This document shows, one piece after another, positions 1-64,000 of a DNA stretch of 64,000 nucleotides. A program made the translations under genes and the position numbers. Positions within the stretch are counted from its first letter, which is position 1, and every line of letters starts with the position of its first letter. Location of the stretch: positions 3,624-67,623 of the forward strand of contig CAZWLD010000005.1 of assembly GCA_964634685.1 (NCBI GenBank), in the 5' to 3' direction. The DNA comes from an uncultured Anaeroplasmatales bacterium. GTDB lineage: Bacteria > Bacillota_I > Bacilli_A > Acholeplasmatales > JAEDCM01. The notes below the pieces were generated by a model that searched no databases, was not told where the DNA came from, and saw nothing but the letters and a program-made list of their open reading frames with translations.

Positions 1-312
1 CACGAGCATTTTACTAAAGGGATCCATAATATCAATTCTTGTTGGTGTTCCCCAAAAAATATTATATTCGCGGGAATTATTGACATAGATAATTTCGCAT
101 TGATACTTTTCGGCCTTTTTAAATAAACCGGCCTTTTTGATTGGCTTATGCGTTCCTTGATTAAAAATGTCCTCCATCATTCCTTCCTTGATGAAAATAA
201 CCTCGTGTGTTGGTGGACAAATAATCGAAGTATTCTCATCAATCTCGACAACGGGACTTCGCCAAATCAAGTTATCATTGTTACTTTTGAAGGTAATTAT
301 GTTTTTTTCCAC
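1..312 (-). CDS. SPFH/Band-7-like (YdjI-type) protein, N-terminal part; 3' end lies outside the window
   Basis: Minus-strand frame is open from a GTG at 312 (GAGGAG 10 nt upstream) to base 1. Product VEKNIITFKSNNDNLIWRSPVVEIDENTSIICPPTHEVIFIKEGMMEDIFNQGTHKP resembles N-termini of YdjI-like SPFH proteins. The track + ORFs at 148-364 are its shadows. Confidence 0.5.
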   Translation of the reverse strand, partial: MEKNIITFKSNNDNLIWRSPVVEIDENTSIICPPTHEVIFIKEGMMEDIFNQGTHKPIKKAGLFKKAEKYQCEIIYVNNSREYNIFWGTPTRIDIMDPFSKMLV

Positions 313-342
313 AACAAATCATCTCCTCTACATACAATTATA

Positions 343-370
343 TAAAAAAAAAGGCCTTAAATAAAGCCTT
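343..370 (-). terminator. weak intrinsic terminator downstream of dtd
   Basis: AAGGC (351-355) pairs with GCCTT (366-370) around a 10-nt loop, followed on the minus strand by a run of about 10 T. The stem is short. Confidence 0.35.
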
Positions 371-433
371 AATCTTAAAATAATTGTGTAATTTTTGTGA
401 ACTATCGGTTAATTTATCATATTTTTTTCAAAA

Positions 434-880
434 TTAGCGGTCCAGACTATCAATAATAATCGTAACAGGCCCATCATTAATGAAATCAATTTTCATATCG
501 GCACCAAAGATACCTGTCTCAACATAAAAGCCGTATGACCTTAAAAGCTCATTAAATTCATCATATAAGGGCCTAGCAATATCACCGCTCGCACTATTTG
601 TAAATGAAGGTCGATTTCCCTTTTTGGTATCGGCATATAATGTAAATTGTGAAATTGATAAAATATCTCCCGATACGTCCTTTAAGCTTAAATTCATTTT
701 GCCATTTTCATCCTCAAAAACCCGCAAATTTGCGACCTTTTTAGCGATATAGCTTAGATCCTCTTTGGTATCGCCATTTGTAAAGCCAACTAAAACCATA
801 AACCCTTTTTGAATTTCTCCCGTTATTAAACCATTAACCGTGCATTTAGCCCTTTGACATCTTTGTACTACTACTCTCAT
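434..880 (-). CDS. dtd: D-aminoacyl-tRNA deacylase
   Basis: 148 aa. MRVVVQR...VLVGF...SQFTL..D..KGNRPSF...GADM is typical Dtd. ATGA overlap with the relA stop, and relA-dtd synteny as in Bacillus. Confidence 0.9.
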   Translation of the reverse strand: MRVVVQRCQRAKCTVNGLITGEIQKGFMVLVGFTNGDTKEDLSYIAKKVANLRVFEDENGKMNLSLKDVSGDILSISQFTLYADTKKGNRPSFTNSASGDIARPLYDEFNELLRSYGFYVETGIFGADMKIDFINDGPVTIIIDSLDR

Positions 881-3063
881 TTGTTATCCCTTTCGATTTG
901 ATAAACCTCATGGATTTTTTGTAAATTGATAATCAATTTTTCTAATTCATCGGTGTTAGCTGTCAAAAGCTTTAGCTTAACAATCATTTCTAAATTGTTA
1001 TTATTTACGGCATTAACAGAAGCAATTTGTAAATTAGAGCTGTTGATAGTGTTAATGATATTGGCAAAAACATTATTCGTATTGGACGCGGTAATCTTAA
1101 TCCGACAAGGAAACTTCCGATTGGGATTGGTGGCCCATAAAACCTTGGTGAAGCGTTCCTTTTCTAAGGTTTGAAGATTGTTGCAGTTTTCTGTATGAAC
1201 AATGATTCCGTTACCCTTTGAAACATAGCCAACAATGTTATCTCCCGGAATCGGGTTACAGCAATTTCCTAAACGAATTTGGGCATTAGTTAGTCCCTCG
1301 ACAACAACGCCACTTTCACTGTTCGTGGTTAAAATTCGATTTGATTTTTCAATTTGCTTCTGAAGATATAAATCCTTATCAACCTCGGTACCTAAAAGCT
1401 TATTGACAACGGTTTTTGCACTAATAATTCCTTTTCCAATTTCGACATATAAATCCTCAAGGCTATTAATGTTCGTATTTTTGGAAAAGAAATTTTTAAC
1501 AAAGGTATCATTTAATTCATAATCTTCCTTGACTGTTGAAAGCTCACGATCAAGAGTTTCTTTTCCCATGGCAATTAATTTGTCCCGATTTTGTTTGTTT
1601 AAAAAGCTTCGAATTTTATTTTTAGCATGCGCTGTTTTACAAATCTTGATCCAATCCTCATTGGGACCAAAGGAATTCTTATTGGTTTTGATTGATAAAA
1701 TATCACCGGTTTTTAATTCATAATCAAGGGGAACAATCTTATTATTAACAATCGCCCCGACCGTTTTATTTCCGATATCTGAATGAATTCGATAAGCAAA
1801 ATCTAAAGGTGTTGAGCCCTTAGGTAAAGCAATGACCTCCGATTTGGGGGTAAAGACATAAATATTAGCATCTAAAATATCACCCTTGATGGTGTCGACA
1901 AATTCTTCGGCGTTATTGACCGTTTCATCATCCTGAGAAAGACGCATTAAATCGCCATACCATTTAAGCTTTTCAGCAATTTCAAATTGTTCTCTTTCCT
2001 TTGAATATTCCTTATTCTCTTTATAGGCCCAATGGGCAGCGATACCGTATTCAGCGACCTTGTCCATCTCTTGAGTCCTGATTTGGATTTCAAAAATCTC
2101 CCCATCATTACCAATAACGGTGGTATGAAGAGATTGATACATATTAGGCTTTGGAACCGCAATATAATCCTTAAAGCGTTTAGGTAACGGTACAAAGTTG
2201 GCGTGAATAATTCCTAAGGCGTGGTAACAATCCTCAACCTTATTTACAATAATACGAATGGCCAATAGGTCATAAATTTCTGAGAATTCCTTGTGATTGT
2301 TGACCATCTTTTTATAAATGGAATAAATATTTTTGATTCTTCCCTTTATTTGATATTCGGTAAAATTAGTATCAGCAAAAAGTCCATTAATCGTATCAAT
2401 CATTTTTTCAATGTAGGATTCACGTTCAGCTCTTTTGGACCTAATTAATTGGGTAATTGTTTGATACATTTCAAAATCAGTATAGCGTAAGCTTCGATCC
2501 TCAAGCTCAGCCTTGATTCTGAACATACCGAGCCTGTGCGCTAAGGGAGCATAAATATCTAAGGTTTCTCTCGCAATTCGATACTGCTTCTCCTGCGGCA
2601 TCGCATCAAGAGTTCGGATATTATGCAACCTATCCGCTAATTTAACAATGATAACCCTGATATCCCTCGCCATTGCTAAGAGCATTTTTTGGTGGTTTTC
2701 GGTTTGCATATCCGTTGTATTAAATTTTAAGTTTTTAATCTTCGTTAAGCCATCAACAATTGAAGCCACATCATCATTAAAAATAGTTCTTAAATCCTGC
2801 AAGGTTGTGTCAGTATCTTCAACAACATCATGCAATAATCCAGCCACAAGCGTACTAGGACCCGCATTTAATTCAGCTAAAATATAGGTAACCTCAAGTG
2901 GGTGAATGATGTATGGCTCACCACTTTTACGCACTTGATTTTCGTGCTTTAGCTTAGCTAAATTATAAGCTTTTTTTATCATATTAATGCTATCTTCGTT
3001 TTTAATATAAGCCGTAATCCGATCTAAAACCTTTTCAAATGTCATATCTGATTGAACCATCAT
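877..3063 (-). CDS. relA: bifunctional (p)ppGpp synthetase/hydrolase RelA/SpoT (Rel)
   Basis: HD hydrolase motif (HPLEV...LLHDVVEDT), synthetase, TGS and ACT-like regions, about 728 aa. The ATG at 3063 follows GGAGGTG; the track start at 3069 is the GTG inside the RBS. Confidence 0.95.
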   Translation of the reverse strand: MMVQSDMTFEKVLDRITAYIKNEDSINMIKKAYNLAKLKHENQVRKSGEPYIIHPLEVTYILAELNAGPSTLVAGLLHDVVEDTDTTLQDLRTIFNDDVASIVDGLTKIKNLKFNTTDMQTENHQKMLLAMARDIRVIIVKLADRLHNIRTLDAMPQEKQYRIARETLDIYAPLAHRLGMFRIKAELEDRSLRYTDFEMYQTITQLIRSKRAERESYIEKMIDTINGLFADTNFTEYQIKGRIKNIYSIYKKMVNNHKEFSEIYDLLAIRIIVNKVEDCYHALGIIHANFVPLPKRFKDYIAVPKPNMYQSLHTTVIGNDGEIFEIQIRTQEMDKVAEYGIAAHWAYKENKEYSKEREQFEIAEKLKWYGDLMRLSQDDETVNNAEEFVDTIKGDILDANIYVFTPKSEVIALPKGSTPLDFAYRIHSDIGNKTVGAIVNNKIVPLDYELKTGDILSIKTNKNSFGPNEDWIKICKTAHAKNKIRSFLNKQNRDKLIAMGKETLDRELSTVKEDYELNDTFVKNFFSKNTNINSLEDLYVEIGKGIISAKTVVNKLLGTEVDKDLYLQKQIEKSNRILTTNSESGVVVEGLTNAQIRLGNCCNPIPGDNIVGYVSKGNGIIVHTENCNNLQTLEKERFTKVLWATNPNRKFPCRIKITASNTNNVFANIINTINSSNLQIASVNAVNNNNLEMIVKLKLLTANTDELEKLIINLQKIHEVYQIERDNK

Positions 3064-3090
3064 AATCACCTCCTTAATCTCATATAAAAA

Positions 3091-3603
3091 TTAATATTTT
3101 ATTAGAGAATAAACATCATAATCCTTTAAAACCTCGCGACCATTTAAGTCCTCTAGTTCAATGACAAAGCCAATTCCAGCCACAATACCGCCAAGTCTTT
3201 CAACAAGCTTGCAGCAAGCTAAAATCGTTCCGCCGGTTGCGAGTAAATCATCAACAATATAAACCCTTTGCCCCTTCTTGATGGCATCCTTATGCATACA
3301 TAGGGTATTTGTTCCATATTCTAAAGCATATTCTTCGCTAACAACCTCACGAGGTAGCTTTTTAGGTTTACGAACAGGCACGAAGCCTAAATTATTTTGA
3401 ATCGAAACCGGACAGCCAAAGATAAATCCTCGGGCCTCGGGAGCACAAATTAGTTGAGCCTCTTTCAAATTCGCATCAGCCGCAAGCAAATCAACCGCAT
3501 AGCTAAAAGCCTCAGGTGATTGCATGATTGGCGTAACATCCTTAAATTGAATTCCAGGGATTGGAAAATCCGGAACATTTGCAACATATTTTTTTAAATC
3601 CAT
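3091..3603 (-). CDS. apt: adenine phosphoribosyltransferase
   Basis: PRPP-binding motif [13 protein letters not shown] and FKDVTPI signature. The ATG at 3603 is preceded by GGAGGAAG. Confidence 0.9.
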
Positions 3604-3715
3604 TTTTCTACTTCCTCCATACATTACAATTATACATTATTTTTTTCTAGATTACACGTTTTTTAATCACTTTTTTTAGTATAACGATAATATTTTTTTC
3701 ATATTATTATCTGAG

Positions 3716-5176
3716 GTGGACATTTTGCAGGAAAAATCTGTTCGATATAATCTTATTTATATGTTATCAAGTGGTCTTTTTATCAAAATATTAGCCTTAG
3801 TTTATAAAATTTTTTTAACACGAAGCTTAGGTCTTACGGGGATGGGCCTTTATAGCATTATGATTCCCTCGGTCATGCTTTTTCTTGGACTAGCCGATTT
3901 TTCCTTACCCCAAACCATTACAAAGCTTGTGTCCGAAAACGTAAGCGTTAAGGAGCCTAATCGTAGTCTTATTATCAAAGCTCTTTTCATCGGACTTTTA
4001 TTTGACTTAATTTTGATCTTAATTCTTCTTATTTTTATGGATTTAATAAACAAATCCTTAAATTATGATTTTAGGCTACCCTTTTACGCTTTGATTATTC
4101 TTCTTCCCTTCGTTAGTATCAATGCCATTATCAAGGGATATTTTCAAGGCATCAATCGAGGGGATTTAGGCGCTAAGGCTAATATTATAGAACAGCTAAC
4201 TAGAATCACGACATCAATTATTTTCATCAGTTTTTTTATCAATGTTAATATCGATTATGCTTTAGCTTCAATTATCATCTCGATGGCGATTGGTGAATTT
4301 TTTTCATTCATTTTTTCATTATTCAAATTGCGAAATTATTCCTTTAAGCCGGTAATAGAAAAAAAAGCCGAGGAAATGAAAATCATTTCCCTAAGCCTAC
4401 CATCAACGATTAATCGTTTTATTTTCACCATTTCCAATTTTTTTGAGCCCATTATTCTAGCAAATGGCTTGAAGCAATTAGGTTATCTCGATACCGATAT
4501 TAGAAATTCCTTTGGCCTCGTTCAAGGTTATGCCATTCCCCTGTTAACCATTATGGGCTTCTCTTCAATGGCCATTGCCCAAAGCCTAATGCCAAAGCTG
4601 GCCCAAAATTTCAAAACTAACTCCATATCAAAATTTCAAAGCACCTTGAAAAAGGGCCTTGACTTGACCTTTATAATTGGCTTTATCGCTTCCTTTATGT
4701 TATTTTTTTACCCCAACCTAATTTCATCATTAATCTATAACGATAATACTTCATCCTATTTTATTAGGCTAATGGCTCCCTTTTTTATTTTCTATTATTT
4801 AGAACCCATTCTTCATACCGCAATTCTCGTTATCAATAAATCAAATCTAAGCCTTTTAATCAATATTTTTATTTGTTTAGGAAAGCTTTTTCTAATTTAT
4901 TTTTTATCATCAAGAATTGGAATTGATGGCTTTGTATCATCAATCATGGCCTCGGTTATCGTAACATTCCTTTCCTACTATTTGATATTAAAAATAAAGG
5001 TCCATCTTCGCATAAATATAATAAAGCCACTGTTTTTTATCATCATCAATACATTCTTTACTCTTTTTATAAAAAAAGATGAATCGATAATAATGATGAC
5101 CCTTACCTTATTATTCTTTTTATTGACGCTTTTTCTTTTTTACCGAAGGACGCTTAAGAGTATCAATGTAGATTAG
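3716..5176 (+). CDS. MOP-superfamily polysaccharide/lipid II flippase (SpoVB/MurJ-like)
   Basis: 486 aa, polytopic. The N-terminus KILALVYKIFLTRSLGLTGMGLYSIMIP resembles SpoVB/MurJ-type flippases. Its 3' end overlaps the convergent DUF421 gene by 57 nt. Confidence 0.7.
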   Translation: MDILQEKSVRYNLIYMLSSGLFIKILALVYKIFLTRSLGLTGMGLYSIMIPSVMLFLGLADFSLPQTITKLVSENVSVKEPNRSLIIKALFIGLLFDLILILILLIFMDLINKSLNYDFRLPFYALIILLPFVSINAIIKGYFQGINRGDLGAKANIIEQLTRITTSIIFISFFINVNIDYALASIIISMAIGEFFSFIFSLFKLRNYSFKPVIEKKAEEMKIISLSLPSTINRFIFTISNFFEPIILANGLKQLGYLDTDIRNSFGLVQGYAIPLLTIMGFSSMAIAQSLMPKLAQNFKTNSISKFQSTLKKGLDLTFIIGFIASFMLFFYPNLISSLIYNDNTSSYFIRLMAPFFIFYYLEPILHTAILVINKSNLSLLINIFICLGKLFLIYFLSSRIGIDGFVSSIMASVIVTFLSYYLILKIKVHLRINIIKPLFFIIINTFFTLFIKKDESIIMMTLTLLFFLLTLFLFYRRTLKSINVD

Positions 5177-5776
5177 ATGTCCTTTATCGTAATAGGCACA
5201 TTTAATTGAAGCTAGCTTTTTATCATCTAAAAGACTTATTAATTTATCCTCATCTAATCCTAAGTAATAGAGATTTTCATAGACTATTTTTCCCGAAACA
5301 ATGGCCGGAAGGGGTATCATCGATGTGTCCTCGTAGGTGTAAACACTTAGCGTTCCGGTGTGCTCTAAAATCGCAATTTTAACTTTATTTATGGAATCAA
5401 TTTTTTCATTTCTCAGCTGTATTAATAAATCATCAATATTGTAGAGATTTTTTTTCATTTCATCACAACAAAGCTTTCCATTAAAGACGACCACGCTCAG
5501 CTTACCATTAAAAAAACCTCTTAGCCTTTGGGCCTTTAGTTCCAATAAGGAAACAATCTTTTGAATAAAGGCGATAATAGCGATAATAAATAAAAAATAC
5601 CAAAAGGGAATATCAATATTTTCAATGGAAATTGAGGCTAGATTCGCGACTAAAAGAATAATCACTAAATCGAATATGCCGAGCTTTCCGACCTCTCTTT
5701 TTCCTAAAACACGAACTAAGATAACTAAATAAATGTAATAAATAACCGTTCTAGCACTGTGGATAAATAGTTCCAT
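5120..5776 (-). CDS. DUF421 (YetF-like) membrane protein
   Basis: VRVLGKREVGKLGIFDLVIILLVANLAS is the DUF421 signature. The internal ATG at 5776 follows GGTGA, whereas the track TTG start at 5812 has no RBS. Confidence 0.65.
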   Translation of the reverse strand: MELFIHSARTVIYYIYLVILVRVLGKREVGKLGIFDLVIILLVANLASISIENIDIPFWYFLFIIAIIAFIQKIVSLLELKAQRLRGFFNGKLSVVVFNGKLCCDEMKKNLYNIDDLLIQLRNEKIDSINKVKIAILEHTGTLSVYTYEDTSMIPLPAIVSGKIVYENLYYLGLDEDKLISLLDDKKLASIKCAYYDKGHLIYIDTLKRPSVKKKKRQ

Positions 5777-5835
5777 TTCATCACCAATTTTATTATTCCC
5801 GTCTATTTTCAAAATATTAGCATATATATTATTAG

Positions 5836-6222
5836 GTGATTAAATTGCGTATTATTAAAAACATTCTTACAAGCTATGGAATAGCATTAGCCCTTTTATT
5901 TATTTTGTCTTTTCTTTATTCTTTTTTAATAAAATGGAAAATAATGCCATCTTCCATTGATAGTGTTCATTTTGTAACAATTATCATTGGGTCAATCTTT
6001 TCCTTAACCTTAGGCCTAATTGGTGGCGTTAAATCCCAAAATAAAGGCCTATGGACAGGAATTTTCTATGCCCTTATAACAATCATTCTAATCTTGATTT
6101 TATCTCATTTTGATATCCTTTATTTAAATAATAAAAGCTATATCAAAATAATCATTTTCTCCCTTGTGACGGTTGTTGGGGCCTTAATCGGACGAAAAAC
6201 GCATAGTGAAAAAAACCATTAA
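5836..6222 (+). CDS. small polytopic membrane protein (TIGR04086/YrzE-like)
   Basis: 128 aa with four hydrophobic helices and Gly-rich segments (GLIGGVKSQNKGLWTGIFYA). Confidence 0.45.
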   Translation: MIKLRIIKNILTSYGIALALLFILSFLYSFLIKWKIMPSSIDSVHFVTIIIGSIFSLTLGLIGGVKSQNKGLWTGIFYALITIILILILSHFDILYLNNKSYIKIIIFSLVTVVGALIGRKTHSEKNH

Positions 6223-6281
6223 TCTTTTATATTTTTATAATAAATTTAAAGATAAATAATCTGAAGCGAGTAAACCATAAT

Positions 6282-7511
6282 CTATATGCCCGCAATAGGA
6301 ATGACATATATATTTTCATCTAGTGGATAAATTGCATCAGTATTACAAATTATGCCTGATAAGGATAATTTGTAATTAGTATTCTCAACCTGCTTAAAGC
6401 CTTTAACAGAACTCATATTAAATTTGATTCCGGATTTACATTCAATCCTATGCATTTTTCCATCCTCAATAATTATCAAATCTATTTCATTCATATTGTT
6501 GTCTCTATAATAATAAAAATTAGGATTTTTACCATTATTTAAATAACTTTTTCTCAATTCATTAATTATATAGGTTTCGACAAATCTTCCACCTAAAAAG
6601 CTAGATTCAAGAGTTTCTGCGCTATTGATTTTTACTAAATATGAAGCAAGCCCGGTATCAGTAAAATATACTTTGGGCCTCTTGGAAATTCTTTTAGTGA
6701 TTGAAAATTCACTATAGGGCTCTAATAAATAGATTATATCTCCGGCAATTAAAAATGATATCCAGGCATTTATGGTTTTATTATCCACACCTATTATCTT
6801 GGATATATTATCATATACTAATTCTTCTCCTGTTAATGAAGCCATAAGCTCCATAAATCTTCTAAATGCGAATTTGTCCTTTACATTCAACATATCAGAA
6901 ACATCACGTTCAATATAGGACTCAACATAATCAGAATAAAATTTTTCTGAAGTTAATAATTCATTACTATATAGTTCTGGGTAATATCCATGAACGATAT
7001 CCTTAAATAAGCTCTTTACACTTAAAGGATTAGCCAATGCTCTTTTTGATATTTCTTTTATATTAAAGTCAAATACTCTTTCTTCTCTATCTAGTATCTC
7101 ACTTCGTGATAAAGGCACCATATGAATAATTGAAACCCTTCCTGCCATTGACTCTGTAACATTGTTCATTAATTTATACATCTGTGAACCAGTAATAATA
7201 TACATACCATAATTACGAGGATTAGACATTTTTTCTCGATTAACAATTTCTTCTATGGCTTCAAATAGCTCCGGCGCTCTTTGAACCTCATCTATAATTA
7301 GGGGCCATGGATGCAATTCTAAAAACATATTTGGATCTTTTTTTGCAAGTTCTCTTTCTCTTGAATTATCCAAAGAGACATACGAAAAGCCATCCTTCAT
7401 AAATAATTGGGCTAAGGTTGATTTTCCGACTTGTCTTGCGCCTGTAATTAAAGTAACTGGTCTACTTTTTACCGATAATTCAATTTCCTTTAATATTGTT
7501 CTTTTAATCAT
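6282..7511 (-). CDS. AAA_14/DUF4143-family ATPase
   Basis: Walker A LITGARQVGKST, Walker B LIIDEVQ and the C-terminal DUF4143-type region. Likely start is MIKRTILKEIE at 7511. Visibly more AT-rich than its neighbours. Confidence 0.75.
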   Translation of the reverse strand: MIKRTILKEIELSVKSRPVTLITGARQVGKSTLAQLFMKDGFSYVSLDNSRERELAKKDPNMFLELHPWPLIIDEVQRAPELFEAIEEIVNREKMSNPRNYGMYIITGSQMYKLMNNVTESMAGRVSIIHMVPLSRSEILDREERVFDFNIKEISKRALANPLSVKSLFKDIVHGYYPELYSNELLTSEKFYSDYVESYIERDVSDMLNVKDKFAFRRFMELMASLTGEELVYDNISKIIGVDNKTINAWISFLIAGDIIYLLEPYSEFSITKRISKRPKVYFTDTGLASYLVKINSAETLESSFLGGRFVETYIINELRKSYLNNGKNPNFYYYRDNNMNEIDLIIIEDGKMHRIECKSGIKFNMSSVKGFKQVENTNYKLSLSGIICNTDAIYPLDENIYVIPIAGI

Positions 7512-7640
7512 ACAATGTTCACCACCACTTATATTATATACTATACAATTTTGGAATTCAATTCCATTTTTGTATAAATTAAATATAAAATCATGCTTAA
7601 AAAAAGAGCTGTAATAATCTAAAAAATACAGCTCCATCTT

Positions 7641-8447
7641 CTATTTAAATTTCAAGGATATATCTAAGGCTTTGACAGAATGGGTAATAGCTCCAACGGA
7701 AATATAATCAACTCCCGTTAAGGAAACATCGCGAATACGCGATAATGTCATATTTCCACTGGCCTCAAGCTTTTTTCGACCTTGATTTAGCTTAACACAT
7801 TCAGCCATTTCATCATTTGACATATTATCAAGCATAATAATGTCGCAAGGAGTTTCTAAAGCCTCCTTAAACATATCGATATTTTCAACCTCAACCTCAA
7901 TTTGACAATCGACCTTGCCGTAACAACGATTAACAGCCTCGGTAATAGAACCGGCCGCCTCAATATGATTATCCTTAATCATAACCATATCCGACAAGGA
8001 AAAACGATGATTAACGCCATGGCCATGGGTAACAGCTATTTTATCAAAATAACGCATATTAGGAACCGTTTTTCTTGTATCAAGGATTTTGGTATTTCCT
8101 TCACATAAAGAGACATAACGATTAGTTTCGGTCGCAATTCCACTCATTCTTTGTAAGATATTCAAAGCGACACGTTCACCCTTTAAAATGGTTCTGGTTT
8201 TTCCTTGAATACGAGCAATGATATCGCCTTTACGAACAAAGGAACCATCATCGATATATATTTCCATTGTAAATTCGCCTCCAACGAGTTCAAAAACCCG
8301 TTTAGCGATATTTATTCCGGAGACAATTCCATCCTCCTTGGCAATGAAGCGAGCATGACTTACTTCATCACAAGGGATGATATTATCGGTTGTAATATCA
8401 CCATTAGGCATATCCTCACGCAAAGCATTTAAAATAAATTCATCCAT
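7641..8447 (-). CDS. nadC: nicotinate-nucleotide pyrophosphorylase (carboxylating)
   Basis: 268 aa with LDTRKT, IKDNH and MLDN motifs. Sits in a nadA-nadB-nadC cluster. Confidence 0.9.
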   Translation of the reverse strand: MDEFILNALREDMPNGDITTDNIIPCDEVSHARFIAKEDGIVSGINIAKRVFELVGGEFTMEIYIDDGSFVRKGDIIARIQGKTRTILKGERVALNILQRMSGIATETNRYVSLCEGNTKILDTRKTVPNMRYFDKIAVTHGHGVNHRFSLSDMVMIKDNHIEAAGSITEAVNRCYGKVDCQIEVEVENIDMFKEALETPCDIIMLDNMSNDEMAECVKLNQGRKKLEASGNMTLSRIRDVSLTGVDYISVGAITHSVKALDISLKFK

Positions 8448-8458
8448 AAATAGCCTCC

Positions 8459-9946
8459 TTAATCAATTCGATAATGACAACCTACTGATTCCTTGCGAGC
8501 AATCGCCGCTTCGATAATCAGCATAGCAGTTGTGGCCATATTTAAAGTCTCATAATAATAGTGAGACGCAACAAGGGTCTTTGATAAATTACGATAATGG
8601 CGACCAATAATCTTCTTCGCAATTTCTAAGCCTTCAGTGGTTCTGACGATACCAACATATTTTTCCATAACATCCCGAATTTCCACACGTACGCTTTTAA
8701 ATTCATAGTGCTTGATTGTATGCTTATGAGCCGGTATTTCGCATTCCTCAATTATTAAATCCGAGGTATTAATATCATTAGCAATACGATGACCAAAAAC
8801 AACGCATTCAAGCAAGCTATTACTAGCAAGACGATTAGCGCCATGAACACCGGAATAGGCACATTCGCCGCAAGCATATAAATTAGGGATTGTGGTTTGA
8901 CCACATATATTAATCATAATTCCCCCACACGAGAAATGCTCAACCGGCGCAACTGGGATTAAATCCTTTTCCATATAGATATTGTTTTGGGCAAGCTTAT
9001 CATAAATTGTTGGAAAACGATTCATTAAAAAATCCTTTGATTGATGGCGAATATCCAAGTAAACATGATCACTCCAGGTATCATACATTTCCCGATAAAT
9101 GCTTTGACTAACAATATCCCTTGGCGCTAATTCCTTAAGCTCATGATATTTTGGCATAAACCTTTCGCCTTCAACATTTAAAAGCAAAGCTCCTTCTCCT
9201 CTTACGGCTTCGGAAATTAAAAATTTTTGACCAGCGCCATCGCCATAAAAAGCCGTTGGGTGAAATTGGATAAATTCCAAATCGTGCAAAACAGCACCAG
9301 CACGGTAAGCCATCGCAATACCATCGCCCGTTGCAATTTTGGGATTCGTTGTATTTTTATAAACCGCACCTAAGCCGCCCGTTGCGATAACAACCTTGGC
9401 AGCTAAAATATCCGAAACATTATTTTCGCGATCAATAATGGTAGCGCCACGACAAATACCATTTTTAATTATCAAGTCGGCAGCCATTGCCCCCTCAATA
9501 AGCTTAATATTTTCTTTTTCGGTGATACGCTTTTTCAAGGCCTTCATAATCTCCCGTCCAGTCGCATCGCCTCCAGCTCGAAGAATTCTTCTCGTGCCGT
9601 GTCCACCCTCCTGAGCCATCAAAAGATTTCCTTGATTATCGGTATCAAACTCGACGCCAAATTCAATTAATCGTTCGATATTATCGGAAGCCTCGTAAAC
9701 AAGAGTTTTCGTCGCAAGGGCATCATTTAAGTTTGCGCCTGCTCTTAAGGTATCCTTAATATGCTTGATTAAAACATCATCCGATTTTGAAAGCTCGGCA
9801 GCAATACCACCCTGAGCTAATTCACTATTGGCAATATTTATTGTATCCTTGACGACAATTGTTATGTTAATATTTGCGTTGATATTAAGGGCAGTATATA
9901 ATCCAGCAAGACCGCCACCAATAATTAAAACATCCGTTTTTTCCAT
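8459..9946 (-). CDS. nadB: L-aspartate oxidase
   Basis: FAD-binding GGGLAG N-terminus and the succinate dehydrogenase/fumarate reductase-like flavoprotein pattern (HPTA, GANRLASNSLLE). Confidence 0.9.
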   Translation of the reverse strand: MEKTDVLIIGGGLAGLYTALNINANINITIVVKDTINIANSELAQGGIAAELSKSDDVLIKHIKDTLRAGANLNDALATKTLVYEASDNIERLIEFGVEFDTDNQGNLLMAQEGGHGTRRILRAGGDATGREIMKALKKRITEKENIKLIEGAMAADLIIKNGICRGATIIDRENNVSDILAAKVVIATGGLGAVYKNTTNPKIATGDGIAMAYRAGAVLHDLEFIQFHPTAFYGDGAGQKFLISEAVRGEGALLLNVEGERFMPKYHELKELAPRDIVSQSIYREMYDTWSDHVYLDIRHQSKDFLMNRFPTIYDKLAQNNIYMEKDLIPVAPVEHFSCGGIMINICGQTTIPNLYACGECAYSGVHGANRLASNSLLECVVFGHRIANDINTSDLIIEECEIPAHKHTIKHYEFKSVRVEIRDVMEKYVGIVRTTEGLEIAKKIIGRHYRNLSKTLVASHYYYETLNMATTAMLIIEAAIARKESVGCHYRID

Positions 9947-9957
9947 TTTTTTACCTT

Positions 9958-10863
9958 CTAACTTAATTTAAGCATTGTATCTAACGCTTTATAAGCATTA
10001 GCTCGAACCGACTCTTCGACATTTACTTCATTGGTCTCATTTTTTAATACCTCATAAACATCCTTTAATGTGGTGAGCTTCATGTCATGGCAACGTAATC
10101 CTTCATCGAGTAAAAAGAATTCCTTACCTGGATTATCATTTTTTAATTTATGAAGAATTCCTTCTTCCGTTCCAACAATAAAGGCTTTAGCATCCGATTT
10201 TTTTACAAAATCAATGATACCAGCTGTCGATCCAACATAATCGGCTTCTTCTAAAACCTCAAGTCTCGCCTCAGGATGGACAGCAACTAAAGCATCAGGA
10301 TGAAGAGCCTTCATATTGACAACCATTTGACGATTCAAATTATCATGGATGCAGCAATCACCATCCCAACAATCAAAGGAAACATTTCTTAGCTTCATCG
10401 CATATTTTGCTAAATTACGATCAGGACAATATAAAATTTTCTCTCCCTTAGCTAAATAATGATCAATAATCTTAAGGGCATTTGAGCTTGTGACACAACA
10501 ATCACTCAAAGCCTTGACCTTAGCCGTTGAATTAACATAGCACAAAACCTTCGTATCGGGATGATTCTCCTTGTATAGACCTAATGAAACCTCATCAATC
10601 ATATTAGCCATTTTACATCCTGCCTCCATAACCGGTATTAAAACCTTTTTTTCTGGGGACAATATTTTAGCCGTTTCGGCCATAAAATGAACGCCACAAA
10701 AAACGATAATCTTCGCATCAGTTTGACTCGCCATCATCGATAATTTTAAGGAATCACCTAAATAATCAGCAATGTCCTGAATCTCGCCATTTTGATAATA
10801 ATGGGCTAAAATAATGGCGTTTTTTTCTTTTTTTAATTTTTTTATTTCTTCTACGTAGTTCAC
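9958..10863 (-). CDS. nadA: quinolinate synthase
   Basis: NAIILAHYYQ..EIQDIAD..GDSL signature. The GTG at 10863 follows GGAGTAGAGGTG; the track TTG start at 10884 contains that RBS. Confidence 0.9.
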   Translation of the reverse strand: MNYVEEIKKLKKEKNAIILAHYYQNGEIQDIADYLGDSLKLSMMASQTDAKIIVFCGVHFMAETAKILSPEKKVLIPVMEAGCKMANMIDEVSLGLYKENHPDTKVLCYVNSTAKVKALSDCCVTSSNALKIIDHYLAKGEKILYCPDRNLAKYAMKLRNVSFDCWDGDCCIHDNLNRQMVVNMKALHPDALVAVHPEARLEVLEEADYVGSTAGIIDFVKKSDAKAFIVGTEEGILHKLKNDNPGKEFFLLDEGLRCHDMKLTTLKDVYEVLKNETNEVNVEESVRANAYKALDTMLKLS

Positions 10864-11348
10864 AAAAAACACCTCTACTCCCAAGTATTATATCACATTC
10901 ATATGTAATATGAAACAAAAATAAAATTGAAATCCTTATCATATCCTATTTTAAAAGCTCTTTTCTTTACAAATGAGCATATAACGGAAACGAAGGGATA
11001 GGTGTTTTGTTTCCAATCGAAAATTTTTCGATGAAAAACATAATATTAGAGAAAATTGAAAAATTATTATGATAACCGATATTTTATCCATTTTTGGAAT
11101 TTGTTGTATCGCCTATTTTTTACCAAAATCAACCTCCCAGCAATTTTAGTGGAATCGCGGCTAGTATCCTTGCGGTAATTAATTCATCCTTAGAGGATAT
11201 TATCCGGCACCATCGTCGCATCGGCAATCATTAAGAAAATTATTGCGGTGATTATTGCCAAAATGGCCTTTAAATGGTCCCATGAAATCGAAAAAACAAT
11301 TGAAATGCCAAAAGGATAATAATATAATAAGACTAAAGGAGGGATTTT

Positions 11349-12587
11349 ATGAAACCCCTAGCCTATCGAATGCGTCCTAAAACCTTTGATGAGGTGTACG
11401 GACAGGATAATCTTATTGGCGAAAAAGGAATTATCCGCAAAATGCTCGAAACTAATTCCTTAACCTCAATGATTTTATATGGAGAACCCGGATGTGGCAA
11501 AACAACAATCGCCGAGATTATTGCCAGTAATTACAGTATGAATCATTATTTCTTTAATGCTTCTATCGACTCAAAGGATAAGCTTAAGGAGATTGCTCAA
11601 GCAACCAAATATTATGAAAATACCGTTTTAATTATCGATGAAATTCATCGAATGAAGAAGGATATTCAGGATTTTCTTCTCTCCTATATGGAAAATGGAA
11701 GCTTTATTGTCATCGGACTTACAACATCTAATCCATATCATTCCATTAATCCAGCCATTAGGTCAAGATGTCATCTTTTTAAATTGAATCCCATTACCAA
11801 TGACATGATGAAAAAAATTATCGATAACGCCCTTAATTCTTCGCTTTTACCCCAGAAAATCACCTTAGATAGTGATGTTTATCAATATATCATCGATAAT
11901 TCTAATCAAGAGGTTAGGACCTGTCTTAATATTGTCGAGGCCTTAGCAATTGGATCAAATGATGGTCATGTGACCCTCGAGGAAGCCAAAAGCTTAATCC
12001 TAAAGCCTTCATTATCCTTAGATAAGGATGGTGATAATTATTATGATACCATTTCGGCTCTTCAAAAATCCATCCGCGGATCCGATGTTAATGCGAGCCT
12101 TCATTATTTAGCTCGCCTTATCAGCGCCCAAGATTTAGAAATCCTAACCAGAAGACTCGTTGTCATTGCCTATGAGGATATTGGACTTGCCAATCCGAGT
12201 ATGGGTGAAAAGGCCGTTGCGGCTTGCGAGGCAGCCAAAATGCTTGGCTTCCCTGAAGCTAGAATTCCCCTTTCTCATCTCGTCATCGATATGGCGATTT
12301 CACCCAAATCGAATTCTGCCGAAGCGGCCATTGATAAAGCCATCAGTGATTTTGAGAAAGGATTAGGAAATGGTATTCCGGATAATTTAAAAAATGGTTT
12401 GATTTCTTCAGGAAAGGCAACCTATAAATATCCGCACGATTATCCTTCTGGTGTTATATCCCAGCAATATCTTCCTGATGACTTATTAGGCGTTGAATAC
12501 TATACCCCTAAGGAAACTAGTCAATATGAAAAAGCATTAAAGGAACGTTACAATATTTTAAAAACATATCAAATAAAAAAGCATTAA
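11349..12587 (+). CDS. rarA: replication-associated recombination protein A (MgsA/RarA AAA+ ATPase)
   Basis: MRPKTFDEVYGQ, Walker A GEPGCGKTT, Walker B IIDEIHR and the C-terminal MgsA domain (SIRGSD..ASLHYLARL). RBS is AAGGAGGG. Confidence 0.9.
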   Translation: MKPLAYRMRPKTFDEVYGQDNLIGEKGIIRKMLETNSLTSMILYGEPGCGKTTIAEIIASNYSMNHYFFNASIDSKDKLKEIAQATKYYENTVLIIDEIHRMKKDIQDFLLSYMENGSFIVIGLTTSNPYHSINPAIRSRCHLFKLNPITNDMMKKIIDNALNSSLLPQKITLDSDVYQYIIDNSNQEVRTCLNIVEALAIGSNDGHVTLEEAKSLILKPSLSLDKDGDNYYDTISALQKSIRGSDVNASLHYLARLISAQDLEILTRRLVVIAYEDIGLANPSMGEKAVAACEAAKMLGFPEARIPLSHLVIDMAISPKSNSAEAAIDKAISDFEKGLGNGIPDNLKNGLISSGKATYKYPHDYPSGVISQQYLPDDLLGVEYYTPKETSQYEKALKERYNILKTYQIKKH

Positions 12588-12620
12588 TTAAACCATTTAT
12601 AGGCTTAAATAATGCTTTTT
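12579..12620 (+). terminator. possible terminator after rarA
   Basis: AAGCATTA (12579-12586) pairs with TAATGCTT (12610-12617), followed by a T-run. The 23-nt loop weakens the call. Confidence 0.4.
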
Positions 12621-12715
12621 CTTTATTCAATTATCATATCATATAAAGAGGTGATTTTCATTGAACCAAAAGGCATTTATCATTGTTGTGACGCTCATTC
12701 TCTTTATTATTCTTC

Positions 12716-13291
12716 TTACACAAAAAGGGCCCAAAAAAGGAAAATCAAGTAACTAAGAAAATAGGCGTAGGCAAAGTAGGAATTAATCTCCTTTTTTCGA
12801 TATAAAACCATTGCGCCTAAAATTGGTAAAATATAGATAACTAAAATCAAATTCAAAATGGAAGGATTCGAATAATCAACAATATTAAAAATACCGATTA
12901 CAAGGAGAAATAAACCGATGCACGAAATTAAAATTCGATCGTATTTCAAGAGCTTGCAAAAAAAGTTAATCACTAATAATAAAAGACCATAGCCTAATAA
13001 AATCGCAATCGAAATTTCATTCACAATAAAGTCATCAAAAATATCGGAGGCAATTAATCCTGAGGATATTGATAAAACAAAAGGAAAAAACCAAAAGGGA
13101 AGCTTCATCTTTTTATTTACCAAAAAGATGATAGCCGCAATTAATCCAATTCCGGCACCAATAAAAAAGCAGGACTTATGGTCGATTAAACGACCAATTC
13201 CATATCCAATATAAAGAATTATTAAAGAAACCCATTGCAAAACTAAAATCCGATCCAGGTTTTTTTTAAGACCATTATCCATATTTATCAC
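12716..13291 (-). CDS. hypothetical polytopic membrane protein
   Basis: 191 aa with 5-6 hydrophobic helices and no recognisable motif. Lies 37 nt downstream of the FtsK-like gene. Confidence 0.5.
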   Translation of the reverse strand: MINMDNGLKKNLDRILVLQWVSLIILYIGYGIGRLIDHKSCFFIGAGIGLIAAIIFLVNKKMKLPFWFFPFVLSISSGLIASDIFDDFIVNEISIAILLGYGLLLLVINFFCKLLKYDRILISCIGLFLLVIGIFNIVDYSNPSILNLILVIYILPILGAMVLYRKKEINSYFAYAYFLSYLIFLFWALFV

Positions 13292-13328
13292 CCACTTTTT
13301 TTTATTATAACAAAGTCATAGCGTAAAA

Positions 13329-15002
13329 TCAATGAATTACATTTTTATATTCCATATCTGTAATAAATCCTGATTGAACGCGACAGCTTTTATCCTGATA
13401 TCGATAGATAAAATCACCCTTCCCGACCAAATAAATAGCTTGATCATTATCTAATAATTCATATGATTGACCGATATTATTTACCTTAAAAACTAATTTG
13501 ACCGGGAGTGTACTTTTAAGTAAATTGGTAATTGTATTAGGTTTTCGATTAATAACAACTAACGATATTCCAACCTTTTGACCGATTTGGGCTAAATAGA
13601 TAATTTTTCCTTCAATAGCTTGAAAATTCATACTGTCATATATTATTTCTAATCCATTAATGAAAAGAAAAAGATAATCCATTGTTTCACAATCAATTTT
13701 TTTTAAGTTAATAGCCTTGTTACATTCCTCGAGGCTATTGACCCCTAAAAATTTGAACAAATCCATTCTTCTTTCAATTTCATTTACAATCTCCGTAAAG
13801 GCTTTATCTAGTCCCTTTACATCCTTATAGTAATCAAATATTTCTAATTCGATAAATTCTTTATTTAAGTCCACAAAGGTAATTTTTATGGGCTTTTTTA
13901 ATAATTTTATTCCGGTAATCATTCCTTTAATGAAGGTTTTGATTCCCGTATTTAAAGAACCGCTTAACAACATATGAAGTCCTTTTTTATAATCAAAATC
14001 GATGATTTGATTATTAACATCAAATCCTAAATTGATGTTCTCATTTTCCTCCTTTAAGACTTTTTTTAATGACAACAAATCCTTAAACTTATTTTCAAAT
14101 TGAATTAATACTTGTCCCTTATCTATGGACATATAATAGGCCCCCGTAATAATTTCCTTGATTCTCGATTTTAAGATTTGCTCATCATAATTATTAAGGG
14201 TAAGCCTAATCTCAGAAAATAAATAGGACACACTAAAGCTCGTCTTTAAAACCTCGTAATTTAAAACCTTCATGAGATTACATACACCGTAATGAAGATC
14301 CTCAGTAATCTTATTTTGGAGATTCATATTGATGTTTGAATCAGAATCTGATAAAAGAGTAATGTTCTTCTTTTTGGGCTTTTTTTGATAATCGATTTTT
14401 TTAAAATAAGCAATGATTAGATAATAAATTTCCTTTAGCTTAATTACAAATCTTTTTAATAAATGATAAAAGCTAAAGAGATTATTATTTGAAATAAAAA
14501 TAAAAGAAATAAAAAGAACGAGGATGATTACTAAAAAGGAGCCAATATCTCCAAACAAAAAATAAAGGATTTGATAAATAAAGCCGCCAATCAAGCCACC
14601 ACCCATTATGTAGCTATCCTGAAAGCTTTTTAAATAAAGCATATAGATGTTCCACATTCCAACTAAGGAATTACTTCCATAGGCAAAGGAAAAGGTATAA
14701 AAATTTTGATGGGATAAGAGCATTAGACTTAACAATAATAAAAAAATACCATTGTACCTTAAGGTAAATAGATTAAATTTTTCTTTCTTAAAAACAAGAA
14801 GAAAACCGCTAACCATTCCCGTTAATAAAAAGCCAAAATACCAATCTCCTACTAATATTCGAAATAAAATCTGAAGTCCTGTTCCTATTTTTCCAATGGA
14901 AGCTAAAATAATCGTGGAAACAAAAATCAATCCCATCCCAATTAGCTCATAATATATTTCCTTATCCTCTTTGACCTCACGGAGCTTCTTTTCTTTGCCC
15001 AT
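13329..15002 (-). CDS. FtsK/SpoIIIE-like membrane protein with degenerate (non-catalytic) motor domain
   Basis: FtsK-type 4-TM N-terminus and a collinear motor-domain match. The Walker A position reads LLSGSLNTGIK (13935-13967), the Walker B position reads LFLFINGLE, and ATQRPS is replaced by VINRKPN. Confidence 0.7.
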   Translation of the reverse strand: MGKEKKLREVKEDKEIYYELIGMGLIFVSTIILASIGKIGTGLQILFRILVGDWYFGFLLTGMVSGFLLVFKKEKFNLFTLRYNGIFLLLLSLMLLSHQNFYTFSFAYGSNSLVGMWNIYMLYLKSFQDSYIMGGGLIGGFIYQILYFLFGDIGSFLVIILVLFISFIFISNNNLFSFYHLLKRFVIKLKEIYYLIIAYFKKIDYQKKPKKKNITLLSDSDSNINMNLQNKITEDLHYGVCNLMKVLNYEVLKTSFSVSYLFSEIRLTLNNYDEQILKSRIKEIITGAYYMSIDKGQVLIQFENKFKDLLSLKKVLKEENENINLGFDVNNQIIDFDYKKGLHMLLSGSLNTGIKTFIKGMITGIKLLKKPIKITFVDLNKEFIELEIFDYYKDVKGLDKAFTEIVNEIERRMDLFKFLGVNSLEECNKAINLKKIDCETMDYLFLFINGLEIIYDSMNFQAIEGKIIYLAQIGQKVGISLVVINRKPNTITNLLKSTLPVKLVFKVNNIGQSYELLDNDQAIYLVGKGDFIYRYQDKSCRVQSGFITDMEYKNVIH

Positions 15003-15078
15003 TATATCACCATTTTAATGATACAATAATGAAAAATCGATTTTTGTAAAAAAAAATGATTTTTTTTATTTTTTCCCC

Positions 15079-15107
15079 TTGACATTAGTTTTTTTAGATG
15101 TTACAAT
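15079..15107 (+). promoter_or_regulatory. near-consensus sigma-A promoter (TTGACA-17-TACAAT with TGn extension)
   Basis: TTGACA at 15079-15084, a 17-nt spacer ending in TGT, and TACAAT at 15102-15107. No plus-strand CDS lies downstream. Confidence 0.6.
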
Positions 15108-15112
15108 ATAGA

Positions 15113-15247
15113 TGCATTCGATAAGAATGCTACTTATCCCCTATAATTGTATGTCAATCATACAAAAAATTTTATTCACAAATCCCCTTTTTAAAAGAAC
15201 CCTACTTGCCCAAGTAGGGTTCATCCCTTTTATAGGGATTTTTTTTT
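15113..15247 (+). ncRNA. candidate orphan small RNA (about 135 nt), family unknown
   Basis: Predicted TSS just after the promoter. Hairpins at 15114-15130, 15147-15165 and 15197-15222 (11-12 bp perfect), then terminator ATCCCT/AGGGAT at 15223-15239 plus a T-run to 15247. Confidence 0.45.
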
Positions 15248-15386
15248 GCTGTTAAAAAAGTCTTAAGAATATACTTAGGAACGAAAAATCTTAACTTTTT
15301 TTTGAAGCATATCATCACCTCTATTTAACCACCCCATAATTTTTCATCAAATGGGTACTTAAGTATAAAATTTGTTTTCTTCAAAT

Positions 15387-15410
15387 AAAAAAAAGGGTTG
15401 ATTTCAACCC
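15387..15410 (-). terminator. intrinsic terminator ending the seven-gene operon
   Basis: GGGTTG (15395-15400) pairs with CAACCC (15405-15410) around a 4-nt loop, followed on the minus strand by 8 T. It sits 5 nt after the stop at 15416. Confidence 0.6.
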
Positions 15411-15415
15411 ATTTT

Positions 15416-17149
15416 CTATATTTTATTTAATGCATCGATAATATCATAGCTAATATTATCATTGACAGTATAATCACGAATATATTGAAGATACTCATCA
15501 CAAATATTCTTCATAATACCTTGAGCCTCTGTGCATTCATTTTGAATTCGCATCTTGATACGTGATCTCTTACGATTATATAGGAAAATATTGATCGCCG
15601 TGATAATGAAAAATCCACAGCCAACAAGGAAGCCTAAATAATAAAGCTCCATTTCTTTTTGAATCATAAGCATACCTAGGGCTGTACCAGCAATGGCGAT
15701 GATTAAGCTAAGTAATGTTGGAATAATCGAAACCTTGCGAAGAAGGGTATTCTTCTTTTTTTCATAAAAGCCAATTACCTTTGAATCCTCACGGTCAGGG
15801 TTTTCCAAATCACAGATATTTTCATAGTCGTTGATACGGACTCTTCTTTCGGATGTCATAAGCTTGCGATAATCCTCAAAATAGGCATTAGCGGCCTTAA
15901 TTACAATATCCTTAGTTAAAGAAAACATATTCCAAATTGCTAAATTGCTGATGTTCTTTTCCTTAGGATCAAAAATCCATCCAACCATTTGATTAACCAA
16001 ATTAAGTGGCGATTTTTCTTCCTTTTTCTTGGCCTCATATATTTCCTTTGCGAGTTCAATATTGCCTTTATTTTTAATAATTTCCTCTTGATATTCAATT
16101 TCCTCATAAAGCTTCTTTTCCTTTTCACTTGGAACGTCGACTATATGATCTAAATAATTTTTTAAATAAGAATTTTTATCATCATCCGAGAAATTATTGA
16201 TTTTATTAATAAATTCTAAAATAGCGGAATTATTTTTGGCCCTTGATAAAATCAAAGTCAATTTATCTACATCCAAGCAATAATTTGCTAAATTCTTGTA
16301 ATATGAGGTTTCAGGAACATCCAAATGCACAAAATAATTATTGACATAATCAACTAAAGAGGCTTGAGATTGCTTTGCTTCCTTGCTTTTTAGTTGAGTT
16401 TGTAGATATTCCTTAATATCAACACTAATCGCATCCAGATTTTTGTCAGATACCTTACCACTTAATAAGGATATTAGCATCAAAAAGGTATCATCATCAC
16501 TCTTTTGCATATATGACTTTTGATAACGCTTAAACCAAAGACCAGCTGCTTCCTCACGTCCCATCAATAAATTGAAAATCATGAAGAAAATCGAGGTGTT
16601 TTTTTCATCAAGTGTCAAAGCATTTTTTAAAGCCTTATTAGCTCCATGCTTATTATCCTTTTTCCAATATAAAATCGCAACACAAGCTGCCGTAAGCCAA
16701 TAATCTGGTGATTTTAATTGCTTCTTTTCAATGCTTTTTTCTAAAACATCATCGGATACAACCTCTAAATTAAAGCTATCAAGAAGGGCTAAAATAACTC
16801 TTCTTACCGTACGATATTCATCAAAGGAATAATAAAGGTCATCCTGAAGGGCACGAATTTTTTTATTCGCATCCTCCATATTTTTGAAGGAATGATATAT
16901 CCTTTCAATCTCTAATTCAAGCTCATAGCTGTTTAGCATCATATCTGTTGAGGCCTTCAAGATATCTTTTGATTTATCGAGCTCAGCCTCAACCTTTTTA
17001 TTATATTCAGCTATTTCATTATTAGCCTTATCAACGGAATTAGTGACAAATTCAATTTCACCCTTGATTGTCTCATTTTTTCGCAATATTTCTTTTAGTT
17101 GCCCCTCAAGACGACTAATTTCGGATTTTAATTCACTTACTTCAACCAC
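15416..17149 (-). CDS. operon gene 7: coiled-coil/helical-repeat protein with C-terminal 2-TM hairpin (paralogue of genes 2 and 3)
   Basis: 577 aa, GTG start 8 nt after GGAGG. N-terminal heptad-rich region, the block DYWLTAACVAILYWKK..ANKALKNAL..FFMIFNLLMGREEAAGLWFKRY shared with the paralogues, and two C-terminal hydrophobic helices. Confidence 0.7.
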   Translation of the reverse strand: MVEVSELKSEISRLEGQLKEILRKNETIKGEIEFVTNSVDKANNEIAEYNKKVEAELDKSKDILKASTDMMLNSYELELEIERIYHSFKNMEDANKKIRALQDDLYYSFDEYRTVRRVILALLDSFNLEVVSDDVLEKSIEKKQLKSPDYWLTAACVAILYWKKDNKHGANKALKNALTLDEKNTSIFFMIFNLLMGREEAAGLWFKRYQKSYMQKSDDDTFLMLISLLSGKVSDKNLDAISVDIKEYLQTQLKSKEAKQSQASLVDYVNNYFVHLDVPETSYYKNLANYCLDVDKLTLILSRAKNNSAILEFINKINNFSDDDKNSYLKNYLDHIVDVPSEKEKKLYEEIEYQEEIIKNKGNIELAKEIYEAKKKEEKSPLNLVNQMVGWIFDPKEKNISNLAIWNMFSLTKDIVIKAANAYFEDYRKLMTSERRVRINDYENICDLENPDREDSKVIGFYEKKKNTLLRKVSIIPTLLSLIIAIAGTALGMLMIQKEMELYYLGFLVGCGFFIITAINIFLYNRKRSRIKMRIQNECTEAQGIMKNICDEYLQYIRDYTVNDNISYDIIDALNKI

Positions 17150-17152
17150 AGA

Positions 17153-18652
17153 TTAGTCCTCCTTTGAAGCATTTATCGCTCTTTCATTACCCCAGCTACG
17201 GCATTGCTCAATTGTCTCGGGATTTGAAATTGAAATCGGAATAATGCTCTTAATTTTCTTACAAACAAGATCAAAGGTAATGGCATCCTGTCCATTTAAA
17301 ATGGCATATTGGGCAACCTCCTTGATGGCGGTTTCAATATCCGCTGACGAATAGCCCTTGGTTAGCTCAACTAAGGTCTCAAGCTCGGAATCAAGGAAAT
17401 TAACATGAAGGCAACGATCACCATAATAAAGAATAACATTTTTTCGTTCCTCTTTATTAGGTAAATCAATGAAGAACATTTCCGAAAAACGGCCCTTACG
17501 GAAAAGTTCACTTGGAAGCTTAGTTACATCATTAGCGGTTGCTACAAGGAAAACGCGGCTTGTCGATTCCTGAAGCCAAAACAAAAATTGACCTAAAATT
17601 CGTTTACCCGTATCATTTCCCGAATCCGATGTTGATAAGGCCTTTTCGATTTCATCAATCCAAAGAACACAAGGCGAAACGTTGTCGATAAAATCCAAAG
17701 CCTCCTTCATCTTCTTTTCACTTTCTCCGACCCATTTATCGTAGACATTTCCTAAATCAAAGCGGAATAAAGGAAGCTCCCATTCAAGCGAAATCATCTT
17801 TGCCGATAGGGATTTACCACATCCTGGAACACCGGCAAGCAAAATTCCCTTTGGTGTTTCAAGGCTACGGGACGCAAGCACCTCATCAGGCGCAAAGAAG
17901 ATATTTTTCTTTTCCTTGAGCCAATCCTTAAGATTTTCTAGTCCGGCCACCTTGATAGTTGGATTAACCTCAACTAATTGAACGGTTGAAACACCCGAAT
18001 AAAGACGATTCTTTTGCTTTGTTAAATCGATAATATTATTTTTACCTAAGCCTTGTGGGGAAACTAAAGCGGCGGATAAAATATTCTCTAATTGAATCTC
18101 CGAAAAGCCTCTTAATAAGGTTGCGGCCTTGCGAGTTGCTTCATCATCCCAATTGATTTTAAAACGACCACTATAGGTTCGGATAAATTCATTAATTTGG
18201 ATAGCCCGTTCACTCATATCCGGAAAATCCAAAACGGTAATCATTCCGAAGCGAACCAAGCGACTCCAAACCTCATCCGGCGTTACAATGATAACGGTAC
18301 AGCTACTTTCCTTAGCTAAATATAAAACATTTAGTAAATCTCGGCTGTAGCTATTGTCACAATCAAGGTGTTTAATATCACCAATCGCAAAAATCATATT
18401 GTGGCGCTTTTTAAAGGTCTTAACCATATATCCAAGCGGATCACTATCGATATTAAGCGGTGTGCCCTCATTTTTCATATTATAGACCTGTTTAGCGTCT
18501 GTATAATACTCCAAATCAAGGTTTTTCTCATAGGCTAATTCTCCTAATAATCGTTCCACACGCTCTCTTTCGGCGGATTTTACGATAATTAACGGCGTTC
18601 TAGCACAAATATAATTAAATATTTCTTTTTTTACTGTACGAAAATTACTCAT
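17153..18652 (-). CDS. operon gene 6: classic-clade AAA+ ATPase, Ycf46-like architecture
   Basis: 499 aa. Walker A GVPGCGKS (aa 274-281), Walker B VLWIDEIEK, sensor-1 ATAN and SRH arginines FRKGRFS. The roughly 250-aa N-terminal region has no P-loop. GVPGCGKSLSAK...LPLFRFDLG...VGESE resembles Ycf46-type proteins. Confidence 0.8.
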   Translation of the reverse strand: MSNFRTVKKEIFNYICARTPLIIVKSAERERVERLLGELAYEKNLDLEYYTDAKQVYNMKNEGTPLNIDSDPLGYMVKTFKKRHNMIFAIGDIKHLDCDNSYSRDLLNVLYLAKESSCTVIIVTPDEVWSRLVRFGMITVLDFPDMSERAIQINEFIRTYSGRFKINWDDEATRKAATLLRGFSEIQLENILSAALVSPQGLGKNNIIDLTKQKNRLYSGVSTVQLVEVNPTIKVAGLENLKDWLKEKKNIFFAPDEVLASRSLETPKGILLAGVPGCGKSLSAKMISLEWELPLFRFDLGNVYDKWVGESEKKMKEALDFIDNVSPCVLWIDEIEKALSTSDSGNDTGKRILGQFLFWLQESTSRVFLVATANDVTKLPSELFRKGRFSEMFFIDLPNKEERKNVILYYGDRCLHVNFLDSELETLVELTKGYSSADIETAIKEVAQYAILNGQDAITFDLVCKKIKSIIPISISNPETIEQCRSWGNERAINASKED

Positions 18653-19147
18653 TTAATCACCTACTTTAAATATTTCGCCAAACGCTAATTTTTTCATGTC
18701 ATACAAAACATTAACATATTCCCGATTAACCCGTCCATTGAGTTCAAAAAATAGCGATAAATCCTTAAAGTATTTTTTAAGCTCCTGACATATTTGATCG
18801 GATAATTGCTTTCTTGTTTCAAAGCGAACAAATTCCAGATTTTGATAAAATGTTAAATTAACAAAATCATTTTTTAGTTTTTTTAAAAGTCTTGAAATAC
18901 CGATAAAATCATTGACCTCAATCATAAAATTAATATCCTTGTTAAATTTTTTTAGCTTTTTCGACATTGTAAAATTCAAATAGGAAACTAATTGATTTTG
19001 AAAAAGTCCAATAATATAGCTATCGTTTTCAAGCTTTCCTTGCCGAAGAATATTCGCATCATCCTCGGTCATTTCGTATTCCTTAAAATATTCAAAGGCC
19101 CGAAGCCATTCATTATATGTTGTTGGGGGATAAATAAACGCTTGCAT
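18653..19147 (-). CDS. operon gene 5: 164-aa hypothetical helical protein
   Basis: No recognisable motif. Its start shares one base with the stop of the 59-aa ORF (TAATG), and its stop abuts the AAA+ start (TAAATG). Confidence 0.6.
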   Translation of the reverse strand: MQAFIYPPTTYNEWLRAFEYFKEYEMTEDDANILRQGKLENDSYIIGLFQNQLVSYLNFTMSKKLKKFNKDINFMIEVNDFIGISRLLKKLKNDFVNLTFYQNLEFVRFETRKQLSDQICQELKKYFKDLSLFFELNGRVNREYVNVLYDMKKLAFGEIFKVGD

Positions 19148-19326
19148 TATTTAAAGAATGAAAAAGGTGGCTCTAAACTCCAAGCTGGAAGCTTTTTGTT
19201 CATTTCCTTAAGTTTTTCATTAGATAAATCGGTCGTCTTTTCATCATCATCGGCTTTAACAAGATTTTTCATAATATTTTTTTCTAATTTATCATTAATT
19301 TGAATTAAGTTTTCCTCATTTTTCAT
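19147..19326 (-). CDS. operon gene 4: unlisted 59-aa ORF
   Basis: Hand translation gives MKNEENLIQINDKLEKNIMKNLVKADDDEKTTDLSNEKLKEMNKKLPAWSLEPPFSFFK. GGAGG lies 8 nt upstream of the ATG at 19326. It falls below the track's 60-aa cutoff and fills the only apparent gap in the operon. Confidence 0.6.
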   Translation of the reverse strand: MKNEENLIQINDKLEKNIMKNLVKADDDEKTTDLSNEKLKEMNKKLPAWSLEPPFSFFK

Positions 19327-19338
19327 GATTAATTCCTC

Positions 19339-20937
19339 CTATAGATGCTCAATTAAGCTATAAAGCTCAGTTTTTAAAGCTTTATTTTCTTCAATTTGAC
19401 GCTTAGCCTCGGCTAATTCCGTCATTAACAATCTTAATACCTGCTGCTGTTGCTTGAGCTGATCCTTATATTTCTTTTCAGCTAAGCAAATTCTAGTGAT
19501 GAGAAGCACTCCAAAAACACCAGTTGCAATGTAGCTAAATGGTGATAATTGTAAGCCCCCAACAACACCTAAAGCTGCTAATAATAATAAAATTATATTT
19601 AAGACATTGGCATATTTAATACCAAATTTATGCTTTTCAAAGGATTCCTTCATGGCTTCTAGCTGTTCGCGTTCATCATCGCCATTGGAAATGGATTTAA
19701 AGCTTCCAATTTGAATCGCAAACTGCGTCGGATTCTTACTTTCAAAGGAGCTCGACCACTCATTTAAGGCTCCAAGGAACCAAACCTTTGTATTTTGGAA
19801 GGAGAATTTACGCACCTGCTCGTCCGTGTCGGCATCATATAACGCCCAGTTAACCATTTGTTTACCAATGTTATAGCCGCTATCACGAACATCCATCATC
19901 TCTGTGTATTGCTTCTTCGCAAATTCGGTATCACCATCATTTTTAACAATCATTTGGTAATACTCCTTTTGCTTACGTAATTCAACCTCATCCTTATCAT
20001 AATTGTTAATTAAATCCTCTAAAACCGCATCAACACGAACTTTGTAATTGGCATTAGTCTGATTTACCATCTCAACATCGACAGCCTTAATTAGTTCAAT
20101 TAAATCATTGTATTTTGCGGATTCCAAATAGGCAAACATAACATTATCATAATTTGAACAATGAGATTTAATGGTTTTGAAATTAAATTCCTTTTTGCTC
20201 TTGAGATTAACAAGATAATTTTTAAATGAATCAACAATTTCTGTGCTGATATCTTCATTTAAATTGATTTCCATTACCCAGTTATCAATAACCTGTTGTA
20301 CCTCAAATTCAAGCTCCTTATCCTTGCCAAACAAGCCATTAACATAAGCCTGAATAATGATAGCTGTTTCGCTTTGGATTTGGGTTGGGTCAAGCGTCTT
20401 CATATATTCGAAGAACCAGCGCTTGGCCGTTGGGATTCGATTAAAACGGATATTCATCAAACAGAAAAACAAAGATGTTTTAACTGGATCCTTTCGGAAG
20501 CTTTCGCTAACCGCATTATTAGCGAGATCCGGTTGGTCATTAACCCAAGCTGTGATAGCAATTAAAGCATAGCTTAGCCAATAACGACTTGAGGTCATCC
20601 ACAATTCTTCGGATAATTCCTCAATCGTACTGTTACGAATAAGGTTAATATCAAAGTCCTTAACAACACCCATAACGGTTCTTCTGACTTCAACATAATT
20701 ATTAAATTTCTCGCGAATAACCTGATCAATACGAATGATATTTTCATGAGCAATTTGCTTTTCCTCATTTAAAATCATTTCATTTTTAAATTTATTGACA
20801 CGATCATAAATTCGATCGGTTGTTTGCTTGATGGTGTTGGTCGCTTGGTTGACATTTTCAATCTTGACGTCAACCTTCGTTTTAAACCCTTCTAAGGTTT
20901 CATTCAATTGCTTGACTGCATTTTCTGAACTACTCAT
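19339..20937 (-). CDS. operon gene 3: coiled-coil/helical-repeat protein with C-terminal 2-TM hairpin plus terminal coiled coil
   Basis: 532 aa with an ATGA overlap with gene 2. Shared block RYWLSYALIAITAWVN..ANNAV..FFCLMNIRFNRIPTAKRWFFEYM, and two TM helices (VLNIILLLLAALGVVGG, YIATGVFGVLLITRICL). Confidence 0.7.
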   Translation of the reverse strand: MSSSENAVKQLNETLEGFKTKVDVKIENVNQATNTIKQTTDRIYDRVNKFKNEMILNEEKQIAHENIIRIDQVIREKFNNYVEVRRTVMGVVKDFDINLIRNSTIEELSEELWMTSSRYWLSYALIAITAWVNDQPDLANNAVSESFRKDPVKTSLFFCLMNIRFNRIPTAKRWFFEYMKTLDPTQIQSETAIIIQAYVNGLFGKDKELEFEVQQVIDNWVMEINLNEDISTEIVDSFKNYLVNLKSKKEFNFKTIKSHCSNYDNVMFAYLESAKYNDLIELIKAVDVEMVNQTNANYKVRVDAVLEDLINNYDKDEVELRKQKEYYQMIVKNDGDTEFAKKQYTEMMDVRDSGYNIGKQMVNWALYDADTDEQVRKFSFQNTKVWFLGALNEWSSSFESKNPTQFAIQIGSFKSISNGDDEREQLEAMKESFEKHKFGIKYANVLNIILLLLAALGVVGGLQLSPFSYIATGVFGVLLITRICLAEKKYKDQLKQQQQVLRLLMTELAEAKRQIEENKALKTELYSLIEHL

Positions 20938-22772
20938 TTAGTGCTCTCTCCTTCACTTTTAAATCGTTCGATTGTGGCTTTAAGAACCATCGCCTTTTTA
21001 TCCGCATCCTTATAGGCATCATACCATCTATCAAAATCCTTAATGGTATCCTCTAATTGTTTAACATATTTTTCCTTACGCTTATTGAAGGTTCGTTTTC
21101 TTCGTAAAATTCCAAAAATTGATAATCCACCGAAGATAACAGTTATTGCCATTCCCACGATTAAGGCAATAACATCATAATATACTGGTAAAAGGGCAAG
21201 AGTGGTAATACCACACAATGTTAGCATTAAAGAGATGATAATAAGTCGATTATCAAAGGCATACCAGAAAAAGGATTTTGAGTAATGCTTATTTAAATTC
21301 TTAAAGGCTTCCTCGTCATGTCCATATTGATAGGGAATATGGTATTCATCAATCACAAATTCATATTCCTGCTTGAGCTGACTTTGATAATTCTTTTGGA
21401 AATTTTGGGCTCCTTGGACTAAGCAATCATTAAGATAATTCATCGCAAAATGGCGAAGCCTGATATTTAGATTAACATCCTTATCAGCTATGGCCCATCT
21501 TAATAAAAGCTCATCAAGGCCAAATTTATGGTTGTTTTCATACAATAATTCGTAATTCTTGGTTGCAACCGTAATATCACCCTTAGCCTGAATAATGGCC
21601 TCGTGGTATTTTATCTTTTTGAAAATCTCATATTCATCATCGTCATAGGAATTAATTAAATCATATAAGGTGTTTTCAATTTTTCTTGCTAAATCGGTCA
21701 CATCATCCTCGCTTATGGCGTAAATTTCGGTGAAATAATTAGCAAGACAAAAATTCTTTTCCGCGAGGGTTAATAAATTCAACATATCTTGATAATTTGT
21801 ACAATAACGAGAAAGATTGATAAATTCTTCCTTAGTCGAATGCGGATAGGCATTCATATATTCCGTAAATTGATTTGTAACCTTTCTTTCATAGCCAACA
21901 TTAAGAATCTTGACCTTATTAATGATATCATCAATTTCCTTTGCAACCTGACTAGAGAAGCCTTGACTTTTTCCAAAGCAATTATATAAATATGCCTCTA
22001 ATAAATATTGCCATTCCTCTCCAACGGCCGAAATATCAAAGCGATCTAAATATTTTAAAAACCACATTCGAGCCGCATCAATTCTTGTAAATCGTAAATT
22101 AATTAATAAGAAATATAGACAAGCCCGATTATGATCTAAATTCAAGGCCTTTACAATTGCACGGTTAGCTGCCTCTTCTTCATTATTGGCCCAAAGCATT
22201 ACCGCTGATAAGGCATAGCTAAGCCAATATTCTGAATTTTGAAGAACGGTTTTTTCAACCTTCATTCGAAGATTTTCATTGTGAATAATATGATTATCTA
22301 GACCAATAACATAGCCTAAGGCAATTCTTCTGAGCTCATTATAGAAATGATACTTCGTATTATACATTTGTGTATATTCCGTTAAGCTTTTCGAAGCCGC
22401 ACTAATATTTTTTAATGAAAAATACGATACTGTTAGTTCATCCAATATATGAAATAATGATTCGGTATAGTCATTAATCTCCTTCATTGCCTTACCAGTT
22501 CCATCCATATCGGTCGAAATCTTGTCGCGAACATCCGAGGCATTAGCTGTAATTTTGATGGTTTCACCAACAACATTATCAAGCTCCTTCGATAATTGAT
22601 TTTGTAAAGCAATAGCCTCCTCAATTTTTTGTAAAAGAGAAGCCTTCTTTTCTTCTAGTTCTTCAATTTGCGCCTGTAATTGTTCTTCCTTAGATATTTC
22701 ATTGTTATCTAAAGCAACTACTTCATCATCGATTTGGGAAATTGGTTCTTTTTCAATTTGTTTATTTTCCAT
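20934..22772 (-). CDS. operon gene 2: coiled-coil/helical-repeat protein with C-terminal 2-TM hairpin
   Basis: 612 aa. Acidic coiled-coil N-terminus, shared block EYWLSYALSAVMLWAN..ANRAIVKAL..YFLLINLRFTRIDAARMWFLKYL, and two TM helices near the C-terminus. Confidence 0.7.
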   Translation of the reverse strand: MENKQIEKEPISQIDDEVVALDNNEISKEEQLQAQIEELEEKKASLLQKIEEAIALQNQLSKELDNVVGETIKITANASDVRDKISTDMDGTGKAMKEINDYTESLFHILDELTVSYFSLKNISAASKSLTEYTQMYNTKYHFYNELRRIALGYVIGLDNHIIHNENLRMKVEKTVLQNSEYWLSYALSAVMLWANNEEEAANRAIVKALNLDHNRACLYFLLINLRFTRIDAARMWFLKYLDRFDISAVGEEWQYLLEAYLYNCFGKSQGFSSQVAKEIDDIINKVKILNVGYERKVTNQFTEYMNAYPHSTKEEFINLSRYCTNYQDMLNLLTLAEKNFCLANYFTEIYAISEDDVTDLARKIENTLYDLINSYDDDEYEIFKKIKYHEAIIQAKGDITVATKNYELLYENNHKFGLDELLLRWAIADKDVNLNIRLRHFAMNYLNDCLVQGAQNFQKNYQSQLKQEYEFVIDEYHIPYQYGHDEEAFKNLNKHYSKSFFWYAFDNRLIIISLMLTLCGITTLALLPVYYDVIALIVGMAITVIFGGLSIFGILRRKRTFNKRKEKYVKQLEDTIKDFDRWYDAYKDADKKAMVLKATIERFKSEGESTK

Positions 22773-22815
22773 TTTTCAAATACGTCTAAACGATAAAGTA
22801 AAGACTCTCCTTTCT

Positions 22816-25716
22816 TTATAATCCTGATACCTTGCAACAAAACTCCATATGTTTGTCGATAAAGCCCTTTACGCCCTCTAGATATTTCTTAAAGCGTACA
22901 GCCTTTGCGCCAATTCTAATATCCTGATTGATATTTAAGTTAGCCTCAAAGAAGCTTCTTAGAATTCGCTCAGACATTTTGTCATCATCCTTATTTTTTA
23001 ATAAATAGGCCTGAGGAACATTAATCGAAATATAATCCTGCGCAAAAGGAATTTCGACACTGATATCACCTAGTGGATCTAAAAGATGACAGCTAAATTC
23101 AATAAAGTAATCATATTTCTTATCAAGCTTAGCATACATCAAGAAATTAGCAAAGGCTTTACCAGATAATTTAATATTCTTTATATACAAGCTTTGGAAG
23201 ATAACCTCATCAAATGGATAGGAATCGTTTAACCTGAGTAAATAATATTCAAGACATTCTGGCTTAACAGCTTGTCCATTTTCAACTAAAATACGGATAA
23301 CATTTCCATCAATTCTTTGATCCTTAATATAATCGATGAATTCCTGTGTTCCTAGAGTTAATTTACGATTACATAATTGTAAAACAACACGCTTCATCAC
23401 ACTAGGACTATCGTTGTTCTTCCTAAGATAATTAGCCAAAATAGTACTGAAATAAAGAGGATTCATATTTAAATCTAAAAGCATTTGCACAACCAATGGC
23501 TTTTGGTCACCATCATAATTTGAGGTGATGACATATCTCTCTAAAGCTGTAATTGGAATGTCTTGGACATTTTTAAATAAGACCTCTAATACTTTAATTC
23601 TTTCCTCGACTGAGCTTTGATTGAAGCAAAGATAGTAATTCATAATATTGTCATATGATTTTCTGGAAATATTGAATTCACATAGCTTTTCAAGCATTTC
23701 AATTTTCGAATCTAAGGTAAAATAAGGTTTTCGAAGAAATTCATTCATAGCTCGATAATCAAAATCATATGGAAGCTTTTTATCGATTAAAACGCTAATA
23801 ATTTTTAATCCAATTAAATCATTTTTACATTTGCCCGTTAAGACAAAATCTAAGATAAGCATAAACTGGTCATAAGAAATATCACTCGCAAGTAATTCAA
23901 AAACCGGCTCAACATATTTGGTATCATTTGCGCTGAATAAAACGTAGCGAATTAAAAATTCACTGTCGATAATGATTTGCTTCTTGCTAGCAATTAAAAC
24001 AACCTGAACCTTGGTTGAAACCTTATCAAGACTATTCTTTAAATAATCCTCGACAAGCTTTGAATCCGTAATATTATAGGCATCAGCCTTTAGTAAGATT
24101 TCAACTAAATCAAGCTTCGCATCGCCATCCTTGAAATTCTTTAAAATCTTCGTTAGAGTTAATTTTTTATCTTTATATTCTAAGCGGGAAACTAGACGGT
24201 AAATAATTCGATTGTAGCCTTCCTGTAAAAGGAAATCCAAGACAGCTTGGAAAACTGGTTCTTCGGTTATATTTTCATAATTGATAATATTTTGAATAAA
24301 AGACGTTCTTGTTTCATCACCTAATGTATAGAATAAAGATAAAAGCAATCCGTAGATATTATCGTCCTTAAGCATAACATAAATCGCCGTTTCATCGTCT
24401 GAAATAACCTCAACATTTTGGACAATATTGGTATTTAATTCCTTAATTTGGGATAAAAGAGCATCAACATTAGCATTTGGTTGATAGATTCTTCTTAATA
24501 AATAAGCCAAATTAACGATAGTTGTACAAATATGATTAGGATAATTTCTTTCACAATCAACTAAATAGGTTTTGGCATTTGGAAAATCCTCACAAGCAAT
24601 TGCCCCTAAGCAATTCTTGAGACTTTGGGTGTATTCTAAATCCGCCGCTACTGATGTTTCATCCTTACTAATGTTCGCTAAGGCCTGCTCCATCTTGGCA
24701 ATACGTTCACGTTGTTCCTTACGATACAATTCATCGCTTAATTCATCACGATGAATAATTTCATCTAATTCTTCCTTTAATTCTTTTCTTGTTTCTTCAT
24801 TTTCGGTCACATTCATTTGAACACATAACAGCAATTGTTCAAATTTTCCATACTGGTCAATGACCGCATCAATGGTGTTAATATGCTTAAAGCTATAGGA
24901 AAATTGCTTATGAGCATATTCGTCGATTTCGAAATAGATAAGGTTCTTGTTAATTCTTTGGGCATATTGAGCTTCCTTAACACATTCATCCGAATCTAAA
25001 AAATTCTTGGAGCCCACAATCAAAAAGCATTTCGAATTCTTGATTCCTAAGGCAATGTCATCATATCTTGTTTTCGGATTATGACCTAAATCTCTTGGGG
25101 CAATAAAGCATTTTAGCTGTTCATCCTCTAAAAGCTCTAAAATATCATAAGCCAAATCCTTATCCTTATCGGCATAGAGAATAAAAACATCGCGTTTATT
25201 TTCATCAATGACTAATTCCTGTTCTTTGCGCTTTGTTTCCTTAACTAAAAGCTGATACCAACGATTTTGAATTGATGGATCCTCAAAGGCTTTACCGATA
25301 AACTCCATCACATATTTATTGTAGCGGAGGGAGCATGTGACAATCATATGCTTTAAAACCTCGGCGATATTTTCATCCGTTGCATAAGAAAAATCCGCAT
25401 TTAATAAAAAGTCAACATAATTTGAATCGTCATAAAAAATGCGTGATGCATAGGCTTGATAATAATTGGCTAAAAAGTCATCTGGTAAGATTCCTAAAAT
25501 CTCATTTGAATAATCACTTATTTCTTGATAATCAAAGGCATTAACGGCATGAATAAGCTTAAAACGATATTCATTGATTCGTCTGGCCTCAATATCGGAT
25601 ACAGTTCCAAATTCACTTGCGAGCTTAATATTATTAGCTCGTCCACAATTATGACACGTTCCATCAGGAGCGAGATTTGAAAAGCCACAATGTGTACATT
25701 TTAGATAATGTCCCAT
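22816..25716 (-). CDS. operon gene 1: Zn-ribbon + TIR-domain protein with a roughly 680-aa helical C-terminal region
   Basis: 966 aa. CxxC-x10-CxxC at aa 7-24. TIR-like block at aa 176-285 (24862-25191): DVFILYADKDKDLAYDILELLEDEQLKCFIAPRDLGHNP..KCFLIVGSKNFLDSDECVKEAQYA..TIDAV, with E248 at the catalytic-Glu position. Confidence 0.75.
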   Translation of the reverse strand: MGHYLKCTHCGFSNLAPDGTCHNCGRANNIKLASEFGTVSDIEARRINEYRFKLIHAVNAFDYQEISDYSNEILGILPDDFLANYYQAYASRIFYDDSNYVDFLLNADFSYATDENIAEVLKHMIVTCSLRYNKYVMEFIGKAFEDPSIQNRWYQLLVKETKRKEQELVIDENKRDVFILYADKDKDLAYDILELLEDEQLKCFIAPRDLGHNPKTRYDDIALGIKNSKCFLIVGSKNFLDSDECVKEAQYAQRINKNLIYFEIDEYAHKQFSYSFKHINTIDAVIDQYGKFEQLLLCVQMNVTENEETRKELKEELDEIIHRDELSDELYRKEQRERIAKMEQALANISKDETSVAADLEYTQSLKNCLGAIACEDFPNAKTYLVDCERNYPNHICTTIVNLAYLLRRIYQPNANVDALLSQIKELNTNIVQNVEVISDDETAIYVMLKDDNIYGLLLSLFYTLGDETRTSFIQNIINYENITEEPVFQAVLDFLLQEGYNRIIYRLVSRLEYKDKKLTLTKILKNFKDGDAKLDLVEILLKADAYNITDSKLVEDYLKNSLDKVSTKVQVVLIASKKQIIIDSEFLIRYVLFSANDTKYVEPVFELLASDISYDQFMLILDFVLTGKCKNDLIGLKIISVLIDKKLPYDFDYRAMNEFLRKPYFTLDSKIEMLEKLCEFNISRKSYDNIMNYYLCFNQSSVEERIKVLEVLFKNVQDIPITALERYVITSNYDGDQKPLVVQMLLDLNMNPLYFSTILANYLRKNNDSPSVMKRVVLQLCNRKLTLGTQEFIDYIKDQRIDGNVIRILVENGQAVKPECLEYYLLRLNDSYPFDEVIFQSLYIKNIKLSGKAFANFLMYAKLDKKYDYFIEFSCHLLDPLGDISVEIPFAQDYISINVPQAYLLKNKDDDKMSERILRSFFEANLNINQDIRIGAKAVRFKKYLEGVKGFIDKHMEFCCKVSGL

Positions 25717-25741
25717 ATTAACAACTCCTTTTACTACCTAT

Positions 25742-25763
25742 TTTACCATATAATGATGGTAAA
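25742..25763. promoter_or_regulatory. perfect 8-6-8 palindrome upstream of the TIR operon (candidate operator)
   Basis: TTTACCAT-ATAATG-ATGGTAAA lies 26-47 nt upstream of the start codon at 25716 and overlaps -10-like hexamers. Confidence 0.35.
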
Positions 25764-25844
25764 TAAAAGTATTTATTGTCAGATTTATGAATTTTTTGAA
25801 GCGCTTGCATTATTAGTAAATGCTTATTACAAGCCATTTTCTAA

Positions 25845-25877
25845 AAGAGAAAAAAGAACTAGCACAAATCTAGTTCT
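25845..25877 (-). terminator. intrinsic terminator of rnj
   Basis: AGAACTAG (25855-25862) pairs with CTAGTTCT (25870-25877) around a 7-nt loop, followed on the minus strand by TTTTTTCTCTTTT. The stem includes the rnj stop codon. Confidence 0.6.
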
Positions 25878-27552
25878 CTGGTAAATCTGTCGAAATAATA
25901 ACCGGTATTGTAATTGGGTTACGCTTTGTTTCTTTATATAAATATTTATTTACTTCCGTTTTTAAATCATTCTTTAAATCAGCCCAATTAATATATTTAT
26001 TAACTAAATATTTTGAAACGACATTATCAAAAATGGTTTTAATATCATTATTTATATGCTCCATGTCCTTAATATGAACAAAGCCTTTTGAGACAATTTC
26101 TGGACCGGAAAGCACCTTTTTCGTTTTCGGTGAAATATTCGCAACAATCAATAAAACACCATCCTCAGATAATAATTCGCGATCTCTTAGGACAACATCA
26201 TTGACATCTCCAGCCATCGACCCATCGATTAAAACCTCATTAGCCTTAAGGTCAGCTATTGCTCCATCTAATACTTTATTATTAAAAACAAAGCCATTTC
26301 CAAGGTCCCCCATAATAATATTTTCATCATTATAGCCCATCTCTAAAGCAATTTTTCTGACATAATATTGATGGCGATATTCGCCAATAACGGGAAAAAT
26401 ATATTTCGGCTTTAAGATATTTATCATCATCTTGACCTCTTCACTTGTCGCATGACTGATTGGAAGCTTCGATTTATCAAATAATGTCACCTTAGCGCCT
26501 GTTCGATATAAAACATCAAGGGTACGCGCACTCATCTTCTCGGTTCCTTGAATCGGGAGCGTTAAAATAATGACATTATCACTTTCAGAAACATGTATTA
26601 GTCGATCAATTTTTTTGCACATTCTTTGAAGCATAAAGAAGGGCTCATGACGGTCTCCTGTCACTAAAACAACTAAATTATCATCTAAATTATCATTTTT
26701 TTCATCAATATAACGAAGATTAACCAAGACATCCTTGGGGATTTCTAAGTATCCTAGTTTAACAGCCACATCCACAATTCTTTGGGTTTTTCTTCCAATA
26801 ATCGCGATTTTTTTCTGATAAGAAATCGCTAAATCGATAACCTTTTGTATTCTTAATAAATCCGAACTAAACAAAGAAACAATAATTCTTCCACTCGCGT
26901 TCGAAAAAACACCATTAAGCTTGTGCATTAATTCATAGTGGTGAGCCGGATTTCCAAATTGATCAGCGCCATAGCTCTCAGTCATAAGACATAAAACCTT
27001 TTTCTTGGCAACCTCGTTTAACCTTGCAAAATTCGTTTGGTATTTCTTATCGACATTTTGATCAAAGGTATAATTTCCGGTATAAACAATACTTCCATCC
27101 TTCGTTTCAATAACAATCGCAATTGATTCCGGAATATTGTGAGTTGTCGCAAAAAAGGAAACAGAGGATGACTGAAATTTTAAGGTTGTATTATTATTAA
27201 CTGTTATTAATTTGACATCATCGAGCTTATAGTCATTCTCAAGTAGTAAATCACTTATTAGGGCATTAGTAAAGCTTGTACCATAAATAGGTACATCGAT
27301 TTCCTTCAACAAATGCGGAATAGCCCCGATATGCTCAATATGACAGTGGGTAATAAAAAGCCCACGAATTCGATTTTTATTTTCAACTAAATAACTAAAA
27401 TCTGGGATAATAGTATCTATTCCAAGAAGCTCAACCGAAGGATATTTAATTCCCGCATCCAAAATAAAAATATCTTGGTCAACCTCAACAACATACATAT
27501 TTTTTCCCTTTTCACCCAAACCACCGAGGGCGCCTGCAATAATTTTGCTCAT
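25870..27552 (-). CDS. rnj: ribonuclease J (metallo-beta-lactamase/beta-CASP family), variant motif II
   Basis: 560 aa with the RNase J layout. Motif II reads HCHIEH (27331-27348) instead of the usual HGHEDH. Confidence 0.85.
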   Translation of the reverse strand: MSKIIAGALGGLGEKGKNMYVVEVDQDIFILDAGIKYPSVELLGIDTIIPDFSYLVENKNRIRGLFITHCHIEHIGAIPHLLKEIDVPIYGTSFTNALISDLLLENDYKLDDVKLITVNNNTTLKFQSSSVSFFATTHNIPESIAIVIETKDGSIVYTGNYTFDQNVDKKYQTNFARLNEVAKKKVLCLMTESYGADQFGNPAHHYELMHKLNGVFSNASGRIIVSLFSSDLLRIQKVIDLAISYQKKIAIIGRKTQRIVDVAVKLGYLEIPKDVLVNLRYIDEKNDNLDDNLVVLVTGDRHEPFFMLQRMCKKIDRLIHVSESDNVIILTLPIQGTEKMSARTLDVLYRTGAKVTLFDKSKLPISHATSEEVKMMINILKPKYIFPVIGEYRHQYYVRKIALEMGYNDENIIMGDLGNGFVFNNKVLDGAIADLKANEVLIDGSMAGDVNDVVLRDRELLSEDGVLLIVANISPKTKKVLSGPEIVSKGFVHIKDMEHINNDIKTIFDNVVSKYLVNKYINWADLKNDLKTEVNKYLYKETKRNPITIPVIISTDLPEN

Positions 27553-27623
27553 AAAAAACCTCCATTTGAATCGCTTTATACGATGTTATTATACCACTAA
27601 AAAGCCTTAATTAACAATATTAA

Positions 27624-28472
27624 TTACGGCTTTTTTTCATCCTCAATTATGATTTTATAATATTTATCGACAATATTCTCATCTAAAGTGACATGTGGGA
27701 GTCTAACATATGGCTTAATGATTCCAAGTTTTCCTAATAATGCCTTGATCATAACGGGGTTGGGCTCATAGAATAAAACCTGAAAACGAACGCGATATTG
27801 ATTAAATTCAATCTCATCATTAGCCTCAATATTTTTTTTGATTTCCTTAGTAAAGAGATGTGCAGCCACGCTAATAACTCCATCAAACCCCCGCTTATAT
27901 GCCTCATAAATTAAATAATCCTCACCAATATATAAAGCTAAATCCGTCTCATGCTTGATTCTTTCCATCAAATCAAAATTACATGAGGCTTCTTTTATTC
28001 CTTTAATATTCTCAACCATCGATAAGCTTTTAATCGTCTCAAAGCTAAGGCTTACTCCCGTTCTTCCTGGAATATTATAGAGCCAAATGTCGCGATTAGT
28101 GTGATATGCAACCTCCCGAAAATGCGCCTCTAGACCCTTTTGGGATGGCTTACTGTAATAAGGAACGACTACCAAATAGCCATCGCAATCAATGTCTTTG
28201 ATGTATTCTAAAAAATCAATGGTTGCTTTTGTATCATTTGTCCCAACACCAAAAATTAGTTTACATCTTTTATCAATCAAAATGCTCGCAAATTCATATA
28301 GCTTCCTTTTTTCCTTGAAGCTTAAGGTTGGCGCTTCGCCGGTTGTACCTCCGACGACAATACCATCAATTCCATCATCTAATAATCGTAAAATTAAACG
28401 TTTAAAATTCAAATAATCAATCGTTAGATCCTCTTTAAAGGGCGTGACAATGGCTGTATAAATGTCAAACAT
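27624..28472 (-). CDS. dapA: 4-hydroxy-tetrahydrodipicolinate synthase
   Basis: TAIVTPF...GIVVGGTTGEAPTLS...YNIPGRTG motifs, 282 aa. Confidence 0.9.
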   Translation of the reverse strand: MFDIYTAIVTPFKEDLTIDYLNFKRLILRLLDDGIDGIVVGGTTGEAPTLSFKEKRKLYEFASILIDKRCKLIFGVGTNDTKATIDFLEYIKDIDCDGYLVVVPYYSKPSQKGLEAHFREVAYHTNRDIWLYNIPGRTGVSLSFETIKSLSMVENIKGIKEASCNFDLMERIKHETDLALYIGEDYLIYEAYKRGFDGVISVAAHLFTKEIKKNIEANDEIEFNQYRVRFQVLFYEPNPVMIKALLGKLGIIKPYVRLPHVTLDENIVDKYYKIIIEDEKKP

Positions 28473-29067
28473 TAGGTACCTCCATTTTATGAATTATGAT
28501 TGGATTATTATTTTTTAAAAGCAAAAGAGCCTTCATATTAAAAGGAATATCATTTTGAATCACAAAGCTGTAAAAGTCATTAGCGGATTGTTTTTTGATT
28601 CCCTCATCAAAGAAGACAATTGGGCAATCTAATCGAACACCTAAGGCTACTGCCGATAGATCAGCTCCTTCCTCTCCAAGTAAAGTAAGCGAATTATGAT
28701 AAAGGCCAATGCCTCCGCTAATTATTAGACAATCATAGGAATTTAGATATTTCAAAAAATAATAAGGATCAATGCTTTCGATAATAGCGTCTAAATAATT
28801 TTTATTAGTATTTATTCCACTTTCATAAATATCTAAATAACGAACGTTGATGCCAATTTGTCTTAAATAATCTGTCAAATCAAGGGCTTCAAGAAATCCC
28901 TTAAAGGCCAAATATGATGCATACTCATTCGACAACAAGAAATCTTTTTCAATATCAGTAGATAATGGCACAACAATAATGGTTTTTTTACCTCTAATTC
29001 TATTAGCTAATAATTCACGATAAAGAGAGCTATTTACTTCATTGTTTTTAATTCTGATTACTTCCAT
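28465..29067 (-). CDS. degenerate amino-acid-kinase (aspartokinase)-like protein in the DpaB slot
   Basis: 200 aa, overlapping both dpaA and dapA. TLLGEEGADLSAVALGVRLDCPIVFFDEG resembles aspartokinase TLGRGGSDTTAVALAAAL..C.IYTDVDG. There is no KFGGTS-type N-terminal motif and no flavoprotein G.TGS motif. Confidence 0.4.
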   Translation of the reverse strand: MEVIRIKNNEVNSSLYRELLANRIRGKKTIIVVPLSTDIEKDFLLSNEYASYLAFKGFLEALDLTDYLRQIGINVRYLDIYESGINTNKNYLDAIIESIDPYYFLKYLNSYDCLIISGGIGLYHNSLTLLGEEGADLSAVALGVRLDCPIVFFDEGIKKQSANDFYSFVIQNDIPFNMKALLLLKNNNPIIIHKMEVPNV

Positions 29068-29777
29068 ATTATCTTCTCCAATGCTCTTTCTATAGCTTTT
29101 CCTAAAGAAATTCCCGCATCAATTGGCATCATATTAGGTATACCAAGAGAATGAATTACATCAATTTCCTCATCAAAGCCTTTTTTTGAGGCAATATCAA
29201 AAATCTTGCAGGTAGGAGCTCCTTGGATGATTTTTTTCGGAATTGTGTTGATTATTAAATCATAATCTAAACCATTTATTTGATTCAAATAATTTAAGTC
29301 CAAAGCTTCGATTTCAAGCCGATAATCAGTTCGATTATAGATATCGATATTTTTCGTGAAGGGTAAAAGAATTTTGGTAATTTCCTTTCCAGAATGACCA
29401 AAACCCAAGATCAATATTCTTTTATCCTTCAAAGAAAAATCAATATTATTAATAATAATCCCTAATAATCCTAAGGCCGTGTAATAAGAATTCTCATTAA
29501 GTAAGGCCTCATCATAATAGCTAACCAAGATCCCCTTATCCTTCATAAAATTTTCTAAATAAGTATTTTTTTGACCCGTAATTAAAATATCAAAGGGCTT
29601 TTCTTTGTATAAATCATCAATTCTTATATTTGTATTTTTGATAAAGCCTAAATCATTAGTTCCATTTATTGGTAGAATTACTATGTTGTCAGATTCTAAT
29701 CCCAGCTTGATATCGTATTTTTTTAAATAATCAATCGCATAAGGTAGTCTTTTATCCCCATTGTCAATTAAAACCAT
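29058..29777 (-). CDS. dpaA: dipicolinate synthase subunit A-like (SpoVFA/DpaA)
   Basis: Collinear with SpoVFA: NSYYTALG.., Rossmann motif ILILGFGHSGKE, INTIP, IFDIASKKG and LGIPNMMPIDAGISLGKAI. Confidence 0.7.
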   Translation of the reverse strand: MVLIDNGDKRLPYAIDYLKKYDIKLGLESDNIVILPINGTNDLGFIKNTNIRIDDLYKEKPFDILITGQKNTYLENFMKDKGILVSYYDEALLNENSYYTALGLLGIIINNIDFSLKDKRILILGFGHSGKEITKILLPFTKNIDIYNRTDYRLEIEALDLNYLNQINGLDYDLIINTIPKKIIQGAPTCKIFDIASKKGFDEEIDVIHSLGIPNMMPIDAGISLGKAIERALEKIIWK

Positions 29778-29910
29778 TTCATCATCTCCATTATGATATA
29801 TTCACTAGGCTTATGATTTGTGAAAAAATTTCCTTTAAAGCTTTTCGAATAATTGTTATTTTTTCGATAATAATATCAATGTAAGATTTTTTATGCTAAA
29901 ATATCCTTAG

Positions 29911-30495
29911 GTGATTAGCATGAAAATAAATTATCCAATCAATAAGCAAAAAATCAATACCTACAAAACGGCAGCTCACCGCGGAATGAATCTTGAGGAG
30001 GATATTAATTTATCGAACGAATACTATTTGAGTCATAATATTGCGGTTATTCATAAAAAGCCAACCCCCATCCAGGTTGTTAAGGTTGATTATCCAATGC
30101 GCCAGATGGCTAAAATTACCGAGGCCTATTATAAAATTCCTTCCACAACCGACTACAATGGCATCTATCTAGGCCGCTATATTGATTTTGAGGCTAAGGA
30201 ATCAAATAGTACCACCTCTTTTCCTTTAAAAAACATTCATCCGCATCAGGTTTCCCATCTAAAGGCGATTAGCGAGCATGGCGGAATCGGCTTTTTAATT
30301 GTTTTATTTTCCAAGCTTGGTGAATATTACGTTGTCCCTTTAGATGTTTTGTTCAAATATTGGAATCATATGGATACCGATCGTAAGTCCATCCCTATTT
30401 CTGAATTTCGGGAAAATTGTTATTTAATTAAAGAATCGGCCTTTCCACGATTGGATTATTTAAAAATTATAAAGGAGCATTTTATTGAAAAATAA
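29911..30495 (+). CDS. recU: Holliday junction resolvase RecU
   Basis: RGMNLEEDIN..N.YY...IAVIHKKPTPIQVVKVDYP and DFEAKE nuclease motifs. recU-ponA synteny as in Bacillus. Confidence 0.85.
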   Translation: MISMKINYPINKQKINTYKTAAHRGMNLEEDINLSNEYYLSHNIAVIHKKPTPIQVVKVDYPMRQMAKITEAYYKIPSTTDYNGIYLGRYIDFEAKESNSTTSFPLKNIHPHQVSHLKAISEHGGIGFLIVLFSKLGEYYVVPLDVLFKYWNHMDTDRKSIPISEFRENCYLIKESAFPRLDYLKIIKEHFIEK

Positions 30496-32431
30496 AGCTT
30501 ATCATCCCCTAAAAATATTTCTTTTAACAGTTTTAATTGGTAGTACAGTCTTTTTAGTCTTTACTACCTTTTTTATTCTCATTACCATTTCCCAGGTCAA
30601 GGAATTAGACACCAATCTTTTATACAAAAACGATACTATTCGCATCTATGATAACCAAGATAATCTAATCACGACTCTTGGAAGCAAAAAAAGCGAATGG
30701 ATATCCATCAATGAGATTTCGGAAAATATGAAAAATGCGATTGTATCCATTGAAGATGAACGCTTTTTTTCCCATAAGGGAATTGATTATAAGAGAATTT
30801 TTTCCGCTGCCTTCCATAATGTGAAAAAAGGATCATTACAGGAAGGCGCTTCAACAATTAACCAACAGCTCATCAAAAATGTTTATTTATCTAATGAAAA
30901 AACCTTTACTAGAAAAATTAAGGAAATATATTTAGCTGTCCAATTAGATAAAAAGCTGACCAAAAACCAAATCTTAGAATGCTATTTAAATAACATTTTA
31001 TTTGGCAAGCAAATCATTGGGATCAAGGATGCATCTCTTTATTACTTCTATAAAGATCCTAGTGATTTAACGATTACTGAAGCCGCCTTCTTGGCCGGTA
31101 TGATCCAGCTTCCAAACTATTATAATCCCGATACCAATTATGAAGCCTCTTTAAATAGACGAAATCTGGTTTTAAAAAAAATGCATAAGCTTGGATATAT
31201 TAAGGATAACGAAATTGATTCCTATTTAAATCATCCCTTAAAGGATGATATTAAGGAAAACCGAACAATGCTCAATTTTTCCCTGTATTCTTCTTACTTA
31301 GATTTAGTCATCAATGAATTAAGAAATGATTATGAATATGATGGAGAAATCAAGATTTACACAAATTATGACTCGGAAATAAATTATTATATTCATCAAA
31401 TCATGACAAGCAATGATCTTTTATGCCGCGAGGAAATCCAGGCCGGAATCGTGGCAATGGACTGTAAAAGCGGAGCCATCGAAGGAATTGGCGGTTTAAG
31501 GAAGCCCGATGTATCCGGTATTAATTATGCCATCACCAAGCATCAGCCCGGTTCGACCATTAAGCCAATCTTAGATTTTGCGCCTGCCATTGAATATTTA
31601 AATTACGGGACTGGAACCTTAATTGATGATTCTAAAATCAATTATCAAAACGGTTCTTCCATCCATAATTGGGACTACAAATACAAAGGTCTCATCACAA
31701 CTCGTCAAGCCTTAGTGGAATCAAGGAACATTCCAGCACTTAAGCTTTTTAAGGAGGTTGGACCCGAAAAATGCTTTAATCTTGCCCGTAAAGTTGGACT
31801 GAACCCCGAAGATGATATCTATGAAGCTAATAGTATCGGCGGCTTTACCTATGGATATTCCGTTTTAGAGATGACGAATGCCTATCAAGCCCTAGCCAAC
31901 AATGGAATCTATATTGAAGGCAAAACCATTCGTTATGTTGAGGGAGCCAAAAAGATTAAAGAGGCAACCCAAAGTGTGGCAATGAGCTACCAAACTGCCT
32001 ATATGATAAATGATATGCTAATCGATATTGCCAATATAACAACCCCAATTAAAGGCTTAAAGATTGCGGCCAAAACTGGCCAAACCAACTTTGATGCGAA
32101 CACTCTAAAGAACTACAATATTCCCAAAGGAGCGGTTAAGGATTCTTGGTATATCGGCTATACTCCTGATAAGGTTTTAGGAGTCTGGACAGGATTTAGT
32201 AATGTTAGCTCGATTAATTATTTTGATCAAGGTGAAAAAAATATTTGCCGAAATATTTTTAAAGAATTAATATCTAAATACGCTCCATATAATCATAACT
32301 CCTTCTATAAGCCCGATAATATTGTTTATTCCACTATTGATAAAAAAACCGGAAGGTTAGCTACAAACGAAACACCCTATTCGGATAAAAAAACAGAAAT
32401 ATTCCTTAGGGGAAGCGAACCAAAATCGTAA
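30485..32431 (+). CDS. ponA: class A penicillin-binding protein (glycosyltransferase + transpeptidase)
   Basis: GT51 motifs (EDERFFSHKGID, GASTINQQL), transpeptidase SxxK (PGSTIKP), SRN and KTG (AKTGQT). Confidence 0.9.
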   Translation: MKNKAYHPLKIFLLTVLIGSTVFLVFTTFFILITISQVKELDTNLLYKNDTIRIYDNQDNLITTLGSKKSEWISINEISENMKNAIVSIEDERFFSHKGIDYKRIFSAAFHNVKKGSLQEGASTINQQLIKNVYLSNEKTFTRKIKEIYLAVQLDKKLTKNQILECYLNNILFGKQIIGIKDASLYYFYKDPSDLTITEAAFLAGMIQLPNYYNPDTNYEASLNRRNLVLKKMHKLGYIKDNEIDSYLNHPLKDDIKENRTMLNFSLYSSYLDLVINELRNDYEYDGEIKIYTNYDSEINYYIHQIMTSNDLLCREEIQAGIVAMDCKSGAIEGIGGLRKPDVSGINYAITKHQPGSTIKPILDFAPAIEYLNYGTGTLIDDSKINYQNGSSIHNWDYKYKGLITTRQALVESRNIPALKLFKEVGPEKCFNLARKVGLNPEDDIYEANSIGGFTYGYSVLEMTNAYQALANNGIYIEGKTIRYVEGAKKIKEATQSVAMSYQTAYMINDMLIDIANITTPIKGLKIAAKTGQTNFDANTLKNYNIPKGAVKDSWYIGYTPDKVLGVWTGFSNVSSINYFDQGEKNICRNIFKELISKYAPYNHNSFYKPDNIVYSTIDKKTGRLATNETPYSDKKTEIFLRGSEPKS

Positions 32432-32435
32432 AAAA

Positions 32436-32456
32436 AAGGTGTCAGCTCGACACCTT
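32436..32456. terminator. bidirectional terminator between ponA and the convergent membrane-protein gene
   Basis: AAGGTGTC (32436-32443) pairs with GACACCTT (32449-32456), flanked by an A-run and a T-run. Confidence 0.65.
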
Positions 32457-32457
32457 T

Positions 32458-32856
32458 TTATTGTTCTTTTTTCTTACTTTCAAGGTAGGAAATAACACCA
32501 TAAGCTAAGATAAAGGCTCCAAAAATGGCCCAAACAAAATAATTTGCACATGGTTTACTTTTCCAAATCATCTTAAAGCCAAGGCCTAATGGATAGAAGG
32601 TCATAAGGAAGCCTAAGATTTGGTATCCATATGGATATAATAAGCCTAATTCTTGATTTTTCTTGGCGCGAACAAGATGCGTAATACCTGTAACTAAGAC
32701 AATGATTCCCGCAACTAATAAGGTAATATAATCAGCATTAACAGATACATCTGTTCCATAGCCATCATCATAAACACTAAATGATTGAATGGCTAAAACT
32801 AAATAAAGAATTGTGAAGAACGCTCCAAAAAGCGTTGTTAATATCGCCTTTTTCAT
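32458..32856 (-). CDS. hypothetical 4-TM membrane protein (co-operonic with thiT)
   Basis: 132 aa with four hydrophobic helices. Its start abuts the thiT stop. Confidence 0.5.
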   Translation of the reverse strand: MKKAILTTLFGAFFTILYLVLAIQSFSVYDDGYGTDVSVNADYITLLVAGIIVLVTGITHLVRAKKNQELGLLYPYGYQILGFLMTFYPLGLGFKMIWKSKPCANYFVWAIFGAFILAYGVISYLESKKKEQ

Positions 32857-33476
32857 TATTCTTCCTCCTTTACATCAGGGCTTAGGAATTGTGGATAAAA
32901 TTTGGCAAGTAAAACCATTAAGCCGGTACAAATAACAATATTTGGAAGACAATATAAGCCGTTGTAGATTGCTGAATAACCCCATCCTGTAACTCCCCAC
33001 ATTTCTCCTGGCCAGAAAAAGCCTCCGGCTAAGAAATGACAAAGGAATTTTAAAGCTCCTCCAATAATTGTTCCGATTAAAATAAAGGTTAGCTTTCCCT
33101 TAAATTCTGTGCTTTGTTGGTATTTCTTCGAGAATGCTCCCGCAAATCCAACAACTGTATATGCTAAGACATAGTCAAGCATAACTTGGATTAGTGGTCC
33201 ACAAACACGTAAAAAATCGTTATCAAAGCTTGCACCATTGATTACATAAATACCCGAAAGCATTTGAATCAAGCTTAAAATTAATCCGCAAATCAAACCA
33301 GGAACTAATCCTCTTCGATATGCAATAATAAAGATTGGAATCATGGCAACACCAATTGATCCTCCATTTGGAAATACTCCCTTAAAAATTCCACCCTGTA
33401 GGGCATCAAGAGCAAATCCCAAAGCCGCAAATATTCCTATTTCGGCCATTACCTTAACGGTAAGTTTTTGTTTCAT
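32856..33476 (-). CDS. thiT: ECF-transporter thiamine S-component ThiT
   Basis: The N-terminus VKVMAEIGIFAALGFALDAL...GGSIG..MIPIFIIAYRRG is ThiT-like, and a TPP riboswitch lies immediately upstream. Confidence 0.8.
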   Translation of the reverse strand: MKQKLTVKVMAEIGIFAALGFALDALQGGIFKGVFPNGGSIGVAMIPIFIIAYRRGLVPGLICGLILSLIQMLSGIYVINGASFDNDFLRVCGPLIQVMLDYVLAYTVVGFAGAFSKKYQQSTEFKGKLTFILIGTIIGGALKFLCHFLAGGFFWPGEMWGVTGWGYSAIYNGLYCLPNIVICTGLMVLLAKFYPQFLSPDVKEEE

Positions 33477-33516
33477 TTTTCTCTTCTCCTTTTAAATTGA
33501 ATTTGAGCCTTAATAA

Positions 33517-33641
33517 AAAAAGCTCTTCTAAAAGAAGAACGACATAAAAAAATATGTTGTCCCTCCGCTAGCATTACCTAGATCAGGTTTATGGGTCGTT
33601 AACTTAATAACCTCTCAGCCGAAGCTCCCCAGTAATCTACA
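33517..33641 (-). promoter_or_regulatory. TPP (THI-box) riboswitch with terminator expression platform
   Basis: The minus strand reads CTGGGGAGCTTCGGCTGAGAGG...ACCCATAAACCTGATCTAGGTAATGCTAGCGGAGGGA, with CTGAGA and ACCTGATCT.G.TAATGC.AGCG as THI-box cores. It is followed by the hairpin TCTTCT-TTT-AGAAGA plus a T-run. Confidence 0.85.
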
Positions 33642-33701
33642 AATTAATTATACATATTTTTTTAAATTATTTCTATAATATTTTAAAATGAAAGCATTTT
33701 C

Positions 33702-34052
33702 TTAGCCTTTAGGCTTAAAAATTATCCCCGCTAAAAAGGAAAATAAAATCGCGGCTGTTATTCCAGAAGCTGTTAGGTCAAACATTCCCATTCCAATTCC
33801 TAAAAATCCGACCTCCTTGGTCTTCTCTAATGCCCCATGTAGTAAGGAATGACCAAAGGACGTAATTGGCAATAAGGCTCCAGCTCCAGCAAACTCGATG
33901 AGCTTATCATAAATATTAAATCCATCGAGGACAGCCCCAATAACGACAAATAAAACGGTAATATGACCAGGCGTTAGCTTAAATTTATCCATGATTAATT
34001 GACCAATTGCACAAATTAATCCCCCAACTAAAAAAGCATATAGAAAAATCAT
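33702..34052 (-). CDS. spoVAE: stage V sporulation protein AE (SpoVAEB-type)
   Basis: 116-aa membrane protein in spoVAC-D-E order, with a TAATG overlap with spoVAD. Confidence 0.8.
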
Positions 34053-35068
34053 TACATATCACTCCTTAAAACTATTGCATGGGCAATAGCGGGAATTGTT
34101 TCCTTTTGATTGATAATCAAAGGATTTAATAAGGCACCCGTCCCGCACAATAATACCCTTTTATATTTACCTGTTTTAAGCATTTGATAAATATAGCCAA
34201 AGCTTACAATGCCAATACAAGCGCATCCGGAACCACCCGCAAAGACGGTTTCATCATCAGGATTATAAACCATTAATCCTGCATCCTCATGATTTTTATC
34301 GATGTTATAGCCATAATTATTGAGGATTTCTCTAACAATTGGTTTACCAACGCTTGATAAATCACCAGTTAAAATCAAATCATAGTCGATGGGCTTGGTT
34401 TTAAAATCCTCAAAATGGGCCTTCAAGGTCATGGCAGCGGCCGGGGCCATCGCACTTCCCATATCAAACGGATTATTGGCTCCAACATCGATTACTCTTC
34501 CCATCGTACCACCTTCAAGCTTTATTTTTCCGTCCCTAGAGACTAATATAGCCGAGGCTCCACTGACTGTTGAGGTACTCGTTTTTGGCTTTGGTCCCCC
34601 ATATTCGGTGGGGTTTCGGTATTGTCTTTCGGAATCGGCATAATGACTCGAGGTTGAAGCTATCACTCTTTTCCCATTATGAGAATCAACGATAATACCA
34701 CCAATTAAGGCTCCCAAAATTGCCGTTGAACACGCTCCATAAATTCCTAAAACGGGAATATTATAATCTCTTAAGCAATAATTTGTGATGACATTTTGAT
34801 TAATCAAATCACCAGAAATGGCCATATCAATATCGGTATCCTGGTAGTGGGTCTTCTTTAATAAAATATCGATTGCTTCCTTTAGTAATGCTTGTTCGGC
34901 TTTTTCCCATGAATCTTCATTCATATGAAGATTAGAAAAGCTATAGTCATAATAATATCCTAACGGCCCGAGTGCCTCCTTAGGACCGGTAACCGTTGAT
35001 GTTTCTTCAATACTAACATTGTTAAATAAAAAGGATTGATTTCCAATTTTCAAAATAAGACCTCCCAC
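34052..35068 (-). CDS. spoVAD: stage V sporulation protein AD
   Basis: Strongly collinear with Bacillus SpoVAD: [57 protein letters not shown]. Confidence 0.9.
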
Positions 35069-35499
35069 AAATATCTAATAATTCCAATTATATAGGCCGA
35101 TACCACACCAAAGGTAATGACCGCACCGGCTATTTTGAAAATATTATTTGCAATACCCAAAACAATTCCTTCTGATTTATATTCAATAGCTGAGGATGCC
35201 ATCGCATTCGCAAAGCCGGTTATTGGTACAAAGGCCCCAGCTTTAGCGATTTGTCCAAATTTGTCATAGATTCCAAATCCTGTCAAAAGGATAGCTATAA
35301 TAATCATTGAAACCGACATTAAGCTTTGACTGATTTTTTCATCAAAGCCAAAATTGGTGTATATTACAATTAGGATTTGACCAAATATCGAAATAAGTCC
35401 TCCGAATAAAAAGGCCATACTAGTGTTTTTTAAATAATTTGGCTTTTCTTCATGTTTTTTGATTACCTCAAGACAATATTCTTTTTCTTTTTCATTCAT
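35050..35499 (-). CDS. spoVAC: stage V sporulation protein AC
   Basis: SpoVAC-type membrane protein (GAFVPITGFANAM). The ATG at 35499 follows GGAGG; the track start at 35514 lies inside the RBS. Confidence 0.85.
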   Translation of the reverse strand: MNEKEKEYCLEVIKKHEEKPNYLKNTSMAFLFGGLISIFGQILIVIYTNFGFDEKISQSLMSVSMIIIAILLTGFGIYDKFGQIAKAGAFVPITGFANAMASSAIEYKSEGIVLGIANNIFKIAGAVITFGVVSAYIIGIIRYLWEVLF

Positions 35500-35688
35500 C
35501 AAAAAAACCTCCATAATTATGATTTACATATTTTTAGAGGTTATACGAAAATAAATTGTTATACAACAATAAAAAAAACAGTCATTACAACTGCTTTATA
35601 TGTAATTATTTTTATTTGTTTTAGTCAAAATATTTGATGAAACCAAATAAAGTGAATAATCTTTCCTCAAATAATTTGACGTTCGACA

Positions 35689-36798
35689 CTATTTTTTTAA
35701 AATATCAACATATTCTTTATATACATATGTTCTTCTTTTTTTAGAATCATTGGCCACTTGTAATATTCCTAATTCAACATATTTGTTTATTGTTCGATTG
35801 ACCTTATAATAATCAATACCAGTCTTTTCACTAGTGTTTTTTGCGTCAATTATGGGATTCTTTTCTAAAAATAATAATAGCCAATTATTTTTTTCATTAA
35901 CCAATTTTAGATTTTTATTTCTTAATAATACTAATGAACTAATACATTCAATTGATTCTTTACAAATTTCAATAATTCCTTGTAAAAAGAAATCGATCCA
36001 TCCAATATAATCATCTCTTAATCTAACATTAGACATTCTATCGTAATATTCTAATTGATTTCTTTTTAGATAATATGATAGATATAAACATGGATAATCT
36101 AGCTTACCTTTACTCATTAAATACGATAATATTAACATTCTTCCCACTCTACCATTTCCATCTAAAAAGGGATGTATTGTTTCAAACTGATAATGTATTA
36201 ATGCAGCTTTTATTAAATCGTCAATCCTCGAATCCTCATTAATATATTTTTCTAAATCAGAAATGCATTCTTCCATATCAATTACTGTAGGAGGAATATA
36301 CTTAGCATTTTTTAAAGTTGAGCCAGCAGCTCCTATCCAATTTTGAGAACGTCTGAATTCTCCAGGATTTTTTTCTTTTCCACGTACACCTTGCAATAAT
36401 ACTTCATGTATTTTTTTTATATATCTACCGCATATAGGAAGCTCTTTTGTTAATTCAATTGAATAATTCGTTGCCTTAACATAATTAATAACTTCTTCAA
36501 TATCAACATTTGTACTATTATCATTACTTGTATCCAAAATATCTTCTAAAGTTGCTTGCGTCCCTTCTATTTGACTGCTATGTAAGGCTTCTTTTCTAAC
36601 ATATGCACCTAAAAACATATCAATATCGACTATATTAGATGCCAAACCATTTAATTTGCCCAATTGAAAATTAGCTTCTGTCAATAATTCTAATGTTCTT
36701 CTATCAAAATCTAATTCTATATTTTGTAATGGTGTTGGATAAAATGATTTATAACTCATATCACCACTTAAATTAATTTTATAAATTCCTGATTTCAC
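35689..36798 (-). CDS. Fic-family protein (AMPylase-type) with C-terminal wHTH-like region
   Basis: Canonical Fic motif HPFLDGNGRVGR in 369 aa. The gene and its flanks are visibly more AT-rich than their neighbours. Confidence 0.85.
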   Translation of the reverse strand: MKSGIYKINLSGDMSYKSFYPTPLQNIELDFDRRTLELLTEANFQLGKLNGLASNIVDIDMFLGAYVRKEALHSSQIEGTQATLEDILDTSNDNSTNVDIEEVINYVKATNYSIELTKELPICGRYIKKIHEVLLQGVRGKEKNPGEFRRSQNWIGAAGSTLKNAKYIPPTVIDMEECISDLEKYINEDSRIDDLIKAALIHYQFETIHPFLDGNGRVGRMLILSYLMSKGKLDYPCLYLSYYLKRNQLEYYDRMSNVRLRDDYIGWIDFFLQGIIEICKESIECISSLVLLRNKNLKLVNEKNNWLLLFLEKNPIIDAKNTSEKTGIDYYKVNRTINKYVELGILQVANDSKKRRTYVYKEYVDILKK

Positions 36799-37042
36799 AT
36801 ATCATCACCTATAATTATTATAAAATAAAAATGCAAATTAATCAACAACATCATTACTTTAATTTGCATTTTTTTATTGTTTTTGCAAATTAACGTTCAA
36901 AAGACACTTAATAATTTGCAAAATTTATTTTTTAAAAAAGAAAAGCCATCGCAAAAGATCTGTTTTTCGCAGAAATTATTTTGGTAAAATAAATCATAAG
37001 TTAGCCAACTATTCAAAACTTATACTCCGATTATAATATTAT

Positions 37043-37067
37043 AAAAAAAGCAGTATAAGCTGCTTTT
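37043..37067 (-). terminator. intrinsic terminator of the ABC-F gene
   Basis: The minus strand reads AAAGCAG-CTTATA-CTGCTTT followed by a T-run, directly after the stop at 37069. Confidence 0.55.
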
Positions 37068-37068
37068 C

Positions 37069-38622
37069 CTAAATAATCTTTGTTGTATAATCCTCAATAT
37101 TGATAACCTTATCAACTAAGCCGTCATAGAAGCTTGGGTCATGACTAACAAGAATAATTGTTCCCTTGTATTTTTGTAATGCTTCCTTTAGAGCTTCCTT
37201 AGCCAAAATATCAAGATGATTAGTCGGCTCATCTAAAACTAATAAATTCGTTTCTTGCAACATTAATTTACAAAGACGAACCTTGGCATTTTCGCCTCCC
37301 GATAAAACCATCATCAAAGATTCAATGTGATTTTTCGTCAAGCCACAGGATGCTAAAGCTCCTCTTACCTCAGCGTTTGTCATTGATGGATATAAATCCC
37401 AAACCTCATCTAACGCCGTTTTTTTATTATCAATTGATTCTTGCTCAAAATAGCCAATCTCTAGGGTTGGATTAACATCAATTTCGCCACTAAGCAAAGG
37501 AATAATTCCAAGCATTGATTTTAAAAGTGTTGATTTTCCAATACCATTAACACCTCTTATTGCCACCTTTTCATTGCGGAAAAAGGTCATATTTAAAGGC
37601 TTTGACAAAGGCTCAGTATAGCCAATCACCGCATCATGTAATTCAAATAAAACCCGGCCTGGTGTCCTGGCCTCCTTGAAGGTAAAGGTTGGCTTGACTT
37701 TTTCCTTTATTGGTTCAATGATTTCCATTTTATCGAGCTTTTTTTGACGGCTATTAGCCATATTTCTCGTCGCAACGCGCGCTTTATTGCGGGCAATAAA
37801 ATCCTCAAGGTCTCTAATTTCTCTTTGTTGAGCCTCATATAAAGCATTTTGTTGTTGCTTTTTCGTTTCATACATCTTTAAAAAGTTTTCATAATTTCCG
37901 CTATATCTAGTTAAAATACCTCTTTCAACATGATAAATAACATTGGTAACCTCATTTAAAAATTCCATTTCATGTGAGACTAAAATAAAGGCATTTTCAT
38001 AATTTAACAAATAATTCCTTAGCCAATTAATCTGTTCAACATCCAAGAAATTGGTCGGCTCATCTAAAATCAATATTTGCGGATTTTCTAACAAAAGCTT
38101 TGTCAACAAAACCTTGGATCTTTGTCCGCCCGATAACATCGTTACATCCTTATCTAAACCAATTTCGGTTAAGCCTAACCCTCTTGCGACTTCCTCAATT
38201 TTCGCATCTAATGAATAAAAGCCACTTGATTCTAAAATCGATTGCATTTCGCCAATATCCTCTAATAATAAATTCATTTCATCGTCGCTAGCATCGCTCA
38301 TTTTCATATAAGCCTCACCGATTTCCTCCTCAAGCTTATACATTTCCTTAAAGGCATCCCGTAAAACCTCACGAATTGTCTTTCCCGGTGTTAAGGTTGT
38401 ATATTGATCTAAATAGCCAACATGAAGATGCTTAGCCCATTCAATTTTTCCTTCATCAGGAGTAATATTGCCTAATAAAATATTGATAAATGTCGATTTT
38501 CCTTCGCCATTAGCGCCAATTAATCCGATATGCTCTCCTTTTAGTAAACGGAAATTAGCATTATCTAAAATGATTCTTTCACCAAAGCCATGGGTCACAT
38601 TTTTAGCCGTTAATAAACTCAT
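37069..38622 (-). CDS. ABC-F family ATPase (two NBDs, no TMD; translation-factor type)
   Basis: Two Walker A motifs (GANGEGKST, GVNGIGKST), two LSGG signatures and a short inter-domain linker. 517 aa. Confidence 0.85.
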   Translation of the reverse strand: MSLLTAKNVTHGFGERIILDNANFRLLKGEHIGLIGANGEGKSTFINILLGNITPDEGKIEWAKHLHVGYLDQYTTLTPGKTIREVLRDAFKEMYKLEEEIGEAYMKMSDASDDEMNLLLEDIGEMQSILESSGFYSLDAKIEEVARGLGLTEIGLDKDVTMLSGGQRSKVLLTKLLLENPQILILDEPTNFLDVEQINWLRNYLLNYENAFILVSHEMEFLNEVTNVIYHVERGILTRYSGNYENFLKMYETKKQQQNALYEAQQREIRDLEDFIARNKARVATRNMANSRQKKLDKMEIIEPIKEKVKPTFTFKEARTPGRVLFELHDAVIGYTEPLSKPLNMTFFRNEKVAIRGVNGIGKSTLLKSMLGIIPLLSGEIDVNPTLEIGYFEQESIDNKKTALDEVWDLYPSMTNAEVRGALASCGLTKNHIESLMMVLSGGENAKVRLCKLMLQETNLLVLDEPTNHLDILAKEALKEALQKYKGTIILVSHDPSFYDGLVDKVINIEDYTTKII

Positions 38623-38672
38623 ATCATCTACCTCACAGTCTTTGTTAGTATATCATATAAATATTTAATTAT

Positions 38673-39242
38673 CTAGATAAAATCATTTTCATATTTAATT
38701 TGGTCCAAAATTCTTTTTATGGTTTTACTTACATAGCTTTGACTTTTATTTAATAAAAAACCAATATCTAATTCCGTAAGATTATATTTAAACCGTAAAA
38801 TCATGATGTTTTTTTCATAATCCTTTAAACCAATAATCAAATCATCAAAGAAAAATCTTTCGCCAGTAAACCTTGCTTCATCAAAATTCGCAATAAACCG
38901 ATAGGTCATTGCGCTTATTACCTCTTCCTTCGTACAATTCAAATCGCGCATAACCTCTTCAATTCGAAAGCCATCTAATTTGTTGATGTGGCTAATCACC
39001 CTAATAACATTTTTAGGTAACCTCATCAGATTATAATCTCTGATTTCTTTTTTAATTGAACCAATAATATGCTTAGCCGCAAAGGTTGAAAATTGATAGC
39101 CTAATTTTGAATCAAAAGCCTTAACAGCCGCATATAATCCCATCAAGCCAGCTTGATATAAATCATCGTCCGGCAATTGTCCCTTGAAGCGATGGGCTAT
39201 ATGCCTAACTAAAGGGATATTTTCATAAAAGCTATTGTCCAA
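38673..39242 (-). CDS. sigF: sporulation sigma factor (SigF-like), short form
   Basis: Sigma-70 region 2 (DDLYQAGLMGLYAAVKAFD, FSTFAAKHIIGSI) and a region 4 HTH, in spoIIAA-spoIIAB-sigF order. The TTG at 39242 lies 6 nt after AGAGG and overlaps the spoIIAB stop. An ATG at 39314 is the alternative start. Confidence 0.7.
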   Translation of the reverse strand: MDNSFYENIPLVRHIAHRFKGQLPDDDLYQAGLMGLYAAVKAFDSKLGYQFSTFAAKHIIGSIKKEIRDYNLMRLPKNVIRVISHINKLDGFRIEEVMRDLNCTKEEVISAMTYRFIANFDEARFTGERFFFDDLIIGLKDYEKNIMILRFKYNLTELDIGFLLNKSQSYVSKTIKRILDQIKYENDFI

Positions 39243-39660
39243 GCTTATCCTCTCTTTTCTTGACGATATAAAGACTTGTCCCGACACCGACTTCACTTTC
39301 GACGCTAAACTCATCACTAAATACCTCCATAATCGTAAAGCCAAGGCCACTTCTTTCACCTTCGATTGTCGTATATAACGGCTTTCTTGCCTCTTCCACA
39401 TCACTAATGCCAATTCCTGAATCGATGATTGAAATATAAATATATTCATCATCGTAGGTCATCTCAAGCTTAACCTCATGACTATCATCTCTTTGATATC
39501 CATGAATAATTGCATTAGTTATCCCTTCACTAACAATTGTCTTGACCTCATTTAAGAAAGACAGCTTGACGTCAAGTGGTAGTAAAAAGGCTTGAGCAAC
39601 GTTCCGTGCAAAGCTAATATTTTCAATTTTTGATTTAAAAGATAAATTCATTTTATTCAT
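39232..39660 (-). CDS. spoIIAB: anti-sigma F factor (serine kinase) SpoIIAB
   Basis: Collinear with Bacillus SpoIIAB: FARN, VSEGITNAIIHGY, DSGIGI, EEARKPLYTT and RSGLGFTIME. Confidence 0.85.
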   Translation of the reverse strand: MNKMNLSFKSKIENISFARNVAQAFLLPLDVKLSFLNEVKTIVSEGITNAIIHGYQRDDSHEVKLEMTYDDEYIYISIIDSGIGISDVEEARKPLYTTIEGERSGLGFTIMEVFSDEFSVESEVGVGTSLYIVKKREDKLGQ

Positions 39661-40010
39661 TATGCCACCCCTAAATAAAATTTTGAAAGCTCCTCAGTGT
39701 CTTTAATTTTACAAATTCTTTCTAAGCCTGATAGCTTGACGATTTTTTGAATATATTCGTTTAATTCACACAAAATGATTTCTCCATCAAAATGCTTGAT
39801 TTGGTTATATCTACCAATGATAACTCCAATTCCCGATGAATCCATAAAGGAAAGCTCCCGCATATTAAAAATAATATTGTGAACGCTATATTTTATGATT
39901 AATTCCGAAAGCTTGAGCCTTAAATCATCTGCCGTCAATTGGTCCATTTCGCCATCAAGTCGAACGACGAGCGTTGATCTAATGATATATAGATTAATCT
40001 TCAAAGCCAT
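39660..40010 (-). CDS. spoIIAA: anti-sigma F factor antagonist SpoIIAA (STAS)
   Basis: 116-aa STAS domain with the phosphorylatable-Ser motif FMDSSGIGVIIGRY. Confidence 0.85.
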   Translation of the reverse strand: MALKINLYIIRSTLVVRLDGEMDQLTADDLRLKLSELIIKYSVHNIIFNMRELSFMDSSGIGVIIGRYNQIKHFDGEIILCELNEYIQKIVKLSGLERICKIKDTEELSKFYLGVA

Positions 40011-40067
40011 CCTAAATCCCCCTTTTAGTGAGGCTATTATATCATAATTAAAGACCCTTTATTCTCA

Positions 40068-40097
40068 TTCGACATTATTAGAATTAGAATTGTCGAG
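40068..40097. promoter_or_regulatory. two Spo0A-box-like heptamers upstream of spoIIAA
   Basis: TTCGACA at 40068-40074 (TGTCGAA on the minus strand, a perfect 0A box) and TGTCGAG at 40091-40097, in inverted orientation, 58-87 nt upstream of the start. Confidence 0.35.
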
Positions 40098-40179
40098 TGA
40101 TTTTTCAAAGATAGAGATCTTAAAAATAAAAAAAAGAAACCAATTTAGGCCAATTTGTCTATTTTGGTTTCCTTTTAGT

Positions 40180-41127
40180 TTATTTATTTTCCTTTTTCGG
40201 AACATCAGTTGCGACTTCCTTTAAGGAAGTTACTAATCCTGCCATATTTTGAATTTCGGATGGAATGATAATTTTTGTGGCTTGACCGTCCGCAACATGA
40301 GCCAATGTCTCTAAGGATTTTAAAGTTAATACTGATTGATCAGCTCCGGCTTCACGTAATAATTTGATTCCTTCAGCTTCAGCTTGCTTAACCTTAAGAA
40401 TAGCCTCGGCTTCACCCTCAGCTCTTGTAATCATCGCTTCTCTTGCGGCCTCAGCCTTAAGAATTGCGGATTGCTTTTCTCCCTCAGCTGTTAAAATGGC
40501 ACTAGCCTTTTGTCCTTCTGCTAAAAGGATTTTTTCACGGCGCTCACGCTCAGCTCGCATTTGTCTTTCCATTGATTCACGAATGTCCTTTGGTGGAAGA
40601 ATGTTCTTTAATTCCACACGATTTACTTTAATTCCCCATGGGTCAGTAGCTTCATCAAGAATACTTCTCATTCTCGTATTGATTAAATCACGGCTCGTTA
40701 GAGTTTCATCTAAATCAAGCTCACCAATAATATTACGAAGAGTGGTTGCGCTTAGGTTTTCTAAGGCACTAACTGGGTTCTCAACACCGTAAGTAAATAA
40801 TTTAGGGTCAGTAACCTGGAAGAAAACAACCGTATCAATTTGCATTGTAACATTATCCTTTGTGATTACTGGTTGCGGTTCAAAATCCTTAACCTGTTCC
40901 TTTAGTGATACTACATTGGCAACATGATCAAAGAATGGCACAAGCATATGGAAACCACTGCTCCAGGTATCATGATATTTACCAACGCGCTCAACAACAA
41001 ATTTTTGAGTTTGTCGAACTAATTTTAAATTAGTTGCGACGATTAAAATTCCTAAAATAATTACGATAACAACCGCGATGATCGCAATTATTCCTCCTTG
41101 TGATAATCCACTTAATAACATATTCAA
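40180..41127 (-). CDS. SPFH/Band-7 (stomatin/flotillin-like) membrane protein
   Basis: N-terminal TM, an SPFH core (VVERVGKY, TKDNV, LRNIIG) and an Ala/Glu-rich C-terminal repeat region. Confidence 0.85.
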   Translation of the reverse strand: MNMLLSGLSQGGIIAIIAVVIVIILGILIVATNLKLVRQTQKFVVERVGKYHDTWSSGFHMLVPFFDHVANVVSLKEQVKDFEPQPVITKDNVTMQIDTVVFFQVTDPKLFTYGVENPVSALENLSATTLRNIIGELDLDETLTSRDLINTRMRSILDEATDPWGIKVNRVELKNILPPKDIRESMERQMRAERERREKILLAEGQKASAILTAEGEKQSAILKAEAAREAMITRAEGEAEAILKVKQAEAEGIKLLREAGADQSVLTLKSLETLAHVADGQATKIIIPSEIQNMAGLVTSLKEVATDVPKKENK

Positions 41128-41147
41128 TTTCTCCTTTTATTTTTTAG

Positions 41148-41447
41148 TCAAGAATTATTTCTTGTAACTAATAGTTTATTTCCCTCAATAGATAAAACGA
41201 TTGCTTCATCCCCGGGGTTCAATTCTTCATCACTTTTGGCGCGATATCTAATATTATTGACAATAATTTCACCAATATTGACGTCGCTTATTTGGGATAT
41301 GACCTTCCCAACTTGACCAACAACCTCTTCGATGTTGGTTTTGACATCACCATCATCAAGATGATGCTTAAATACTGTCTTAAAAATCTTTATACCGATA
41401 ATAAGGATTATTAATCCTAAAACAATTCCGGCAATAACTAATTCCAT
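41148..41447 (-). CDS. small NfeD-like protein (1 TM + OB-fold)
   Basis: 99 aa with a TM helix, then GQVGKV..GEIIVNNIRYRAKS...GDEAIVLSIEGNKLLV, typical of an NfeD C-terminal OB domain. Confidence 0.6.
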   Translation of the reverse strand: MELVIAGIVLGLIILIIGIKIFKTVFKHHLDDGDVKTNIEEVVGQVGKVISQISDVNIGEIIVNNIRYRAKSDEELNPGDEAIVLSIEGNKLLVTRNNS

Positions 41448-41448
41448 T

Positions 41449-41892
41449 TTATTTGATAGCCTTAACGATTAATTTATTTCCTTCAATTGCGAGAATTTCA
41501 ACCTTTTCATCGCTTAGAACATCATCATTAGATATAGCTGTCCAAATAACCCCATCAACCTTTACAGTTCCTCTTTCGCCAGATTCAATCGCATCAACGA
41601 CAACACCGTGTTTCCCAACAATGGTATCAATATTGGTTTTAACATCAATTCGTTTTAAATATTTTTTTGTTACCGGGCGTAAGGACAAAATTAATATTGC
41701 CGATACAATAACAAAAACTAATACCTGAGCAACCCAATTAATCTCAAGCTTAGTTGTAGAATCAATAATCGCCAAAATCATTGAAACTAAAGCTCCGGCA
41801 CTAAACCAAATACTAATCAAATCGTAGGATGTAGCCTCTAAAACAATTGTTAAAATGATTATTCCTAACCAAAGAAAAATCAACCATTCCAT
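41449..41892 (-). CDS. NfeD-family membrane protein
   Basis: 147 aa with three TM helices plus the OB domain GKHGVVVDAI..GTVKVDGVIWTAIS...VEILAIEGNKLIV. Upstream of the SPFH gene, as is usual. Confidence 0.7.
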   Translation of the reverse strand: MEWLIFLWLGIIILTIVLEATSYDLISIWFSAGALVSMILAIIDSTTKLEINWVAQVLVFVIVSAILILSLRPVTKKYLKRIDVKTNIDTIVGKHGVVVDAIESGERGTVKVDGVIWTAISNDDVLSDEKVEILAIEGNKLIVKAIK

Positions 41893-41893
41893 A

Positions 41894-42274
41894 TTATTCT
41901 CCCTCCTTTATATTTGATAAATCAATAATCAAAACCTTTTCATCAAAGTCCCAGCTTGTGACACATTTAACCGGATTTTTTAAATTTCTATTCATTATTG
42001 AGGATAATTCCTGCATAAAATCCTTATTACTGATTCTTCCATAGCTTGAACGAATTGTAATTTTATATTTTGATTTTTCAGGAATATCTCCTCTTTGGTC
42101 TTGGTCCTTCGATAAAGGCTTGATATAAACCAATTTTTTATCATAATCAATGCCTAGCATAACACTAAAGGCGTCCTCAAGATTTTCAATTGCCACCTTA
42201 TTTAAGGTAATATTTCCTTCATACAAAGTCGCAATACCATCTTTTGGTCTTTCATTAAACCAAACAATACCCAT
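41894..42274 (-). CDS. hypothetical protein (first gene of the NfeD/SPFH cluster)
   Basis: About 126 aa from the ATG at 42274 (GAAAGGTGG upstream). No recognisable motif. Confidence 0.45.
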   Translation of the reverse strand: MGIVWFNERPKDGIATLYEGNITLNKVAIENLEDAFSVMLGIDYDKKLVYIKPLSKDQDQRGDIPEKSKYKITIRSSYGRISNKDFMQELSSIMNRNLKNPVKCVTSWDFDEKVLIIDLSNIKEGE

Positions 42275-42346
42275 AAAATTACCACCTTTCATATTAATTA
42301 TACGCGAAAATTAAATGAAATGCAAGAAAATTATTAAAAATTATTT

Positions 42347-43477
42347 TTAATTATTAAAGTATGTTTTTTCATTATTAAACATTTTTGTTTGGATTCCTTG
42401 GAGAACTAAAACAAAGATAATTGTCATCACAACTGTTATAATCAAGGATATATAGTCAAAGCTACCAGAAAGGGCCTTAAATATTAACAAAATATTATTA
42501 ACTAATGGAAGATAATAAAGAACAATGCTTCCTTCAAGCTTAATATTAACTAAAAGTAAAATTGATACTACTGTGCAAAACAAATAAATCGGTGATATAT
42601 ATGAATTGGCCTCCTTAACTGTTTTGGCAAGAGTTGACAATAAGGAAATAACGGCAGATGTTGAAATTACAAATAAAAGTAACGCAACTGAAAGCATAAG
42701 GATTTCTTCGATTGTTAAGGCAAGGCTAGCCCCAAACATTTGACTATTAATTGGTAGGGTTAATAATAAACCTAAGAGTGATGATAAGGCACTTATGACC
42801 GTAATGACCCCAATTCCTAAGGTTTTTCCCATAACAATATTGTGTCTCTTCGCCGGTGCCATTAACATCGTAGCTAATGTTTGTCTTTCCTTTTCCCCGG
42901 CAATACTATCGGCTCCGATGGCGGTTGCGCCCGAGAAGACAAAGGAAACTAAAAGCATCGTAATCAAACCAGCAGCCATCACCTGCTGGGAATTATTGTC
43001 ACTGACGATTGATTCTCCTTCATTGGCAATCAAATATTTGCTTGTTTCTGAATTATAATTATTACAATATTTACTAATAAGACTATAGGCTTTATTATAG
43101 GCATAAACACTAACTTCATTACTTGCGTCATACAAAAAGCTAAATTCCTTGTTGCTATAGGTTATTTTCAAGGCTGCGGTACCACCCTTAACACTTGTTG
43201 GACGTTGATTATCCTCTGTAAAGCCTGCTTCTTCGGCACATAGCTGCCAACCCTCGGGAAAGAAATCCTCCCCTAGGTCGATTGCTCCAGGTGCCATAAC
43301 ATTTATTCCCTTCGTTTGGACAATAATATTGTTATCGTCGATGTTTACTGTTGTAAATAATCCTAAAATACCATAAATAATAAATATGGATATACACGGA
43401 ACAATAAACAAGGAAACAATCAATCTTCGATCCGTAAAAACACGATGAAGTTCTTTTTTTAAGATATGGAGTATCAT
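42347..43477 (-). CDS. ABC-2 type transporter permease (NatB-like)
   Basis: N-terminal TM, a large extracytoplasmic loop, then 5 TM helices. The ATG at 43477 follows AAGGAGG, one base after the ATPase stop. Confidence 0.7.
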   Translation of the reverse strand: MILHILKKELHRVFTDRRLIVSLFIVPCISIFIIYGILGLFTTVNIDDNNIIVQTKGINVMAPGAIDLGEDFFPEGWQLCAEEAGFTEDNQRPTSVKGGTAALKITYSNKEFSFLYDASNEVSVYAYNKAYSLISKYCNNYNSETSKYLIANEGESIVSDNNSQQVMAAGLITMLLVSFVFSGATAIGADSIAGEKERQTLATMLMAPAKRHNIVMGKTLGIGVITVISALSSLLGLLLTLPINSQMFGASLALTIEEILMLSVALLLFVISTSAVISLLSTLAKTVKEANSYISPIYLFCTVVSILLLVNIKLEGSIVLYYLPLVNNILLIFKALSGSFDYISLIITVVMTIIFVLVLQGIQTKMFNNEKTYFNN

Positions 43478-43478
43478 A

Positions 43479-44225
43479 CTAAACCTCCTTGATGGCCGCA
43501 AAGAAGCCATCCTCTAAATTCGAAACCGAATATTTTTCGTAAAGCTCTTCCTTAGTTCCACTAAAGACAATTTTTCCTTTATTGATAATAATCAAGGAAT
43601 CAGCTAATTTGTTGACAATATCTAAAATATGCGTTGATAAAACAATTGTTTTTCCTTGTTCCTTCAATTTTAATAAATATTCTTCGATTTCCTTTGATAA
43701 AACGACATCTAATCCGTTGGTTGGCTCATCATAAATCAAAATATCCGGGTCATTAACTAAGGAAATAACGATTTGAAGCTTTTGTTTCATTCCCGTTGAC
43801 AAATTGGCAATCTTAGTATTTTTAAATTCGGTAATACCAAAAAGCTCAAATAGCTCCTCCTTTAGAGGATTGTTTTTGATTCCGTATAGGCCTGAAAAAT
43901 AATCAAAAAGATAATCAGGGGTAAAATTACGATCAAGGTTTAAATCGCTTGTTAGAAAGGCGATATGCGATCTAATCTCATTTTCATCATAAGAATCATT
44001 AATCATAATCGTTCCACTATCAGGCTTCATCAAGGTTGAAAGGCAGCGAAGAGTCGTTGTTTTTCCCGCTCCGTTCGGACCTAATATTGCAAAAATTGTT
44101 CCTTTTTCGACTTCAAAGCTAATATCATCGACAGCCATTAGGCGATCCTTACCTAATTGTTGTTTCTGCTTTTTATTAAGTTCGAAGCTCTTTTTTAAAT
44201 TTTTGACTTCAATAATCTTTTCCAT
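43479..44225 (-). CDS. ABC transporter ATP-binding protein (NatA-like)
   Basis: Walker A GPNGAGKTT, signature LSTGMKQK and Walker B LIYDEP. Confidence 0.85.
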   Translation of the reverse strand: MEKIIEVKNLKKSFELNKKQKQQLGKDRLMAVDDISFEVEKGTIFAILGPNGAGKTTTLRCLSTLMKPDSGTIMINDSYDENEIRSHIAFLTSDLNLDRNFTPDYLFDYFSGLYGIKNNPLKEELFELFGITEFKNTKIANLSTGMKQKLQIVISLVNDPDILIYDEPTNGLDVVLSKEIEEYLLKLKEQGKTIVLSTHILDIVNKLADSLIIINKGKIVFSGTKEELYEKYSVSNLEDGFFAAIKEV

Positions 44226-44502
44226 AAAATCATCCTTTACTCCATTTTATCACAAACAAAGGCGAATTTACCAATAACTTAAAAAAAGCGACACAACATA
44301 TGCCGCTTAGGAAAACATTTTGTCTAGCACTCAATTCTTTTATTATAGAAATATTGCCATATAAAATGGTAAATGAAGTGTGTGCGGCTTTGGTTTCATC
44401 AACTAATTTACTATATATCTTTCTTCTTTTGATGATCTGATCCTCGCTATTCATTATTACTAATATGATCTAATTTTACTATGCTTTTTTTACTATACTT
44501 TT

Positions 44503-44650
44503 CACGAAAAGACAAACATTAATTGTGAATATTTTCACGAAAAGACAAACATTGATTATTAAAATATGCACGAAAAGACAAACATTAATTGTGAATATTT
44601 TCACGAAAAGACAAACATTGATTATATCAATATGCACGAAAAGACATATT
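44503..44650. repeat. five direct repeats with exact 33-bp period (a 66-bp unit x2 plus a partial copy), carrying two Rex-like palindromes
   Basis: The core CACGAAAAGACA starts at 44503, 44536, 44569, 44602 and 44635. Copies 1 and 3 are identical and copies 2 and 4 nearly so. TTGTGAATATTTTCACGA occurs at 44523-44540 and 44589-44606. Confidence 0.85.
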
Positions 44651-45787
44651 TTAAAAAAATTCTCTTAGGATATTCTTAAATATTTGAAATACATTGGCTT
44701 CCTTTATTTCCCTATCTAAAACTAAAGGGATTTCTTGATAGCTAAAGCCCTTATATAAGACCTCCATTTTTCCAACAGATAGCTCTTTATGATTTCTATA
44801 ATCATATATGATTTGGTAAGAAATATCATTTTCATTGATTTTTTCATTATTAACTATTCGCAATCCTTTATTTGTAATAACCTTGAACTTATTTGGGTAA
44901 TAATATAAATCATTGACCTCTTCAATTACCTTTTCATCAAAAATCGTATAGGCTTTATAAGAATTAAAGCCATAGCTTAATAATTCATAACATTCTTGGT
45001 TTCGTGTTTTGACATCTTGATAGCCCATTACAACCGCAATTAAGCGCATCCCATCACTTTTTTTCGTCAAGGTAATACAGTACCCCGCTTCTTCCGTCCA
45101 TCCGGTTTTCAAGCCATCAACAAGTGGATCTTGCTTAATTACTTTATTAGTATTAACCAACCAAAAGGGTGATTCTGATTCTTCTCTAACATAATCGGAA
45201 TAAATGCTTGTAAATCTTGTAATATCAGCCTCATGATTTAATAAAAGATTTCTTGCCATTACGGCCATATCATAGCTTGATGAATAATGGTTTTCCTCGG
45301 GCAAGCCAGTCGGATTTTGAAAATTCGTATTTTTCAAGCCTAAGTCGTGCGCATATTTATTCATTCGCAAAACAAATTGCTCCATCGTACCACATATTCT
45401 TTCACCTAACGCATAGGCACAATCATTAGCTGATGCAATTGCGACGGATTTAAACATATCATGAACCGTCATTTTTTCATTTTCCTTCAAATAAATTTGT
45501 GATCCACCCATACTAGTAGCCTCTTTTGACGCTGTGACCATATCATTCCAATTTAAATTTCCACTTTTAATTTCATCTAAGACAATCGTCATCGTCATAA
45601 TTTTGGTCATCGATGCCGGAGCCAATTCCACATTCGCATTATTTTGGTATAAAACCTTACCACTTTCCATTTCCATTAAACATGAGCTTTTGGCATTTTT
45701 CGCAAGCTCAAAGCCTTTAACAGGTTTAATTAAAAAAAAGGGAATTATTAACACTAGCAAAATTACTTTTTTTTTGATTTTAATCAA
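44651..45787 (-). CDS. D-alanyl-D-alanine carboxypeptidase (PBP5/DacA/DacF type)
   Basis: Signal peptide, SxxK (ASMTKIMT), SxN (ASAND) and KTG (LKTGWT), followed by a C-terminal PBP5 domain. Confidence 0.85.
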
Positions 45788-46433
45788 TCCTCCTTAATTC
45801 ATCCAAAAAAACGGTTTTTTGATTCGTTTTTTCATCTCTTTTTTTAATCAATTTCGCTGGATTTCCTGCATAAACCATTCCTTCTATCGTATCATTTATG
45901 ACAACACTGCCCGCCCCCACAACCGTTCCTTTTTTGACTGTTACTCCTTCAATAATAACAGCACCTGCCCCAATCAAGCAATCATCCTCAATTACAACCT
46001 CTTTGCTTGATAAGGGCTCGAGTACACCTGCTATCACCGCATTGGCCCCAATATGACAATTATTACCAATTTTGGCTCGTGAGCCAATAACTGCGCCCAT
46101 ATCAATCAATGTCTTTTTGCCAATCTCGGCCCCAATATTAATTATCGCTCCCATCATTATGATGGCATCTTCGCCAATTTTTACATTTGACCTAATAATC
46201 GCTCCTGGTTCTATTCGCGCATTGATATCCGTAATATCAAGCAAATCAAAGGCTTGCCTTTTACTTATTGGCCAAAAATGATAATCCTTTAGCTTTGCCT
46301 CTTCTAATTCCTCCATTTCAATTAGGGCAAAATTTTGGTAGGTTTTTTTAAACCGATAATCATCATTATAAAAAATATATCCCCAGGATTTGCCTTTGGC
46401 CTTTTTGATTTGCTTTAATAAATCATCCATCAA
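45780..46433 (-). CDS. dapH: tetrahydrodipicolinate N-acetyltransferase
   Basis: Hexapeptide-repeat region [34 protein letters not shown]...[24 protein letters not shown] is collinear with DapH. Confidence 0.85.
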
Positions 46434-47121
46434 TCAATTCCCCCTTAAAAACTAATTTAACCTTACCAGATAGAAAAACCTTTTTATCTTCATAAAGCAA
46501 AGCCGCATCATTATCAAAATAAACAGTCGCCATATTACAGATTAATCCTAAGCTTCGTAAAACCAAAAAGGCCGCGCCGGCGCCACTTCCGCAAGCCTTG
46601 GTAAATCCAACTCCCCGCTCGCAGGTTTTGATTTGAAAAGCTTTTTGATTATATACATTGACAAAATCAATATTCACATTTAGAAGCATTACATTATTTA
46701 AATTACAGAAATCTTCGTTAAATGTAATGATATGCGGAACACCTAATTCGATATAATAATTATCACCCTTTTTTTGATAATTTTTCCCTTCGCCTAAAGC
46801 TACCGTAACTAAATTATTCTTAATTAAGCATTGCTTTTCTTCATTATTAACGATAACATTAAATTTTGTTTCCTTTGTTTTTAAATAATGATGATAAGCA
46901 AATATTCTTAAGCCATTGCCACACATTTTAGCATTACTACCATCTTTATTAAAAATTTTCATTTCTAAGGGATTGTTTAAGTATACAATAAGCCCATCTG
47001 CGCCAATTGAATAGTGCTCCTGGCATAGTTTTTGGGATAATTCTTGATAATCTTCAAAATAATCCTCAATTAAAATGAAATCATTTCCTGATGCTTCATA
47101 TTTATAAAAAATAAATATCAC
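46423..47121 (-). CDS. dapF: diaminopimelate epimerase (short form)
   Basis: [11 protein letters not shown]-terminus and both catalytic Cys motifs ([16 protein letters not shown]). It seems shorter than DapF proteins I recall. Confidence 0.75.
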
Positions 47122-47186
47122 CTAATTAATTATAAAAAAAAGAAAGAAACTTTATGCTTAAAAAATTTCTTTCTTTATTAAAAATG

Positions 47187-47885
47187 CTAAAGCCTTATTT
47201 TTTTCTTTTGTGATCTATAAACCATTCTTTTTAAAATAAAGCGGGGAATGAAAATATGAAAATAATAAACAAGCTTGACCTTAAAGCCAACAATTATTTT
47301 TCTTCTGCCCTTAAGCATTTTATCAATTGCTTTTTTCGCTACCATTTTCGGATCATAAGCATTTTTATCATCCTTAGCGTTAAGGCGATGATTGAATTCA
47401 GTTTTTAAGGGACCAATAATTAAGTAAGAAATATTTCTCTTTGGATATTCATCAATTAAATTTTTTGTATATGTTGAGACAAAGTTCTTCGATGAATAAT
47501 ATAAATTAACATAATTTCCCGGCAAATTAGCGCCAATTGATGAAACATTCAATAAATACTTGATTTGATTTTTTAAAAAATATTCGGATAAAGCAACTAA
47601 AGCCTTGATATTAACATCAATAATGGATTTATCTTCATCCGCACTTAAGCCTAAATAGCCAATCCCCGCATTGTTTATTATTATTGAAATCTCATAATTA
47701 TCCAAAATAGAGATTAGCTTATCTAAATCCTTAGCTAAATCGATATTTAAATAAATCATTTCATTGAGAAATGAATCAGTAAATTCTCTTCTCCCAATAA
47801 TAATTGTTTTATAACCTAAGAAATCAAGATAATGAGCCATTTCCAAGCCGAGGCCGGATGTACCTCCGGTAATTAGGGCATACAT
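47187..47885 (-). CDS. SDR-family oxidoreductase
   Basis: TGGTSGLG cofactor motif, NNAG and YxxxK (YYSSK). Confidence 0.75.
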   Translation of the reverse strand: MYALITGGTSGLGLEMAHYLDFLGYKTIIIGRREFTDSFLNEMIYLNIDLAKDLDKLISILDNYEISIIINNAGIGYLGLSADEDKSIIDVNIKALVALSEYFLKNQIKYLLNVSSIGANLPGNYVNLYYSSKNFVSTYTKNLIDEYPKRNISYLIIGPLKTEFNHRLNAKDDKNAYDPKMVAKKAIDKMLKGRRKIIVGFKVKLVYYFHIFIPRFILKRMVYRSQKKKIRL

Positions 47886-49180
47886 CAGCGGATAATTTTA
47901 AGAATTAAGGCATCATTAGACGGGGTATCAGAAATTGTATAAGCCTTAATTACTTCATCGTTTGTTTCATTAACCGGGCCATTAGCATATAAATAAGCTA
48001 GCGGTTCATTTTTCAAAACCTTGTCTCCAAGCTTTTTATTTAAAATAATTCCAACCTCTGGATCAATTGTATCCTCTTTGGTTTTGCGTCCGGCCCCAAG
48101 CTTCATTGCACAAAGACCAATTCCCAAAGCATCAATATGGGAAACATAACCAGCGGTAGGACTTAAAACGGCAATTACATTTTTGGCCTTTGGAAAATTA
48201 TTTGGATCTTGGATATATGATATATCTCCACCCTGAGCCTTAACCATTTCTATTAATTTTTCTAAAGCCTTACCATTATTAATGTTTTCTTCTAGCATTG
48301 CACGAGCGGTATCAAGATTATCTGTAACCTTAGCGTCTACTACTAAATAGCTACCAATCGTAAGACATAAATCTAATAAATCCTTCGGTCCTTGTCCCTT
48401 GAGCGTATTGATGGCTTCGATAACCTCTAAGGAATTACCAATCGCACAGCCTAAGGGTTGATCCATATCGGTTAGAATAGCGGTCATATGGCGTCCACAA
48501 TTATTTCCAATATTAACCATTAGGTTAGCTAATTTCGTGGCGTCATCAATATTTTTCATAAAGGCTCCACTTCCAACCTTAACATCAAGGCAAATCGCAT
48601 TTGAGCCTGAGGCTAGCTTCTTGGACATAATCGAAGACGCAATCAAAGGAATTGATGGAACCGTTCCGGTGACGTCTCTTAAGGCATAAAGCTTCTTATC
48701 GGCAGGAGTAAGGTTTCCGGTTTGTCCAATAACCGCTAAGCCGATTTTGTTAACCTGATTAATAAATTCTTCATTCGATAAATTAATATTAAAGCCCTTA
48801 ATCGATTCAAGCTTATCAAGAGTACCACCAGTGTGGCCTAAGCCCCTACCACTCATTTTCGCAAATTTTATACCTAAAGATGCGACCATTGGCGCTAAAA
48901 CTAAGGTTGTTTTGTCGCCGACACCGCCGGTAGAATGCTTATCGACCTTGACTCCTTCAATTTTTGATAAATCAATTTGATCGCCCGAATTTAGCATCGC
49001 AATGGCGAGATTTGTCGATTCCTCATCGGTCATTCCTTGAAAATAAACTGCCATCGCAAAGGCTGACATTTGATAATCAGGAATCGTGTTATTGGTATAC
49101 CCTTCAATAATAAAAGCGATTTCTTCCTTGGTTAAGATTCCCCCATCTCGTTTCTTTTCAATTAAATCAACCATTCGCAT
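47885..49180 (-). CDS. pdp: pyrimidine-nucleoside (thymidine) phosphorylase
   Basis: [16 protein letters not shown] and [16 protein letters not shown] motifs, 431 aa. Confidence 0.9.
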
Positions 49181-49193
49181 AAAAATTACCTCC

Positions 49194-51503
49194 TTATTTC
49201 TTAAAATTTTTTATTTCTTGTTTTATTTTTACAATGTCATTTATGATAACCCGATTACTCCATTCCTTGGGCATTAGACTCCGATATTTTGGCAAATTAA
49301 AACGCGAATCAAACAAAATAGCAACTCCTTGATCATCTTCGGTCCTGATAACTCTTCCGACCGCTTGGACAACCTTGGTGAAGCCCGGGTAGGTATATGC
49401 ATAATTAAAGCCATCATTTAAAGCTTTATCAAAATGCTCAACTAATAAATTATTGACCTCATTAATCATCGGAAGACCAACACTCACAATTAAAACACCA
49501 CTTAGCATATCGCCAATGTAGTCAATTCCTTCGGAAAAGCTTCCACCCATTACAAAAAAACCAACCTGCGTTTTTTCATTATTATTAAAAAGATTTAAAG
49601 TGTTCTTTCGTTCCTCTGAAGTCATATCTTTACTTTGAATAATAATATCGTATTTAGAATCCTTAATATTATTATACACCAAATTTAAGTATTCGTATGA
49701 AGGAAAAAAGACAATATAATTACCTTTTTTATAGGAAATTAAGGCTTCGATCGTCTCAATGATGCTAGAAACGGAGGATTGGCGGCTTTGATATTTTGTT
49801 GAAACATCATTTTTAACAATCATCTTCAATTGATTTTGATCAAAGGGGGAAGGGATAATAATGCTTTCGCCAACATTTTTGGTTATAAGCATTTTGTAAT
49901 AATCCAAGGGATACATCGTTGCGCTAAAAAAAACCGTTCCAAAGGCTCGTTGTTTAATTGTTTGTAAGATAAATTCACTGGCATCAAGGCAAGAGATTTT
50001 GACAACGCAGTCATCCTTGTATTCCAAAATAAAGCGAAAATTTTCATTGTAAAAGCCGGCAATTTTATTGAAGCGATTAAGATCAAAATAAATGCTCATC
50101 GCTTCATTTCTTCCCTTAAATTCGACATTTTCCTTAAAAATAGTTTCAAGCTTACTTGTTAGACGATGGGTTAATTCTAAAAAATCTGAGGAAAGATCAT
50201 CATCACAATAAAACTCCGGATAATCATTTCTTTCGCCGAATTTATCGAGATAATCAATGATATCCTTGATTGCCTTGCGGCTTGATGGTTTGATACTAGA
50301 AAGGATTTTTCGTAAAGAAATTAAGCTTTCCTTTTTTATTTCCGCACTATACATATCCTTACTGCGCGAAACAAGATTATGGGCCTCATCTACTAATAAA
50401 ATCGGCTTATAGGTATCATCATCAAAATAACGAATTAAATGCGTTCTGGGACAAAAGGCATAATTATAATCCGCCACAATAATATCGGCATAATATGATA
50501 AATCAAGAGAAAACTCAAAGGGACATATCTGATATTTGATGGCTATTTGGGTAATATTTTCATAATTCCAAATATCTTGATTGTCATAAATTTCTCTTAT
50601 CGCCTCATGAAGATGATTATAATAATCCTTCATATATGGGCAAACATTGATATCGCAATTTCTTTCCTCTAATAAACATGATTTATCCTTATTGGAAAGC
50701 TCAATTGTTTTCGCCATTAAGCCCTTTTCCTTTAAAATCTCCATCGCATTTAGGGCAACTTCCTTTAATAAGCTTTTCGAGGTTAAATAAAAAATCTTGT
50801 TTTCTTTTTTTATTGATTTTAAAGCCGAATAAATTGTCGCCATTGTTTTTCCGATTCCCGTCGGAGCGATAGCATATAAAATATCATTATCCATAATCGT
50901 GCAATAAACATATTTCATAAATTCCCGTTGTCCTTTTCGATAGGTTGGAAAAGGGAAGGTTAGCTCTTCAATAGTTTTTCGCATTTTTATTCCTTGATCA
51001 TCGAGCTTAATTAACCATTCAAGATATAAAAACAACGAATCATAAAAGAATTTTTCCATCTCCTCATAATCAAAATGAAAATCAAAGCTTTTCGTTTCAT
51101 AATTATCAATGGAAATATAGGTAAGGCGGGCATCGATACTATCAATCATCTTCTCCTGCATATATAAATAGCAATACATCTTGAGCTGAGCTAAATGCTC
51201 ATGATGAGTAATTTCTTTGAATTCTAAAACATTGTAATGTGAGGATTTTATTTCCTCAAGCAAGCTGCCATTGTTTAAAACACCATCGATATAGCCCTTG
51301 ATTGTGACATTACAACCTAGGGCCTCAATTCTTTCGCGGACATAATATTCCTTAATATCCGTTTCCTTGTATTTTCCTTGTAAATAGCGATGGGCTTCAC
51401 TTCCCGCCTGGGGATCGGAATTTTGGAAGGTATCCTGCGATAAATCACCGCTACTATATAAATAATAAGCCATTTCCTTAACGGCTATATCGAGTTCCTT
51501 CAT
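49194..51503 (-). CDS. XPD/DinG-family helicase fused to an N-terminal PD-(D/E)XK (Cas4/RecB-like) nuclease domain
   Basis: N-terminus has IDGV...LEEIKS...QLKMYCYL (D..ExK..QxxxY). Helicase Walker A APTGIGKT, a 4-Cys insertion (C-x7-C-x4-C...C, FeS type) and DEAH box VDEAHNL. Confidence 0.8.
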
Positions 51504-51532
51504 CTAATTCATCTCCTTTAAATAAAAAGCCC

Positions 51533-52309
51533 TTAAAGGGCACTATTAACGATTTCAAACACCTTTTCACCAAGCTCGTGCGTGTTTAGATTTTCATATT
51601 CGTCACATAAAATTGGTTTATGAATAATGCATTTTACATTCGTTCGACGAAGTGGTGCTCGTTCTTTGATTTTGGTCATACCAACTAAGGTAACCGGAAT
51701 GACAGGTGCCTTTGGCTTCATCGCAAGCTTGTAAGCTCCAGCCTTGATATCCATCATATGCTCATCTGTTCGCGATTTAATTCCACCTTCAGGAAAGATT
51801 ATCATCGACATTCCTGATTTGATGAGCTTTATTCCGTTGATAATTGAGACAGCCGCCTCCCGATCACTTTCACGATTTAGGGCAAGACAGCCAATTGTCT
51901 CCATATATTTTCCAACCAAAGGAATATTAAAATTCTCAGGCTTGGAAATAAAGGCTGTTGGTCTTCTTAGCATTGTAAATAAAACTAAAATATCAACATA
52001 TGATTTATGATTAGGAAATAAAACAAAGGGACCATCCGGAATATTTTCTAAGCCTTCGTACTTAGGATGAACGTTGATGAAAAACAACCCAACCCGAAGT
52101 AAGCTTCTAATATAGGCATGCTTAAAGCGATTATCAACCTTTGTATGCTTACAAATCGGAATCATAATTAAAATAATTAGAAAAATTGTAATGGCATCAA
52201 GTAAAATTGCAATTAAAATATTAATGGGAATTGCCCATAAATAGGTCAATATTAAAAATTGAAACAAACTAAAATATGAAACTAAAAAAACAAATAATAA
52301 TATACCCAT
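51533..52309 (-). CDS. plsC: 1-acyl-sn-glycerol-3-phosphate acyltransferase
   Basis: HX4D motif NHKSYVD and the FPEGG motif. The ATG at 52309 follows GAAAGGAAG, one base after the folA stop. Confidence 0.8.
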   Translation of the reverse strand: MGILLFVFLVSYFSLFQFLILTYLWAIPINILIAILLDAITIFLIILIMIPICKHTKVDNRFKHAYIRSLLRVGLFFINVHPKYEGLENIPDGPFVLFPNHKSYVDILVLFTMLRRPTAFISKPENFNIPLVGKYMETIGCLALNRESDREAAVSIINGIKLIKSGMSMIIFPEGGIKSRTDEHMMDIKAGAYKLAMKPKAPVIPVTLVGMTKIKERAPLRRTNVKCIIHKPILCDEYENLNTHELGEKVFEIVNSAL

Positions 52310-52310
52310 C

Positions 52311-52784
52311 TTATTTCTTCCTTTCATAAACGGCAAAGGTCAATTCCCCCGATACGGTCGCGCTCACCTTGATAAAATCATTGTAATCGAAGGCTGGAAA
52401 ATAGGTATCACCCTCGTATTCCTTATCAATATGCGTAATATAAAGCTTATCGGCATAAGGAAGAGCATATTTATAGACGGTTGCGCCACCAATGACAAAG
52501 ATTTCTTCTTCATGCGGAGCCTTTAGAAAAGCCTCCAAATCATAAACCATTTCACAATCATCAAAGGATAAATCCTTGATGGTCGCAACATAATGCTTAC
52601 TATTGGGAAATTTCTTTCCATTTCGATAACCTAAAATGGATAAATAGGTATTATCACCAAGTAAAATCGGGTGGTTTTTAATTTTTTCACGGAAATATTT
52701 TAAATCCTCCTTGTAATGCCAAGGAAGCTCATTGTTTTTTCCAATCAGATTGTTTTTATCCATCGCCCAAATTAATGAAATCAT
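52311..52784 (-). CDS. folA: dihydrofolate reductase
   Basis: [16 protein letters not shown] and VIGGATVY motifs. Its start overlaps the thyA stop by 4 nt. Confidence 0.85.
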
Positions 52785-53647
52785 ACTGACACTTCTCCTT
52801 TGATTGATTTATGTGGGTTGTAATCGACAACCTCAAAATCCTCATATTTAAAATCAAAAATAGATTTGACATTCGGATTGATAATCATTTTTGGCAATGG
52901 TCTTGGTTCTCTTGTTAGCTGAAGCTTGATTTGCTCAACGTGATTTAGATAAATGTGGGCATCACCAATTGTATGAACAAAATCACCTAATTCAAAGCCA
53001 CAAACCTGCGCAATCATCATTGTTAATAAAGAATAAGAGGCAATATTGAAGGGAACACCTAAGAAGATATCTGCACTTCTTTGATATAATTGACATGATA
53101 ATTTGTTATTAACAACATAAAATTGCATAAAGCAATGACATGGTGGTAAAGCCATATCATCAACCTCCATCGGATTCCAGGCTGAAACAATATGACGACG
53201 CGAATCGGGATTATTTTTCAAGCCTTCAATCAATTTAGCAATTTGATCAACGCCACCAAAATTACGCCATTGATGACCATAAACTGGACCTAAATTGCCC
53301 CATTTTTGGGCGAATTCAGCGGATTCCTTAATTTTACCAACGAATTCCTCTAAGGTTTCTCCTTGAAATTCACTACTTTTTTTATAAGCCTCATAAGGCC
53401 ATTCATTCCAGATTTTTACATCATTATCAACTAAATATTTAATATTCGTATCTCCCTTTAAAAACCATAAAAGCTCATGAATTATCGGTCGACGATATAC
53501 TCTTTTAGTGGTCAATAAAGGAAATCCTTCGTTTAGGTTAAAGCGCATTTGATAACCAAAATAGCTAATGGTTCCGGTTCCTGTACGATCGGTTTTCATA
53601 ACTCCGTTTTCCAAAACAAAGCGGCACATATCTAAATATTGCTTCAT
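52781..53647 (-). CDS. thyA: thymidylate synthase
   Basis: DRTGTGT, LPPCH (catalytic Cys), QRSAD and GDAHIY motifs. Likely start is MKQYLD at 53647. Confidence 0.95.
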
Positions 53648-53744
53648 AAAAAAACACATCCTTCACATTAATAATTTATAACATATTTTATTATAAATAT
53701 CAACAAAATTCCTCTCCTTATCGCTTGTTAAGGTAAGCATTTAA

Positions 53745-53775
53745 TAAAAAAAGCCCTAGTTGATAAACTAAGGCT
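53745..53775 (-). terminator. intrinsic terminator of ssb
   Basis: AGCCCTAGT (53752-53760) pairs with ACTAAGGCT (53767-53775) at 8 of 9 bp, followed on the minus strand by a T-run. Confidence 0.55.
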
Positions 53776-53806
53776 TAGGCTTATGTATGTGATACTACGA
53801 ATTTTT

Positions 53807-54142
53807 TTATTTTTCTTTGTCTTGTAAATTGATAAAGAAGATTTGATCAGCGTAGACTTCGAGGATAGACATGCTTTTCTCTTCTCCTAAATCAAGCTTG
53901 CGAGTCGCAATTCGACCCTTGACACCAATGGTTGAACCCTTAGTGCAGTATTGTTGAGCGGTTTCAGCGTAGCCTTGCCAAACTGTAACCTTGATAAAAT
54001 CGGTCTCGTATTCGCCTGTTTCTCCATTTTTAAAGGGTCTATTGACAGCCATTGTCATTTCACAAAAGACTTTTCCATCATTTGTATTTTTGATCGTTGG
54101 TTCAGCGCAAACACGTCCGAATAATAAAACTTGATTAAACAT
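53807..54142 (-). CDS. ssb: single-stranded DNA-binding protein lacking the acidic C-terminal tail (SsbB-like)
   Basis: OB-fold N-terminus MFNQVLLFGRV...FIKVTVWQG.AE, about 111 aa from the ATG at 54142 (GAAAGGAG upstream). It ends ...INLQDKEK with no DDD(I/L)PF tip. Confidence 0.8.
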   Translation of the reverse strand: MFNQVLLFGRVCAEPTIKNTNDGKVFCEMTMAVNRPFKNGETGEYETDFIKVTVWQGYAETAQQYCTKGSTIGVKGRIATRKLDLGEEKSMSILEVYADQIFFINLQDKEK

Positions 54143-54292
54143 ATTAGCTCCTTTCTTCTTTTTCACCGGTGTAATTTAAGTATAAAGAAATTTTTATTTT
54201 TAAACAAATTGCAAAATAAAGATAAAAATAATGTTTATCAAAAAAAAGAGGCTCCTTTTAAGCCTCTTTTTCAAAAATAATATTTAAAATAT

Positions 54293-55615
54293 TTATTGAT
54301 TTTTTTCTTCTTCGATCATTTTATCATTTTCATCTTCATTTGGTAAAACAACTAAAAAGGATATGTTTTCTTTCTTAATCAATTTTATCAATCCATAAAT
54401 ATCATCGATTGTAATTTCATTAAAGACCTCATTGATGATGAACATATCAAGGTCCATAAATTTGTACCTTGTAAAAATATTCGCAATCGCCTCAAGATTA
54501 TTGAAAACCTTGATATAGGACCCAGCCAAGGTTTTCTTTAAACGATTAAACTGCTCGATATCAACCACAAATTCATCTAAGGAATAAAAAATTCGCTTTA
54601 GCTCAAGATATAGCTCCATTGGATAGCGAGTTTCCGCATCACCAATAATTAAATTAAACCCTTTAAGATTCGTAATATCAATACTAAAATTATCGTTAAC
54701 GTATTTTTTTTCAATCAAATCATAAAAAAGAGTTGAGCTTGTGCCAAATAAAAGCTCCGTCAAAATATTAATTGAAAACTCAAATTTCATTTGTTCCTTC
54801 ATACCAAGCTCTAAGGCTGGTAAAATAATTCCATAATAGACCTTGGGAAAATGAGCATTGGTGTGGATTATTTCCAAATTTTTATTTACCCTTAGATCAT
54901 ATTTGGGTCGATTTTTGATGATTTGACTTTGATCGTATTCCTTAAATTTAAACTCATGAACGACCTTCATTGCTTCCCTTAAATCAAAATTACCGACGAA
55001 AAAGGCTATCATATTGGAAGGTCGATAAAAGGCATCATAGCACTTATATAAATCTTCCTTGGTTATTTGTTCAATATCTTCTATATCTCCGGCAATATCG
55101 ATTAATATTGGGTGATGATGAAACATATTTTTTAAGAGGACCTTACGATTTTTTTCATCCGGGTCATCCTGATACATTTTTATTTCTTCTTCGATAATTC
55201 CTTTTTCCTTCATCACTGATTCATCGGTAAAATAGGGGGTAAAAACAAAATCAAATAAAGCCTTTAATGCCTCATTAAAATTACTTGTCGAACTAAATAG
55301 ATAGCTTGTTCGGTCATATGAGGTAAAGGCATTAGCGTTCGCTCCAAGCTTATTCATTTCTTCATAGGCATCAGTCCCATCAGGCATATCAAATAGCTTA
55401 TGCTCAAGATAATGCGCAATGCCGTTTGGGGAAGTAAAGCGTACGTCATTTATCGTAAAGCTCGTATCAAAGGATCCATAATTAATCGAAATACAAGCAT
55501 AGGCCTTATTGAATAATGGTTTTGGTAAATAATATACTTTCATACCATTATCGAGTGTTTCCTGATATAACGTCTCACCAATATTCGGGTAGCTCTTTTT
55601 TTCTAATTTTTCCAT
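54293..55615 (-). CDS. M16-family zinc peptidase (active subunit, YmfH-like)
   Basis: Inverted zinc motif HxxEH present (AHYLEH). 440 aa, abutting its partner gene. Confidence 0.8.
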   Translation of the reverse strand: MEKLEKKSYPNIGETLYQETLDNGMKVYYLPKPLFNKAYACISINYGSFDTSFTINDVRFTSPNGIAHYLEHKLFDMPDGTDAYEEMNKLGANANAFTSYDRTSYLFSSTSNFNEALKALFDFVFTPYFTDESVMKEKGIIEEEIKMYQDDPDEKNRKVLLKNMFHHHPILIDIAGDIEDIEQITKEDLYKCYDAFYRPSNMIAFFVGNFDLREAMKVVHEFKFKEYDQSQIIKNRPKYDLRVNKNLEIIHTNAHFPKVYYGIILPALELGMKEQMKFEFSINILTELLFGTSSTLFYDLIEKKYVNDNFSIDITNLKGFNLIIGDAETRYPMELYLELKRIFYSLDEFVVDIEQFNRLKKTLAGSYIKVFNNLEAIANIFTRYKFMDLDMFIINEVFNEITIDDIYGLIKLIKKENISFLVVLPNEDENDKMIEEEKNQ

Positions 55616-56872
55616 CTAATCTTCCCCCTTTAGCATATAAATTGTGTTCAAGGCTAAGCGATTAGCACAATCGATTACATCTTCTTTTGTGACCTTCAAA
55701 TATTCTAAAATAATATCATTAATATCACTTGAGCGATGATTAAGCTTGATAGCATAAACCAAATTGGCATTATTAAAGGGATTATCATCGCCCTCCTTCA
55801 AGGAATTGACAATCGAATTTTTGGCATATTGAAGCTCTAAATCGGTGAAATCACCTTTTTGAATAGCCTTAACCTGCTTAATAATTAAATCCAATGCCCT
55901 TTCAAAATTTTTCGGGTTGATGCCAGCATAAATATAGGCATAGCCATGAAAATTATTGAAATTACAATAAATGTTATAACAGAGCGAAGCCTTCTCCCGG
56001 ACATTCACAAATAGCTTTGAGCTTGGACAAAGTCCAAGGATTGAAGAAAGGGTATTATAGCTGTAAAAATCATTAAGCTTGAAAGGATAAAAATAGCCTA
56101 AATAAAGCTTTCCTTGATTAATGTCCTTATCTGTTTTGATGATTTTTTCAACATTAGTAACTTCTTTATCAATGACATGATAGGGATTAACTAAAGGATT
56201 ATAGCTTCGATAGCTAAATATTACTTCAATTAAATTTTTCATATCATCATCAATATCACCAGTAATGACGATATCAAGCATATCATTTTTGAGCATATTT
56301 TGATATTCTTGATATAAATTCTCTTCATCGATTTTTTCTAAATCCTCAATATATCCATAGGCGGGCATCGCAATATCTAAGCCTTTAAGCATTTCATTTA
56401 GAAATTCTTGCTTGGCTTTTATCTCCTTATTATCAAGTGAAGATTCGATTTCTTCCTTTAATAAGCGCTTTTCCTCAAGAACAATTTTTTTGTCAAAGGC
56501 ATTTTTGACGGTGATAGGATTAAAGATGATTTCGCGCAATAAATCTAGTGAATCTACAGTTAAAGTTTTATAATCAACATATTTTTGGTCAATAAAGGAC
56601 ATTGAAAATTGGATTAATGATGATTTCCCATAACGCGATGAAGCGACTGATATTGATAAGTCATATAAATCATCCGTTCGTAAGGATAATTTTTGTTTAT
56701 TGGGATAATTCTTCGTTCCCGCCTTTAAAACATACGGAATTAAAGCTCTTTTGGTGACATTTTCTCTTGTGAGCGAACCCAAAAATTTCACAGTAATCGC
56801 ATATGTTTTAAATTTATTGGTTTTGAATAAATGTAAATCATAGCCCAATTGATTAATTAATTCATATTCCAT
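55616..56872 (-). CDS. M16-family peptidase-like protein (non-catalytic subunit, YmfF-like)
   Basis: M16-like length and layout, but no HxxEH at the equivalent position (ALIPYVLKAG). Confidence 0.7.
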   Translation of the reverse strand: MEYELINQLGYDLHLFKTNKFKTYAITVKFLGSLTRENVTKRALIPYVLKAGTKNYPNKQKLSLRTDDLYDLSISVASSRYGKSSLIQFSMSFIDQKYVDYKTLTVDSLDLLREIIFNPITVKNAFDKKIVLEEKRLLKEEIESSLDNKEIKAKQEFLNEMLKGLDIAMPAYGYIEDLEKIDEENLYQEYQNMLKNDMLDIVITGDIDDDMKNLIEVIFSYRSYNPLVNPYHVIDKEVTNVEKIIKTDKDINQGKLYLGYFYPFKLNDFYSYNTLSSILGLCPSSKLFVNVREKASLCYNIYCNFNNFHGYAYIYAGINPKNFERALDLIIKQVKAIQKGDFTDLELQYAKNSIVNSLKEGDDNPFNNANLVYAIKLNHRSSDINDIILEYLKVTKEDVIDCANRLALNTIYMLKGED

Positions 56873-56928
56873 AAATATCTCCTTATCTATAGTATTATCG
56901 AAAAATCGAAAAAAATGCTAGTCAGCGA

Positions 56929-57645
56929 CTAGCATAATGCCATTTCTAAAGCAATCATCATCATATTAGTAAATGATTTTTGTCTTTCCTCCGATGTTGT
57001 AATTTCCGGATGGCAGAAGGAATCAGATACGGTTAATAAACAAGCAGCCTTCTTGCCTAGGGCCTTGGCATTGGCAAATAATGCGAAGGATTCCATTTCC
57101 ACAGCGCAACAGTTATGCTCTTCAAAAAGCTTTTTAAAATCGGTTCCGCCAATACGATAGAAAACATCGCTTGAGTGAATGATGCCCTTTGTTAGCTTAA
57201 TATCTAAAGATGACGCTATTTTTTCAAGCTCATCATTTAATTTCTTAGTCGCATATAAAACATCATCATCACAAAGATTCATCGTTTTAGCATAGCTTGA
57301 TTCACTGTAGGCACCTTCAACTAAAATGGTATCAAAAACATGAAGGCTTGGGTCATAGGCACCGCATGAGCCAATGCGGATGATGTTTTCAACACCATAA
57401 AAATTATAGAGCTCATAAGAATAAATTCCAATTGATGGCATTCCCATTCCACTTCCCATAACGGAAATTTTGTGTCCCTTGTAATATCCAGTATAGCCAA
57501 ACATATTACGAACATTATTGATTTTTTTAACATCAGTTAAAAAGGTTTTAGCGATGAATTCCGCTCTTAAGGGATCACCTGGCATCAAAACAGTTTTTGC
57601 AAATTCATCTTTATCTTTAACTTCAATATGAGGTGTAGGTATCAT
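56929..57645 (-). CDS. deoD: purine nucleoside phosphorylase, DeoD type
   Basis: PTPHI...[21 protein letters not shown] and EMES motifs. Confidence 0.85.
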
Positions 57646-58289
57646 TTTTCTTCTCCTTTAAGTAATTTTGTTCCATTGCTTGTGCCAATACGGGTTGCGC
57701 CAAGCTCAACATATTTTAAGAAATCCTCGCGCGTTTTAACGCCTCCACTTGCTTTTACGCCCATATCACCAACGGTTTTTTTCATAAGGGCAACATCGCT
57801 AAAATTGGCACCACTAGTTCCAAAGCCAGTTGATGTTTTAACGAAATCCGCTTTAGCGCGTTTAGCCGCAAGACAAACATTGACCTTTTCTTCATCGGTT
57901 AAATAGCAGGTTTCAATAATAACCTTAACAACATGAGCCCCGGCCACATCCTTAACCGCTTTAATTTCGTTAAAAATGTATTCGAAATTTCCCATCTTAG
58001 CTTGACCGATGTTGATAACCATATCAATTTCATCAGCGCCATCAAGTAAAGCCTGTTTCGTTTCAAAAACCTTCGTTTCTAGGGTATTAGCCCCTAAAGG
58101 GAAGCCAATTACTGTACAAACATCAACATTACTTCCTTTTAATAAGCTATATGCTAGTTTAACCCAAACTGGATTTATACATACACTAGCAAAATCATTT
58201 AAGATAGCCTCCTGGCATAGCTTTTCAATATCCTCTCTTGTCGCAAAGGCATTGAGCTTAGTGTGATCAATTAATTTACTTTCTTTCAT
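57642..58289 (-). CDS. deoC: deoxyribose-phosphate aldolase
   Basis: IDHT.L, catalytic-Lys context VKVIIET and [10 protein letters not shown]. Confidence 0.9.
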
Positions 58290-58303
58290 TTATACCTTCC
58301 TTT

Positions 58304-59158
58304 CTAGTCAACTAATTGTGAAAGTCGAAGATTCACAAAATCCATATTAACTTCACGGAATTTTGACTTTTTCATTAATTTTTTTATTTTTTTATTTTCT
58401 TTTGAATCCGTAATTTTCGTGCCCTTTTGGAAGCCAGGCAAATCGATTAAATATTTTTCAATGGCTTCATAGACCTCGCTATAGGCGTAAATGTGCGTTT
58501 CTAAATTATTACAGGAGTAATAAATGTAATCGACAGCCGGCGGAATAATGGTATCTGTTCCTTCCTTCCATTTAATAGCGGTTCGCACAACATCAAATTT
58601 GTCTAATAAAAACATATATGATGGAGCATTGATGCCTTCGTTTAAATATTCAATTTGAAGCTCATAATTGGCCTTTTGATAATTCAATATATTGGATAGC
58701 TTTTTGGTCTCAACATAATGGTATTTTTGATATTCCTCAGGGAATTTTTCTTTACACACCGATTTAAAATATTGATAAACCTCATGAATTAAATTCATAT
58801 CAAATTTTAAAGCATCCTCAAATAATTCATTATAAACGTATAAATCGAGCTCATTACATAAGGCTTGAACTATTTCAAAAATGATATTAGCCTTATAATA
58901 TGGAACATATTCTCCCATTTGCATTCGGAAATTCAAATTGATAAAATTTGATTTAATTTTAAAAATGTTAGGAACTAAAAGCTTATGCTGAATCGTAAAA
59001 ACAGCTTTATTTTCAAGAGTTTCATCATAATAATTAAAATAACCAATTTCATCCTTTAATTCATACGTTATTTCCGGATATCTTGAAAAAAAAGAAAATA
59101 TTTTATCAGAATCAACTGATTTTTTACTGTCTCTGAAAAAATAAAAATTAAAATCCAT
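58304..59158 (-). CDS. hypothetical protein
   Basis: 284 aa, Tyr/Phe/Asn-rich, cytosolic and without a recognisable motif. Lies 14 nt upstream of deoC. Confidence 0.5.
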   Translation of the reverse strand: MDFNFYFFRDSKKSVDSDKIFSFFSRYPEITYELKDEIGYFNYYDETLENKAVFTIQHKLLVPNIFKIKSNFINLNFRMQMGEYVPYYKANIIFEIVQALCNELDLYVYNELFEDALKFDMNLIHEVYQYFKSVCKEKFPEEYQKYHYVETKKLSNILNYQKANYELQIEYLNEGINAPSYMFLLDKFDVVRTAIKWKEGTDTIIPPAVDYIYYSCNNLETHIYAYSEVYEAIEKYLIDLPGFQKGTKITDSKENKKIKKLMKKSKFREVNMDFVNLRLSQLVD

Positions 59159-59356
59159 ATAACATCACCTAAATGAAGTATAGCATTTTTAGACTTTATT
59201 TTCAAGAAAAAACGCTTATATATATCTTAATATAAAATAAATGATATTTCGTCTTTCTCATTAAGAAAAAACATTATTAGGTTTTATAATAAAATCTAAT
59301 GCATAATTTTCGCATTTTTTCCAAAATATGATATAATTGAGATAGGATGTGGTGAA

Positions 59357-59719
59357 ATGAATATTTTTGAATCCAGTGAGGATTATTTAGAACGAATCCT
59401 TATGCTCAAGGAAAAAAAGGGAATGGTGAGAGCCATCGATATAGCTAATGATATGAATTATACCAAGGCTAGTGTTAGTATTGCCCTAAAAAAGCTTAAA
59501 GAATCGGAATTCATTGAAATCAATAAAGGCTCAATTACCTTAACGGAAAAAGGTTATACTATCGCTTCTTCCATTCTTGAGCGGCATAATCTTTTGACAA
59601 AGGCGTTAGTTATGCTTGGTGTTCCCTTTGACATTGCAAGTAAGGATGCCTGCAAGATTGAACATGATTTATCTAAGGAATCCTATGATGCGATTAAAAA
59701 GCATCTTGAAAATCAATAA
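59357..59719 (+). CDS. DtxR/MntR-family metal-dependent transcriptional regulator (short form)
   Basis: SEDYLERIL...VRAIDIAN.MNYTKASVSIALKKLKE is the DtxR-type wHTH, followed by a dimerisation helix. 120 aa. Confidence 0.75.
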   Translation: MNIFESSEDYLERILMLKEKKGMVRAIDIANDMNYTKASVSIALKKLKESEFIEINKGSITLTEKGYTIASSILERHNLLTKALVMLGVPFDIASKDACKIEHDLSKESYDAIKKHLENQ

Positions 59720-59746
59720 TTTTTTTCGCAATAAAGGTATAAAAAA

Positions 59747-59776
59747 ATTCTGATTTTTTTAATCAGGATTTTTTTA
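59747..59776. terminator. bidirectional terminator between the regulator and the Big_2/VanZ gene
   Basis: ATTCTGATT (59747-59755) pairs with AATCAGGAT (59761-59769), flanked by an A-run and a T-run. Confidence 0.55.
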
Positions 59777-62414
59777 TTCCATTAAGCCAATATTTTTTTA
59801 TTACAATGATGACAATGATTATTATTGATAAAACTAAAGATGAAGATAAAAAGCCATAATAATCGAGTAAAACATCATCAAAAATACCTGTTCTTCCCGG
59901 CACAAAATATTGAATAAACTCGGTCATTCCCGCAATAATAAAGCCTAAAGCCATACTAATTGGGATTGAAAGATAGATTTTTCGCTTTTTAAAGATATAG
60001 AACCAAGCGAAGGTTGAGAAAAAGCCTAAAACTAAGAAGGCTCCAAAATGGCCAATTGATTTTCGAACTTTAAAAAAGAAATCATTATTCTTCTCAATAA
60101 AATTTTGACGAAGAACTTTTATTTTAATATCAAATTCATGGTGTTCAAAGCCATCATCCATCGTACAATGAATTGTTGCTGGGCCGGCCTTTTTCGGAGT
60201 AATGACTCCATCGTCACCAACTTCAGCAATCTTATCGTCACTAATTGAATATGATACATTACGATAGGTTGTATTTTTGGAAAAATTAAAGGAGATAATG
60301 GCACTATGTCCATTAATGATTTGGAAGACATCATTTTCCTTGGTAATACCTTGGCTCTTTATGGTATAAGCTTCATCACTTAATTCAATATAATTACGAA
60401 CGCTTATATTTATTTCCTTTGAAAGACCAGAATATTCTTCAATAATGGTAATACAAGCATCACCAATTGTCTTAAAGGATAGATTACCAGCGCTATCGAC
60501 AAAGGCGACGGGAGCGTTGCTTGATTGATATCTGATTTTTGAGATTGTTGCTTCCTTACCAATTACTGGTACTATTTGACATTTTTCATTAATGTATAAA
60601 TGAAGCTCATCCTTGCTCATTTCAATTTCTTCATTATTTATATAAACCAAGTAGTCAAGAGACTTAGTATATTCTTCAATTAAAACAATTTTATAGATTC
60701 TTTGATACTTCTCATAAAGTGAATTATCAATTATTGGTGTAATGATTAATTCACATTCTCCTTTTTCTAAGGCAAATATCTCAAAGGTATTTTGATTAAA
60801 GGATATTTTTTCATTACTTAGCTTAATATCATATTTTTGAATTCCTTCTGATTCATCATCAATCGTAAAGGTAAAGGTATCACCAACATTTATTTTGGTA
60901 TCAGGATTTAAAGATACTTCATATTCATAGAGGGCCTGGACCTTGATTATTTTAGAAATTCCCGATTCCTTGTGATAAACATACAAATCATAACAACCAG
61001 GGTTTGGAATTTTTAAAGAATCTTCAATTTTTCCATATCCGCCGGAAAGAAAATATTCAACATCTTGATTTTTAGGAAGATTAGGATACCAGGAGGTTAT
61101 TTGGATATTGTTTAAAGCATAAGAATCATTGACATATAAAAATAATTCATCAATAGACAATTCGAAATCTGTTGTTGTCGTATCCTCTACCTTCAAGATC
61201 TCGATATTAAGTAAAAATTCTTTCGAGGCTTCTCCATTATCGATAGTGACCTTAATTGTCGTATTTCCAGGATTAATACCGATAACCCGACCGGATTCGA
61301 TTCTTGCGATTTCTTCATTTTGACTATCATAGGTAACCGTCAAATCTAAAGCATAGCTAGGGTCTTTTTTTATTACGATTTTTTCTTGCTTTCCAACATA
61401 GATATTATTTTTAATTGAGACCTTCACATTTTCTAAATCAGCTCGAGGCTGAGGCAAAACTTCAATTTCCTTTAAGGCAAAAATATCCGGATAAACGCTT
61501 GATTGAACCGTAATAATGGCCGAGCCACCCCCACAACCAATAATATTGTTTCCTTTTATTTTTATAATTGAGGAATCATTTGAGGATAAAATATAATCAT
61601 CAAAGGTGGCATTTATCGGATTTAAAGATACCTCTAATCTCTTTTCTTGGGTTAAGTAAATCGAACTAGTTTCAATCGTTATATCTTTTAGATCAATAAT
61701 ATTTTCTTGCGTTACGATCACCTTTAAATCGGTAATTTTGTCATTGCTTTTAACGGTGATGGTAATTATTTTATCCAAGGAATTTTTAAGTGGAGTGATA
61801 ATATCATTAGTGATAGATAAAAATTCATTATCACTAAGATCGTAGGTTATCCTTTTATTGGTAGTATTTAAGGGTAATATCGTGTTGGTTATTAGATATT
61901 CGTTACCTAAATAAAGGGTATAAACACCGTCATTAGCCAAGGCATTAATAGTTGAGCTAATAGTTTCTGTAAAAACCTCATCAACAGATATGGAAAAGCT
62001 ATCCGTCAATTCCTCATATTTAGTGCTTCGAACAAGAATATCAACTTCTCCTGGATTATGAAAAGAAATCACGCCTTCACTACTAACAGAAGCGATTTCG
62101 GGATTCGATGACTGAAAGGATAATGATTTGTAGGTTGCGTTATTAGGAGTAACTAAGGTTTCTAATTTATATTCATCACCAACATTAATATTGGATATTT
62201 TATTGGTTATTTCAACTTTTTCAACTTTGACAACTTTTGTTTGATCATCCTTATAATCATTGATTATATCCGCAACCCCATTTCCAACGGCATTGCTTTG
62301 TTGACTTGAGATTTTTCCAGGCATCAAGGATTCGACGATTAAAACAATTATACATAAAATATAGGCAAACAAGAAAATGTTTTTAGCTGTAAAAAAACGT
62401 CTCATCATAAACAC
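59763..62414 (-). CDS. membrane-anchored protein with tandem Big_2 (bacterial Ig-like) domains and a C-terminal VanZ-like domain
   Basis: N-terminal TM and repeated Big_2-like units (e.g. INVGDEYKLETLVTPNNATYKSLSFQSSNPEIASVSSEGVISFHNPGEVDILV). The C-terminal 4-TM region with GHFGAF...EFIQYFVPGR...DDVLLD is VanZ-like. Confidence 0.7.
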   Translation of the reverse strand: MFMMRRFFTAKNIFLFAYILCIIVLIVESLMPGKISSQQSNAVGNGVADIINDYKDDQTKVVKVEKVEITNKISNINVGDEYKLETLVTPNNATYKSLSFQSSNPEIASVSSEGVISFHNPGEVDILVRSTKYEELTDSFSISVDEVFTETISSTINALANDGVYTLYLGNEYLITNTILPLNTTNKRITYDLSDNEFLSITNDIITPLKNSLDKIITITVKSNDKITDLKVIVTQENIIDLKDITIETSSIYLTQEKRLEVSLNPINATFDDYILSSNDSSIIKIKGNNIIGCGGGSAIITVQSSVYPDIFALKEIEVLPQPRADLENVKVSIKNNIYVGKQEKIVIKKDPSYALDLTVTYDSQNEEIARIESGRVIGINPGNTTIKVTIDNGEASKEFLLNIEILKVEDTTTTDFELSIDELFLYVNDSYALNNIQITSWYPNLPKNQDVEYFLSGGYGKIEDSLKIPNPGCYDLYVYHKESGISKIIKVQALYEYEVSLNPDTKINVGDTFTFTIDDESEGIQKYDIKLSNEKISFNQNTFEIFALEKGECELIITPIIDNSLYEKYQRIYKIVLIEEYTKSLDYLVYINNEEIEMSKDELHLYINEKCQIVPVIGKEATISKIRYQSSNAPVAFVDSAGNLSFKTIGDACITIIEEYSGLSKEINISVRNYIELSDEAYTIKSQGITKENDVFQIINGHSAIISFNFSKNTTYRNVSYSISDDKIAEVGDDGVITPKKAGPATIHCTMDDGFEHHEFDIKIKVLRQNFIEKNNDFFFKVRKSIGHFGAFLVLGFFSTFAWFYIFKKRKIYLSIPISMALGFIIAGMTEFIQYFVPGRTGIFDDVLLDYYGFLSSSLVLSIIIIVIIVIKKYWLNGIKKS

Positions 62415-62499
62415 CTACCTTCAAGTCATTTCTATAACTATATATTATCATTTTTTTTATAAAAAATAAAGATTAAGAAACGACAAAAAAATATTTTAA

Positions 62500-62886
62500 C
62501 TAAATGGAAATCCACCAGCAAACACCGAATCGATCAATAATCGTAGCACAGCATTTACTCCAAGGAACCTCATGAATCGGCTCAAGGACAACGCCGCCTT
62601 CACTCAAAGCATCAAAGGCCTTTTTGACAGCTTCCTCTGTCCCCATTTCAAAGACATTAAAGGTCATTGTTTCCCATTTATATTGGTGGACGATATTAAT
62701 ATCACAAGGGTTTTTAGCTTCAGCTAGGGCTAAAAAGCCTTCACCATTAACGGATAATTCGCAATGGTCATAGCCGGTATTGTTTTCGTTTGTAAATTCA
62801 GCTGTAATAACTGCCCCAAAGGCCTTACAATAAAGCTTAGCAGCTTCAAAGCTATTTTTGACATATACCTGATTATAGTTTTTCAT
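62500..62886 (-). CDS. VOC/glyoxalase-fold protein (PhnB-like)
   Basis: 128 aa. The pattern YCKAFGA...EL.V.G..F.L.....FGV.WWI resembles PhnB-like VOC proteins. Confidence 0.6.
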   Translation of the reverse strand: MKNYNQVYVKNSFEAAKLYCKAFGAVITAEFTNENNTGYDHCELSVNGEGFLALAEAKNPCDINIVHQYKWETMTFNVFEMGTEEAVKKAFDALSEGGVVLEPIHEVPWSKCCATIIDRFGVCWWISI

Positions 62887-62908
62887 TTCTTATTTTTTCC
62901 CCTTTTCC

Positions 62909-62944
62909 AATTTATTTTCAAGAATAAATTTATTTTCAAGAATA
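62909..62944. repeat. perfect 18-bp tandem duplication (AATTTATTTTCAAGAATA x2)
   Basis: The copies at 62909-62926 and 62927-62944 are identical. They lie 23-58 nt upstream of the VOC gene start. Confidence 0.9.
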
Positions 62945-62964
62945 ATTGTTAATTGTTTGTAATC

Positions 62965-63273
62965 TTAAATTAAATTCAAGTAATTTCTTCTTGATGAAAC
63001 AATAATATGGAGAACAATCTCTTTTTTTTCTTCATTAACTTTATAAAAAATAATATTTTGTTTGGACATTAAAGCACGATAACCTTGCTTATTTATAGCT
63101 TGGTATCTTGGAACAGTTCCCATAAAAGGATACTTTTTTAATTTTTCAATTTGTTCTTCAAGATACAATAAATAATCAATAGCTTCTTTTTGAGAAAAGG
63201 TATCATTTAAGTACATAATAATATCCATAAGTTGATCATTAAACTTATCAGTTCTAAGTACTATGTAATCCAT
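62965..63273 (-). CDS. type II toxin, ParE/RelE family
   Basis: 102 aa. YPFMGTVP....GYRAL.....IIFYKV.....IVLHII fits the ParE/RelE pattern. Its start abuts the stop of an upstream Phd-like gene. Confidence 0.65.
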   Translation of the reverse strand: MDYIVLRTDKFNDQLMDIIMYLNDTFSQKEAIDYLLYLEEQIEKLKKYPFMGTVPRYQAINKQGYRALMSKQNIIFYKVNEEKKEIVLHIIVSSRRNYLNLI

Positions 63274-63545
63274 TATAATTGAAGCTTCTTTCTTATATCT
63301 ATAAACGAATCACTTACAGGTTTTACTCTATCATTTCTAACATCATCCTCAGATTCAGATAACATTTTAAGGAGTTCTAATTCAGCTTGCATTTGATTAA
63401 ATTGTTCTAAACTTAAAATTACTGTATCACCATGACCATTTACTGTAATATAAACTGGTTTTCTTGTTTCTTTACATAAATTTGAAATCTCATTATACTT
63501 ATTTCGTAATTCAGATGATGGTCTAATATAATCCATTAATATCAC
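63273..63545 (-). CDS. type II antitoxin, Phd/YefM family
   Basis: SELRNKYNEIS......PVYITVNGHGDTVILSLEQFNQMQAELELL is the Phd/YefM N-terminal fold pattern. Confidence 0.7.
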   Translation of the reverse strand: MILMDYIRPSSELRNKYNEISNLCKETRKPVYITVNGHGDTVILSLEQFNQMQAELELLKMLSESEDDVRNDRVKPVSDSFIDIRKKLQL

Positions 63546-63653
63546 TCTCCTATCATTATTATATCAAAATTTAGATAAGTTAGCAAGTGAAAAAAATATC
63601 ATCAATTAAAAAGCTAACTACTGTAAATGTTTCAGATAAAAAACTTATTTAAC

Positions 63654-63685
63654 AAAAAAAGCATCTTCAAATTGAGTGATGCTTT
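63654..63685 (-). terminator. possible terminator downstream of the RhuM-like fragment
   Basis: AAAGCATC (63658-63665) pairs with GATGCTTT (63678-63685) around a 12-nt loop, followed on the minus strand by 7 T. Confidence 0.4.
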
Positions 63686-63793
63686 AGTTTATTAAGTTGA
63701 TAGTTTGCGACTTAGAAGTCGTCCCCCACCCATTTCAGACCACTCCAACTACCAAGGTCCTTAATTGATTATTCCCCGCTTTTTGAAGATTTC

Positions 63794-64000
63794 TCAACCT
63801 TTCAGGCTCTTCTCAATCGAAGAATATAGAATTATCACTTTAAATCCAATTGCTATAATCATTTGGAGATTATAATGAATCACGTCTCTACCAATAGATC
63901 TATCACCTTCATTTTGAACTATTCGAAATTTTCGAGTAGTTGAACTCTCTAATAGTTCTTTATCATTATAAATTTTTTTAATATGATAATTAATGGTATG
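63794..64000 (-). pseudogene. RhuM-family gene fragment; the 5' end is outside the window and the ORF is C-terminally truncated
   Basis: The minus frame from base 64000 gives ...IKKIYNDKELLESSTTRKFRIVQNEGDRSIGRDVIHYNLQMIIAIGFKV, then diverges and stops at 63794. RhuM proteins continue well beyond the conserved GYRV block. Confidence 0.5.

Follow-up and report, generated by a model that had tools for sequence, protein, structure and literature searches.

The question raised by this locus is what is encoded by seven co-directional minus-strand genes in the window (the whole 64,000-nucleotide stretch of DNA analyzed here), which a sequence-only reading had taken for a candidate conflict or defense system defined by a TIR protein, with membrane remodeling or envelope stress as the main alternative. 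The seven ORFs form one operon with coordinates identical to those of that reading, and the coupling-type junctions it described are exact, with an ATGA overlap between genes 2 and 3 (20934-20937), a TAATG overlap between genes 4 and 5 at 19147 and a TAAATG abutment between genes 5 and 6 at 18652/18653 (all read from the sequence). The junction of genes 6 and 7 reads AAGGAGGAC-TAA-TCT-GTG, and GGAGG stands 5′ of gene 4. The bracketing terminators, previously placed at 15387-15410 and 25845-25877, are found at 15410-15395 and 25879-25853 on the minus strand in essentially exact agreement. Collinearity with the sister strain L001 is lost at position 25858, inside the rnj-terminator hairpin, and the segment 25717-25852 remains joined to gene 1 in L001 while the DNA further upstream differs; with its promoter-like hexamers (found by consensus scan) and ribosome-binding site (read from the sequence), this segment is probably the operon's own promoter region. 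Every gene, including the 59-amino acid gene 4, is kept in order in dozens of distant genomes, indicating that the genes are real and not chance ORFs. The features are as follows.

25853-25879, minus strand: intrinsic terminator of rnj (hairpin and T-run), the upstream boundary
25717-25852, minus strand: operon 5′ region; promoter-like hexamers lie at 25782-25753, and the ribosome-binding site AAAGGAG precedes the start codon (ATG) of gene 1
22816-25716, minus strand: gene 1, 966 amino acids, with a Zn-ribbon, a linker, a TIR domain and a helical domain of ~600 amino acids
25645-25698, minus strand: gene 1 N-terminal Zn-ribbon (Cys-7, Cys-10, Cys-21 and Cys-24), all four cysteines invariant across orthologues
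24829-25188, minus strand: gene 1 TIR domain, residues 177-296 (Pfam TIR_2, 51.3 bits against a cut-off of 28)
22822-24627, minus strand: gene 1 helical domain, residues 364-965, homologous to a TIR-less cassette subunit of ~660 amino acids
20934-22772, minus strand: gene 2, 612 amino acids, paralogue A, with a coiled coil, TPR-like helical domain, β-hairpin, transmembrane hairpin and C-terminal helix
19339-20937, minus strand: gene 3, 532 amino acids, paralogue B (BLASTP paralogy)
19147-19326, minus strand: gene 4, 59 amino acids, conserved in 76 of the 76 cassettes whose contig reaches it
19150-19212, minus strand: gene 4 C-terminal peptide LKEMNKKLPAWSLEPPFSFFK, a putative docking motif
18653-19147, minus strand: gene 5, a helical protein of 164 amino acids with an N-terminal TYxEW motif
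17153-18652, minus strand: gene 6, AAA+ ATPase of 499 amino acids (Pfam AAA, 98.8 bits)
17963-18652, minus strand: gene 6 N-terminal half, residues 1-230, a degenerate D1-like AAA module without Walker A
17243-17887, minus strand: gene 6 active D2 AAA module and lid, residues 256-470 (Pfam, PDB matches and motifs)
15416-17149, minus strand: gene 7, 577 amino acids, paralogue C, GTG start (BLASTP paralogy)
15395-15410, minus strand: operon-closing intrinsic terminator, GGGTTGAAATCAACCC followed by T8

Gene 6 encodes two AAA+ modules in tandem, of which D1 is dead and D2 is intact, with a pore loop for threading substrate. The D2 motifs are complete (Walker A GVPGCGKS, Walker B DEIEK, pore loop KWVG, sensor TAN and an RKGRF arginine region), which with the Pfam match upholds the previous assignment of an intact AAA+ ATPase, and the P-loop position of D1 reads PLIIVKSAERER. 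The entire AlphaFold2 model (pLDDT 84.6) aligns structurally with the D1-D2 tandems of AFG2, Cdc48, p97 and NVL (TMq 0.65-0.73, E 6e-21). The best PDB matches are to the D2 of VAT/Cdc48/p97. The protein thus has the fold and the catalytic and pore-loop motifs of the type-II unfoldases Cdc48/p97/VAT/AFG2 but differs from them in lacking an N-terminal substrate-recognition or cofactor domain and a D1 Walker A and in being only 499 amino acids long; unlike those of Cdc48/p97, the proteins it is paired with have no relation to the ubiquitin or proteasome pathways. It matches phrog_8638 (E 3e-89) and shares 60-64% identity with Clostridia orthologues, i.e. across phyla. The core also matches the PADLOC models of IetA (E 1.8e-29), the AAA+ partner of the IetS protease in Iet, although this is a match to the generic AAA module only (residues 256-470), the NCBIfam IteA score is 76 bits against a cut-off of 510, and there is no IetS-like protease. 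The core proteins other than the ATPase have no covering family in Pfam, NCBIfam, PADLOC or PHROGs.

Genes 2, 3 and 7 are mutually paralogous (BLASTP E 1e-41, 4e-24 and 5e-22), each with a long coiled coil at the N terminus, then a TPR-like helical domain and, toward the C terminus, a transmembrane hairpin. Their ends consist of two Lys/Arg-flanked hydrophobic helices followed by a C-terminal helix, so the earlier description of paralogues with two-transmembrane ends holds, and basic residues on both sides of the hairpin predict that the bulk of the products is cytoplasmic. Gene 3 is the most conserved of the three and the nearest to the sole paralogue of the minimal systems described below. 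The AlphaFold2 model of gene 2 (pLDDT 82) has no significant structural match in the PDB or among viral structures. Three all-helical paralogues with a hydrophobic hairpin recall the tripartite α-pore-forming toxins (AhlABC, SmhABC, Hbl/Nhe), yet the Foldseek resemblance to the AhlB/SmhB pores is weak and not significant (prob 0.5-0.8, TMt ~0.28, E ≥ 0.2), and the window proteins differ in lacking signal peptides, in their cytoplasmic orientation and in their TPR-like domain.

The two small proteins are also conserved. The gene 4 tail KKLPxW[SN]LEPP hardly varies from Firmicutes through to Bifidobacterium, the last ~20 residues being nearly unchanged between phyla, and minimal systems carry related tails (LPxWD[LI]xP..F[VI]RR); the peptide likely acts as a docking motif, judging from this conservation. 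Gene 5 has no match in Pfam or the PDB, and its window, cassette and minimal-system versions are united by jackhmmer (80 of 80 sequences, E ≤ 5e-22).

The TIR-like block seen earlier in gene 1 is a genuine TIR_2 domain by Pfam score, and it follows a Zn-ribbon of pattern CxxC...CxxC. A weak alignment places Glu-248, the putative catalytic residue, on the Glu of the Cat1 WCxxEL motif, and 55 of the 59 relatives of the Zn-ribbon-TIR module have Glu at this position; in other proteins the module is fused to LRR, TPR, RCC1 or Sel1 repeats. These features would suit TIR-centered immunity, in which the TIR domain consumes NAD+ or makes a signal and the other six proteins are sensors or regulators, the receptor-like repeat arrays being one point in favor. 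The claim of a Glu at the catalytic position stands for the window protein; in three of the five closest orthologues the residue is Ala, Gln and Gln with the rest of the operon conserved (Glu is retained in 6 of 9 full-length TIR-bearing orthologues and lost in 3 of 9), which indicates that TIR catalysis is dispensable. The remainder of the protein, residues 364-965, aligns with positions 2658-4661 of the cassette locus L003 (BLASTP E 4e-44), and ~65 representative proteins of ~660 amino acids match gene 1 in this helical part only. Gene 1 is the helical hub subunit of a wider cassette, termed ZnHel, with a portable Zn-ribbon-TIR module grafted on.

The TIR domain is absent from all 80 cassettes surveyed and from all minimal systems, and so cannot be the core effector; it is an add-on limited to a few lineages and not the heart of the system, contrary to the proposal that the TIR protein defines it. 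No match is found to a named TIR, CBASS, Pycsar, SPARTA, Avs or Thoeris system, and this single multi-component operon has, as reported before, no SIR2/Macro/SLOG, CD-NTase, Argonaute or STAND partner (Pfam, PADLOC, NCBIfam). Like Thoeris ThsB, CBASS/Pycsar, SPARTA, TIR-STAND/Avs and Rst_2TM_1TM_TIR it combines a Glu-bearing TIR_2 domain with membrane-protein partners, but the defining partners of those systems are absent, gene 1 reaches only E 0.006 against PADLOC ThsB, and an effector that could receive a signal, ThsA-like or other, is lacking. Immunity centered on the TIR domain is accordingly unlikely.

Genes 2-7 are orthologous (32-54% identity) to a six-gene module in ~99 of 185,579 species genomes (~0.05% of species) from Clostridia, Bacilli, Bifidobacterium, Eggerthellaceae and Anaerolineae, a patchy cross-phylum spread that points to horizontal transfer and confirms that the genes co-occur beyond this genome. 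Outside the window, genes for three further proteins stand ahead of the module: a YdjI-like SPFH/Zn-ribbon protein, a four-transmembrane protein and the ~660-amino acid Zn-ribbon/helical protein. The first of these opens the 9- or 12-gene cassette and has the YdjI architecture (a soluble Band_7_1 SPFH domain joined by a low-complexity linker to a Zn ribbon at the C terminus). About one-third of loci add a HerA-like ATPase block together with an acidic protein that ends in a Cys/His domain. All 80 loci contain the paralogues, and gene 4 and the ATPase are found in all 76 where the contig extends that far. The five-gene minimal form comprises one paralogue, a ~60-amino acid peptide ending with a conserved C-terminal LPxW..P..F motif, a gene 5 homologue, the ATPase and a ~160-amino acid protein. 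It lies on small Komagataeibacter plasmids amid IS elements and toxin-antitoxin genes, on a Comamonas megaplasmid, at the accessory end of the Streptococcus satellite phage Javan368 and on two IMG/VR contigs. Genes 4, 5 and 6 with one paralogue are the irreducible core found in every version. The seven-gene set, previously taken for the system itself, is a 9- to 12-gene cassette in reduced and derived form.

Within the window's clade the operon has been inserted between rnj and ftsK; in relatives with rnj at 52% identity the two genes directly adjoin and the operon is absent. It occupies one fixed locus in all five TIR-clade lineages, with dpaA-like, dapA, rnj, ftsK-like, recU and pbp1 genes as neighbors, and its ATPase (83-88% identity) compares with rnj at 77-80%. 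In this clade it has passed on vertically and is conserved like housekeeping genes. The sequence-only reading had named a universal fixed locus, combined with sporulation- or division-linked expression, as an argument against defense, and the outcome is divided, with the same locus and housekeeping-slow evolution in all close relatives and absence from it in distant ones. In this spore-former the operon, at a locus fixed among close relatives, is flanked by rnj/dapA/dpa genes and by an ftsK/spoIIIE-like gene, so it could be a sporulation- or division-linked housekeeping module. This is very improbable given the distant relatives that keep the synteny without the operon, the unrelated contexts of cassettes in other genomes and the presence of the genes in the non-spore-formers Bifidobacterium, Eggerthellaceae and Anaeroplasma.

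An envelope-stress or membrane-remodeling machine following PspA/ESCRT-III-Vps4 or SNARE-NSF logic is a possible reading; the SPFH partner of YdjI type and the architecture of the ATPase have strengthened it since it was first proposed. The paralogues would polymerize where the membrane is damaged or curved, the Cdc48-like ATPase would disassemble and recycle them, the SPFH protein would organize the membrane patch in the full cassette, and the TIR domain would here be a non-enzymatic oligomerization or adaptor domain, in keeping with the dispensable Glu. Bacillus subtilis YdjI brings PspA to the membrane via membrane partners (PMC8581546), and the wider cassette resembles pspA-ydjGHI in having a YdjI-type SPFH gene followed by genes for multi-transmembrane and Zn-ribbon proteins, both being assemblies on the membrane's inner face. 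Tandem AAA+ proteins with an inactive N-terminal copy are reported to occur together with PspA in bacteria (PMC11237479), and gene 6 shares this described architecture. Archaeal ESCRT-like Meth_adaptin loci hold a Vps4-like ATPase, ESCRT-III, SPFH-coiled-coil-Zn-ribbon and Zn-ribbon proteins (PMC11188069), a similar pairing of a classic-clade AAA+ with SPFH-coiled-coil-Zn-ribbon and Zn-ribbon helical proteins in one locus. Strong protein conservation, the fixed locus and housekeeping flanks also agree with a repair function. However, no component is detectably PspA, Snf7 or ESCRT-III, the ATPase lacks an MIT domain and has Cdc48/AFG2 D1-D2, not Vps4, as its closest match, and the SPFH and four-transmembrane genes are missing from the window operon. 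In place of the pspA-ydjGHI components, the core here is three new coiled-coil/TPR-like/transmembrane paralogues, the tandem AAA+ and two small proteins, and this bacterial system, in which no ESCRT-III, MIT or adaptin-appendage domain is found, resembles the Meth_adaptin loci in architecture alone. Great rarity, horizontal scatter and minimal forms on plasmids and a phage satellite fit such a system poorly, and a TIR module and a HerA block are odd accessories for repair.

We tentatively favor as most likely a membrane-anchored conflict machine driven by the Cdc48-like AAA+ unfoldase, with a TIR output added, and regard the defense role proposed earlier as plausible. It is consistent with the operon structure, the conserved core, the patchy spread, the insertion in the window's lineage, the minimal form as cargo of plasmids and a satellite phage, the variable add-ons at one position (TIR, HerA-like block) of kinds typical of immune systems, and the ATPase architecture, paralogue model and membrane topology. 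The 330 flank ORFs of the cassettes fall into 292 clusters, so no flank gene recurs and the cassette borders are sharp. On the other side, among 94 sampled flank genes there are no recurrent integrases and mostly housekeeping genes with sporadic defense matches, so that the flanks are not defense islands; of the components, only the generic AAA core is hit by an anti-phage model of PADLOC v2 or NCBIfam; and partner genes occur on just 2-3 of 2.9 million viral contigs. For immune genes the proteins change slowly, as the ATPase identities across phyla and within the window's clade show, and the fixed locus in the TIR clade, the loss of the TIR Glu and a leading cassette gene whose characterized relative acts in envelope-stress repair likewise weigh against a conflict role.

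The cassettes of this widespread, undescribed family have 5 to 12 genes, and at their center are a Cdc48-like ATPase and coiled-coil proteins anchored in the membrane. In the conflict machine the products of genes 2, 3 and 7 would form a hetero-oligomeric scaffold on the inner membrane face, with the gene 4 tail and gene 5 as adaptors docking the ATPase hexamer or its substrate onto the TPR-like domains, and ATP-driven remodeling would toggle the assembly between resting and active states. Its most likely role would be that of a horizontally mobile anti-phage or anti-mobile genetic element system acting by membrane perturbation or exclusion, for which lineage-specific add-ons may supply extra outputs, here a TIR domain that probably still cleaves NAD+ and elsewhere the HerA-like ATPase and Cys/His protein.

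The seven open reading frames of the operon (window 15416-25716, minus strand) lie exactly where the sequence-only reading had placed them, and direct inspection of the sequence bears out the translational coupling that it described. Genes 2 and 3 are joined by an ATGA overlap, genes 4 and 5 by a TAATG overlap and genes 5 and 6 by a TAAATG abutment. Gene 4 is preceded by GGAGG, and a second GGAGG within the end of gene 6 is followed by TAA-TCT-GTG, the GTG being the start of gene 7. The following features of the window lie around these genes:

1-300, minus strand, running off the left end: fragment of a Band_7_1 (YdjI-type) SPFH gene beside dtd and relA
13329-15002, minus strand: downstream 557-amino acid "ftsK/spoIIIE-like" protein with multiple N-terminal transmembrane (TM) segments
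15410-15395, minus strand: terminator with hairpin and T-run at the end of gene 7
25879-25853, minus strand: terminator with hairpin and T-run at the end of rnj
28465-29777: dipicolinate-synthase-like genes

The GC content of the operon (0.337 compared with 0.332 for the window) rules out a compositionally foreign unit, and no RNA family was found anywhere in the window with Rfam. The ftsK/spoIIIE-like protein has a weak FtsK_SpoIIIE match (32 bits), is conserved much less well in relatives (44-45% identity) than rnj is (77-80%) and may be a degenerate or specialised translocase.

Genes 2, 3 and 7 (paralogues A, B and C) had been described as diverged copies of one another, and E values of 1e-41 to 5e-22 establish them as true paralogues. 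The proteins are membrane-anchored. The predicted structure of gene 2 (pLDDT 82, pTM 0.60) opens with one helix of 113 residues, continues with a helical TPR-like domain (amino acids 142-463), a β-hairpin and a TM hairpin, and closes with a long helix at the C terminus. Foldseek searches of the PDB and BFVD returned no match to this model with E < 0.02, and the likenesses to TPR proteins, α-SNAP and AhlB/SmhB were too weak for use. The TM hairpins of the paralogues are flanked on both sides by Lys/Arg clusters and connected by a loop of only 5-8 residues, so that by the positive-inside rule both ends of each protein are expected in the cytoplasm. Gene 1, gene 5 and the paralogue profile, searched by sequence against the PDB, gave nothing, or designed coiled coils only.

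The product of gene 6, thought from the outset to be an intact classic-clade AAA+ ATPase, is confirmed as such by a Pfam AAA match of 98.8 bits and the presence of both Walker motifs. Walker A, Walker B, the KWVG pore loop, sensor 1 and the arginine region are invariant across 46 homologues. Homologues carry only the name "AAA family ATPase" in their sources, and the length and layout of gene 6 would fit the Ycf46-like label given to it at first. The best PDB sequence matches are the D2 domains of VAT, Cdc48 and p97, and the gene 6 model (pLDDT 84.6, pTM 0.73) superposes over its full length onto the D1-D2 tandems of AFG2, Cdc48, p97, NVL and Rix7 (TMq 0.65-0.73, E 6e-21). The N-terminal half is a D1-like α/β domain without a P-loop. 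Because the superposition spans both domains and the P-loop is missing from the first, gene 6 is a type II Cdc48-like AAA+ tandem in which D1 is degenerate and dead and D2 is active; as it has no N-domain for binding cofactors, it needs adaptors. The ATPase is of the unfoldase type. A Vps4-like identity is ruled out by the D1-D2 fold, Vps4 is not among the top PDB hits, and neither an MIT domain nor a Snf7 or PspA match was found with Pfam; the sole resemblance is the pore loop KWVGESEK, which we take to be similar to that of the Vps4/meiotic clade. AAA+ proteins of ~500 amino acids with a dead D1 and an active D2 are also common in phage contigs of IMG/VR (L102-L181), some of them longer than 100 kb; these share 27-33% identity, lack the partner genes and correspond to phrog_8638, a family of unknown function.

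A search with a profile of the three paralogues recovered hundreds of "hypothetical" proteins and revealed the same six genes in the same order in contigs of Lachnospiraceae, Oscillospiraceae and Chloroflexi: two paralogues, a ~60-amino acid protein, a ~165-amino acid protein, a ~500-amino acid AAA protein and a third paralogue, with 32-54% identity to window genes 2, 3, 4, 6 and 7. A survey of 185,579 species, one genome per species, with two peptide patterns identified 99 carrier species, a count in which divergent members are underrepresented. The carriers comprise Clostridia (Lachnospiraceae, Oscillospiraceae, Ruminococcus and Christensenellaceae), Anaeroplasma and other Bacilli metagenome-assembled genomes (MAGs), three Bifidobacterium species, Eggerthellaceae and Anaerolinea MAGs. 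The paralogues are present in all 80 loci retrieved for analysis, and the small protein and the AAA protein in all 76 whose contig extends that far; the small-protein motif [DN]ERLKEMNKKLPxW[SN]LEPPxxFLK is conserved in 76/76. The window operon likewise has the paralogues, the LPxW peptide, the gene 5 protein and the D1-dead AAA+ protein in conserved order. The family is thus defined by a conserved core of four parts, namely a paralogue, a docking-type peptide, the gene 5 protein and the ATPase. The paralogues, the ~60-amino acid protein and the ~165-amino acid helical protein fall into no Pfam, NCBIfam, PADLOC or PHROGs family.

Elsewhere the six-gene module is preceded by a Band_7_1 protein (SPFH, linker and double Zn ribbon), a ~231-amino acid protein with four TM segments and the ~660-amino acid Zn-ribbon/helical subunit termed ZnHel. 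This 9-gene form accounts for 41 of the 80 loci. In 26 of 80, ZnHel and the first paralogue are separated by an optional HerA block, which encodes a ~900-amino acid HerA-like ATPase, an acidic protein of ~700 amino acids ending in a Cys/His domain, and a ~160-amino acid protein. The ~700-amino acid protein (positions 7395-9491 of the cassette locus L003, with equivalents in 28 other loci) is extremely acidic with tandem EVPEVSQEMPEAEE-like repeats; it ends in a ~200-amino acid domain to which Pfam gives no match and whose GTCGPTS...DHW motifs hint at a papain-like peptidase. Of the related cassettes, 62/80 have the SPFH gene; the window operon lacks it, the only SPFH-like sequence being the fragment at the left end of the window, 15 kb away. 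This fragment has 27% identity to the cassette-heading SPFH protein and a sub-cut-off Pfam score of 20 bits, and could be either a stand-alone SPFH partner of this lineage or unrelated.

The 330 open reading frames flanking the cassettes fall into 292 clusters and are unrelated between genomes, so the cassette is a sharply bounded, horizontally distributed unit. It does not lie in defence islands: the flanking genes are mostly housekeeping genes with sporadic defence matches, and this survey led to rejection of the idea that the 9- and 12-gene cassettes reside in such islands or in integrative elements.

A reduced form of the system is carried on mobile elements. Searches with gene 3 (tblastn) reached five places with distant homologues, at 23-26% identity and 77-90% coverage: two plasmids of Komagataeibacter nataicola (26 and 38 kb), a megaplasmid of Comamonas antarctica, Fusobacterium vincentii and the Streptococcus satellite phage Javan368. 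In the annotated contexts this minimal form has five genes, which encode a ~160-amino acid Cys...His protein, one ~570-amino acid paralogue, a ~60-amino acid protein, a gene 5 homologue of 154-186 amino acids and an AAA protein with 39-40% full-length identity to gene 6. The small protein ends in ...LPxWD[LI]xP..F[VI]RR, clearly related to the cassette motif; in Javan368 (L099, MK448457.1) it is an unannotated 58-amino acid open reading frame at ~11409-11585, plus strand, ending in ...GLPSWDIVPPQLLVRRKRQK. On the plasmids the minimal form sits between IS elements among toxin-antitoxin genes, and in Javan368 it occupies the accessory end. Two IMG/VR contigs also carry it, and a second scan of viral contigs with the minimal paralogue alignment returned one contig only, already found before. 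Beyond the AAA core, PADLOC and Pfam recognise none of the minimal-form proteins. The ~160-amino acid protein, which has no counterpart in the window operon and no Pfam, PADLOC or PHROGs match, shares a KC[YH]LGxP[YH]E[VA]H...IEV signature in four loci (L099 13775-14257, L100 1106-1576, L101 8444-8929 and L103 9628-10119), possibly a Cys/His catalytic pair.

Gene 1 combines this conserved machinery with a TIR domain. An N-terminal four-Cys Zn ribbon is followed at amino acids 177-296 by a Pfam TIR_2 match of 51.3 bits (cut-off 28), which places it in the TIR superfamily, and residues 364-965 can be aligned to ZnHel (E 4e-44). Three groups emerge from a profile search covering 1.84 billion representatives: ~65 plain ~660-amino acid ZnHel proteins matching the helical part only, a handful of TIR-bearing ZnHel forms of ~940-970 amino acids, and many proteins of 357-2031 amino acids matching only residues ~3-300 (Zn ribbon, linker and TIR), whose C termini consist of TPR, BspA-type LRR, RCC1, Sel1 or Flg_new repeats. 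Members of this last group (P0321, P0324, P0339, P0345, P0360, P0382 and others) are receptor-like TIR proteins with a near-universal Glu at the putative catalytic position. No TIR domain occurs in the 80 surveyed cassettes; TIR-ZnHel forms were found within a full 9-gene cassette with SPFH and 4-TM genes (L186/L187) and at another locus beside an HTH gene (L185). The gene 1/ZnHel hub subunit accepts add-ons, and gene 1 illustrates clearly how a TIR module has been grafted onto a machine that already existed.

The putative catalytic residue Glu-248 aligns, weakly (E 0.084), with the Glu of the Cat1 WCxxEL motif, and the preceding Trp is replaced by Glu. The Glu is conserved in 55/59 module relatives and 6/9 TIR-ZnHel proteins. 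The earlier claim of a Glu at the catalytic position holds for the window; in three of its closest orthologues the residue is Ala, Gln and Gln in otherwise conserved TIR cores and operons. On these alignments the window TIR may well be active, and since the residue is replaced in orthologues with intact operons, TIR catalysis is not what keeps the operon together. A TIR-centred signalling system is disfavoured as improbable.

Gene 1 proteins of the TIR form fall into five clusters (55-99% identity), and their operons have the same seven genes at one place, after pbp1-recU-...-dapA-rnj. Where the contig continues, the operon is followed by an ftsK-like gene (L087, L091) or an LRR protein; the latter, an LRR_5 protein, begins immediately 3' of the operon at 20465 in the relatives L089/L090.

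Identity of TIR-clade proteins to their counterparts in the window
AAA (gene 6): 83-88%
Gene 4: 80-88%
Gene 3: 78-82%
rnj: 77-80%
dapA: 62-68%
Gene 7: 59-76%
Gene 2: 59-71%
Gene 1: 56-65%
pbp1: 51-61%
Gene 5: 51-75%
ftsK-like: 44-45%

More distant relatives (rnj 51-52% identical) keep the dpaA-like...dapA-rnj synteny, have the ftsK-like gene within ~200 bp after rnj and lack the operon. The fixed locus in the TIR clade and the operon-less rnj-ftsK arrangement outside it indicate that the operon arrived by insertion at the rnj/ftsK-like junction and has since been passed on vertically, kept by strong purifying selection. The sister strain L001 (98.6% identical) is collinear with the window from 12000 to 25858, a breakpoint inside the rnj terminator, upstream of which an RHS/YD-repeat cassette takes the place of rnj, with an RHS/YD-repeat toxin gene and four small open reading frames (L001 1-2794) directly upstream of gene 1. 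This marks the rnj/gene 1 junction as a hotspot at which conflict genes insert at the strain level, and since collinearity extends only up to 25858, the ~140 bp upstream of gene 1 moves together with the operon and presumably holds its promoter. The dipicolinate-synthase-like genes of the window and spoVA genes in relatives (L089/L090 668-2487) indicate that the host lineage is an endospore former. A sporulation or division module is the least favoured reading of the operon and very improbable.

The initial view that the gene set fits no named TIR system stands, the defining features of Thoeris, CBASS/Pycsar, SPARTA and Avs all being absent. For Thoeris, the PADLOC ThsB match reaches only E 0.006, and SIR2, Macro and SLOG are absent from all seven proteins. 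No cyclase family of CBASS/Pycsar matches, and CAP12-PCTIR_TIR scores 17.7 bits (cut-off 24.7). Pfam and PADLOC show no Argonaute (MID-PIWI) or APAZ match, as in SPARTA/short pAgo-TIR systems, and no STAND module of the Avs/TIR-STAND kind, with a sub-threshold nSTAND3 match (20 compared with 27 bits) on the gene 6 AAA core. The PADLOC IetA and NCBIfam IteA matches of gene 6 cover the generic AAA core only (IteA 76 bits against a cut-off of 510), and the operon has no Iet protease gene. The CoCoNuT-associated Cdc48-like ATPases belong to a separate, different system. Across the seven proteins and their partners from related loci, Pfam, NCBIfam, PADLOC and PHROGs gave only TIR_2, AAA, SPFH/DZR and HerA-like matches, the rest being coiled-coil noise, and no description of the gene set (SPFH/AAA+/Zn-ribbon/TIR/HerA) was found in the literature searched.

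The nearest functional parallels are offered by pspA-ydjGHI, by unfoldases of the Cdc48 type and by archaeal ESCRT loci that include SPFH proteins, each of which shares single components or logic only. No protein has a PspA_IM30 or Snf7 match in Pfam, and the PDB yielded no significant match to the gene 2 model. An envelope-stress or remodelling machine is a close second among the readings and a real possibility: it is favoured by the YdjI-like SPFH partner, the link reported between PspA and tandem AAA+ ATPases whose N-terminal copy is inactive (PMC11237479), slow evolution, housekeeping flanks and the dispensability of the TIR Glu. The horizontal mobility, the carriage by plasmids and a satellite phage and the immune-type add-ons make a membrane-acting conflict system the favoured reading, held with somewhat less than even confidence. 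Mechanistically, the paralogues may assemble along the inner membrane face into a scaffold, which the gene 4 tail and the gene 5 protein would connect to the ATPase, and ATP-driven remodelling would switch the assembly between states.

It is conceivable, if on balance doubtful, that these loci represent a class of bacterial membrane machine that has escaped recognition, moves horizontally and is made of new protein families, in which a Cdc48-like ATPase assembles and disassembles coiled-coil/TPR-like membrane anchors via a conserved C-terminal docking peptide with ESCRT-III/Vps4- or SNARE/NSF-like logic, and to which lineages add immune outputs (TIR, or a HerA-like ATPase with a peptidase-like protein), constituting a new membrane-acting immune system. 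In gut and rumen Clostridia, Bifidobacterium, Bacilli and Anaerolineae, the core proteins and the Cdc48-like ATPase make up a tightly conserved cassette. If immune, it would extend the known repertoire by a mechanism that is based at the membrane, is driven by an AAA+ protein and has swappable outputs (TIR, HerA block); if membrane-remodelling, it would give bacteria a counterpart of the membrane scaffolds that an ATPase recycles, made from proteins other than PspA/ESCRT-III. In either role, its gene set is defined and testable, and narrows to a minimal form of five genes and a putative docking peptide of 20 residues.

Follow-up and report, generated by a model that had tools for sequence, protein, structure and literature searches.

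RESULTS

Three genes in the window (the whole 64,000-nucleotide stretch of DNA that was analysed) encode true paralogues, here called A, B and C, of one family (X) not previously described. Its members are always found with a protein of about 60 aa ending in LPxW(S/D)LxPP, a helical protein of about 160 aa and a Cdc48/VAT-like AAA+ ATPase with a predicted dead/live pair of domains. The paralogy, the architecture, the gene partnership, the ATPase class and the horizontal spread of the family are established by the comparisons presented here. The reading that we consider most likely, with a probability of roughly 0.45, makes A, B and C a platform at the inner membrane face that works with, or is remodelled by, the AAA+ ATPase, and the whole an accessory, horizontally transferred conflict system.

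Three paralogues with a common architecture

The coordinates that an earlier note on this DNA had assigned to the 612-, 532- and 577-aa products are correct (Table 1), and formal comparison bears out its view of them as related and collinear. Pairwise BLASTP gave E values of 1e-41 for A and B (26% identity across 367 aa), 4e-24 for A and C (collinear across 554 aa, hydrophobic hairpin included) and 5e-22 for B and C, while pairwise comparison of profiles built from the orthologue sets of the three gave 5e-64, 6e-61 and 2e-47, with a probability of 100% each.

A, B and C are built alike: a coiled coil at the N-terminus precedes a conserved helical core, and near the C-terminus a hairpin of two membrane helices precedes a basic tail. 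Across 44 sequences, comprising A, B, C and single-copy relatives, the residues conserved in at least 90% (B numbering) are A63, R85, G90, E110, Y119-W120-L121, W131, A139, A142, F157, R164, R167, W174, Y178, E317, G335 and A340. The three sequence blocks picked out in the earlier note correspond to this conservation and make up the family signature, in which R85, YWL119-121, W131, A142, R164/R167, W174, Y178, E317, G335 and A340 are all present; the C-terminal TM hairpin and the neighbours (the small LPxW(S/D)LxPP protein, the p16 helical protein and the tandem AAA+) define the family further. The adjacent hydrophobic helices described at each C-terminus are present as pairs of 19-mers, at residues 510-528 and 534-552 in A, 445-463 and 467-485 in B, and 478-496 and 505-523 in C. 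Each pair has basic residues on either flank, and N-terminal signal sequences are lacking from all three proteins, which are anchored in the membrane with their soluble mass on the cytoplasmic side, the C-terminal helix included. In the AlphaFold (AF2) model of B (pLDDT 82), paired helices occupy residues 103-200.

Table 1. Features of the seven-gene unit and its borders (positions in the window)
Feature	Residues	Position (nt)	Strand	Remarks
Terminator-like hairpin		25853-25879	(-)	End of upstream RNase J gene; separates RNase J from the seven-gene unit
TIR protein gene		22816-25716	(-)	966 aa; first in unit; N-terminal Zn ribbon
TIR domain	177-296	24829-25188	(-)	Pfam TIR_2 2.1e-13
Helical-repeat body of 966-aa protein	367-961	22834-24618	(-)	C-terminal
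Paralogue A		20934-22772	(-)	612 aa
Core of A	148-241	22050-22331	(-)
TM hairpin of A	510-552	21117-21245	(-)	Basic/helical tail beyond
Paralogue B		19339-20937	(-)	532 aa
Core of B	85-178	20404-20685	(-)
TM hairpin of B	445-485	19483-19605	(-)
s59		19147-19326	(-)	59-aa acidic protein; ORF between B and the 164-aa gene
p164		18653-19147	(-)	164-aa all-helical protein; start overlaps s59 stop by 1 nt
Tandem AAA+ ATPase		17153-18652	(-)	499 aa; Pfam AAA 4.5e-28, AAA_lid_3 6.3e-6
Degenerate AAA-like N-terminal half	1-231	17960-18652	(-)
Classical C-terminal AAA domain	256-470	17243-17887	(-)	Pore loop KWVGESE
Paralogue C		15416-17149	(-)	577 aa; GTG start
Core of C	116-209	16523-16804	(-)
TM hairpin of C	478-523	15581-15718	(-)
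Terminator-like hairpin and T run		15395-15410	(-)	Directly past C stop; 3' end of transcription unit

Searches for a known family or fold

The earlier note had not recognised the family, and A, B and C indeed have no matching family in Pfam, NCBIfam, PADLOC or the PDB; a Foldseek search of the B model against 350,542 PDB chains returned nothing significant (no match with E < 0.07). Two sets of comparisons proposed in that note, with PspA/ESCRT-III and EzrA and with TPR and pore-forming folds, gave no match for the former in Pfam scans or among the top Foldseek matches, and only weak ones (E 0.1-1) for the latter. The PspA_IM30 and Snf7 Pfam profiles were absent for A, B, C, p164 and s59 at E values up to 0.1, for 34 family members up to 1, and for N-terminal, core and C-terminal segments up to 10, scans in which the HMMER filters discard most matches above an E value of about 0.1, so that very weak similarity could escape them. 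PspA, Vipp1, CHMP, Snf7 and CdvB are all missing from the Foldseek top 50 (the same 350,542 PDB chains) of B and p164, which argues against an ESCRT-III fold for either.

The sole Pfam TPR match was TPR_8 in the core of C (E 0.68), and when the profiles of the three paralogues were aligned (hhalign) with a consensus CTPR3 sequence, the probabilities were 1 to 6%. B has a local Foldseek match to MamA over 165 columns (probability 0.9, E 0.6) and weak local matches to SPY, APC/C and PEX5, all with E > 0.07. A ClyA fold for B was rejected, the matches to SmhB and AhlB having E values of 0.1-1, TM-scores of 0.13-0.21 and rmsd of 17-23 Å. With no signal sequence, basic flanks to the hairpin and a cytoplasmic bulk, A, B and C do not qualify as secreted toxins. 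Membership of the SLATT group was also set aside: SLATT_5 was matched by 1 of 34 members (E 0.011), and none of the paralogues had a SLATT match in its C-terminal segment at E values up to 10.

The other genes of the unit

The seven genes form one unit, bounded by terminator-like hairpins, in which C comes last. Neighbouring genes overlap or abut (the stop of A and the start of B by 4 nt), suggesting coupled translation. A, B and C are not contiguous, B and C being separated by s59, p164 and the AAA+ gene; the earlier note had missed this, along with the 59-aa gene and the place of the 966-aa TIR gene in the unit. A separate Band_7_1-like gene lies at the start of the window.

The s59 protein, conserved in 78 of 82 loci, carries a near-invariant C-terminal motif, ..ERLKEMNKKLPAWSLEPPFSFFK, of which the LPAWSLEPP portion lies at about nt 19165-19191. 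Among the 7,768 ORFs of the loci the motif is confined to the protein's own family, and the window translated in six frames contains it once; s59 aligns with the small proteins of the minimal systems described below (hhalign 90.5%, E 1.3e-6). The p164 protein is a conserved partner in both system forms, aligning with the p15x proteins of the minimal systems (hhalign 98.8%, E 9e-17). Its sequence matches nothing in Pfam or the PDB, and its AF2 model (pLDDT 88.9, six helices) has no PDB structural match better than E 0.1 by Foldseek.

Residues 367-961 of the 966-aa protein align with residues 52-654 of F660a, a component of about 660 aa in related cassettes (hhalign, E 4e-60), and the helical-repeat body is homologous to it; the TIR domain is an insertion within this helical-repeat protein of the upstream partner. 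An orthologue in locus L049 also carries this TIR insertion (TIR_2 4.9e-14) in a differing set of surrounding genes, and TIR was found in just 2 of the lineages seen. The TIR_2 domain in the unit's first gene recalls TIR abortive-infection systems (Thoeris ThsB and the TIR effectors of Pycsar and CBASS), but here it sits inside a helical-repeat protein and has neither ThsA, a cyclase nor another known partner; the PADLOC match to ThsB is weak (E 0.006).

A tandem AAA+ ATPase related to Cdc48 and VAT

The neighbouring ATPase belongs to the classical AAA+ clade, near the D2 domains of Cdc48 and VAT, its best solved relatives in the PDB being the D2 domains of VAT, Cdc48 and p97 (E 5e-44). Its two halves align with each other (hhalign 60%, E 8.6e-5), and its motifs suggest a dead first domain and a live second domain. 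Walker A is retained in 66 and Walker B in 67 of 68 orthologues, and the aromatic pore loop is conserved. Dead/live tandem classical AAA+ proteins have been reported beside PspA in Clostridia (PMC11237479) and in CoCoNuT defence loci (PMC11090510). The ATPase follows the domain logic of the Cdc48/p97/VAT-type unfoldases, bacterial tandem forms with an inactive first domain among them: a degenerate N-terminal AAA, an active C-terminal AAA, the Walker motifs and the aromatic pore loop. It differs in that neither a Cdc48 N-domain nor an MIT domain was found in it, the operon has no protease or proteasome partner, and A/B/C, s59 and p164 are not known cofactors.

All NCBIfam matches of the ATPase fall well under the family cut-offs. 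It matches IetA models (PADLOC 1.8e-29; NCBIfam IteA 76 bits), but we do not assign it to IetAS: the equivalog cut-off is 510 bits, the match spans the shared AAA domain only, the operon has no IetS-like (subtilase-like) protease, and the ATPase here is of the tandem form.

Distribution of the full and minimal forms

The order A-B-s59-(p164)-AAA-C is kept in 72 of 82 loci, the remainder being interrupted by contig ends, and A, B and C are all found in every locus without such a break, as the earlier claim of three paralogues in one operon would have it. Hosts of the full order are Clostridia, Bifidobacterium, Eggerthellaceae and Anaerolineae, and the cassette is common in gut Clostridia. A minimal form has five genes, which encode one X member (nearest B), a small protein with LPxW(S/D)LxPP at its end, a helical protein of about 160 aa, the dead/live Cdc48-like tandem AAA+ and a Cys/His protein of about 160 aa; it was found in Fusobacterium, in Proteobacteria and in a phage satellite of Streptococcus. 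The suspected association with the adjacent AAA+ ATPase holds throughout, since the ATPase accompanies X in every form of the system, down to that with a single paralogue.

By sequence, B is nearer than A or C to the single-copy member of the minimal systems: BLASTP of B gave 8e-44 against Kn570 (Komagataeibacter) and 6e-43 against Jv573 (Streptococcus satellite), both single-copy, and hhalign of the minimal-form family gave 6e-58 against B, 2e-43 against A and 1e-40 against C. B retains the ancestral position (X-small-p16-AAA), and A and C are added paralogues from ancient duplications. The triplication reported in the earlier note stands for this locus, which has three copies, but the triplicated operon is a derived form of an ancestrally single-copy system.

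Minimal modules were located on Komagataeibacter plasmids and a Comamonas megaplasmid, in Fusobacterium, in the Streptococcus satellite Javan368, on an IMG/VR contig beside a serine recombinase, and in a gut species by an insertion site for an integrase-bearing element; the form sits on a 26-kb plasmid and a 14-kb phage satellite. Relatives in loci of Bacillota, Actinomycetota and Chloroflexota are 41-50% identical to the window's B, locus flanks are scarcely shared (196 flanking proteins fall into 183 clusters), and the X and AAA genes are split in some strains. The cassette is horizontally spread and has moved between at least five phyla. Family X occurs in 4 of 72,556 sequenced plasmid records (one of them actually a chromosome), in 1 of 50,697 phages and at one IMG/VR locus. 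In its own lineage the operon is stable between RNase J and housekeeping genes (two genomes, with B proteins 78% identical).

Accessory genes vary. In 51 of 82 cassettes the first gene encodes a YdjI-type protein (Band_7_1 plus Zn ribbon) and the next a 4-TM protein, whereas the window's operon and the minimal systems have no SPFH gene. A HerA/DUF87-like ATPase is present in 28 of 82, and 22-23 of 82 encode a protein that has a long acidic stretch at its N-terminus and a papain-fold, Gln_amidase-like domain at its C-terminus, with a gene of about 158 aa next in line. These last three are optional; neither the window nor any minimal system has them, and the minimal systems carry the Cys/His protein in their place. 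The immediate flanks of 80 loci showed no clear enrichment of known defence genes; PADLOC matched a handful of 149 flanking proteins, mostly via generic ATPase models, and X, s59, p164 and the ~160-aa protein all lack a model in PADLOC v2.

DISCUSSION

We infer an oligomer, a substrate of the ATPase, a trigger and a biological role. A, B and C would join by way of their coiled coils and of their TM hairpins, which are rich in small residues, into a hetero-oligomeric platform at the inner membrane face; this platform may recruit p164, the small tail protein and partners with a Zn ribbon, the partner in the window being the Zn-ribbon/TIR/helical-repeat protein. The hexameric AAA+ unfoldase would grip a platform component via its pore loops and remodel or extract it, switching the system on or off. 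The role may be abortive-infection-like defence or toxin deployment, with the TIR domain as the putative output in the window's genome.

The conflict flavour comes from the inserted TIR domain, the HerA-like ATPase and the papain-fold Gln_amidase toxin-like protein, together with the 41-50% identity of B relatives amid unshared flanks and the X/AAA splits. Counting against this preferred explanation are the lack of defence-gene enrichment in the flanks, the rarity on plasmids and phages, the stable location beside RNase J and housekeeping genes, and the restriction of TIR to 2 lineages; the YdjI-like SPFH/Zn-ribbon protein of most cassettes points to membrane homeostasis rather than immunity, and the lack of PADLOC v2 models leaves no tie to a validated defence system. 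More tentatively, the quartet of X, small tail protein, p16 and dead/live AAA+ may be the core of an undescribed class of horizontally transferred, membrane-acting conflict systems in which the platform would sense an insult and the unfoldase license interchangeable effectors: TIR here, the Cys/His protein where the system is minimal, and in other cassettes toxin-like proteins of the papain fold.

The whole soluble mass of A, B and C lies at the membrane on its cytoplasmic side, which would also suit an envelope-stress or membrane-remodelling machine like PspA/ESCRT-III with Vps4 or SPFH cages with FtsH, a reading we hold to be rather unlikely. A, B and C would then coat or organise a membrane patch with the SPFH/Zn-ribbon protein, and the AAA+ would recycle the assembly. 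As in PspA, Vipp1 and ESCRT-III with Vps4, helical, coiled-coil-rich proteins at the inner membrane face are coupled to a classical AAA+ (here by genetic link only), and PspA itself adjoins dead/live tandem AAA+ proteins in Clostridia. B. subtilis YdjI (SPFH plus Zn ribbon) recruits PspA, and most related cassettes have such a partner; the Band_7_1-like gene at the window's start and the absent defence-island signal point the same way. However, A, B and C are integral via their hairpins and not peripheral, neither they nor p164 match ESCRT-III in sequence or fold, and the window's operon and the minimal systems do without an SPFH gene. The TIR and papain-fold toxin-like accessories fit such a machine poorly, as do a patchy horizontal distribution and gene decay in some strains with a core homeostasis role.

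It is improbable, in our judgement, that A, B and C are themselves effectors, their TM hairpins forming an oligomeric pore from the cytoplasmic side in the manner of a holin, SLATT or a three-component alpha-pore-forming toxin, with the AAA+ as restraint or trigger. The two adjacent TM helices of each are rich in small-xxx-small motifs, with no more than about 3 residues in the loop between them, and the tripartite toxins (AhlABC, SmhABC, Hbl and Nhe, of the ClyA fold) likewise consist of three helical paralogues that each contain a hydrophobic helical hairpin. Yet the pore forms of SmhB and AhlB among the top Foldseek matches (probability 0.3-0.6) are non-significant local matches, the SLATT_5 match is limited to a single member, and A, B and C differ from those toxins in being cytoplasmic, free of secretion signals, always ATPase-linked and related to single-copy proteins. 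Moreover, the TM segments are less conserved, the invariant residues lying in the cytoplasmic core; about 440 of some 530 residues are cytoplasmic, far beyond the needs of a pore-former, and minimal systems have one copy only. Most doubtful is an apparatus for exporting toxin proteins, in which the hairpins would be the conduit and substrates, for instance the acidic papain-fold toxin-like protein or the small tail protein, would be unfolded and fed in by the AAA+ (with the HerA/FtsK-like ATPase where present). The HerA-like ATPase, a papain-fold gene and its ~158-aa neighbour laid out like a polymorphic toxin plus immunity pair, and the strictly conserved C-terminal motif of the small protein, which could serve as a signal, would fit it. 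Against it, the HerA-like and papain-fold genes are optional, A, B and C show almost nothing outside the membrane, minimal systems are found both in bacteria with one membrane and in bacteria with two and include no outer-membrane component, and the TIR domain is internal to a cytoplasmic protein and is no C-terminal toxin tip.

Four of the five core proteins (the A/B/C family, the LPxW(S/D)LxPP tail protein, p164 and the Cys/His protein of the minimal form) are unmatched in Pfam, NCBIfam, PADLOC and the PDB, and for two of these AlphaFold gave confident models that resemble no known fold. The minimal five-gene form is a small, clonable unit. If this is truly a defence or toxin system, it would be a new architecture built around a membrane-located Cdc48-like unfoldase; if it is truly a membrane-stress system, it would be a non-ESCRT-III solution to the problem that PspA and Vps4 handle.

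The operon and its neighbours

The triplicated membrane-hairpin proteins A, B and C are encoded in a set of seven genes closely packed on the minus strand from 25716 to 15416 (see table), together with a TIR protein, a tandem Cdc48-like AAA+ ATPase, a helical protein (p164) and a 59-aa protein (s59) that the earlier note had missed. The stop of A overlaps the start of B, and the stop of s59 the start of p164; p164 directly abuts the AAA+ gene, and 3 nt separate the latter from C. Because the genes overlap or abut and terminator-like hairpins stand at both ends, the seven look like one transcription unit. In a close relative (locus L086), synteny with this operon is exact, with RNase J on one side and an FtsK-like gene on the other.

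Coordinates of the operon, of nearby genes in the window and of genes at comparison loci
Feature	Locus	Coordinates	Strand	Remark
TIR protein, 966 aa	Window	22816-25716	-	First gene of seven
A, 612 aa	Window	20934-22772	-	
B, 532 aa	Window	19339-20937	-	
s59, 59 aa	Window	19147-19326	-	
p164, 164 aa	Window	18653-19147	-	
AAA+ ATPase, 499 aa	Window	17153-18652	-	
C, 577 aa	Window	15416-17149	-	Last gene
Terminator-like hairpin	Window	15410-15395	-	Just 3' of C
Terminator-like hairpin	Window	25879-25853	-	End of upstream RNase J gene
SPFH gene, 5' part	Window	16-315	-	Runs off window start
AAA_14 + DUF4143 ATPase	Window	6282-7637	-	
nadB + nadA	Window	8459-10884	-	
557-aa protein	Window	13329-15002	-	
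s59 copy, 58 aa	L089 (MK448457.1)	11409-11585		
Cys/His protein, ~160 aa	L089	13775-14257		
	L090	1106-1576		
	L091	8444-8929		
	L092	12908-13402		
	L093	12040-12531		
Small protein, 96 aa	L100	7706-7996		
Gln_amidase-like protein	L004	5744-8202		
	L007	13-1239		

The gene that comes after the operon, past the terminator-like hairpin, encodes a 557-aa protein that has transmembrane (TM) segments at its N-terminus and weakly matches FtsK_SpoIIIE (7e-8); no canonical Walker A was seen in its sequence. L086 has the same neighbour. About 5 kb separate the TIR-bearing operon from nadB and nadA, two genes for de novo NAD synthesis. In many systems, TIR domains act as enzymes that cleave NAD; the proximity is probably coincidental synteny. 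An ATPase with AAA_14 and DUF4143 matches (2.6e-40 and 1.8e-27) is unrelated to the operon.

A, B and C form a new family

The earlier note described three paralogues with shared blocks and a C-terminal hydrophobic pair, and this description was correct. A-B, A-C and B-C are similar over their whole length (BLASTP, 1e-41, 4e-24 and 5e-22), with profile-profile E-values of 5e-64, 6e-61 and 2e-47, and the three blocks correspond to residues invariant throughout the family, here called X, which also includes single-copy relatives. Each protein has two neighbouring hydrophobic 19-mers close to its C-terminus with basic residues on either side, and none of the three has a signal peptide.

An AlphaFold2 model of B, built from 34 sequences (mean pLDDT 82), is all-helical except for one beta hairpin (406-417). 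It starts with a short helix and a 66-residue helix (29-94), followed by paired helices at 103-200 that bear the YWL..W / R..R...A..W..Y signature and by more helices as far as residue 399. The TM helices, 445-463 and from 467, are connected by a 3-residue loop, and the second extends as a long helix to residue 531. Given this two-helix hairpin arrangement in the model, both termini of B must be cytoplasmic. The architecture of family X is a membrane hairpin with a cytoplasmic bulk.

Searches of A, B and C against Pfam, NCBIfam and PADLOC (2023) gave no match beyond coiled-coil noise, and the PDB yielded nothing to either sequence or profile queries. Foldseek comparison of the B model with the PDB and with viral models gave no match below E 0.005; the top matches, all with TM-scores ≤0.2, were to TPR proteins and to the pore forms of SmhB and AhlB. 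The Foldseek and profile checks against PspA/ESCRT-III and pore-forming folds that the earlier note had asked for returned no significant match. A tripartite alpha-toxin fold was rejected, as the Foldseek matches were not significant, and we found no membership of ClyA-type toxins, SLATT or IetAS. ESCRT-III/PspA membership of A, B, C and p164 was likewise rejected, as neither Pfam nor Foldseek (B and p164 models) gave a match, and any such likeness would be a loose functional analogy only. The W, A and F spacing of the conserved core looks TPR-like by eye, and Foldseek gave weak matches to TPR; neither Pfam nor an hhalign comparison with a consensus TPR supported that identity, and we describe the core as TPR-like, unproven.

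Searching 1.84 billion representative proteins by profile retrieved 785 relatives (E ≤0.001). The best 150 of these nearly all match end to end at 530-620 aa, the others among the 150 being fragments. X is a closed family without a bridge to any known one.

The large cassette in other genomes

B-type orthologues, 41-50% identical to B of the window, occur in Lachnospiraceae, Oscillospiraceae, Ruminococcus, Christensenellaceae, Hungatella, Bifidobacterium, Eggerthellaceae and Anaerolineae. Of 82 species-level loci, 72 keep the order A-B-s59-(p164)-AAA-C intact, the others being cut by contig ends. Upstream are a variable set of accessories: a protein combining SPFH (Band_7_1) with a Zn ribbon (51/82), a 4-TM protein of ~229 aa (60/82) and a ~660-aa protein with a Zn ribbon and helical repeats (67/82), as well as an optional HerA/DUF87-like ATPase of ~910 aa (28/82). 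The 4-TM protein was considered as a PspA-sized ESCRT-III candidate and rejected, since it is a 4-TM membrane protein without a Pfam match. The SPFH and 4-TM genes are both absent beside the operon in the lineage of the window. Part of a Band_7_1/YdjI-like SPFH gene is nevertheless present where the window begins, at a distance of 15 kb, and resembles the cassette SPFH/Zn-ribbon proteins (tblastn, E 2e-12).

A further optional pair (22-23/82 loci; examples in L004 and L007) resembles toxin plus immunity in its layout. Its first protein joins an acidic N-terminus to a toxin domain of the papain-fold Gln_amidase-like type, and a ~158-aa gene comes next; a HerA/DUF87-like ATPase precedes the pair. 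The long acidic N-terminus carries repeated DDFEQFE-like motifs, and the C-terminal domain in L007 matches PF15644 (1.7e-10).

The TIR protein of the window is the ~660-aa cassette component (hhalign E 4e-60) with a TIR domain (TIR_2, 2.1e-13) inserted past the Zn ribbon; phmmer against the PDB found no solved relative of this domain at E <0.01. We rejected the idea that TIR is a swapped effector standing in for the SPFH and 4-TM genes, since L049 has the same insertion and keeps both genes.

Species almost never have the cassette's flanks in common (183 clusters from 196 flanking proteins), which shows it to be a unit that was inserted independently. Compared with PADLOC and Pfam, 149 flanking proteins from 80 loci showed no clear excess of known defence genes, and their sole recurrent domain was a Zn ribbon (11/149). 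Zn ribbons recur in the SPFH protein, the ~660-aa protein and extra flanking genes.

A minimal form with a single X

Among sequenced plasmids and phages, family X is rare. A search of such records with B found single-copy relatives (23-26% identity, E 1e-28 to 6e-42) in a five-gene module, in which X (~570 aa) is accompanied by a small protein, a protein of 154-186 aa, an AAA+ ATPase of ~520 aa and, at one or other end, a ~160-aa Cys/His protein. The module occurs on two Komagataeibacter nataicola plasmids, beside an IS3 transposase and an integrase; on a Comamonas megaplasmid; in Fusobacterium vincentii; in the Streptococcus satellite phage Javan368 (L089); and, with a large serine recombinase as neighbour, on one IMG/VR contig. 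It spans 9.6-14.3 kb of Javan368 and 1.1-5.6 kb of a K. nataicola plasmid. Its presence in Proteobacteria and Fusobacterium rules out a monoderm-only secretion system.

Profile alignments (hhalign) confirm that the parts of the two forms correspond: minimal X with B, A and C of the window (E 6e-58, 2e-43 and 1e-40), the 154-186-aa protein with p164 (9e-17), the small protein with s59 (1.3e-6) and the AAA+ proteins with each other (6e-132). Because single-X modules have these corresponding parts, the order B-s59-p164-AAA is ancestral, and A and C are paralogues that were added later and became fixed in the large cassette.

In some strains of a widespread gut species (L094, L095, L097 and L101), X is split (96 + 478 aa), and in L101 so is the AAA+ gene (421 + 109 aa); both genes are intact in the sister contigs L096 and L098-L100. 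In several gut metagenome contigs, a Tn916-type integrase-bearing element lies between lysS and the minimal module.

The partner proteins

The C-terminus of the small protein is invariably (L/F)PxW(S/D/N)(L/I)xP(P/A) followed by basic residues, a motif confined to this family among 7,768 ORFs of large cassettes. The satellite's copy, an ORF ending in ..GLPSWDIVPPQLLVRRKRQK, is absent from the GenBank annotation. The version in the widespread gut species has, in addition, a Zn ribbon at its N-terminus; in L100, this ribbon (CPKCG..CVSCG) is fused to an LPEWSIEPP tail.

The ATPase alone belongs to a known family. It is a classical AAA+ protein whose active domain is nearest the D2 domains of VAT, Cdc48 and p97 (5e-44), with Walker A and B retained in 66-67 of 68 orthologues and an aromatic pore loop (KWVGESE or YVGQSE). 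Its N-terminal half aligns weakly with the second half from sensor 1 to lid (60%, E 8.6e-5), and in the window protein this N-terminal half shows no G.PG.GK[ST] Walker A. Earlier papers describe such dead/live tandem AAA+ proteins adjoining PspA (PMC11237479) and in CoCoNuT loci (PMC11090510).

The p164 model has six helices (pLDDT 88.9) and no PDB neighbour better than E 0.1. Because p164 as sole query retrieved close relatives only, its homologue search was repeated with a mixed alignment.

The ~160-aa Cys/His protein has invariant C93, E100, H102, H113 and E140 and the motif KCxLGxPxExH..IIxHxKxG. It matched nothing in Pfam, PADLOC or the PDB (including a PDB profile search), and hhalign found it no equivalent among the proteins of the large cassette. 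The protein is specific to minimal systems and is a candidate effector or metal-binding protein.

Proposed function

Given the strict co-occurrence of A, B and C, their coupled genes, their coiled coils and their small-residue-rich TM helices, we suggest that they form a hetero-oligomeric platform at the membrane, which the AAA+ unfoldase would remodel. As the biological role, we favor an accessory conflict system, for defence or toxin deployment, at a probability of about 0.45, because the genes include a TIR domain and toxin-like and Cys/His accessories, are transferred horizontally, decay in some strains and occur on a satellite and on plasmids. The SPFH/Zn-ribbon partner, an ATPase of the PspA-associated type and the lack of a defence-island signal would instead suit a machine for envelope stress or remodelling, which we think rather unlikely. 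Readings of A, B and C as a pore effector, or of the system as an export apparatus, seem less probable still.

Family X is new and triplicated in the large cassette, and its partners are invariably a tail-motif protein, a helical protein and a Cdc48-like unfoldase. The system has spread horizontally across phyla, with variable accessory genes. Full-text literature searches by domain combinations, protein accessions and satellite names found no description of the cassette. Within the libraries compared (PADLOC of 2023), X and the widespread multi-gene system to which it belongs are both uncharacterised, and we rate them new at the level of family and of system.

What the first reader, a model, noticed from the sequence alone, without database searches (positions are those of the whole stretch)
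22816..25716. Gene 1 architecture: CxxC-x10-CxxC zinc ribbon, helical linker, TIR domain with candidate catalytic Glu, then about 680 aa of helical repeats
Seen: C7, C10, C21 and C24 form a ribbon-type tetrad. Residues 176-285 (24862-25191) read DVFILYADKD / KCFIAPRDLGHNP / KCFLIVGSKNFLDSDECVKEAQYA / NTIDAV. This follows the strand-A DVFISY, BB-loop and helix-C S..C..E pattern of the bacterial TIR_2 family, and E248 aligns by eye with the NADase Glu. The rest (aa 300-966) is Leu/Ile/Tyr-rich and helical, with no enzymatic motif and no TM segment. Inference: an effector (TIR) fused to a large repeat region suited to ligand or protein sensing. The NTPase is supplied in trans by gene 6 rather than in cis as in NLR/Avs-type proteins.
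Basis: partly seen in the sequence, partly recalled or inferred. Interest (0 to 1): 0.65.

Follow-up and report, generated by a model that had tools for sequence, protein, structure and literature searches.

The report
TIR domain inserted in a scaffold subunit
Gene 1 is a real zinc-ribbon/TIR/helical-solenoid protein, but it is best read as a TIR-carrying version of a conserved subunit of a widespread, undescribed seven-to-twelve-gene membrane/AAA+ ATPase system, and its predicted NAD-cleaving glutamate is lost in close orthologs.

Summary
The 966-aa ORF (22816-25716, minus strand) has an invariant CxxC-x10-CxxC ribbon and a significant TIR_2 domain (aa 177-296, E=2e-13). It has no TM segment, and aa 363-966 form an all-alpha solenoid. 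Profile alignment puts E248 on the catalytic Glu of TcpB and TLR-type TIRs.

The interpretation needs revising in three ways.
- The C-terminal 600 aa is not a free-standing sensor array. It is homologous (E=3e-46) to a ~660-aa zinc-ribbon protein family that, in every context examined, sits upstream of a conserved core. That core is three paralogous membrane-anchored proteins, a ~60-aa protein, a ~160-aa protein and an AAA+ ATPase.
- Gene 1 is that subunit with about 330 aa (helical domain, TIR, charged helix) inserted after the ribbon. TIR-bearing forms are rare (7 of 121 representatives) and scattered in the family tree.
- The ATPase resembles Cdc48/VAT D2, not STAND, so the NLR/Avs analogy fails.

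E248 is A or Q in three of four orthologs. The Trp four residues before it is Glu (E244) here, which predicts plain hydrolysis rather than cyclic-ADPR products, if the domain is active at all.

Minimal core modules occur on plasmids and a phage satellite, which hints at a conflict system. No described system matched.

The parts
22816..25716 (-). Gene 1 CDS, 966 aa (stop codon 22816-22818)
   Evidence: ORF list and translation. Five full-length homologs at 55-99% identity.
25645..25698 (-). Zinc ribbon C7-x2-C10-x10-C21-x2-C24
   Evidence: The four Cys are invariant in 10 of 10 homologs. A Cys4 pattern is present in 70 of 73 family representatives.
25219..25626 (-). N-terminal helical (TPR-like) domain, aa 31-166; part of the inserted module
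   Evidence: AlphaFold2 gives eight helices at pLDDT about 63-78. The equivalent region of P0171 and P0180 gives weak TPR hits. It is absent from the ~660-aa TIR-less family members.
24829..25191 (-). TIR domain, aa 176-296
   Evidence: Pfam TIR_2 E=2.1e-13. PDB profile hits to TLR2/15, TcpB, AbTIR, Cat1 and MyD88 TIRs. It is the best-conserved part of gene 1 among orthologs, at 62-73% identity.
24973..24975 (-). E248 codon: the canonical catalytic-Glu position on helix alpha-C
   Evidence: Aligns with the Glu of TcpB 'WPARE' and TLR 'WCQYE'. It is E in the window species and P0002, A in P0003 and Q in P0004 and P0005. In the distant TIR forms it is E in four and Q in one.
24985..24987 (-). 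E244 codon: the position of the conserved alpha-C Trp (AbTir W204 equivalent)
   Evidence: Aligns with the Trp of TcpB and TLR. It is invariant Glu in the window clade and P0218, Asp in P0204 and P0207, and Trp in P0171 and P0180.
24631..24828 (-). Charged helical linker or coiled coil, aa 297-362
   Evidence: AlphaFold2 gives one long helix (307-351) at low pLDDT. It is the least conserved segment, at 46-51% identity.
22819..24630 (-). Conserved alpha-solenoid C-domain, aa 363-966, shared with the ~660-aa ZnR family
   Evidence: BLASTP E=3e-46 to L013:6185-8188 over aa 373-951. An exhaustive profile search found 121 representatives, mostly ~660 aa, matched from about residue 50. AlphaFold2 pLDDT is 70-88. 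Foldseek gives only generic solenoid hits.
25717..25879 (-). Upstream control region: rnj terminator-like hairpin (25853-25879), weak promoter-like site (25753-25782), AAGGAG RBS
20934..22772 (-). Paralog A, 612 aa: coiled coil, helical domain, C-terminal TM hairpin
   Evidence: Paralogous to g3 with E=1e-41. TM segments at about 508-557.
19339..20937 (-). Paralog B, 532 aa, the most conserved membrane component
   Evidence: More than 600 homologs at about 50% identity in Lachnospiraceae, Oscillospiraceae and a Chloroflexi MAG. AlphaFold2 pLDDT 76. TM hairpin at 438-487.
19147..19326 (-). 59-aa protein with a conserved C-terminal tail, KKLPAWSLEPPFSFFK
   Evidence: The motif is invariant across 8 loci. 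Related [LF]PxW[SD][LI]xP[PA] tails occur in the plasmid and satellite modules.
18653..19147 (-). 164-aa protein of unknown fold
   Evidence: Conserved in all clusters. Homologous to the 186-aa protein of the Komagataeibacter plasmid module, E=1e-7.
17153..18652 (-). Classical AAA+ ATPase, 499 aa (AAA at 270-396 plus lid; unknown N-domain at 1-230)
   Evidence: Pfam AAA E=4.5e-28. Closest solved relatives are VAT/Cdc48/p97 D2, E=5e-44. It is IetA-like but far below the NCBIfam IteA cut-off, 76 against 510 bits.
15416..17149 (-). Paralog C, 577 aa, with a TM hairpin
   Evidence: Paralogous to g3 with E=7e-24. TM segments at 468-525.
15395..15410 (-). Terminator-like hairpin that ends the seven-gene unit

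Best explanation
Identity (shown). Gene 1 is the TIR-carrying variant of a conserved subunit with an N-terminal zinc ribbon and a ~600-aa alpha-solenoid. This subunit belongs to an undescribed multi-gene system. The core of that system is three paralogous membrane-anchored proteins, a ~60-aa protein with a conserved tail, a ~160-aa protein and a Cdc48-like AAA+ ATPase. In this lineage a module of about 330 aa has been inserted between the ribbon and the solenoid. The module is a helical TPR-like domain, a TIR domain and a charged helix.

Mechanism (inferred).
- The solenoid docks gene 1 onto the membrane/AAA+ complex.
- The TIR is the output domain. It is kept apart at rest.
- Assembly or AAA+-driven remodelling of the complex brings TIRs into head-to-tail contact.
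- The TIR then hydrolyses NAD+ to ADP-ribose and nicotinamide. This would deplete NAD+ rather than make a cyclic-ADPR signal, and would arrest the cell as part of a conflict or abortive-infection type response.
For: Shown:
- TIR_2 domain and its alignment to solved TIRs, with E248 on the catalytic Glu.
- Homology of the C-domain to the ~660-aa ZnR family.
- The same gene order downstream in all independent contexts examined: the window clade (L001-L007), Faecalicatena-type, a Chloroflexi MAG, L016, L018, L023 and L025.
- The seven genes are bounded by terminator-like hairpins.
- TIR forms are 7 of 121 representatives. They lie in at least four separate places of a C-domain NJ tree, next to TIR-less forms. 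This is the pattern of a swappable accessory module.
- The TIR is the best-conserved part of gene 1 among orthologs, at 62-73% identity.

Inferred:
- Hydrolase rather than cyclase. The AbTir W204-equivalent is Glu here, and all tested cyclic-product TIRs had an aromatic residue there.
- There is no ThsA-, SLOG- or Macro-like receptor gene in the operon.
- Conflict role. Homologous minimal modules (paralog, small protein, ~160-186 aa protein, AAA) sit on a 26-kb plasmid beside an IS3 element and an integrase. They also occur on a megaplasmid and at the cargo end of Streptococcus satellite phage Javan368.
- The AAA is IetA-like.
- An XRE-type regulator is divergent from one TIR variant.
Against: - The catalytic Glu is A or Q in three of the four orthologous lineages, even though the TIR stays conserved there.
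- The alpha-C Trp is missing.
- The AlphaFold2 model of the TIR region is unreliable (pLDDT below 50), so pocket geometry could not be checked.
- The cluster is inherited vertically at one housekeeping locus (dpaAB-dapA-rnj | cluster | ftsK-like). Its divergence is similar to that of the flanking genes, and there are no neighbouring defence genes. That is unlike a typical fast-turnover defence island.
- No PADLOC model matches any component except the AAA.
- No experiment bears on any component.
Confidence: 0.5

Rival explanations
1. The TIR domain is a non-enzymatic assembly domain, like MyD88 or MAL. It mediates head-to-tail oligomerisation of the solenoid subunit on the membrane complex, and NAD+ is not cleaved.
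For: - E248 is replaced by A or Q in P0003, P0004 and P0005, while the TIR remains the best-conserved part of the protein.
- The alpha-C Trp is absent in the whole clade.
- The PDB profile hits include scaffold TIRs (TLR2/15, MyD88, MAL) as strongly as the enzymes.
Against: - The Glu is retained in the window species, P0002 and four of the five distant TIR forms. Two of those (P0171, P0180) have the full canonical W-x3-E motif.
- All four sequences that lack Glu at +6 keep Glu at +2, so an acidic residue is always present on that helix face.
- Bacterial TIRs characterised so far are enzymes (general knowledge).
Confidence: 0.25
2. Gene 1 is an autonomous effector-sensor: the TIR is the effector, the C-terminal repeats bind a ligand or phage protein directly, and an NTPase supplied in trans plays the role of the NLR/Avs switch.
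For: - Foldseek hits to alpha-solenoids that bind proteins or cargo, such as karyopherins, UNC-45 and Ski3.
- The solenoid evolves faster than the AAA and paralog B, at 55-65% against 78-87% identity.
- An ATPase gene is in the operon.
Against: - The C-domain is a single conserved family with fixed partner genes. Most members have no effector domain at all.
- The ATPase is Cdc48/VAT D2-like, not STAND.
- The core with the ATPase exists without any member of the gene 1 family in the plasmid and satellite modules.
Confidence: 0.12
3. The cluster is a physiological envelope or membrane-remodelling (or sporulation-linked) machine rather than an immune system, and the TIR has been co-opted for regulation of NAD or of assembly.
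For: - Stable synteny at one chromosomal site, next to dpaA/dpaB, dapA, rnj and an ftsK-like gene, across lineages with only 77-80% identical RNase J.
- Paralog B and the AAA are as conserved as RNase J or more so.
- The full clusters begin with an SPFH(Band_7_1)+zinc-ribbon protein of the YdjI kind, which is linked to PspA envelope-stress operons in Firmicutes.
- No defence genes lie nearby.
Against: - TIR modules are gained or lost patchily.
- Minimal modules sit on a phage satellite and on small plasmids beside IS and integrase genes.
- The family is rare and has no Pfam coverage, which would be unusual for a core machine.
Confidence: 0.2

Closest known systems
Bacterial TIR NADases (AbTir, Brucella TcpB/BtpA, PdTIR; Pfam TIR_2 PF13676)
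   Same: - Significant TIR_2 profile match.
- Strand-A D-x-F-I-x-Y motif.
- An alpha-C helix with Glu at the catalytic position (E248).
- PDB profile hits to TcpB (1.6e-5) and AbTIR (7e-5).
   Different: - The Trp four residues before the Glu is Glu here.
- The catalytic Glu is lost in three orthologs.
- The domain is embedded in the middle of a 966-aa protein, between a ZnR/TPR-like region and a ~600-aa solenoid. The known proteins have a coiled coil plus TIR instead.
Thoeris (ThsB TIR sensor plus ThsA effector)
   Same: It is a TIR-containing operon. There is a weak PADLOC ThsB hit (E=0.0058).
   Different: - There is no ThsA, SIR2, SLOG or Macro receptor gene.
- There is no aromatic residue at the cyclase position, so a cADPR-isomer signal is unlikely.
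- The partner genes are entirely different.
STAND/NLR-like TIR proteins (Avs, bacterial TIR-NLR, plant TNLs)
   Same: The same overall logic: a TIR joined to a large C-terminal helical repeat region. Foldseek lists Avs3 among weak solenoid hits (E=0.014).
   Different: There is no NB-ARC, NACHT or STAND domain in cis. The operon's ATPase is a classical AAA of the Cdc48 D2 type.
IetAS (Gao et al. 2020): AAA ATPase IetA plus protease IetS
   Same: The operon's AAA hits PADLOC IetA models (E=1.8e-29) and NCBIfam IteA_antiphage.
   Different: It scores 76 bits against a cut-off of 510. There is no S8 protease. The partners are membrane paralogs, a small tail-motif protein and the ZnR-solenoid.
B. 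subtilis pspA-ydjGHI type envelope-stress operons (SPFH plus zinc-ribbon YdjI)
   Same: Full-length versions of the cluster in Clostridia start with a Band_7_1 plus double-zinc-ribbon protein. The zinc-ribbon theme is shared.
   Different: No PspA, YdjG or YdjH homologs were detected. The window's version lacks the SPFH gene altogether.

Membership tests
TIR domain superfamily (Pfam TIR_2 PF13676) | Profile match above the curated gathering score | tested here: met
   51.3 bits against a cut-off of 28, E=2.1e-13, aa 177-296, covering the full 122-position profile. Orthologs carry the same precomputed domain.
Enzymatic (NADase) TIRs | Catalytic Glu on helix alpha-C (AbTir E208, SARM1 E642, TcpB equivalent) | tested here: met
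   E248 aligns with the Glu of TcpB 'WPARE' and TLR 'WCQYE' in hmmsearch alignments. It is not conserved in orthologs, where it is A, Q and Q.
cADPR-isomer-producing TIRs (AbTir, ThsB, plant TIRs) | Aromatic residue (usually Trp) four residues before the catalytic Glu | tested here: not met
   The position is E244. Manik et al. found aromatic residues there in all TIRs that make cyclic products, and W204A lowers 2'cADPR from 93% to 24%.
Enzymatic (NADase) TIRs | NAD+ cleavage activity; intact BB-loop self-association | not testable with these tools
   The AlphaFold2 model of aa 167-293 has pLDDT below 50. A biochemical assay is needed.
STAND / NLR / Avs | STAND NTPase (NACHT/NB-ARC type) coupled to the effector and the repeats | tested here: not met
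   There is no such domain in gene 1. The operon's ATPase is a classical AAA, closest to VAT/Cdc48 D2. Its nSTAND3 score of 20.1 is below the 27.2 cut-off.
Thoeris | ThsA-type effector (SIR2 or TM with SLOG/Macro) next to the TIR gene | tested here: not met
   There are no such Pfam or PADLOC hits in the seven genes.
IetAS | IetA equivalog plus IetS subtilase | tested here: not met
   NCBIfam IteA gives 76 bits against 510. There is no protease gene.
Unnamed ZnR-alpha-solenoid family (~660 aa) of the SPFH/AAA+ cluster | N-terminal Cys4 ribbon, a homologous ~600-aa C-domain, and a position upstream of the A-B-small-~160-AAA-C core | tested here: met
   The ribbon is present in 70 of 73 representatives. 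C-domain similarity is E=3e-46 by BLASTP and 3e-78 by profile. The gene order is the same in all contexts read.

The most novel reading that the evidence does not exclude
The seven-gene unit is one form of a previously undescribed class of membrane-associated conflict system. It would be driven by a Cdc48-like AAA+ unfoldase and built on three paralogous membrane-inserting proteins plus a small protein with a conserved tail. The ZnR-solenoid subunit would be the slot into which effector modules such as the TIR are inserted. Within it, the window-clade TIR would use a relocated acidic residue (E244, one helical turn before the canonical Glu). That would explain why orthologs with Q or A at position 248 still keep a highly conserved TIR.
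Probability: 0.25. Interest if true: 0.8.

Novelty: new variant of a known kind. Interest (0 to 1): 0.62.

Why it matters
TIR domains are the shared enzymatic core of bacterial, plant and animal immunity. Each new way of wiring one to a sensor or machine has so far revealed a new signalling logic.

Here the TIR is grafted into a subunit of a large gene cluster. The cluster is well conserved: more than 600 clusters of paralog B at about 50% identity across Clostridia, Bacilli-like lineages and a Chloroflexi MAG. It is also completely unannotated. Five of its seven proteins have no Pfam family, and no paper was found in the searches made here. Reduced versions ride on plasmids and a phage satellite.

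If the cluster is a defence system, it would be a new multi-component class with an unfoldase at its heart. The natural E/Q/A variation at the catalytic position gives a ready-made test of whether TIR catalysis is needed.

Tried and rejected
- phmmer of full-length gene 1 against PDB sequences found nothing, even at E<=1. Only a profile of the TIR sub-alignment worked.
- NCBIfam has no family for gene 1.
- PADLOC gave only sub-threshold TIR hits (PDC-S66 at 1.7e-4, ThsB at 5.8e-3) and nothing for five of the partners.
- A genome-contig scan with the gene 1 alignment found no relative, so the clade is not among the GTDB representatives. RNase J placed the organism only loosely: 51-53% identity to Turicibacter and Anaeroplasmataceae MAGs.
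- Cluster look-ups gave no organism names.
- A search with the ZnR-helical-TIR module alone found only a fragment of the same protein. There is therefore no evidence that this module is shared with other systems.
- The AlphaFold2 full-length model is unusable for the TIR (pLDDT below 50), so the E244/E248 geometry could not be examined.
- Foldseek with gene 1 gave only generic solenoids with TM 0.1-0.2.
- Foldseek with paralog B gave nothing significant. Weak, non-significant similarity to TPR proteins and to tripartite alpha-pore-forming toxins (SmhB, AhlB, MakA; E of 0.2 or more) was noted but not relied on.
- Gene 1 has no tblastn match in the plasmid or phage collections.
- Six literature searches, plus targeted text searches inside the PSP-partners paper and the Kaur et al. 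conflict-systems paper, found no description of this cluster.
- I considered whether the downstream FtsK-like gene belongs to the unit and rejected it. It is the positional ortholog of Turicibacter FtsK, and in L004 an LRR gene follows the cluster instead.
Full report
**1. What is in the sequence**

The ORF at 22816-25716 on the minus strand encodes 966 aa. It has its own AAGGAG ribosome-binding site, and a terminator-like hairpin closes the upstream RNase J gene.

This covers C7, C10, C21 and C24, DVFILYADKD at 176, KCFIAPRDLGHNP at 202, KCFLIVGSKNFLDSDECVKEAQYA at 229 and NTIDAV at 280.

The highest 19-residue Kyte-Doolittle score is 1.29, so there is no TM segment.

**2. TIR domain**

- Pfam TIR_2 matches aa 177-296 over the whole 122-position profile. 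E is 2.1e-13 and the score is 51.3 bits against a cut-off of 28. Pfam TIR also matches, at E=4e-6.
- A single-sequence search of PDB sequences found nothing.
- A profile built from the TIR region of ten family members hit solved TIRs: TLR2/15 (4e-7), TRR-2, Brucella TcpB (1.6e-5), AbTIR (7e-5), Cat1 and MyD88.
- In the printed alignments, profile position 81 (window E248) pairs with the Glu of TcpB 'WPARE' and TLR 'WCQYE'. Position 77 (E244) pairs with their Trp.

**3. The catalytic position is not conserved**

Only five full-length homologs exist among 5.8 billion clustered proteins. The table gives the residue at position 248, or its aligned equivalent, and at position 244, which is the Trp position.

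| Sequence | Position 248 | Position 244 |
|---|---|---|
| Window species (six sequence variants) | E | E |
| P0002 | E | E |
| P0003 | A | E |
| P0004 | Q | E |
| P0005 | Q | E |
| P0171, P0180 (distant) | E | W |
| P0204, P0207 (distant) | E | D |
| P0218 (distant) | Q | E |

- Every sequence without Glu at position 248 has Glu at position 244.
- The TIR is nevertheless the best-conserved part of gene 1 among orthologs, at 62-73% identity. The rest is at 46-65%.
- In the Manik et al. preprint, AbTir E208A is dead. W204, four residues before E208, is needed for cyclisation, and all tested TIRs that make cyclic products had an aromatic residue there.
- So if the window TIR is active, it is predicted to be a plain NAD+ hydrolase. 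Whether the Q/A orthologs are dead, or use E244 instead, is open.

**4. The rest of gene 1**

AlphaFold2 was run with only five sequences. Mean pLDDT is 68.6.

| Residues | Prediction | pLDDT |
|---|---|---|
| 31-166 | helical domain | 63-78 |
| 167-293 (TIR) | unusable | below 50 |
| 307-351 | one long charged helix | low |
| 360-966 | about 40 short helices, with a small beta element at 886-941 | 70-88 |

Foldseek against the PDB returns only generic alpha-solenoids (transportin-3, UNC-45, Ski3), with TM scores of 0.1-0.2. 'Helical repeats' is therefore a fair description.

**5. The C-terminal region is a known-partnered family, not an orphan repeat array**

- Residues 373-951 align with a 667-aa protein of a Faecalicatena-type locus at E=3e-46. 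That protein also begins with a zinc ribbon.
- An exhaustive profile search of 1.84 billion representatives found 121 family members. Almost all are about 660 aa and match from about residue 50 onward.
- 70 of 73 full-length members have an N-terminal Cys4 pattern.
- Seven representatives carry a TIR between the ribbon and the solenoid, including one fragment.
- Gene 1 is thus that subunit with about 330 aa inserted.
- In a rough NJ tree of the C-domain, TIR forms lie in at least four places among TIR-less forms.
- Two module types are visible. The window clade and P0204/P0207/P0218 form one type. P0171 and P0180, with a canonical W-x3-E, form the other. This is a patchy gain-or-loss pattern.

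**6. Gene context**

Gene 1 heads a seven-gene unit bounded by terminator-like hairpins.

| Gene | Coordinates | Product |
|---|---|---|
| Gene 1 | 22816-25716 | ZnR-TIR-solenoid, 966 aa |
| Paralog A | 20934-22772 | 612 aa |
| Paralog B | 19339-20937 | 532 aa |
| Small ORF | 19147-19326 | 59 aa |
| Unnamed | 18653-19147 | 164 aa |
| AAA+ | 17153-18652 | 499 aa |
| Paralog C | 15416-17149 | 577 aa |

- A, B and C are paralogs (E=1e-41 and 7e-24). Each has a C-terminal TM hairpin.
- The AAA is closest to VAT/Cdc48/p97 D2 (E=5e-44). It is IetA-like only below threshold.
- The four orthologous lineages keep the identical order at the identical site, dpaA-dpaB-dapA-rnj | cluster | ftsK-like.
- Divergence there is similar to that of the flanking genes: rnj 77-80%, dapA 61-65%, gene 1 56-65%, paralog B 78-82% and the AAA 82-87%.
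- In Turicibacter, rnj is followed directly by ftsK. The cluster is therefore a clade-specific but vertically kept insertion.

**7. Wider distribution**

- Paralog B has more than 600 homologs at about 50% identity over its full length. They come from Lachnospiraceae, Oscillospiraceae and a Chloroflexi MAG.
- Their loci share the core A-B-small-~160-AAA-C. This is usually preceded by a Band_7_1 (SPFH) plus double-zinc-ribbon protein, a ~230-aa protein and the ZnR-solenoid. Some also have a HerA-like ATPase and two more genes.
- The window has no SPFH, ~230-aa or HerA homolog.
- Reduced modules (one paralog, small protein, 154-186 aa protein, AAA) occur in three further places. These are a 26-kb Komagataeibacter plasmid beside an IS3 element and an integrase, a Comamonas megaplasmid, and the end of Streptococcus satellite phage Javan368.
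- The 164-aa protein matches its plasmid counterpart at E=1e-7.
- The small protein keeps a tail motif, [LF]PxW[SD][LI]xP[PA], across phyla.
- Paralog B modelled well (pLDDT 76, pTM 0.68) but has no significant structural neighbour.

**8. Mechanism**

Shown:
- Gene 1 is a soluble ZnR/TPR-like/TIR/solenoid protein.
- Its solenoid family is genetically locked to a membrane-anchored, AAA+-containing core.

Inferred:
- The solenoid docks on that core.
- The TIR is an accessory output that becomes active when assembly or AAA+ remodelling brings TIRs together.
- The output is NAD+ hydrolysis.

I put about 0.5 on this overall. The architecture is near-certain, catalysis is about 0.4-0.5, and a conflict role is about 0.5.

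Main rivals:
- A non-catalytic scaffold TIR (0.25). This is supported by the E-to-Q/A replacements.
- A physiological envelope machine (0.2). This is supported by the stable synteny and the YdjI-like SPFH partner.
This is contradicted by the ATPase type and by the conserved partnership of the solenoid.

**9. Comparison with the known, and novelty**

- Gene 1 passes membership of the TIR superfamily and has the catalytic-Glu feature.
- It fails the aromatic-residue feature of cyclase TIRs.
- It fails the defining features of STAND/NLR, Thoeris and IetAS.
- No PADLOC model covers the partners, apart from the IetA models that match the AAA.
- Six literature searches, plus targeted text searches inside two comparative-genomics papers, found no description of the cluster.
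- I class gene 1 as a new variant of a known kind: a TIR effector in a new architecture and context.
- The surrounding system may be a new kind altogether, but that is not yet demonstrated.

Noticed in passing
window 19147-19326 (-): A 59-aa ORF between paralog B and the 164-aa gene. Its body is acidic and poorly conserved (possibly disordered; not tested), but its C-terminal tail (ERLKEMNKKLPxWSLEPPFSFLK) is almost invariant across Bacilli-like, Clostridia and Chloroflexi loci. Plasmid and satellite versions keep [LF]PxW[SD][LI]xP[PA]. It may be a recognition tail for the AAA+ ATPase.
   Followed up: partly
window 20934-22772, 19339-20937, 15416-17149 (-): Three paralogous proteins of 530-610 aa, each with a long N-terminal helix, a TPR-like region and a C-terminal hydrophobic hairpin. 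Foldseek with the paralog B model gave only weak, non-significant hits to tripartite alpha-pore-forming toxins (SmhB, AhlB, MakA; E of 0.2 or more).
   Followed up: partly
L020 (Streptococcus satellite phage Javan368) 7944-11924; L021 (Komagataeibacter plasmid) 1106-5629; L022 (Comamonas plasmid) 7444-11979: Reduced four-to-five-gene modules homologous to the core (paralog, small protein, 154-186 aa protein, AAA) sit on mobile elements. In Javan368 the small ORF (L020 9706-9882) is not annotated.
   Followed up: partly
window 13329-15002 (-): The FtsK/SpoIIIE-like gene downstream of the cluster is the positional ortholog of Turicibacter FtsK (E=9e-26). It is short (557 against 760 aa), scores only 32 bits on the Pfam FtsK_SpoIIIE model, and has a degenerate Walker A (GSLNTGIKT where FtsK has GATGSGKS). 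It is also the least conserved gene of the neighbourhood for which this was measured in two relatives, at 43-45% identity.
   Followed up: partly
L015 3019-8202; L016 4091-8178: Some Clostridia and Chloroflexi versions of the cluster carry an extra HerA/FtsK-like ATPase (902-910 aa) and two unannotated genes between the ZnR-solenoid gene and paralog A.
   Followed up: no
window 27624-29777 (-); L004 668-2487: The upstream neighbours look like dpaA/dpaB (spoVF-like) and dapA, and a relative carries spoVAC/D/E. This suggests the host is a spore-forming, low-GC (about 33%) Bacilli-like bacterium only distantly related to Turicibacter.
   Followed up: no
L023 338-679: One distant TIR-bearing variant (P0180) has a divergently oriented XRE-type HTH gene immediately upstream. 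This arrangement is often seen with regulated accessory systems.
   Followed up: no
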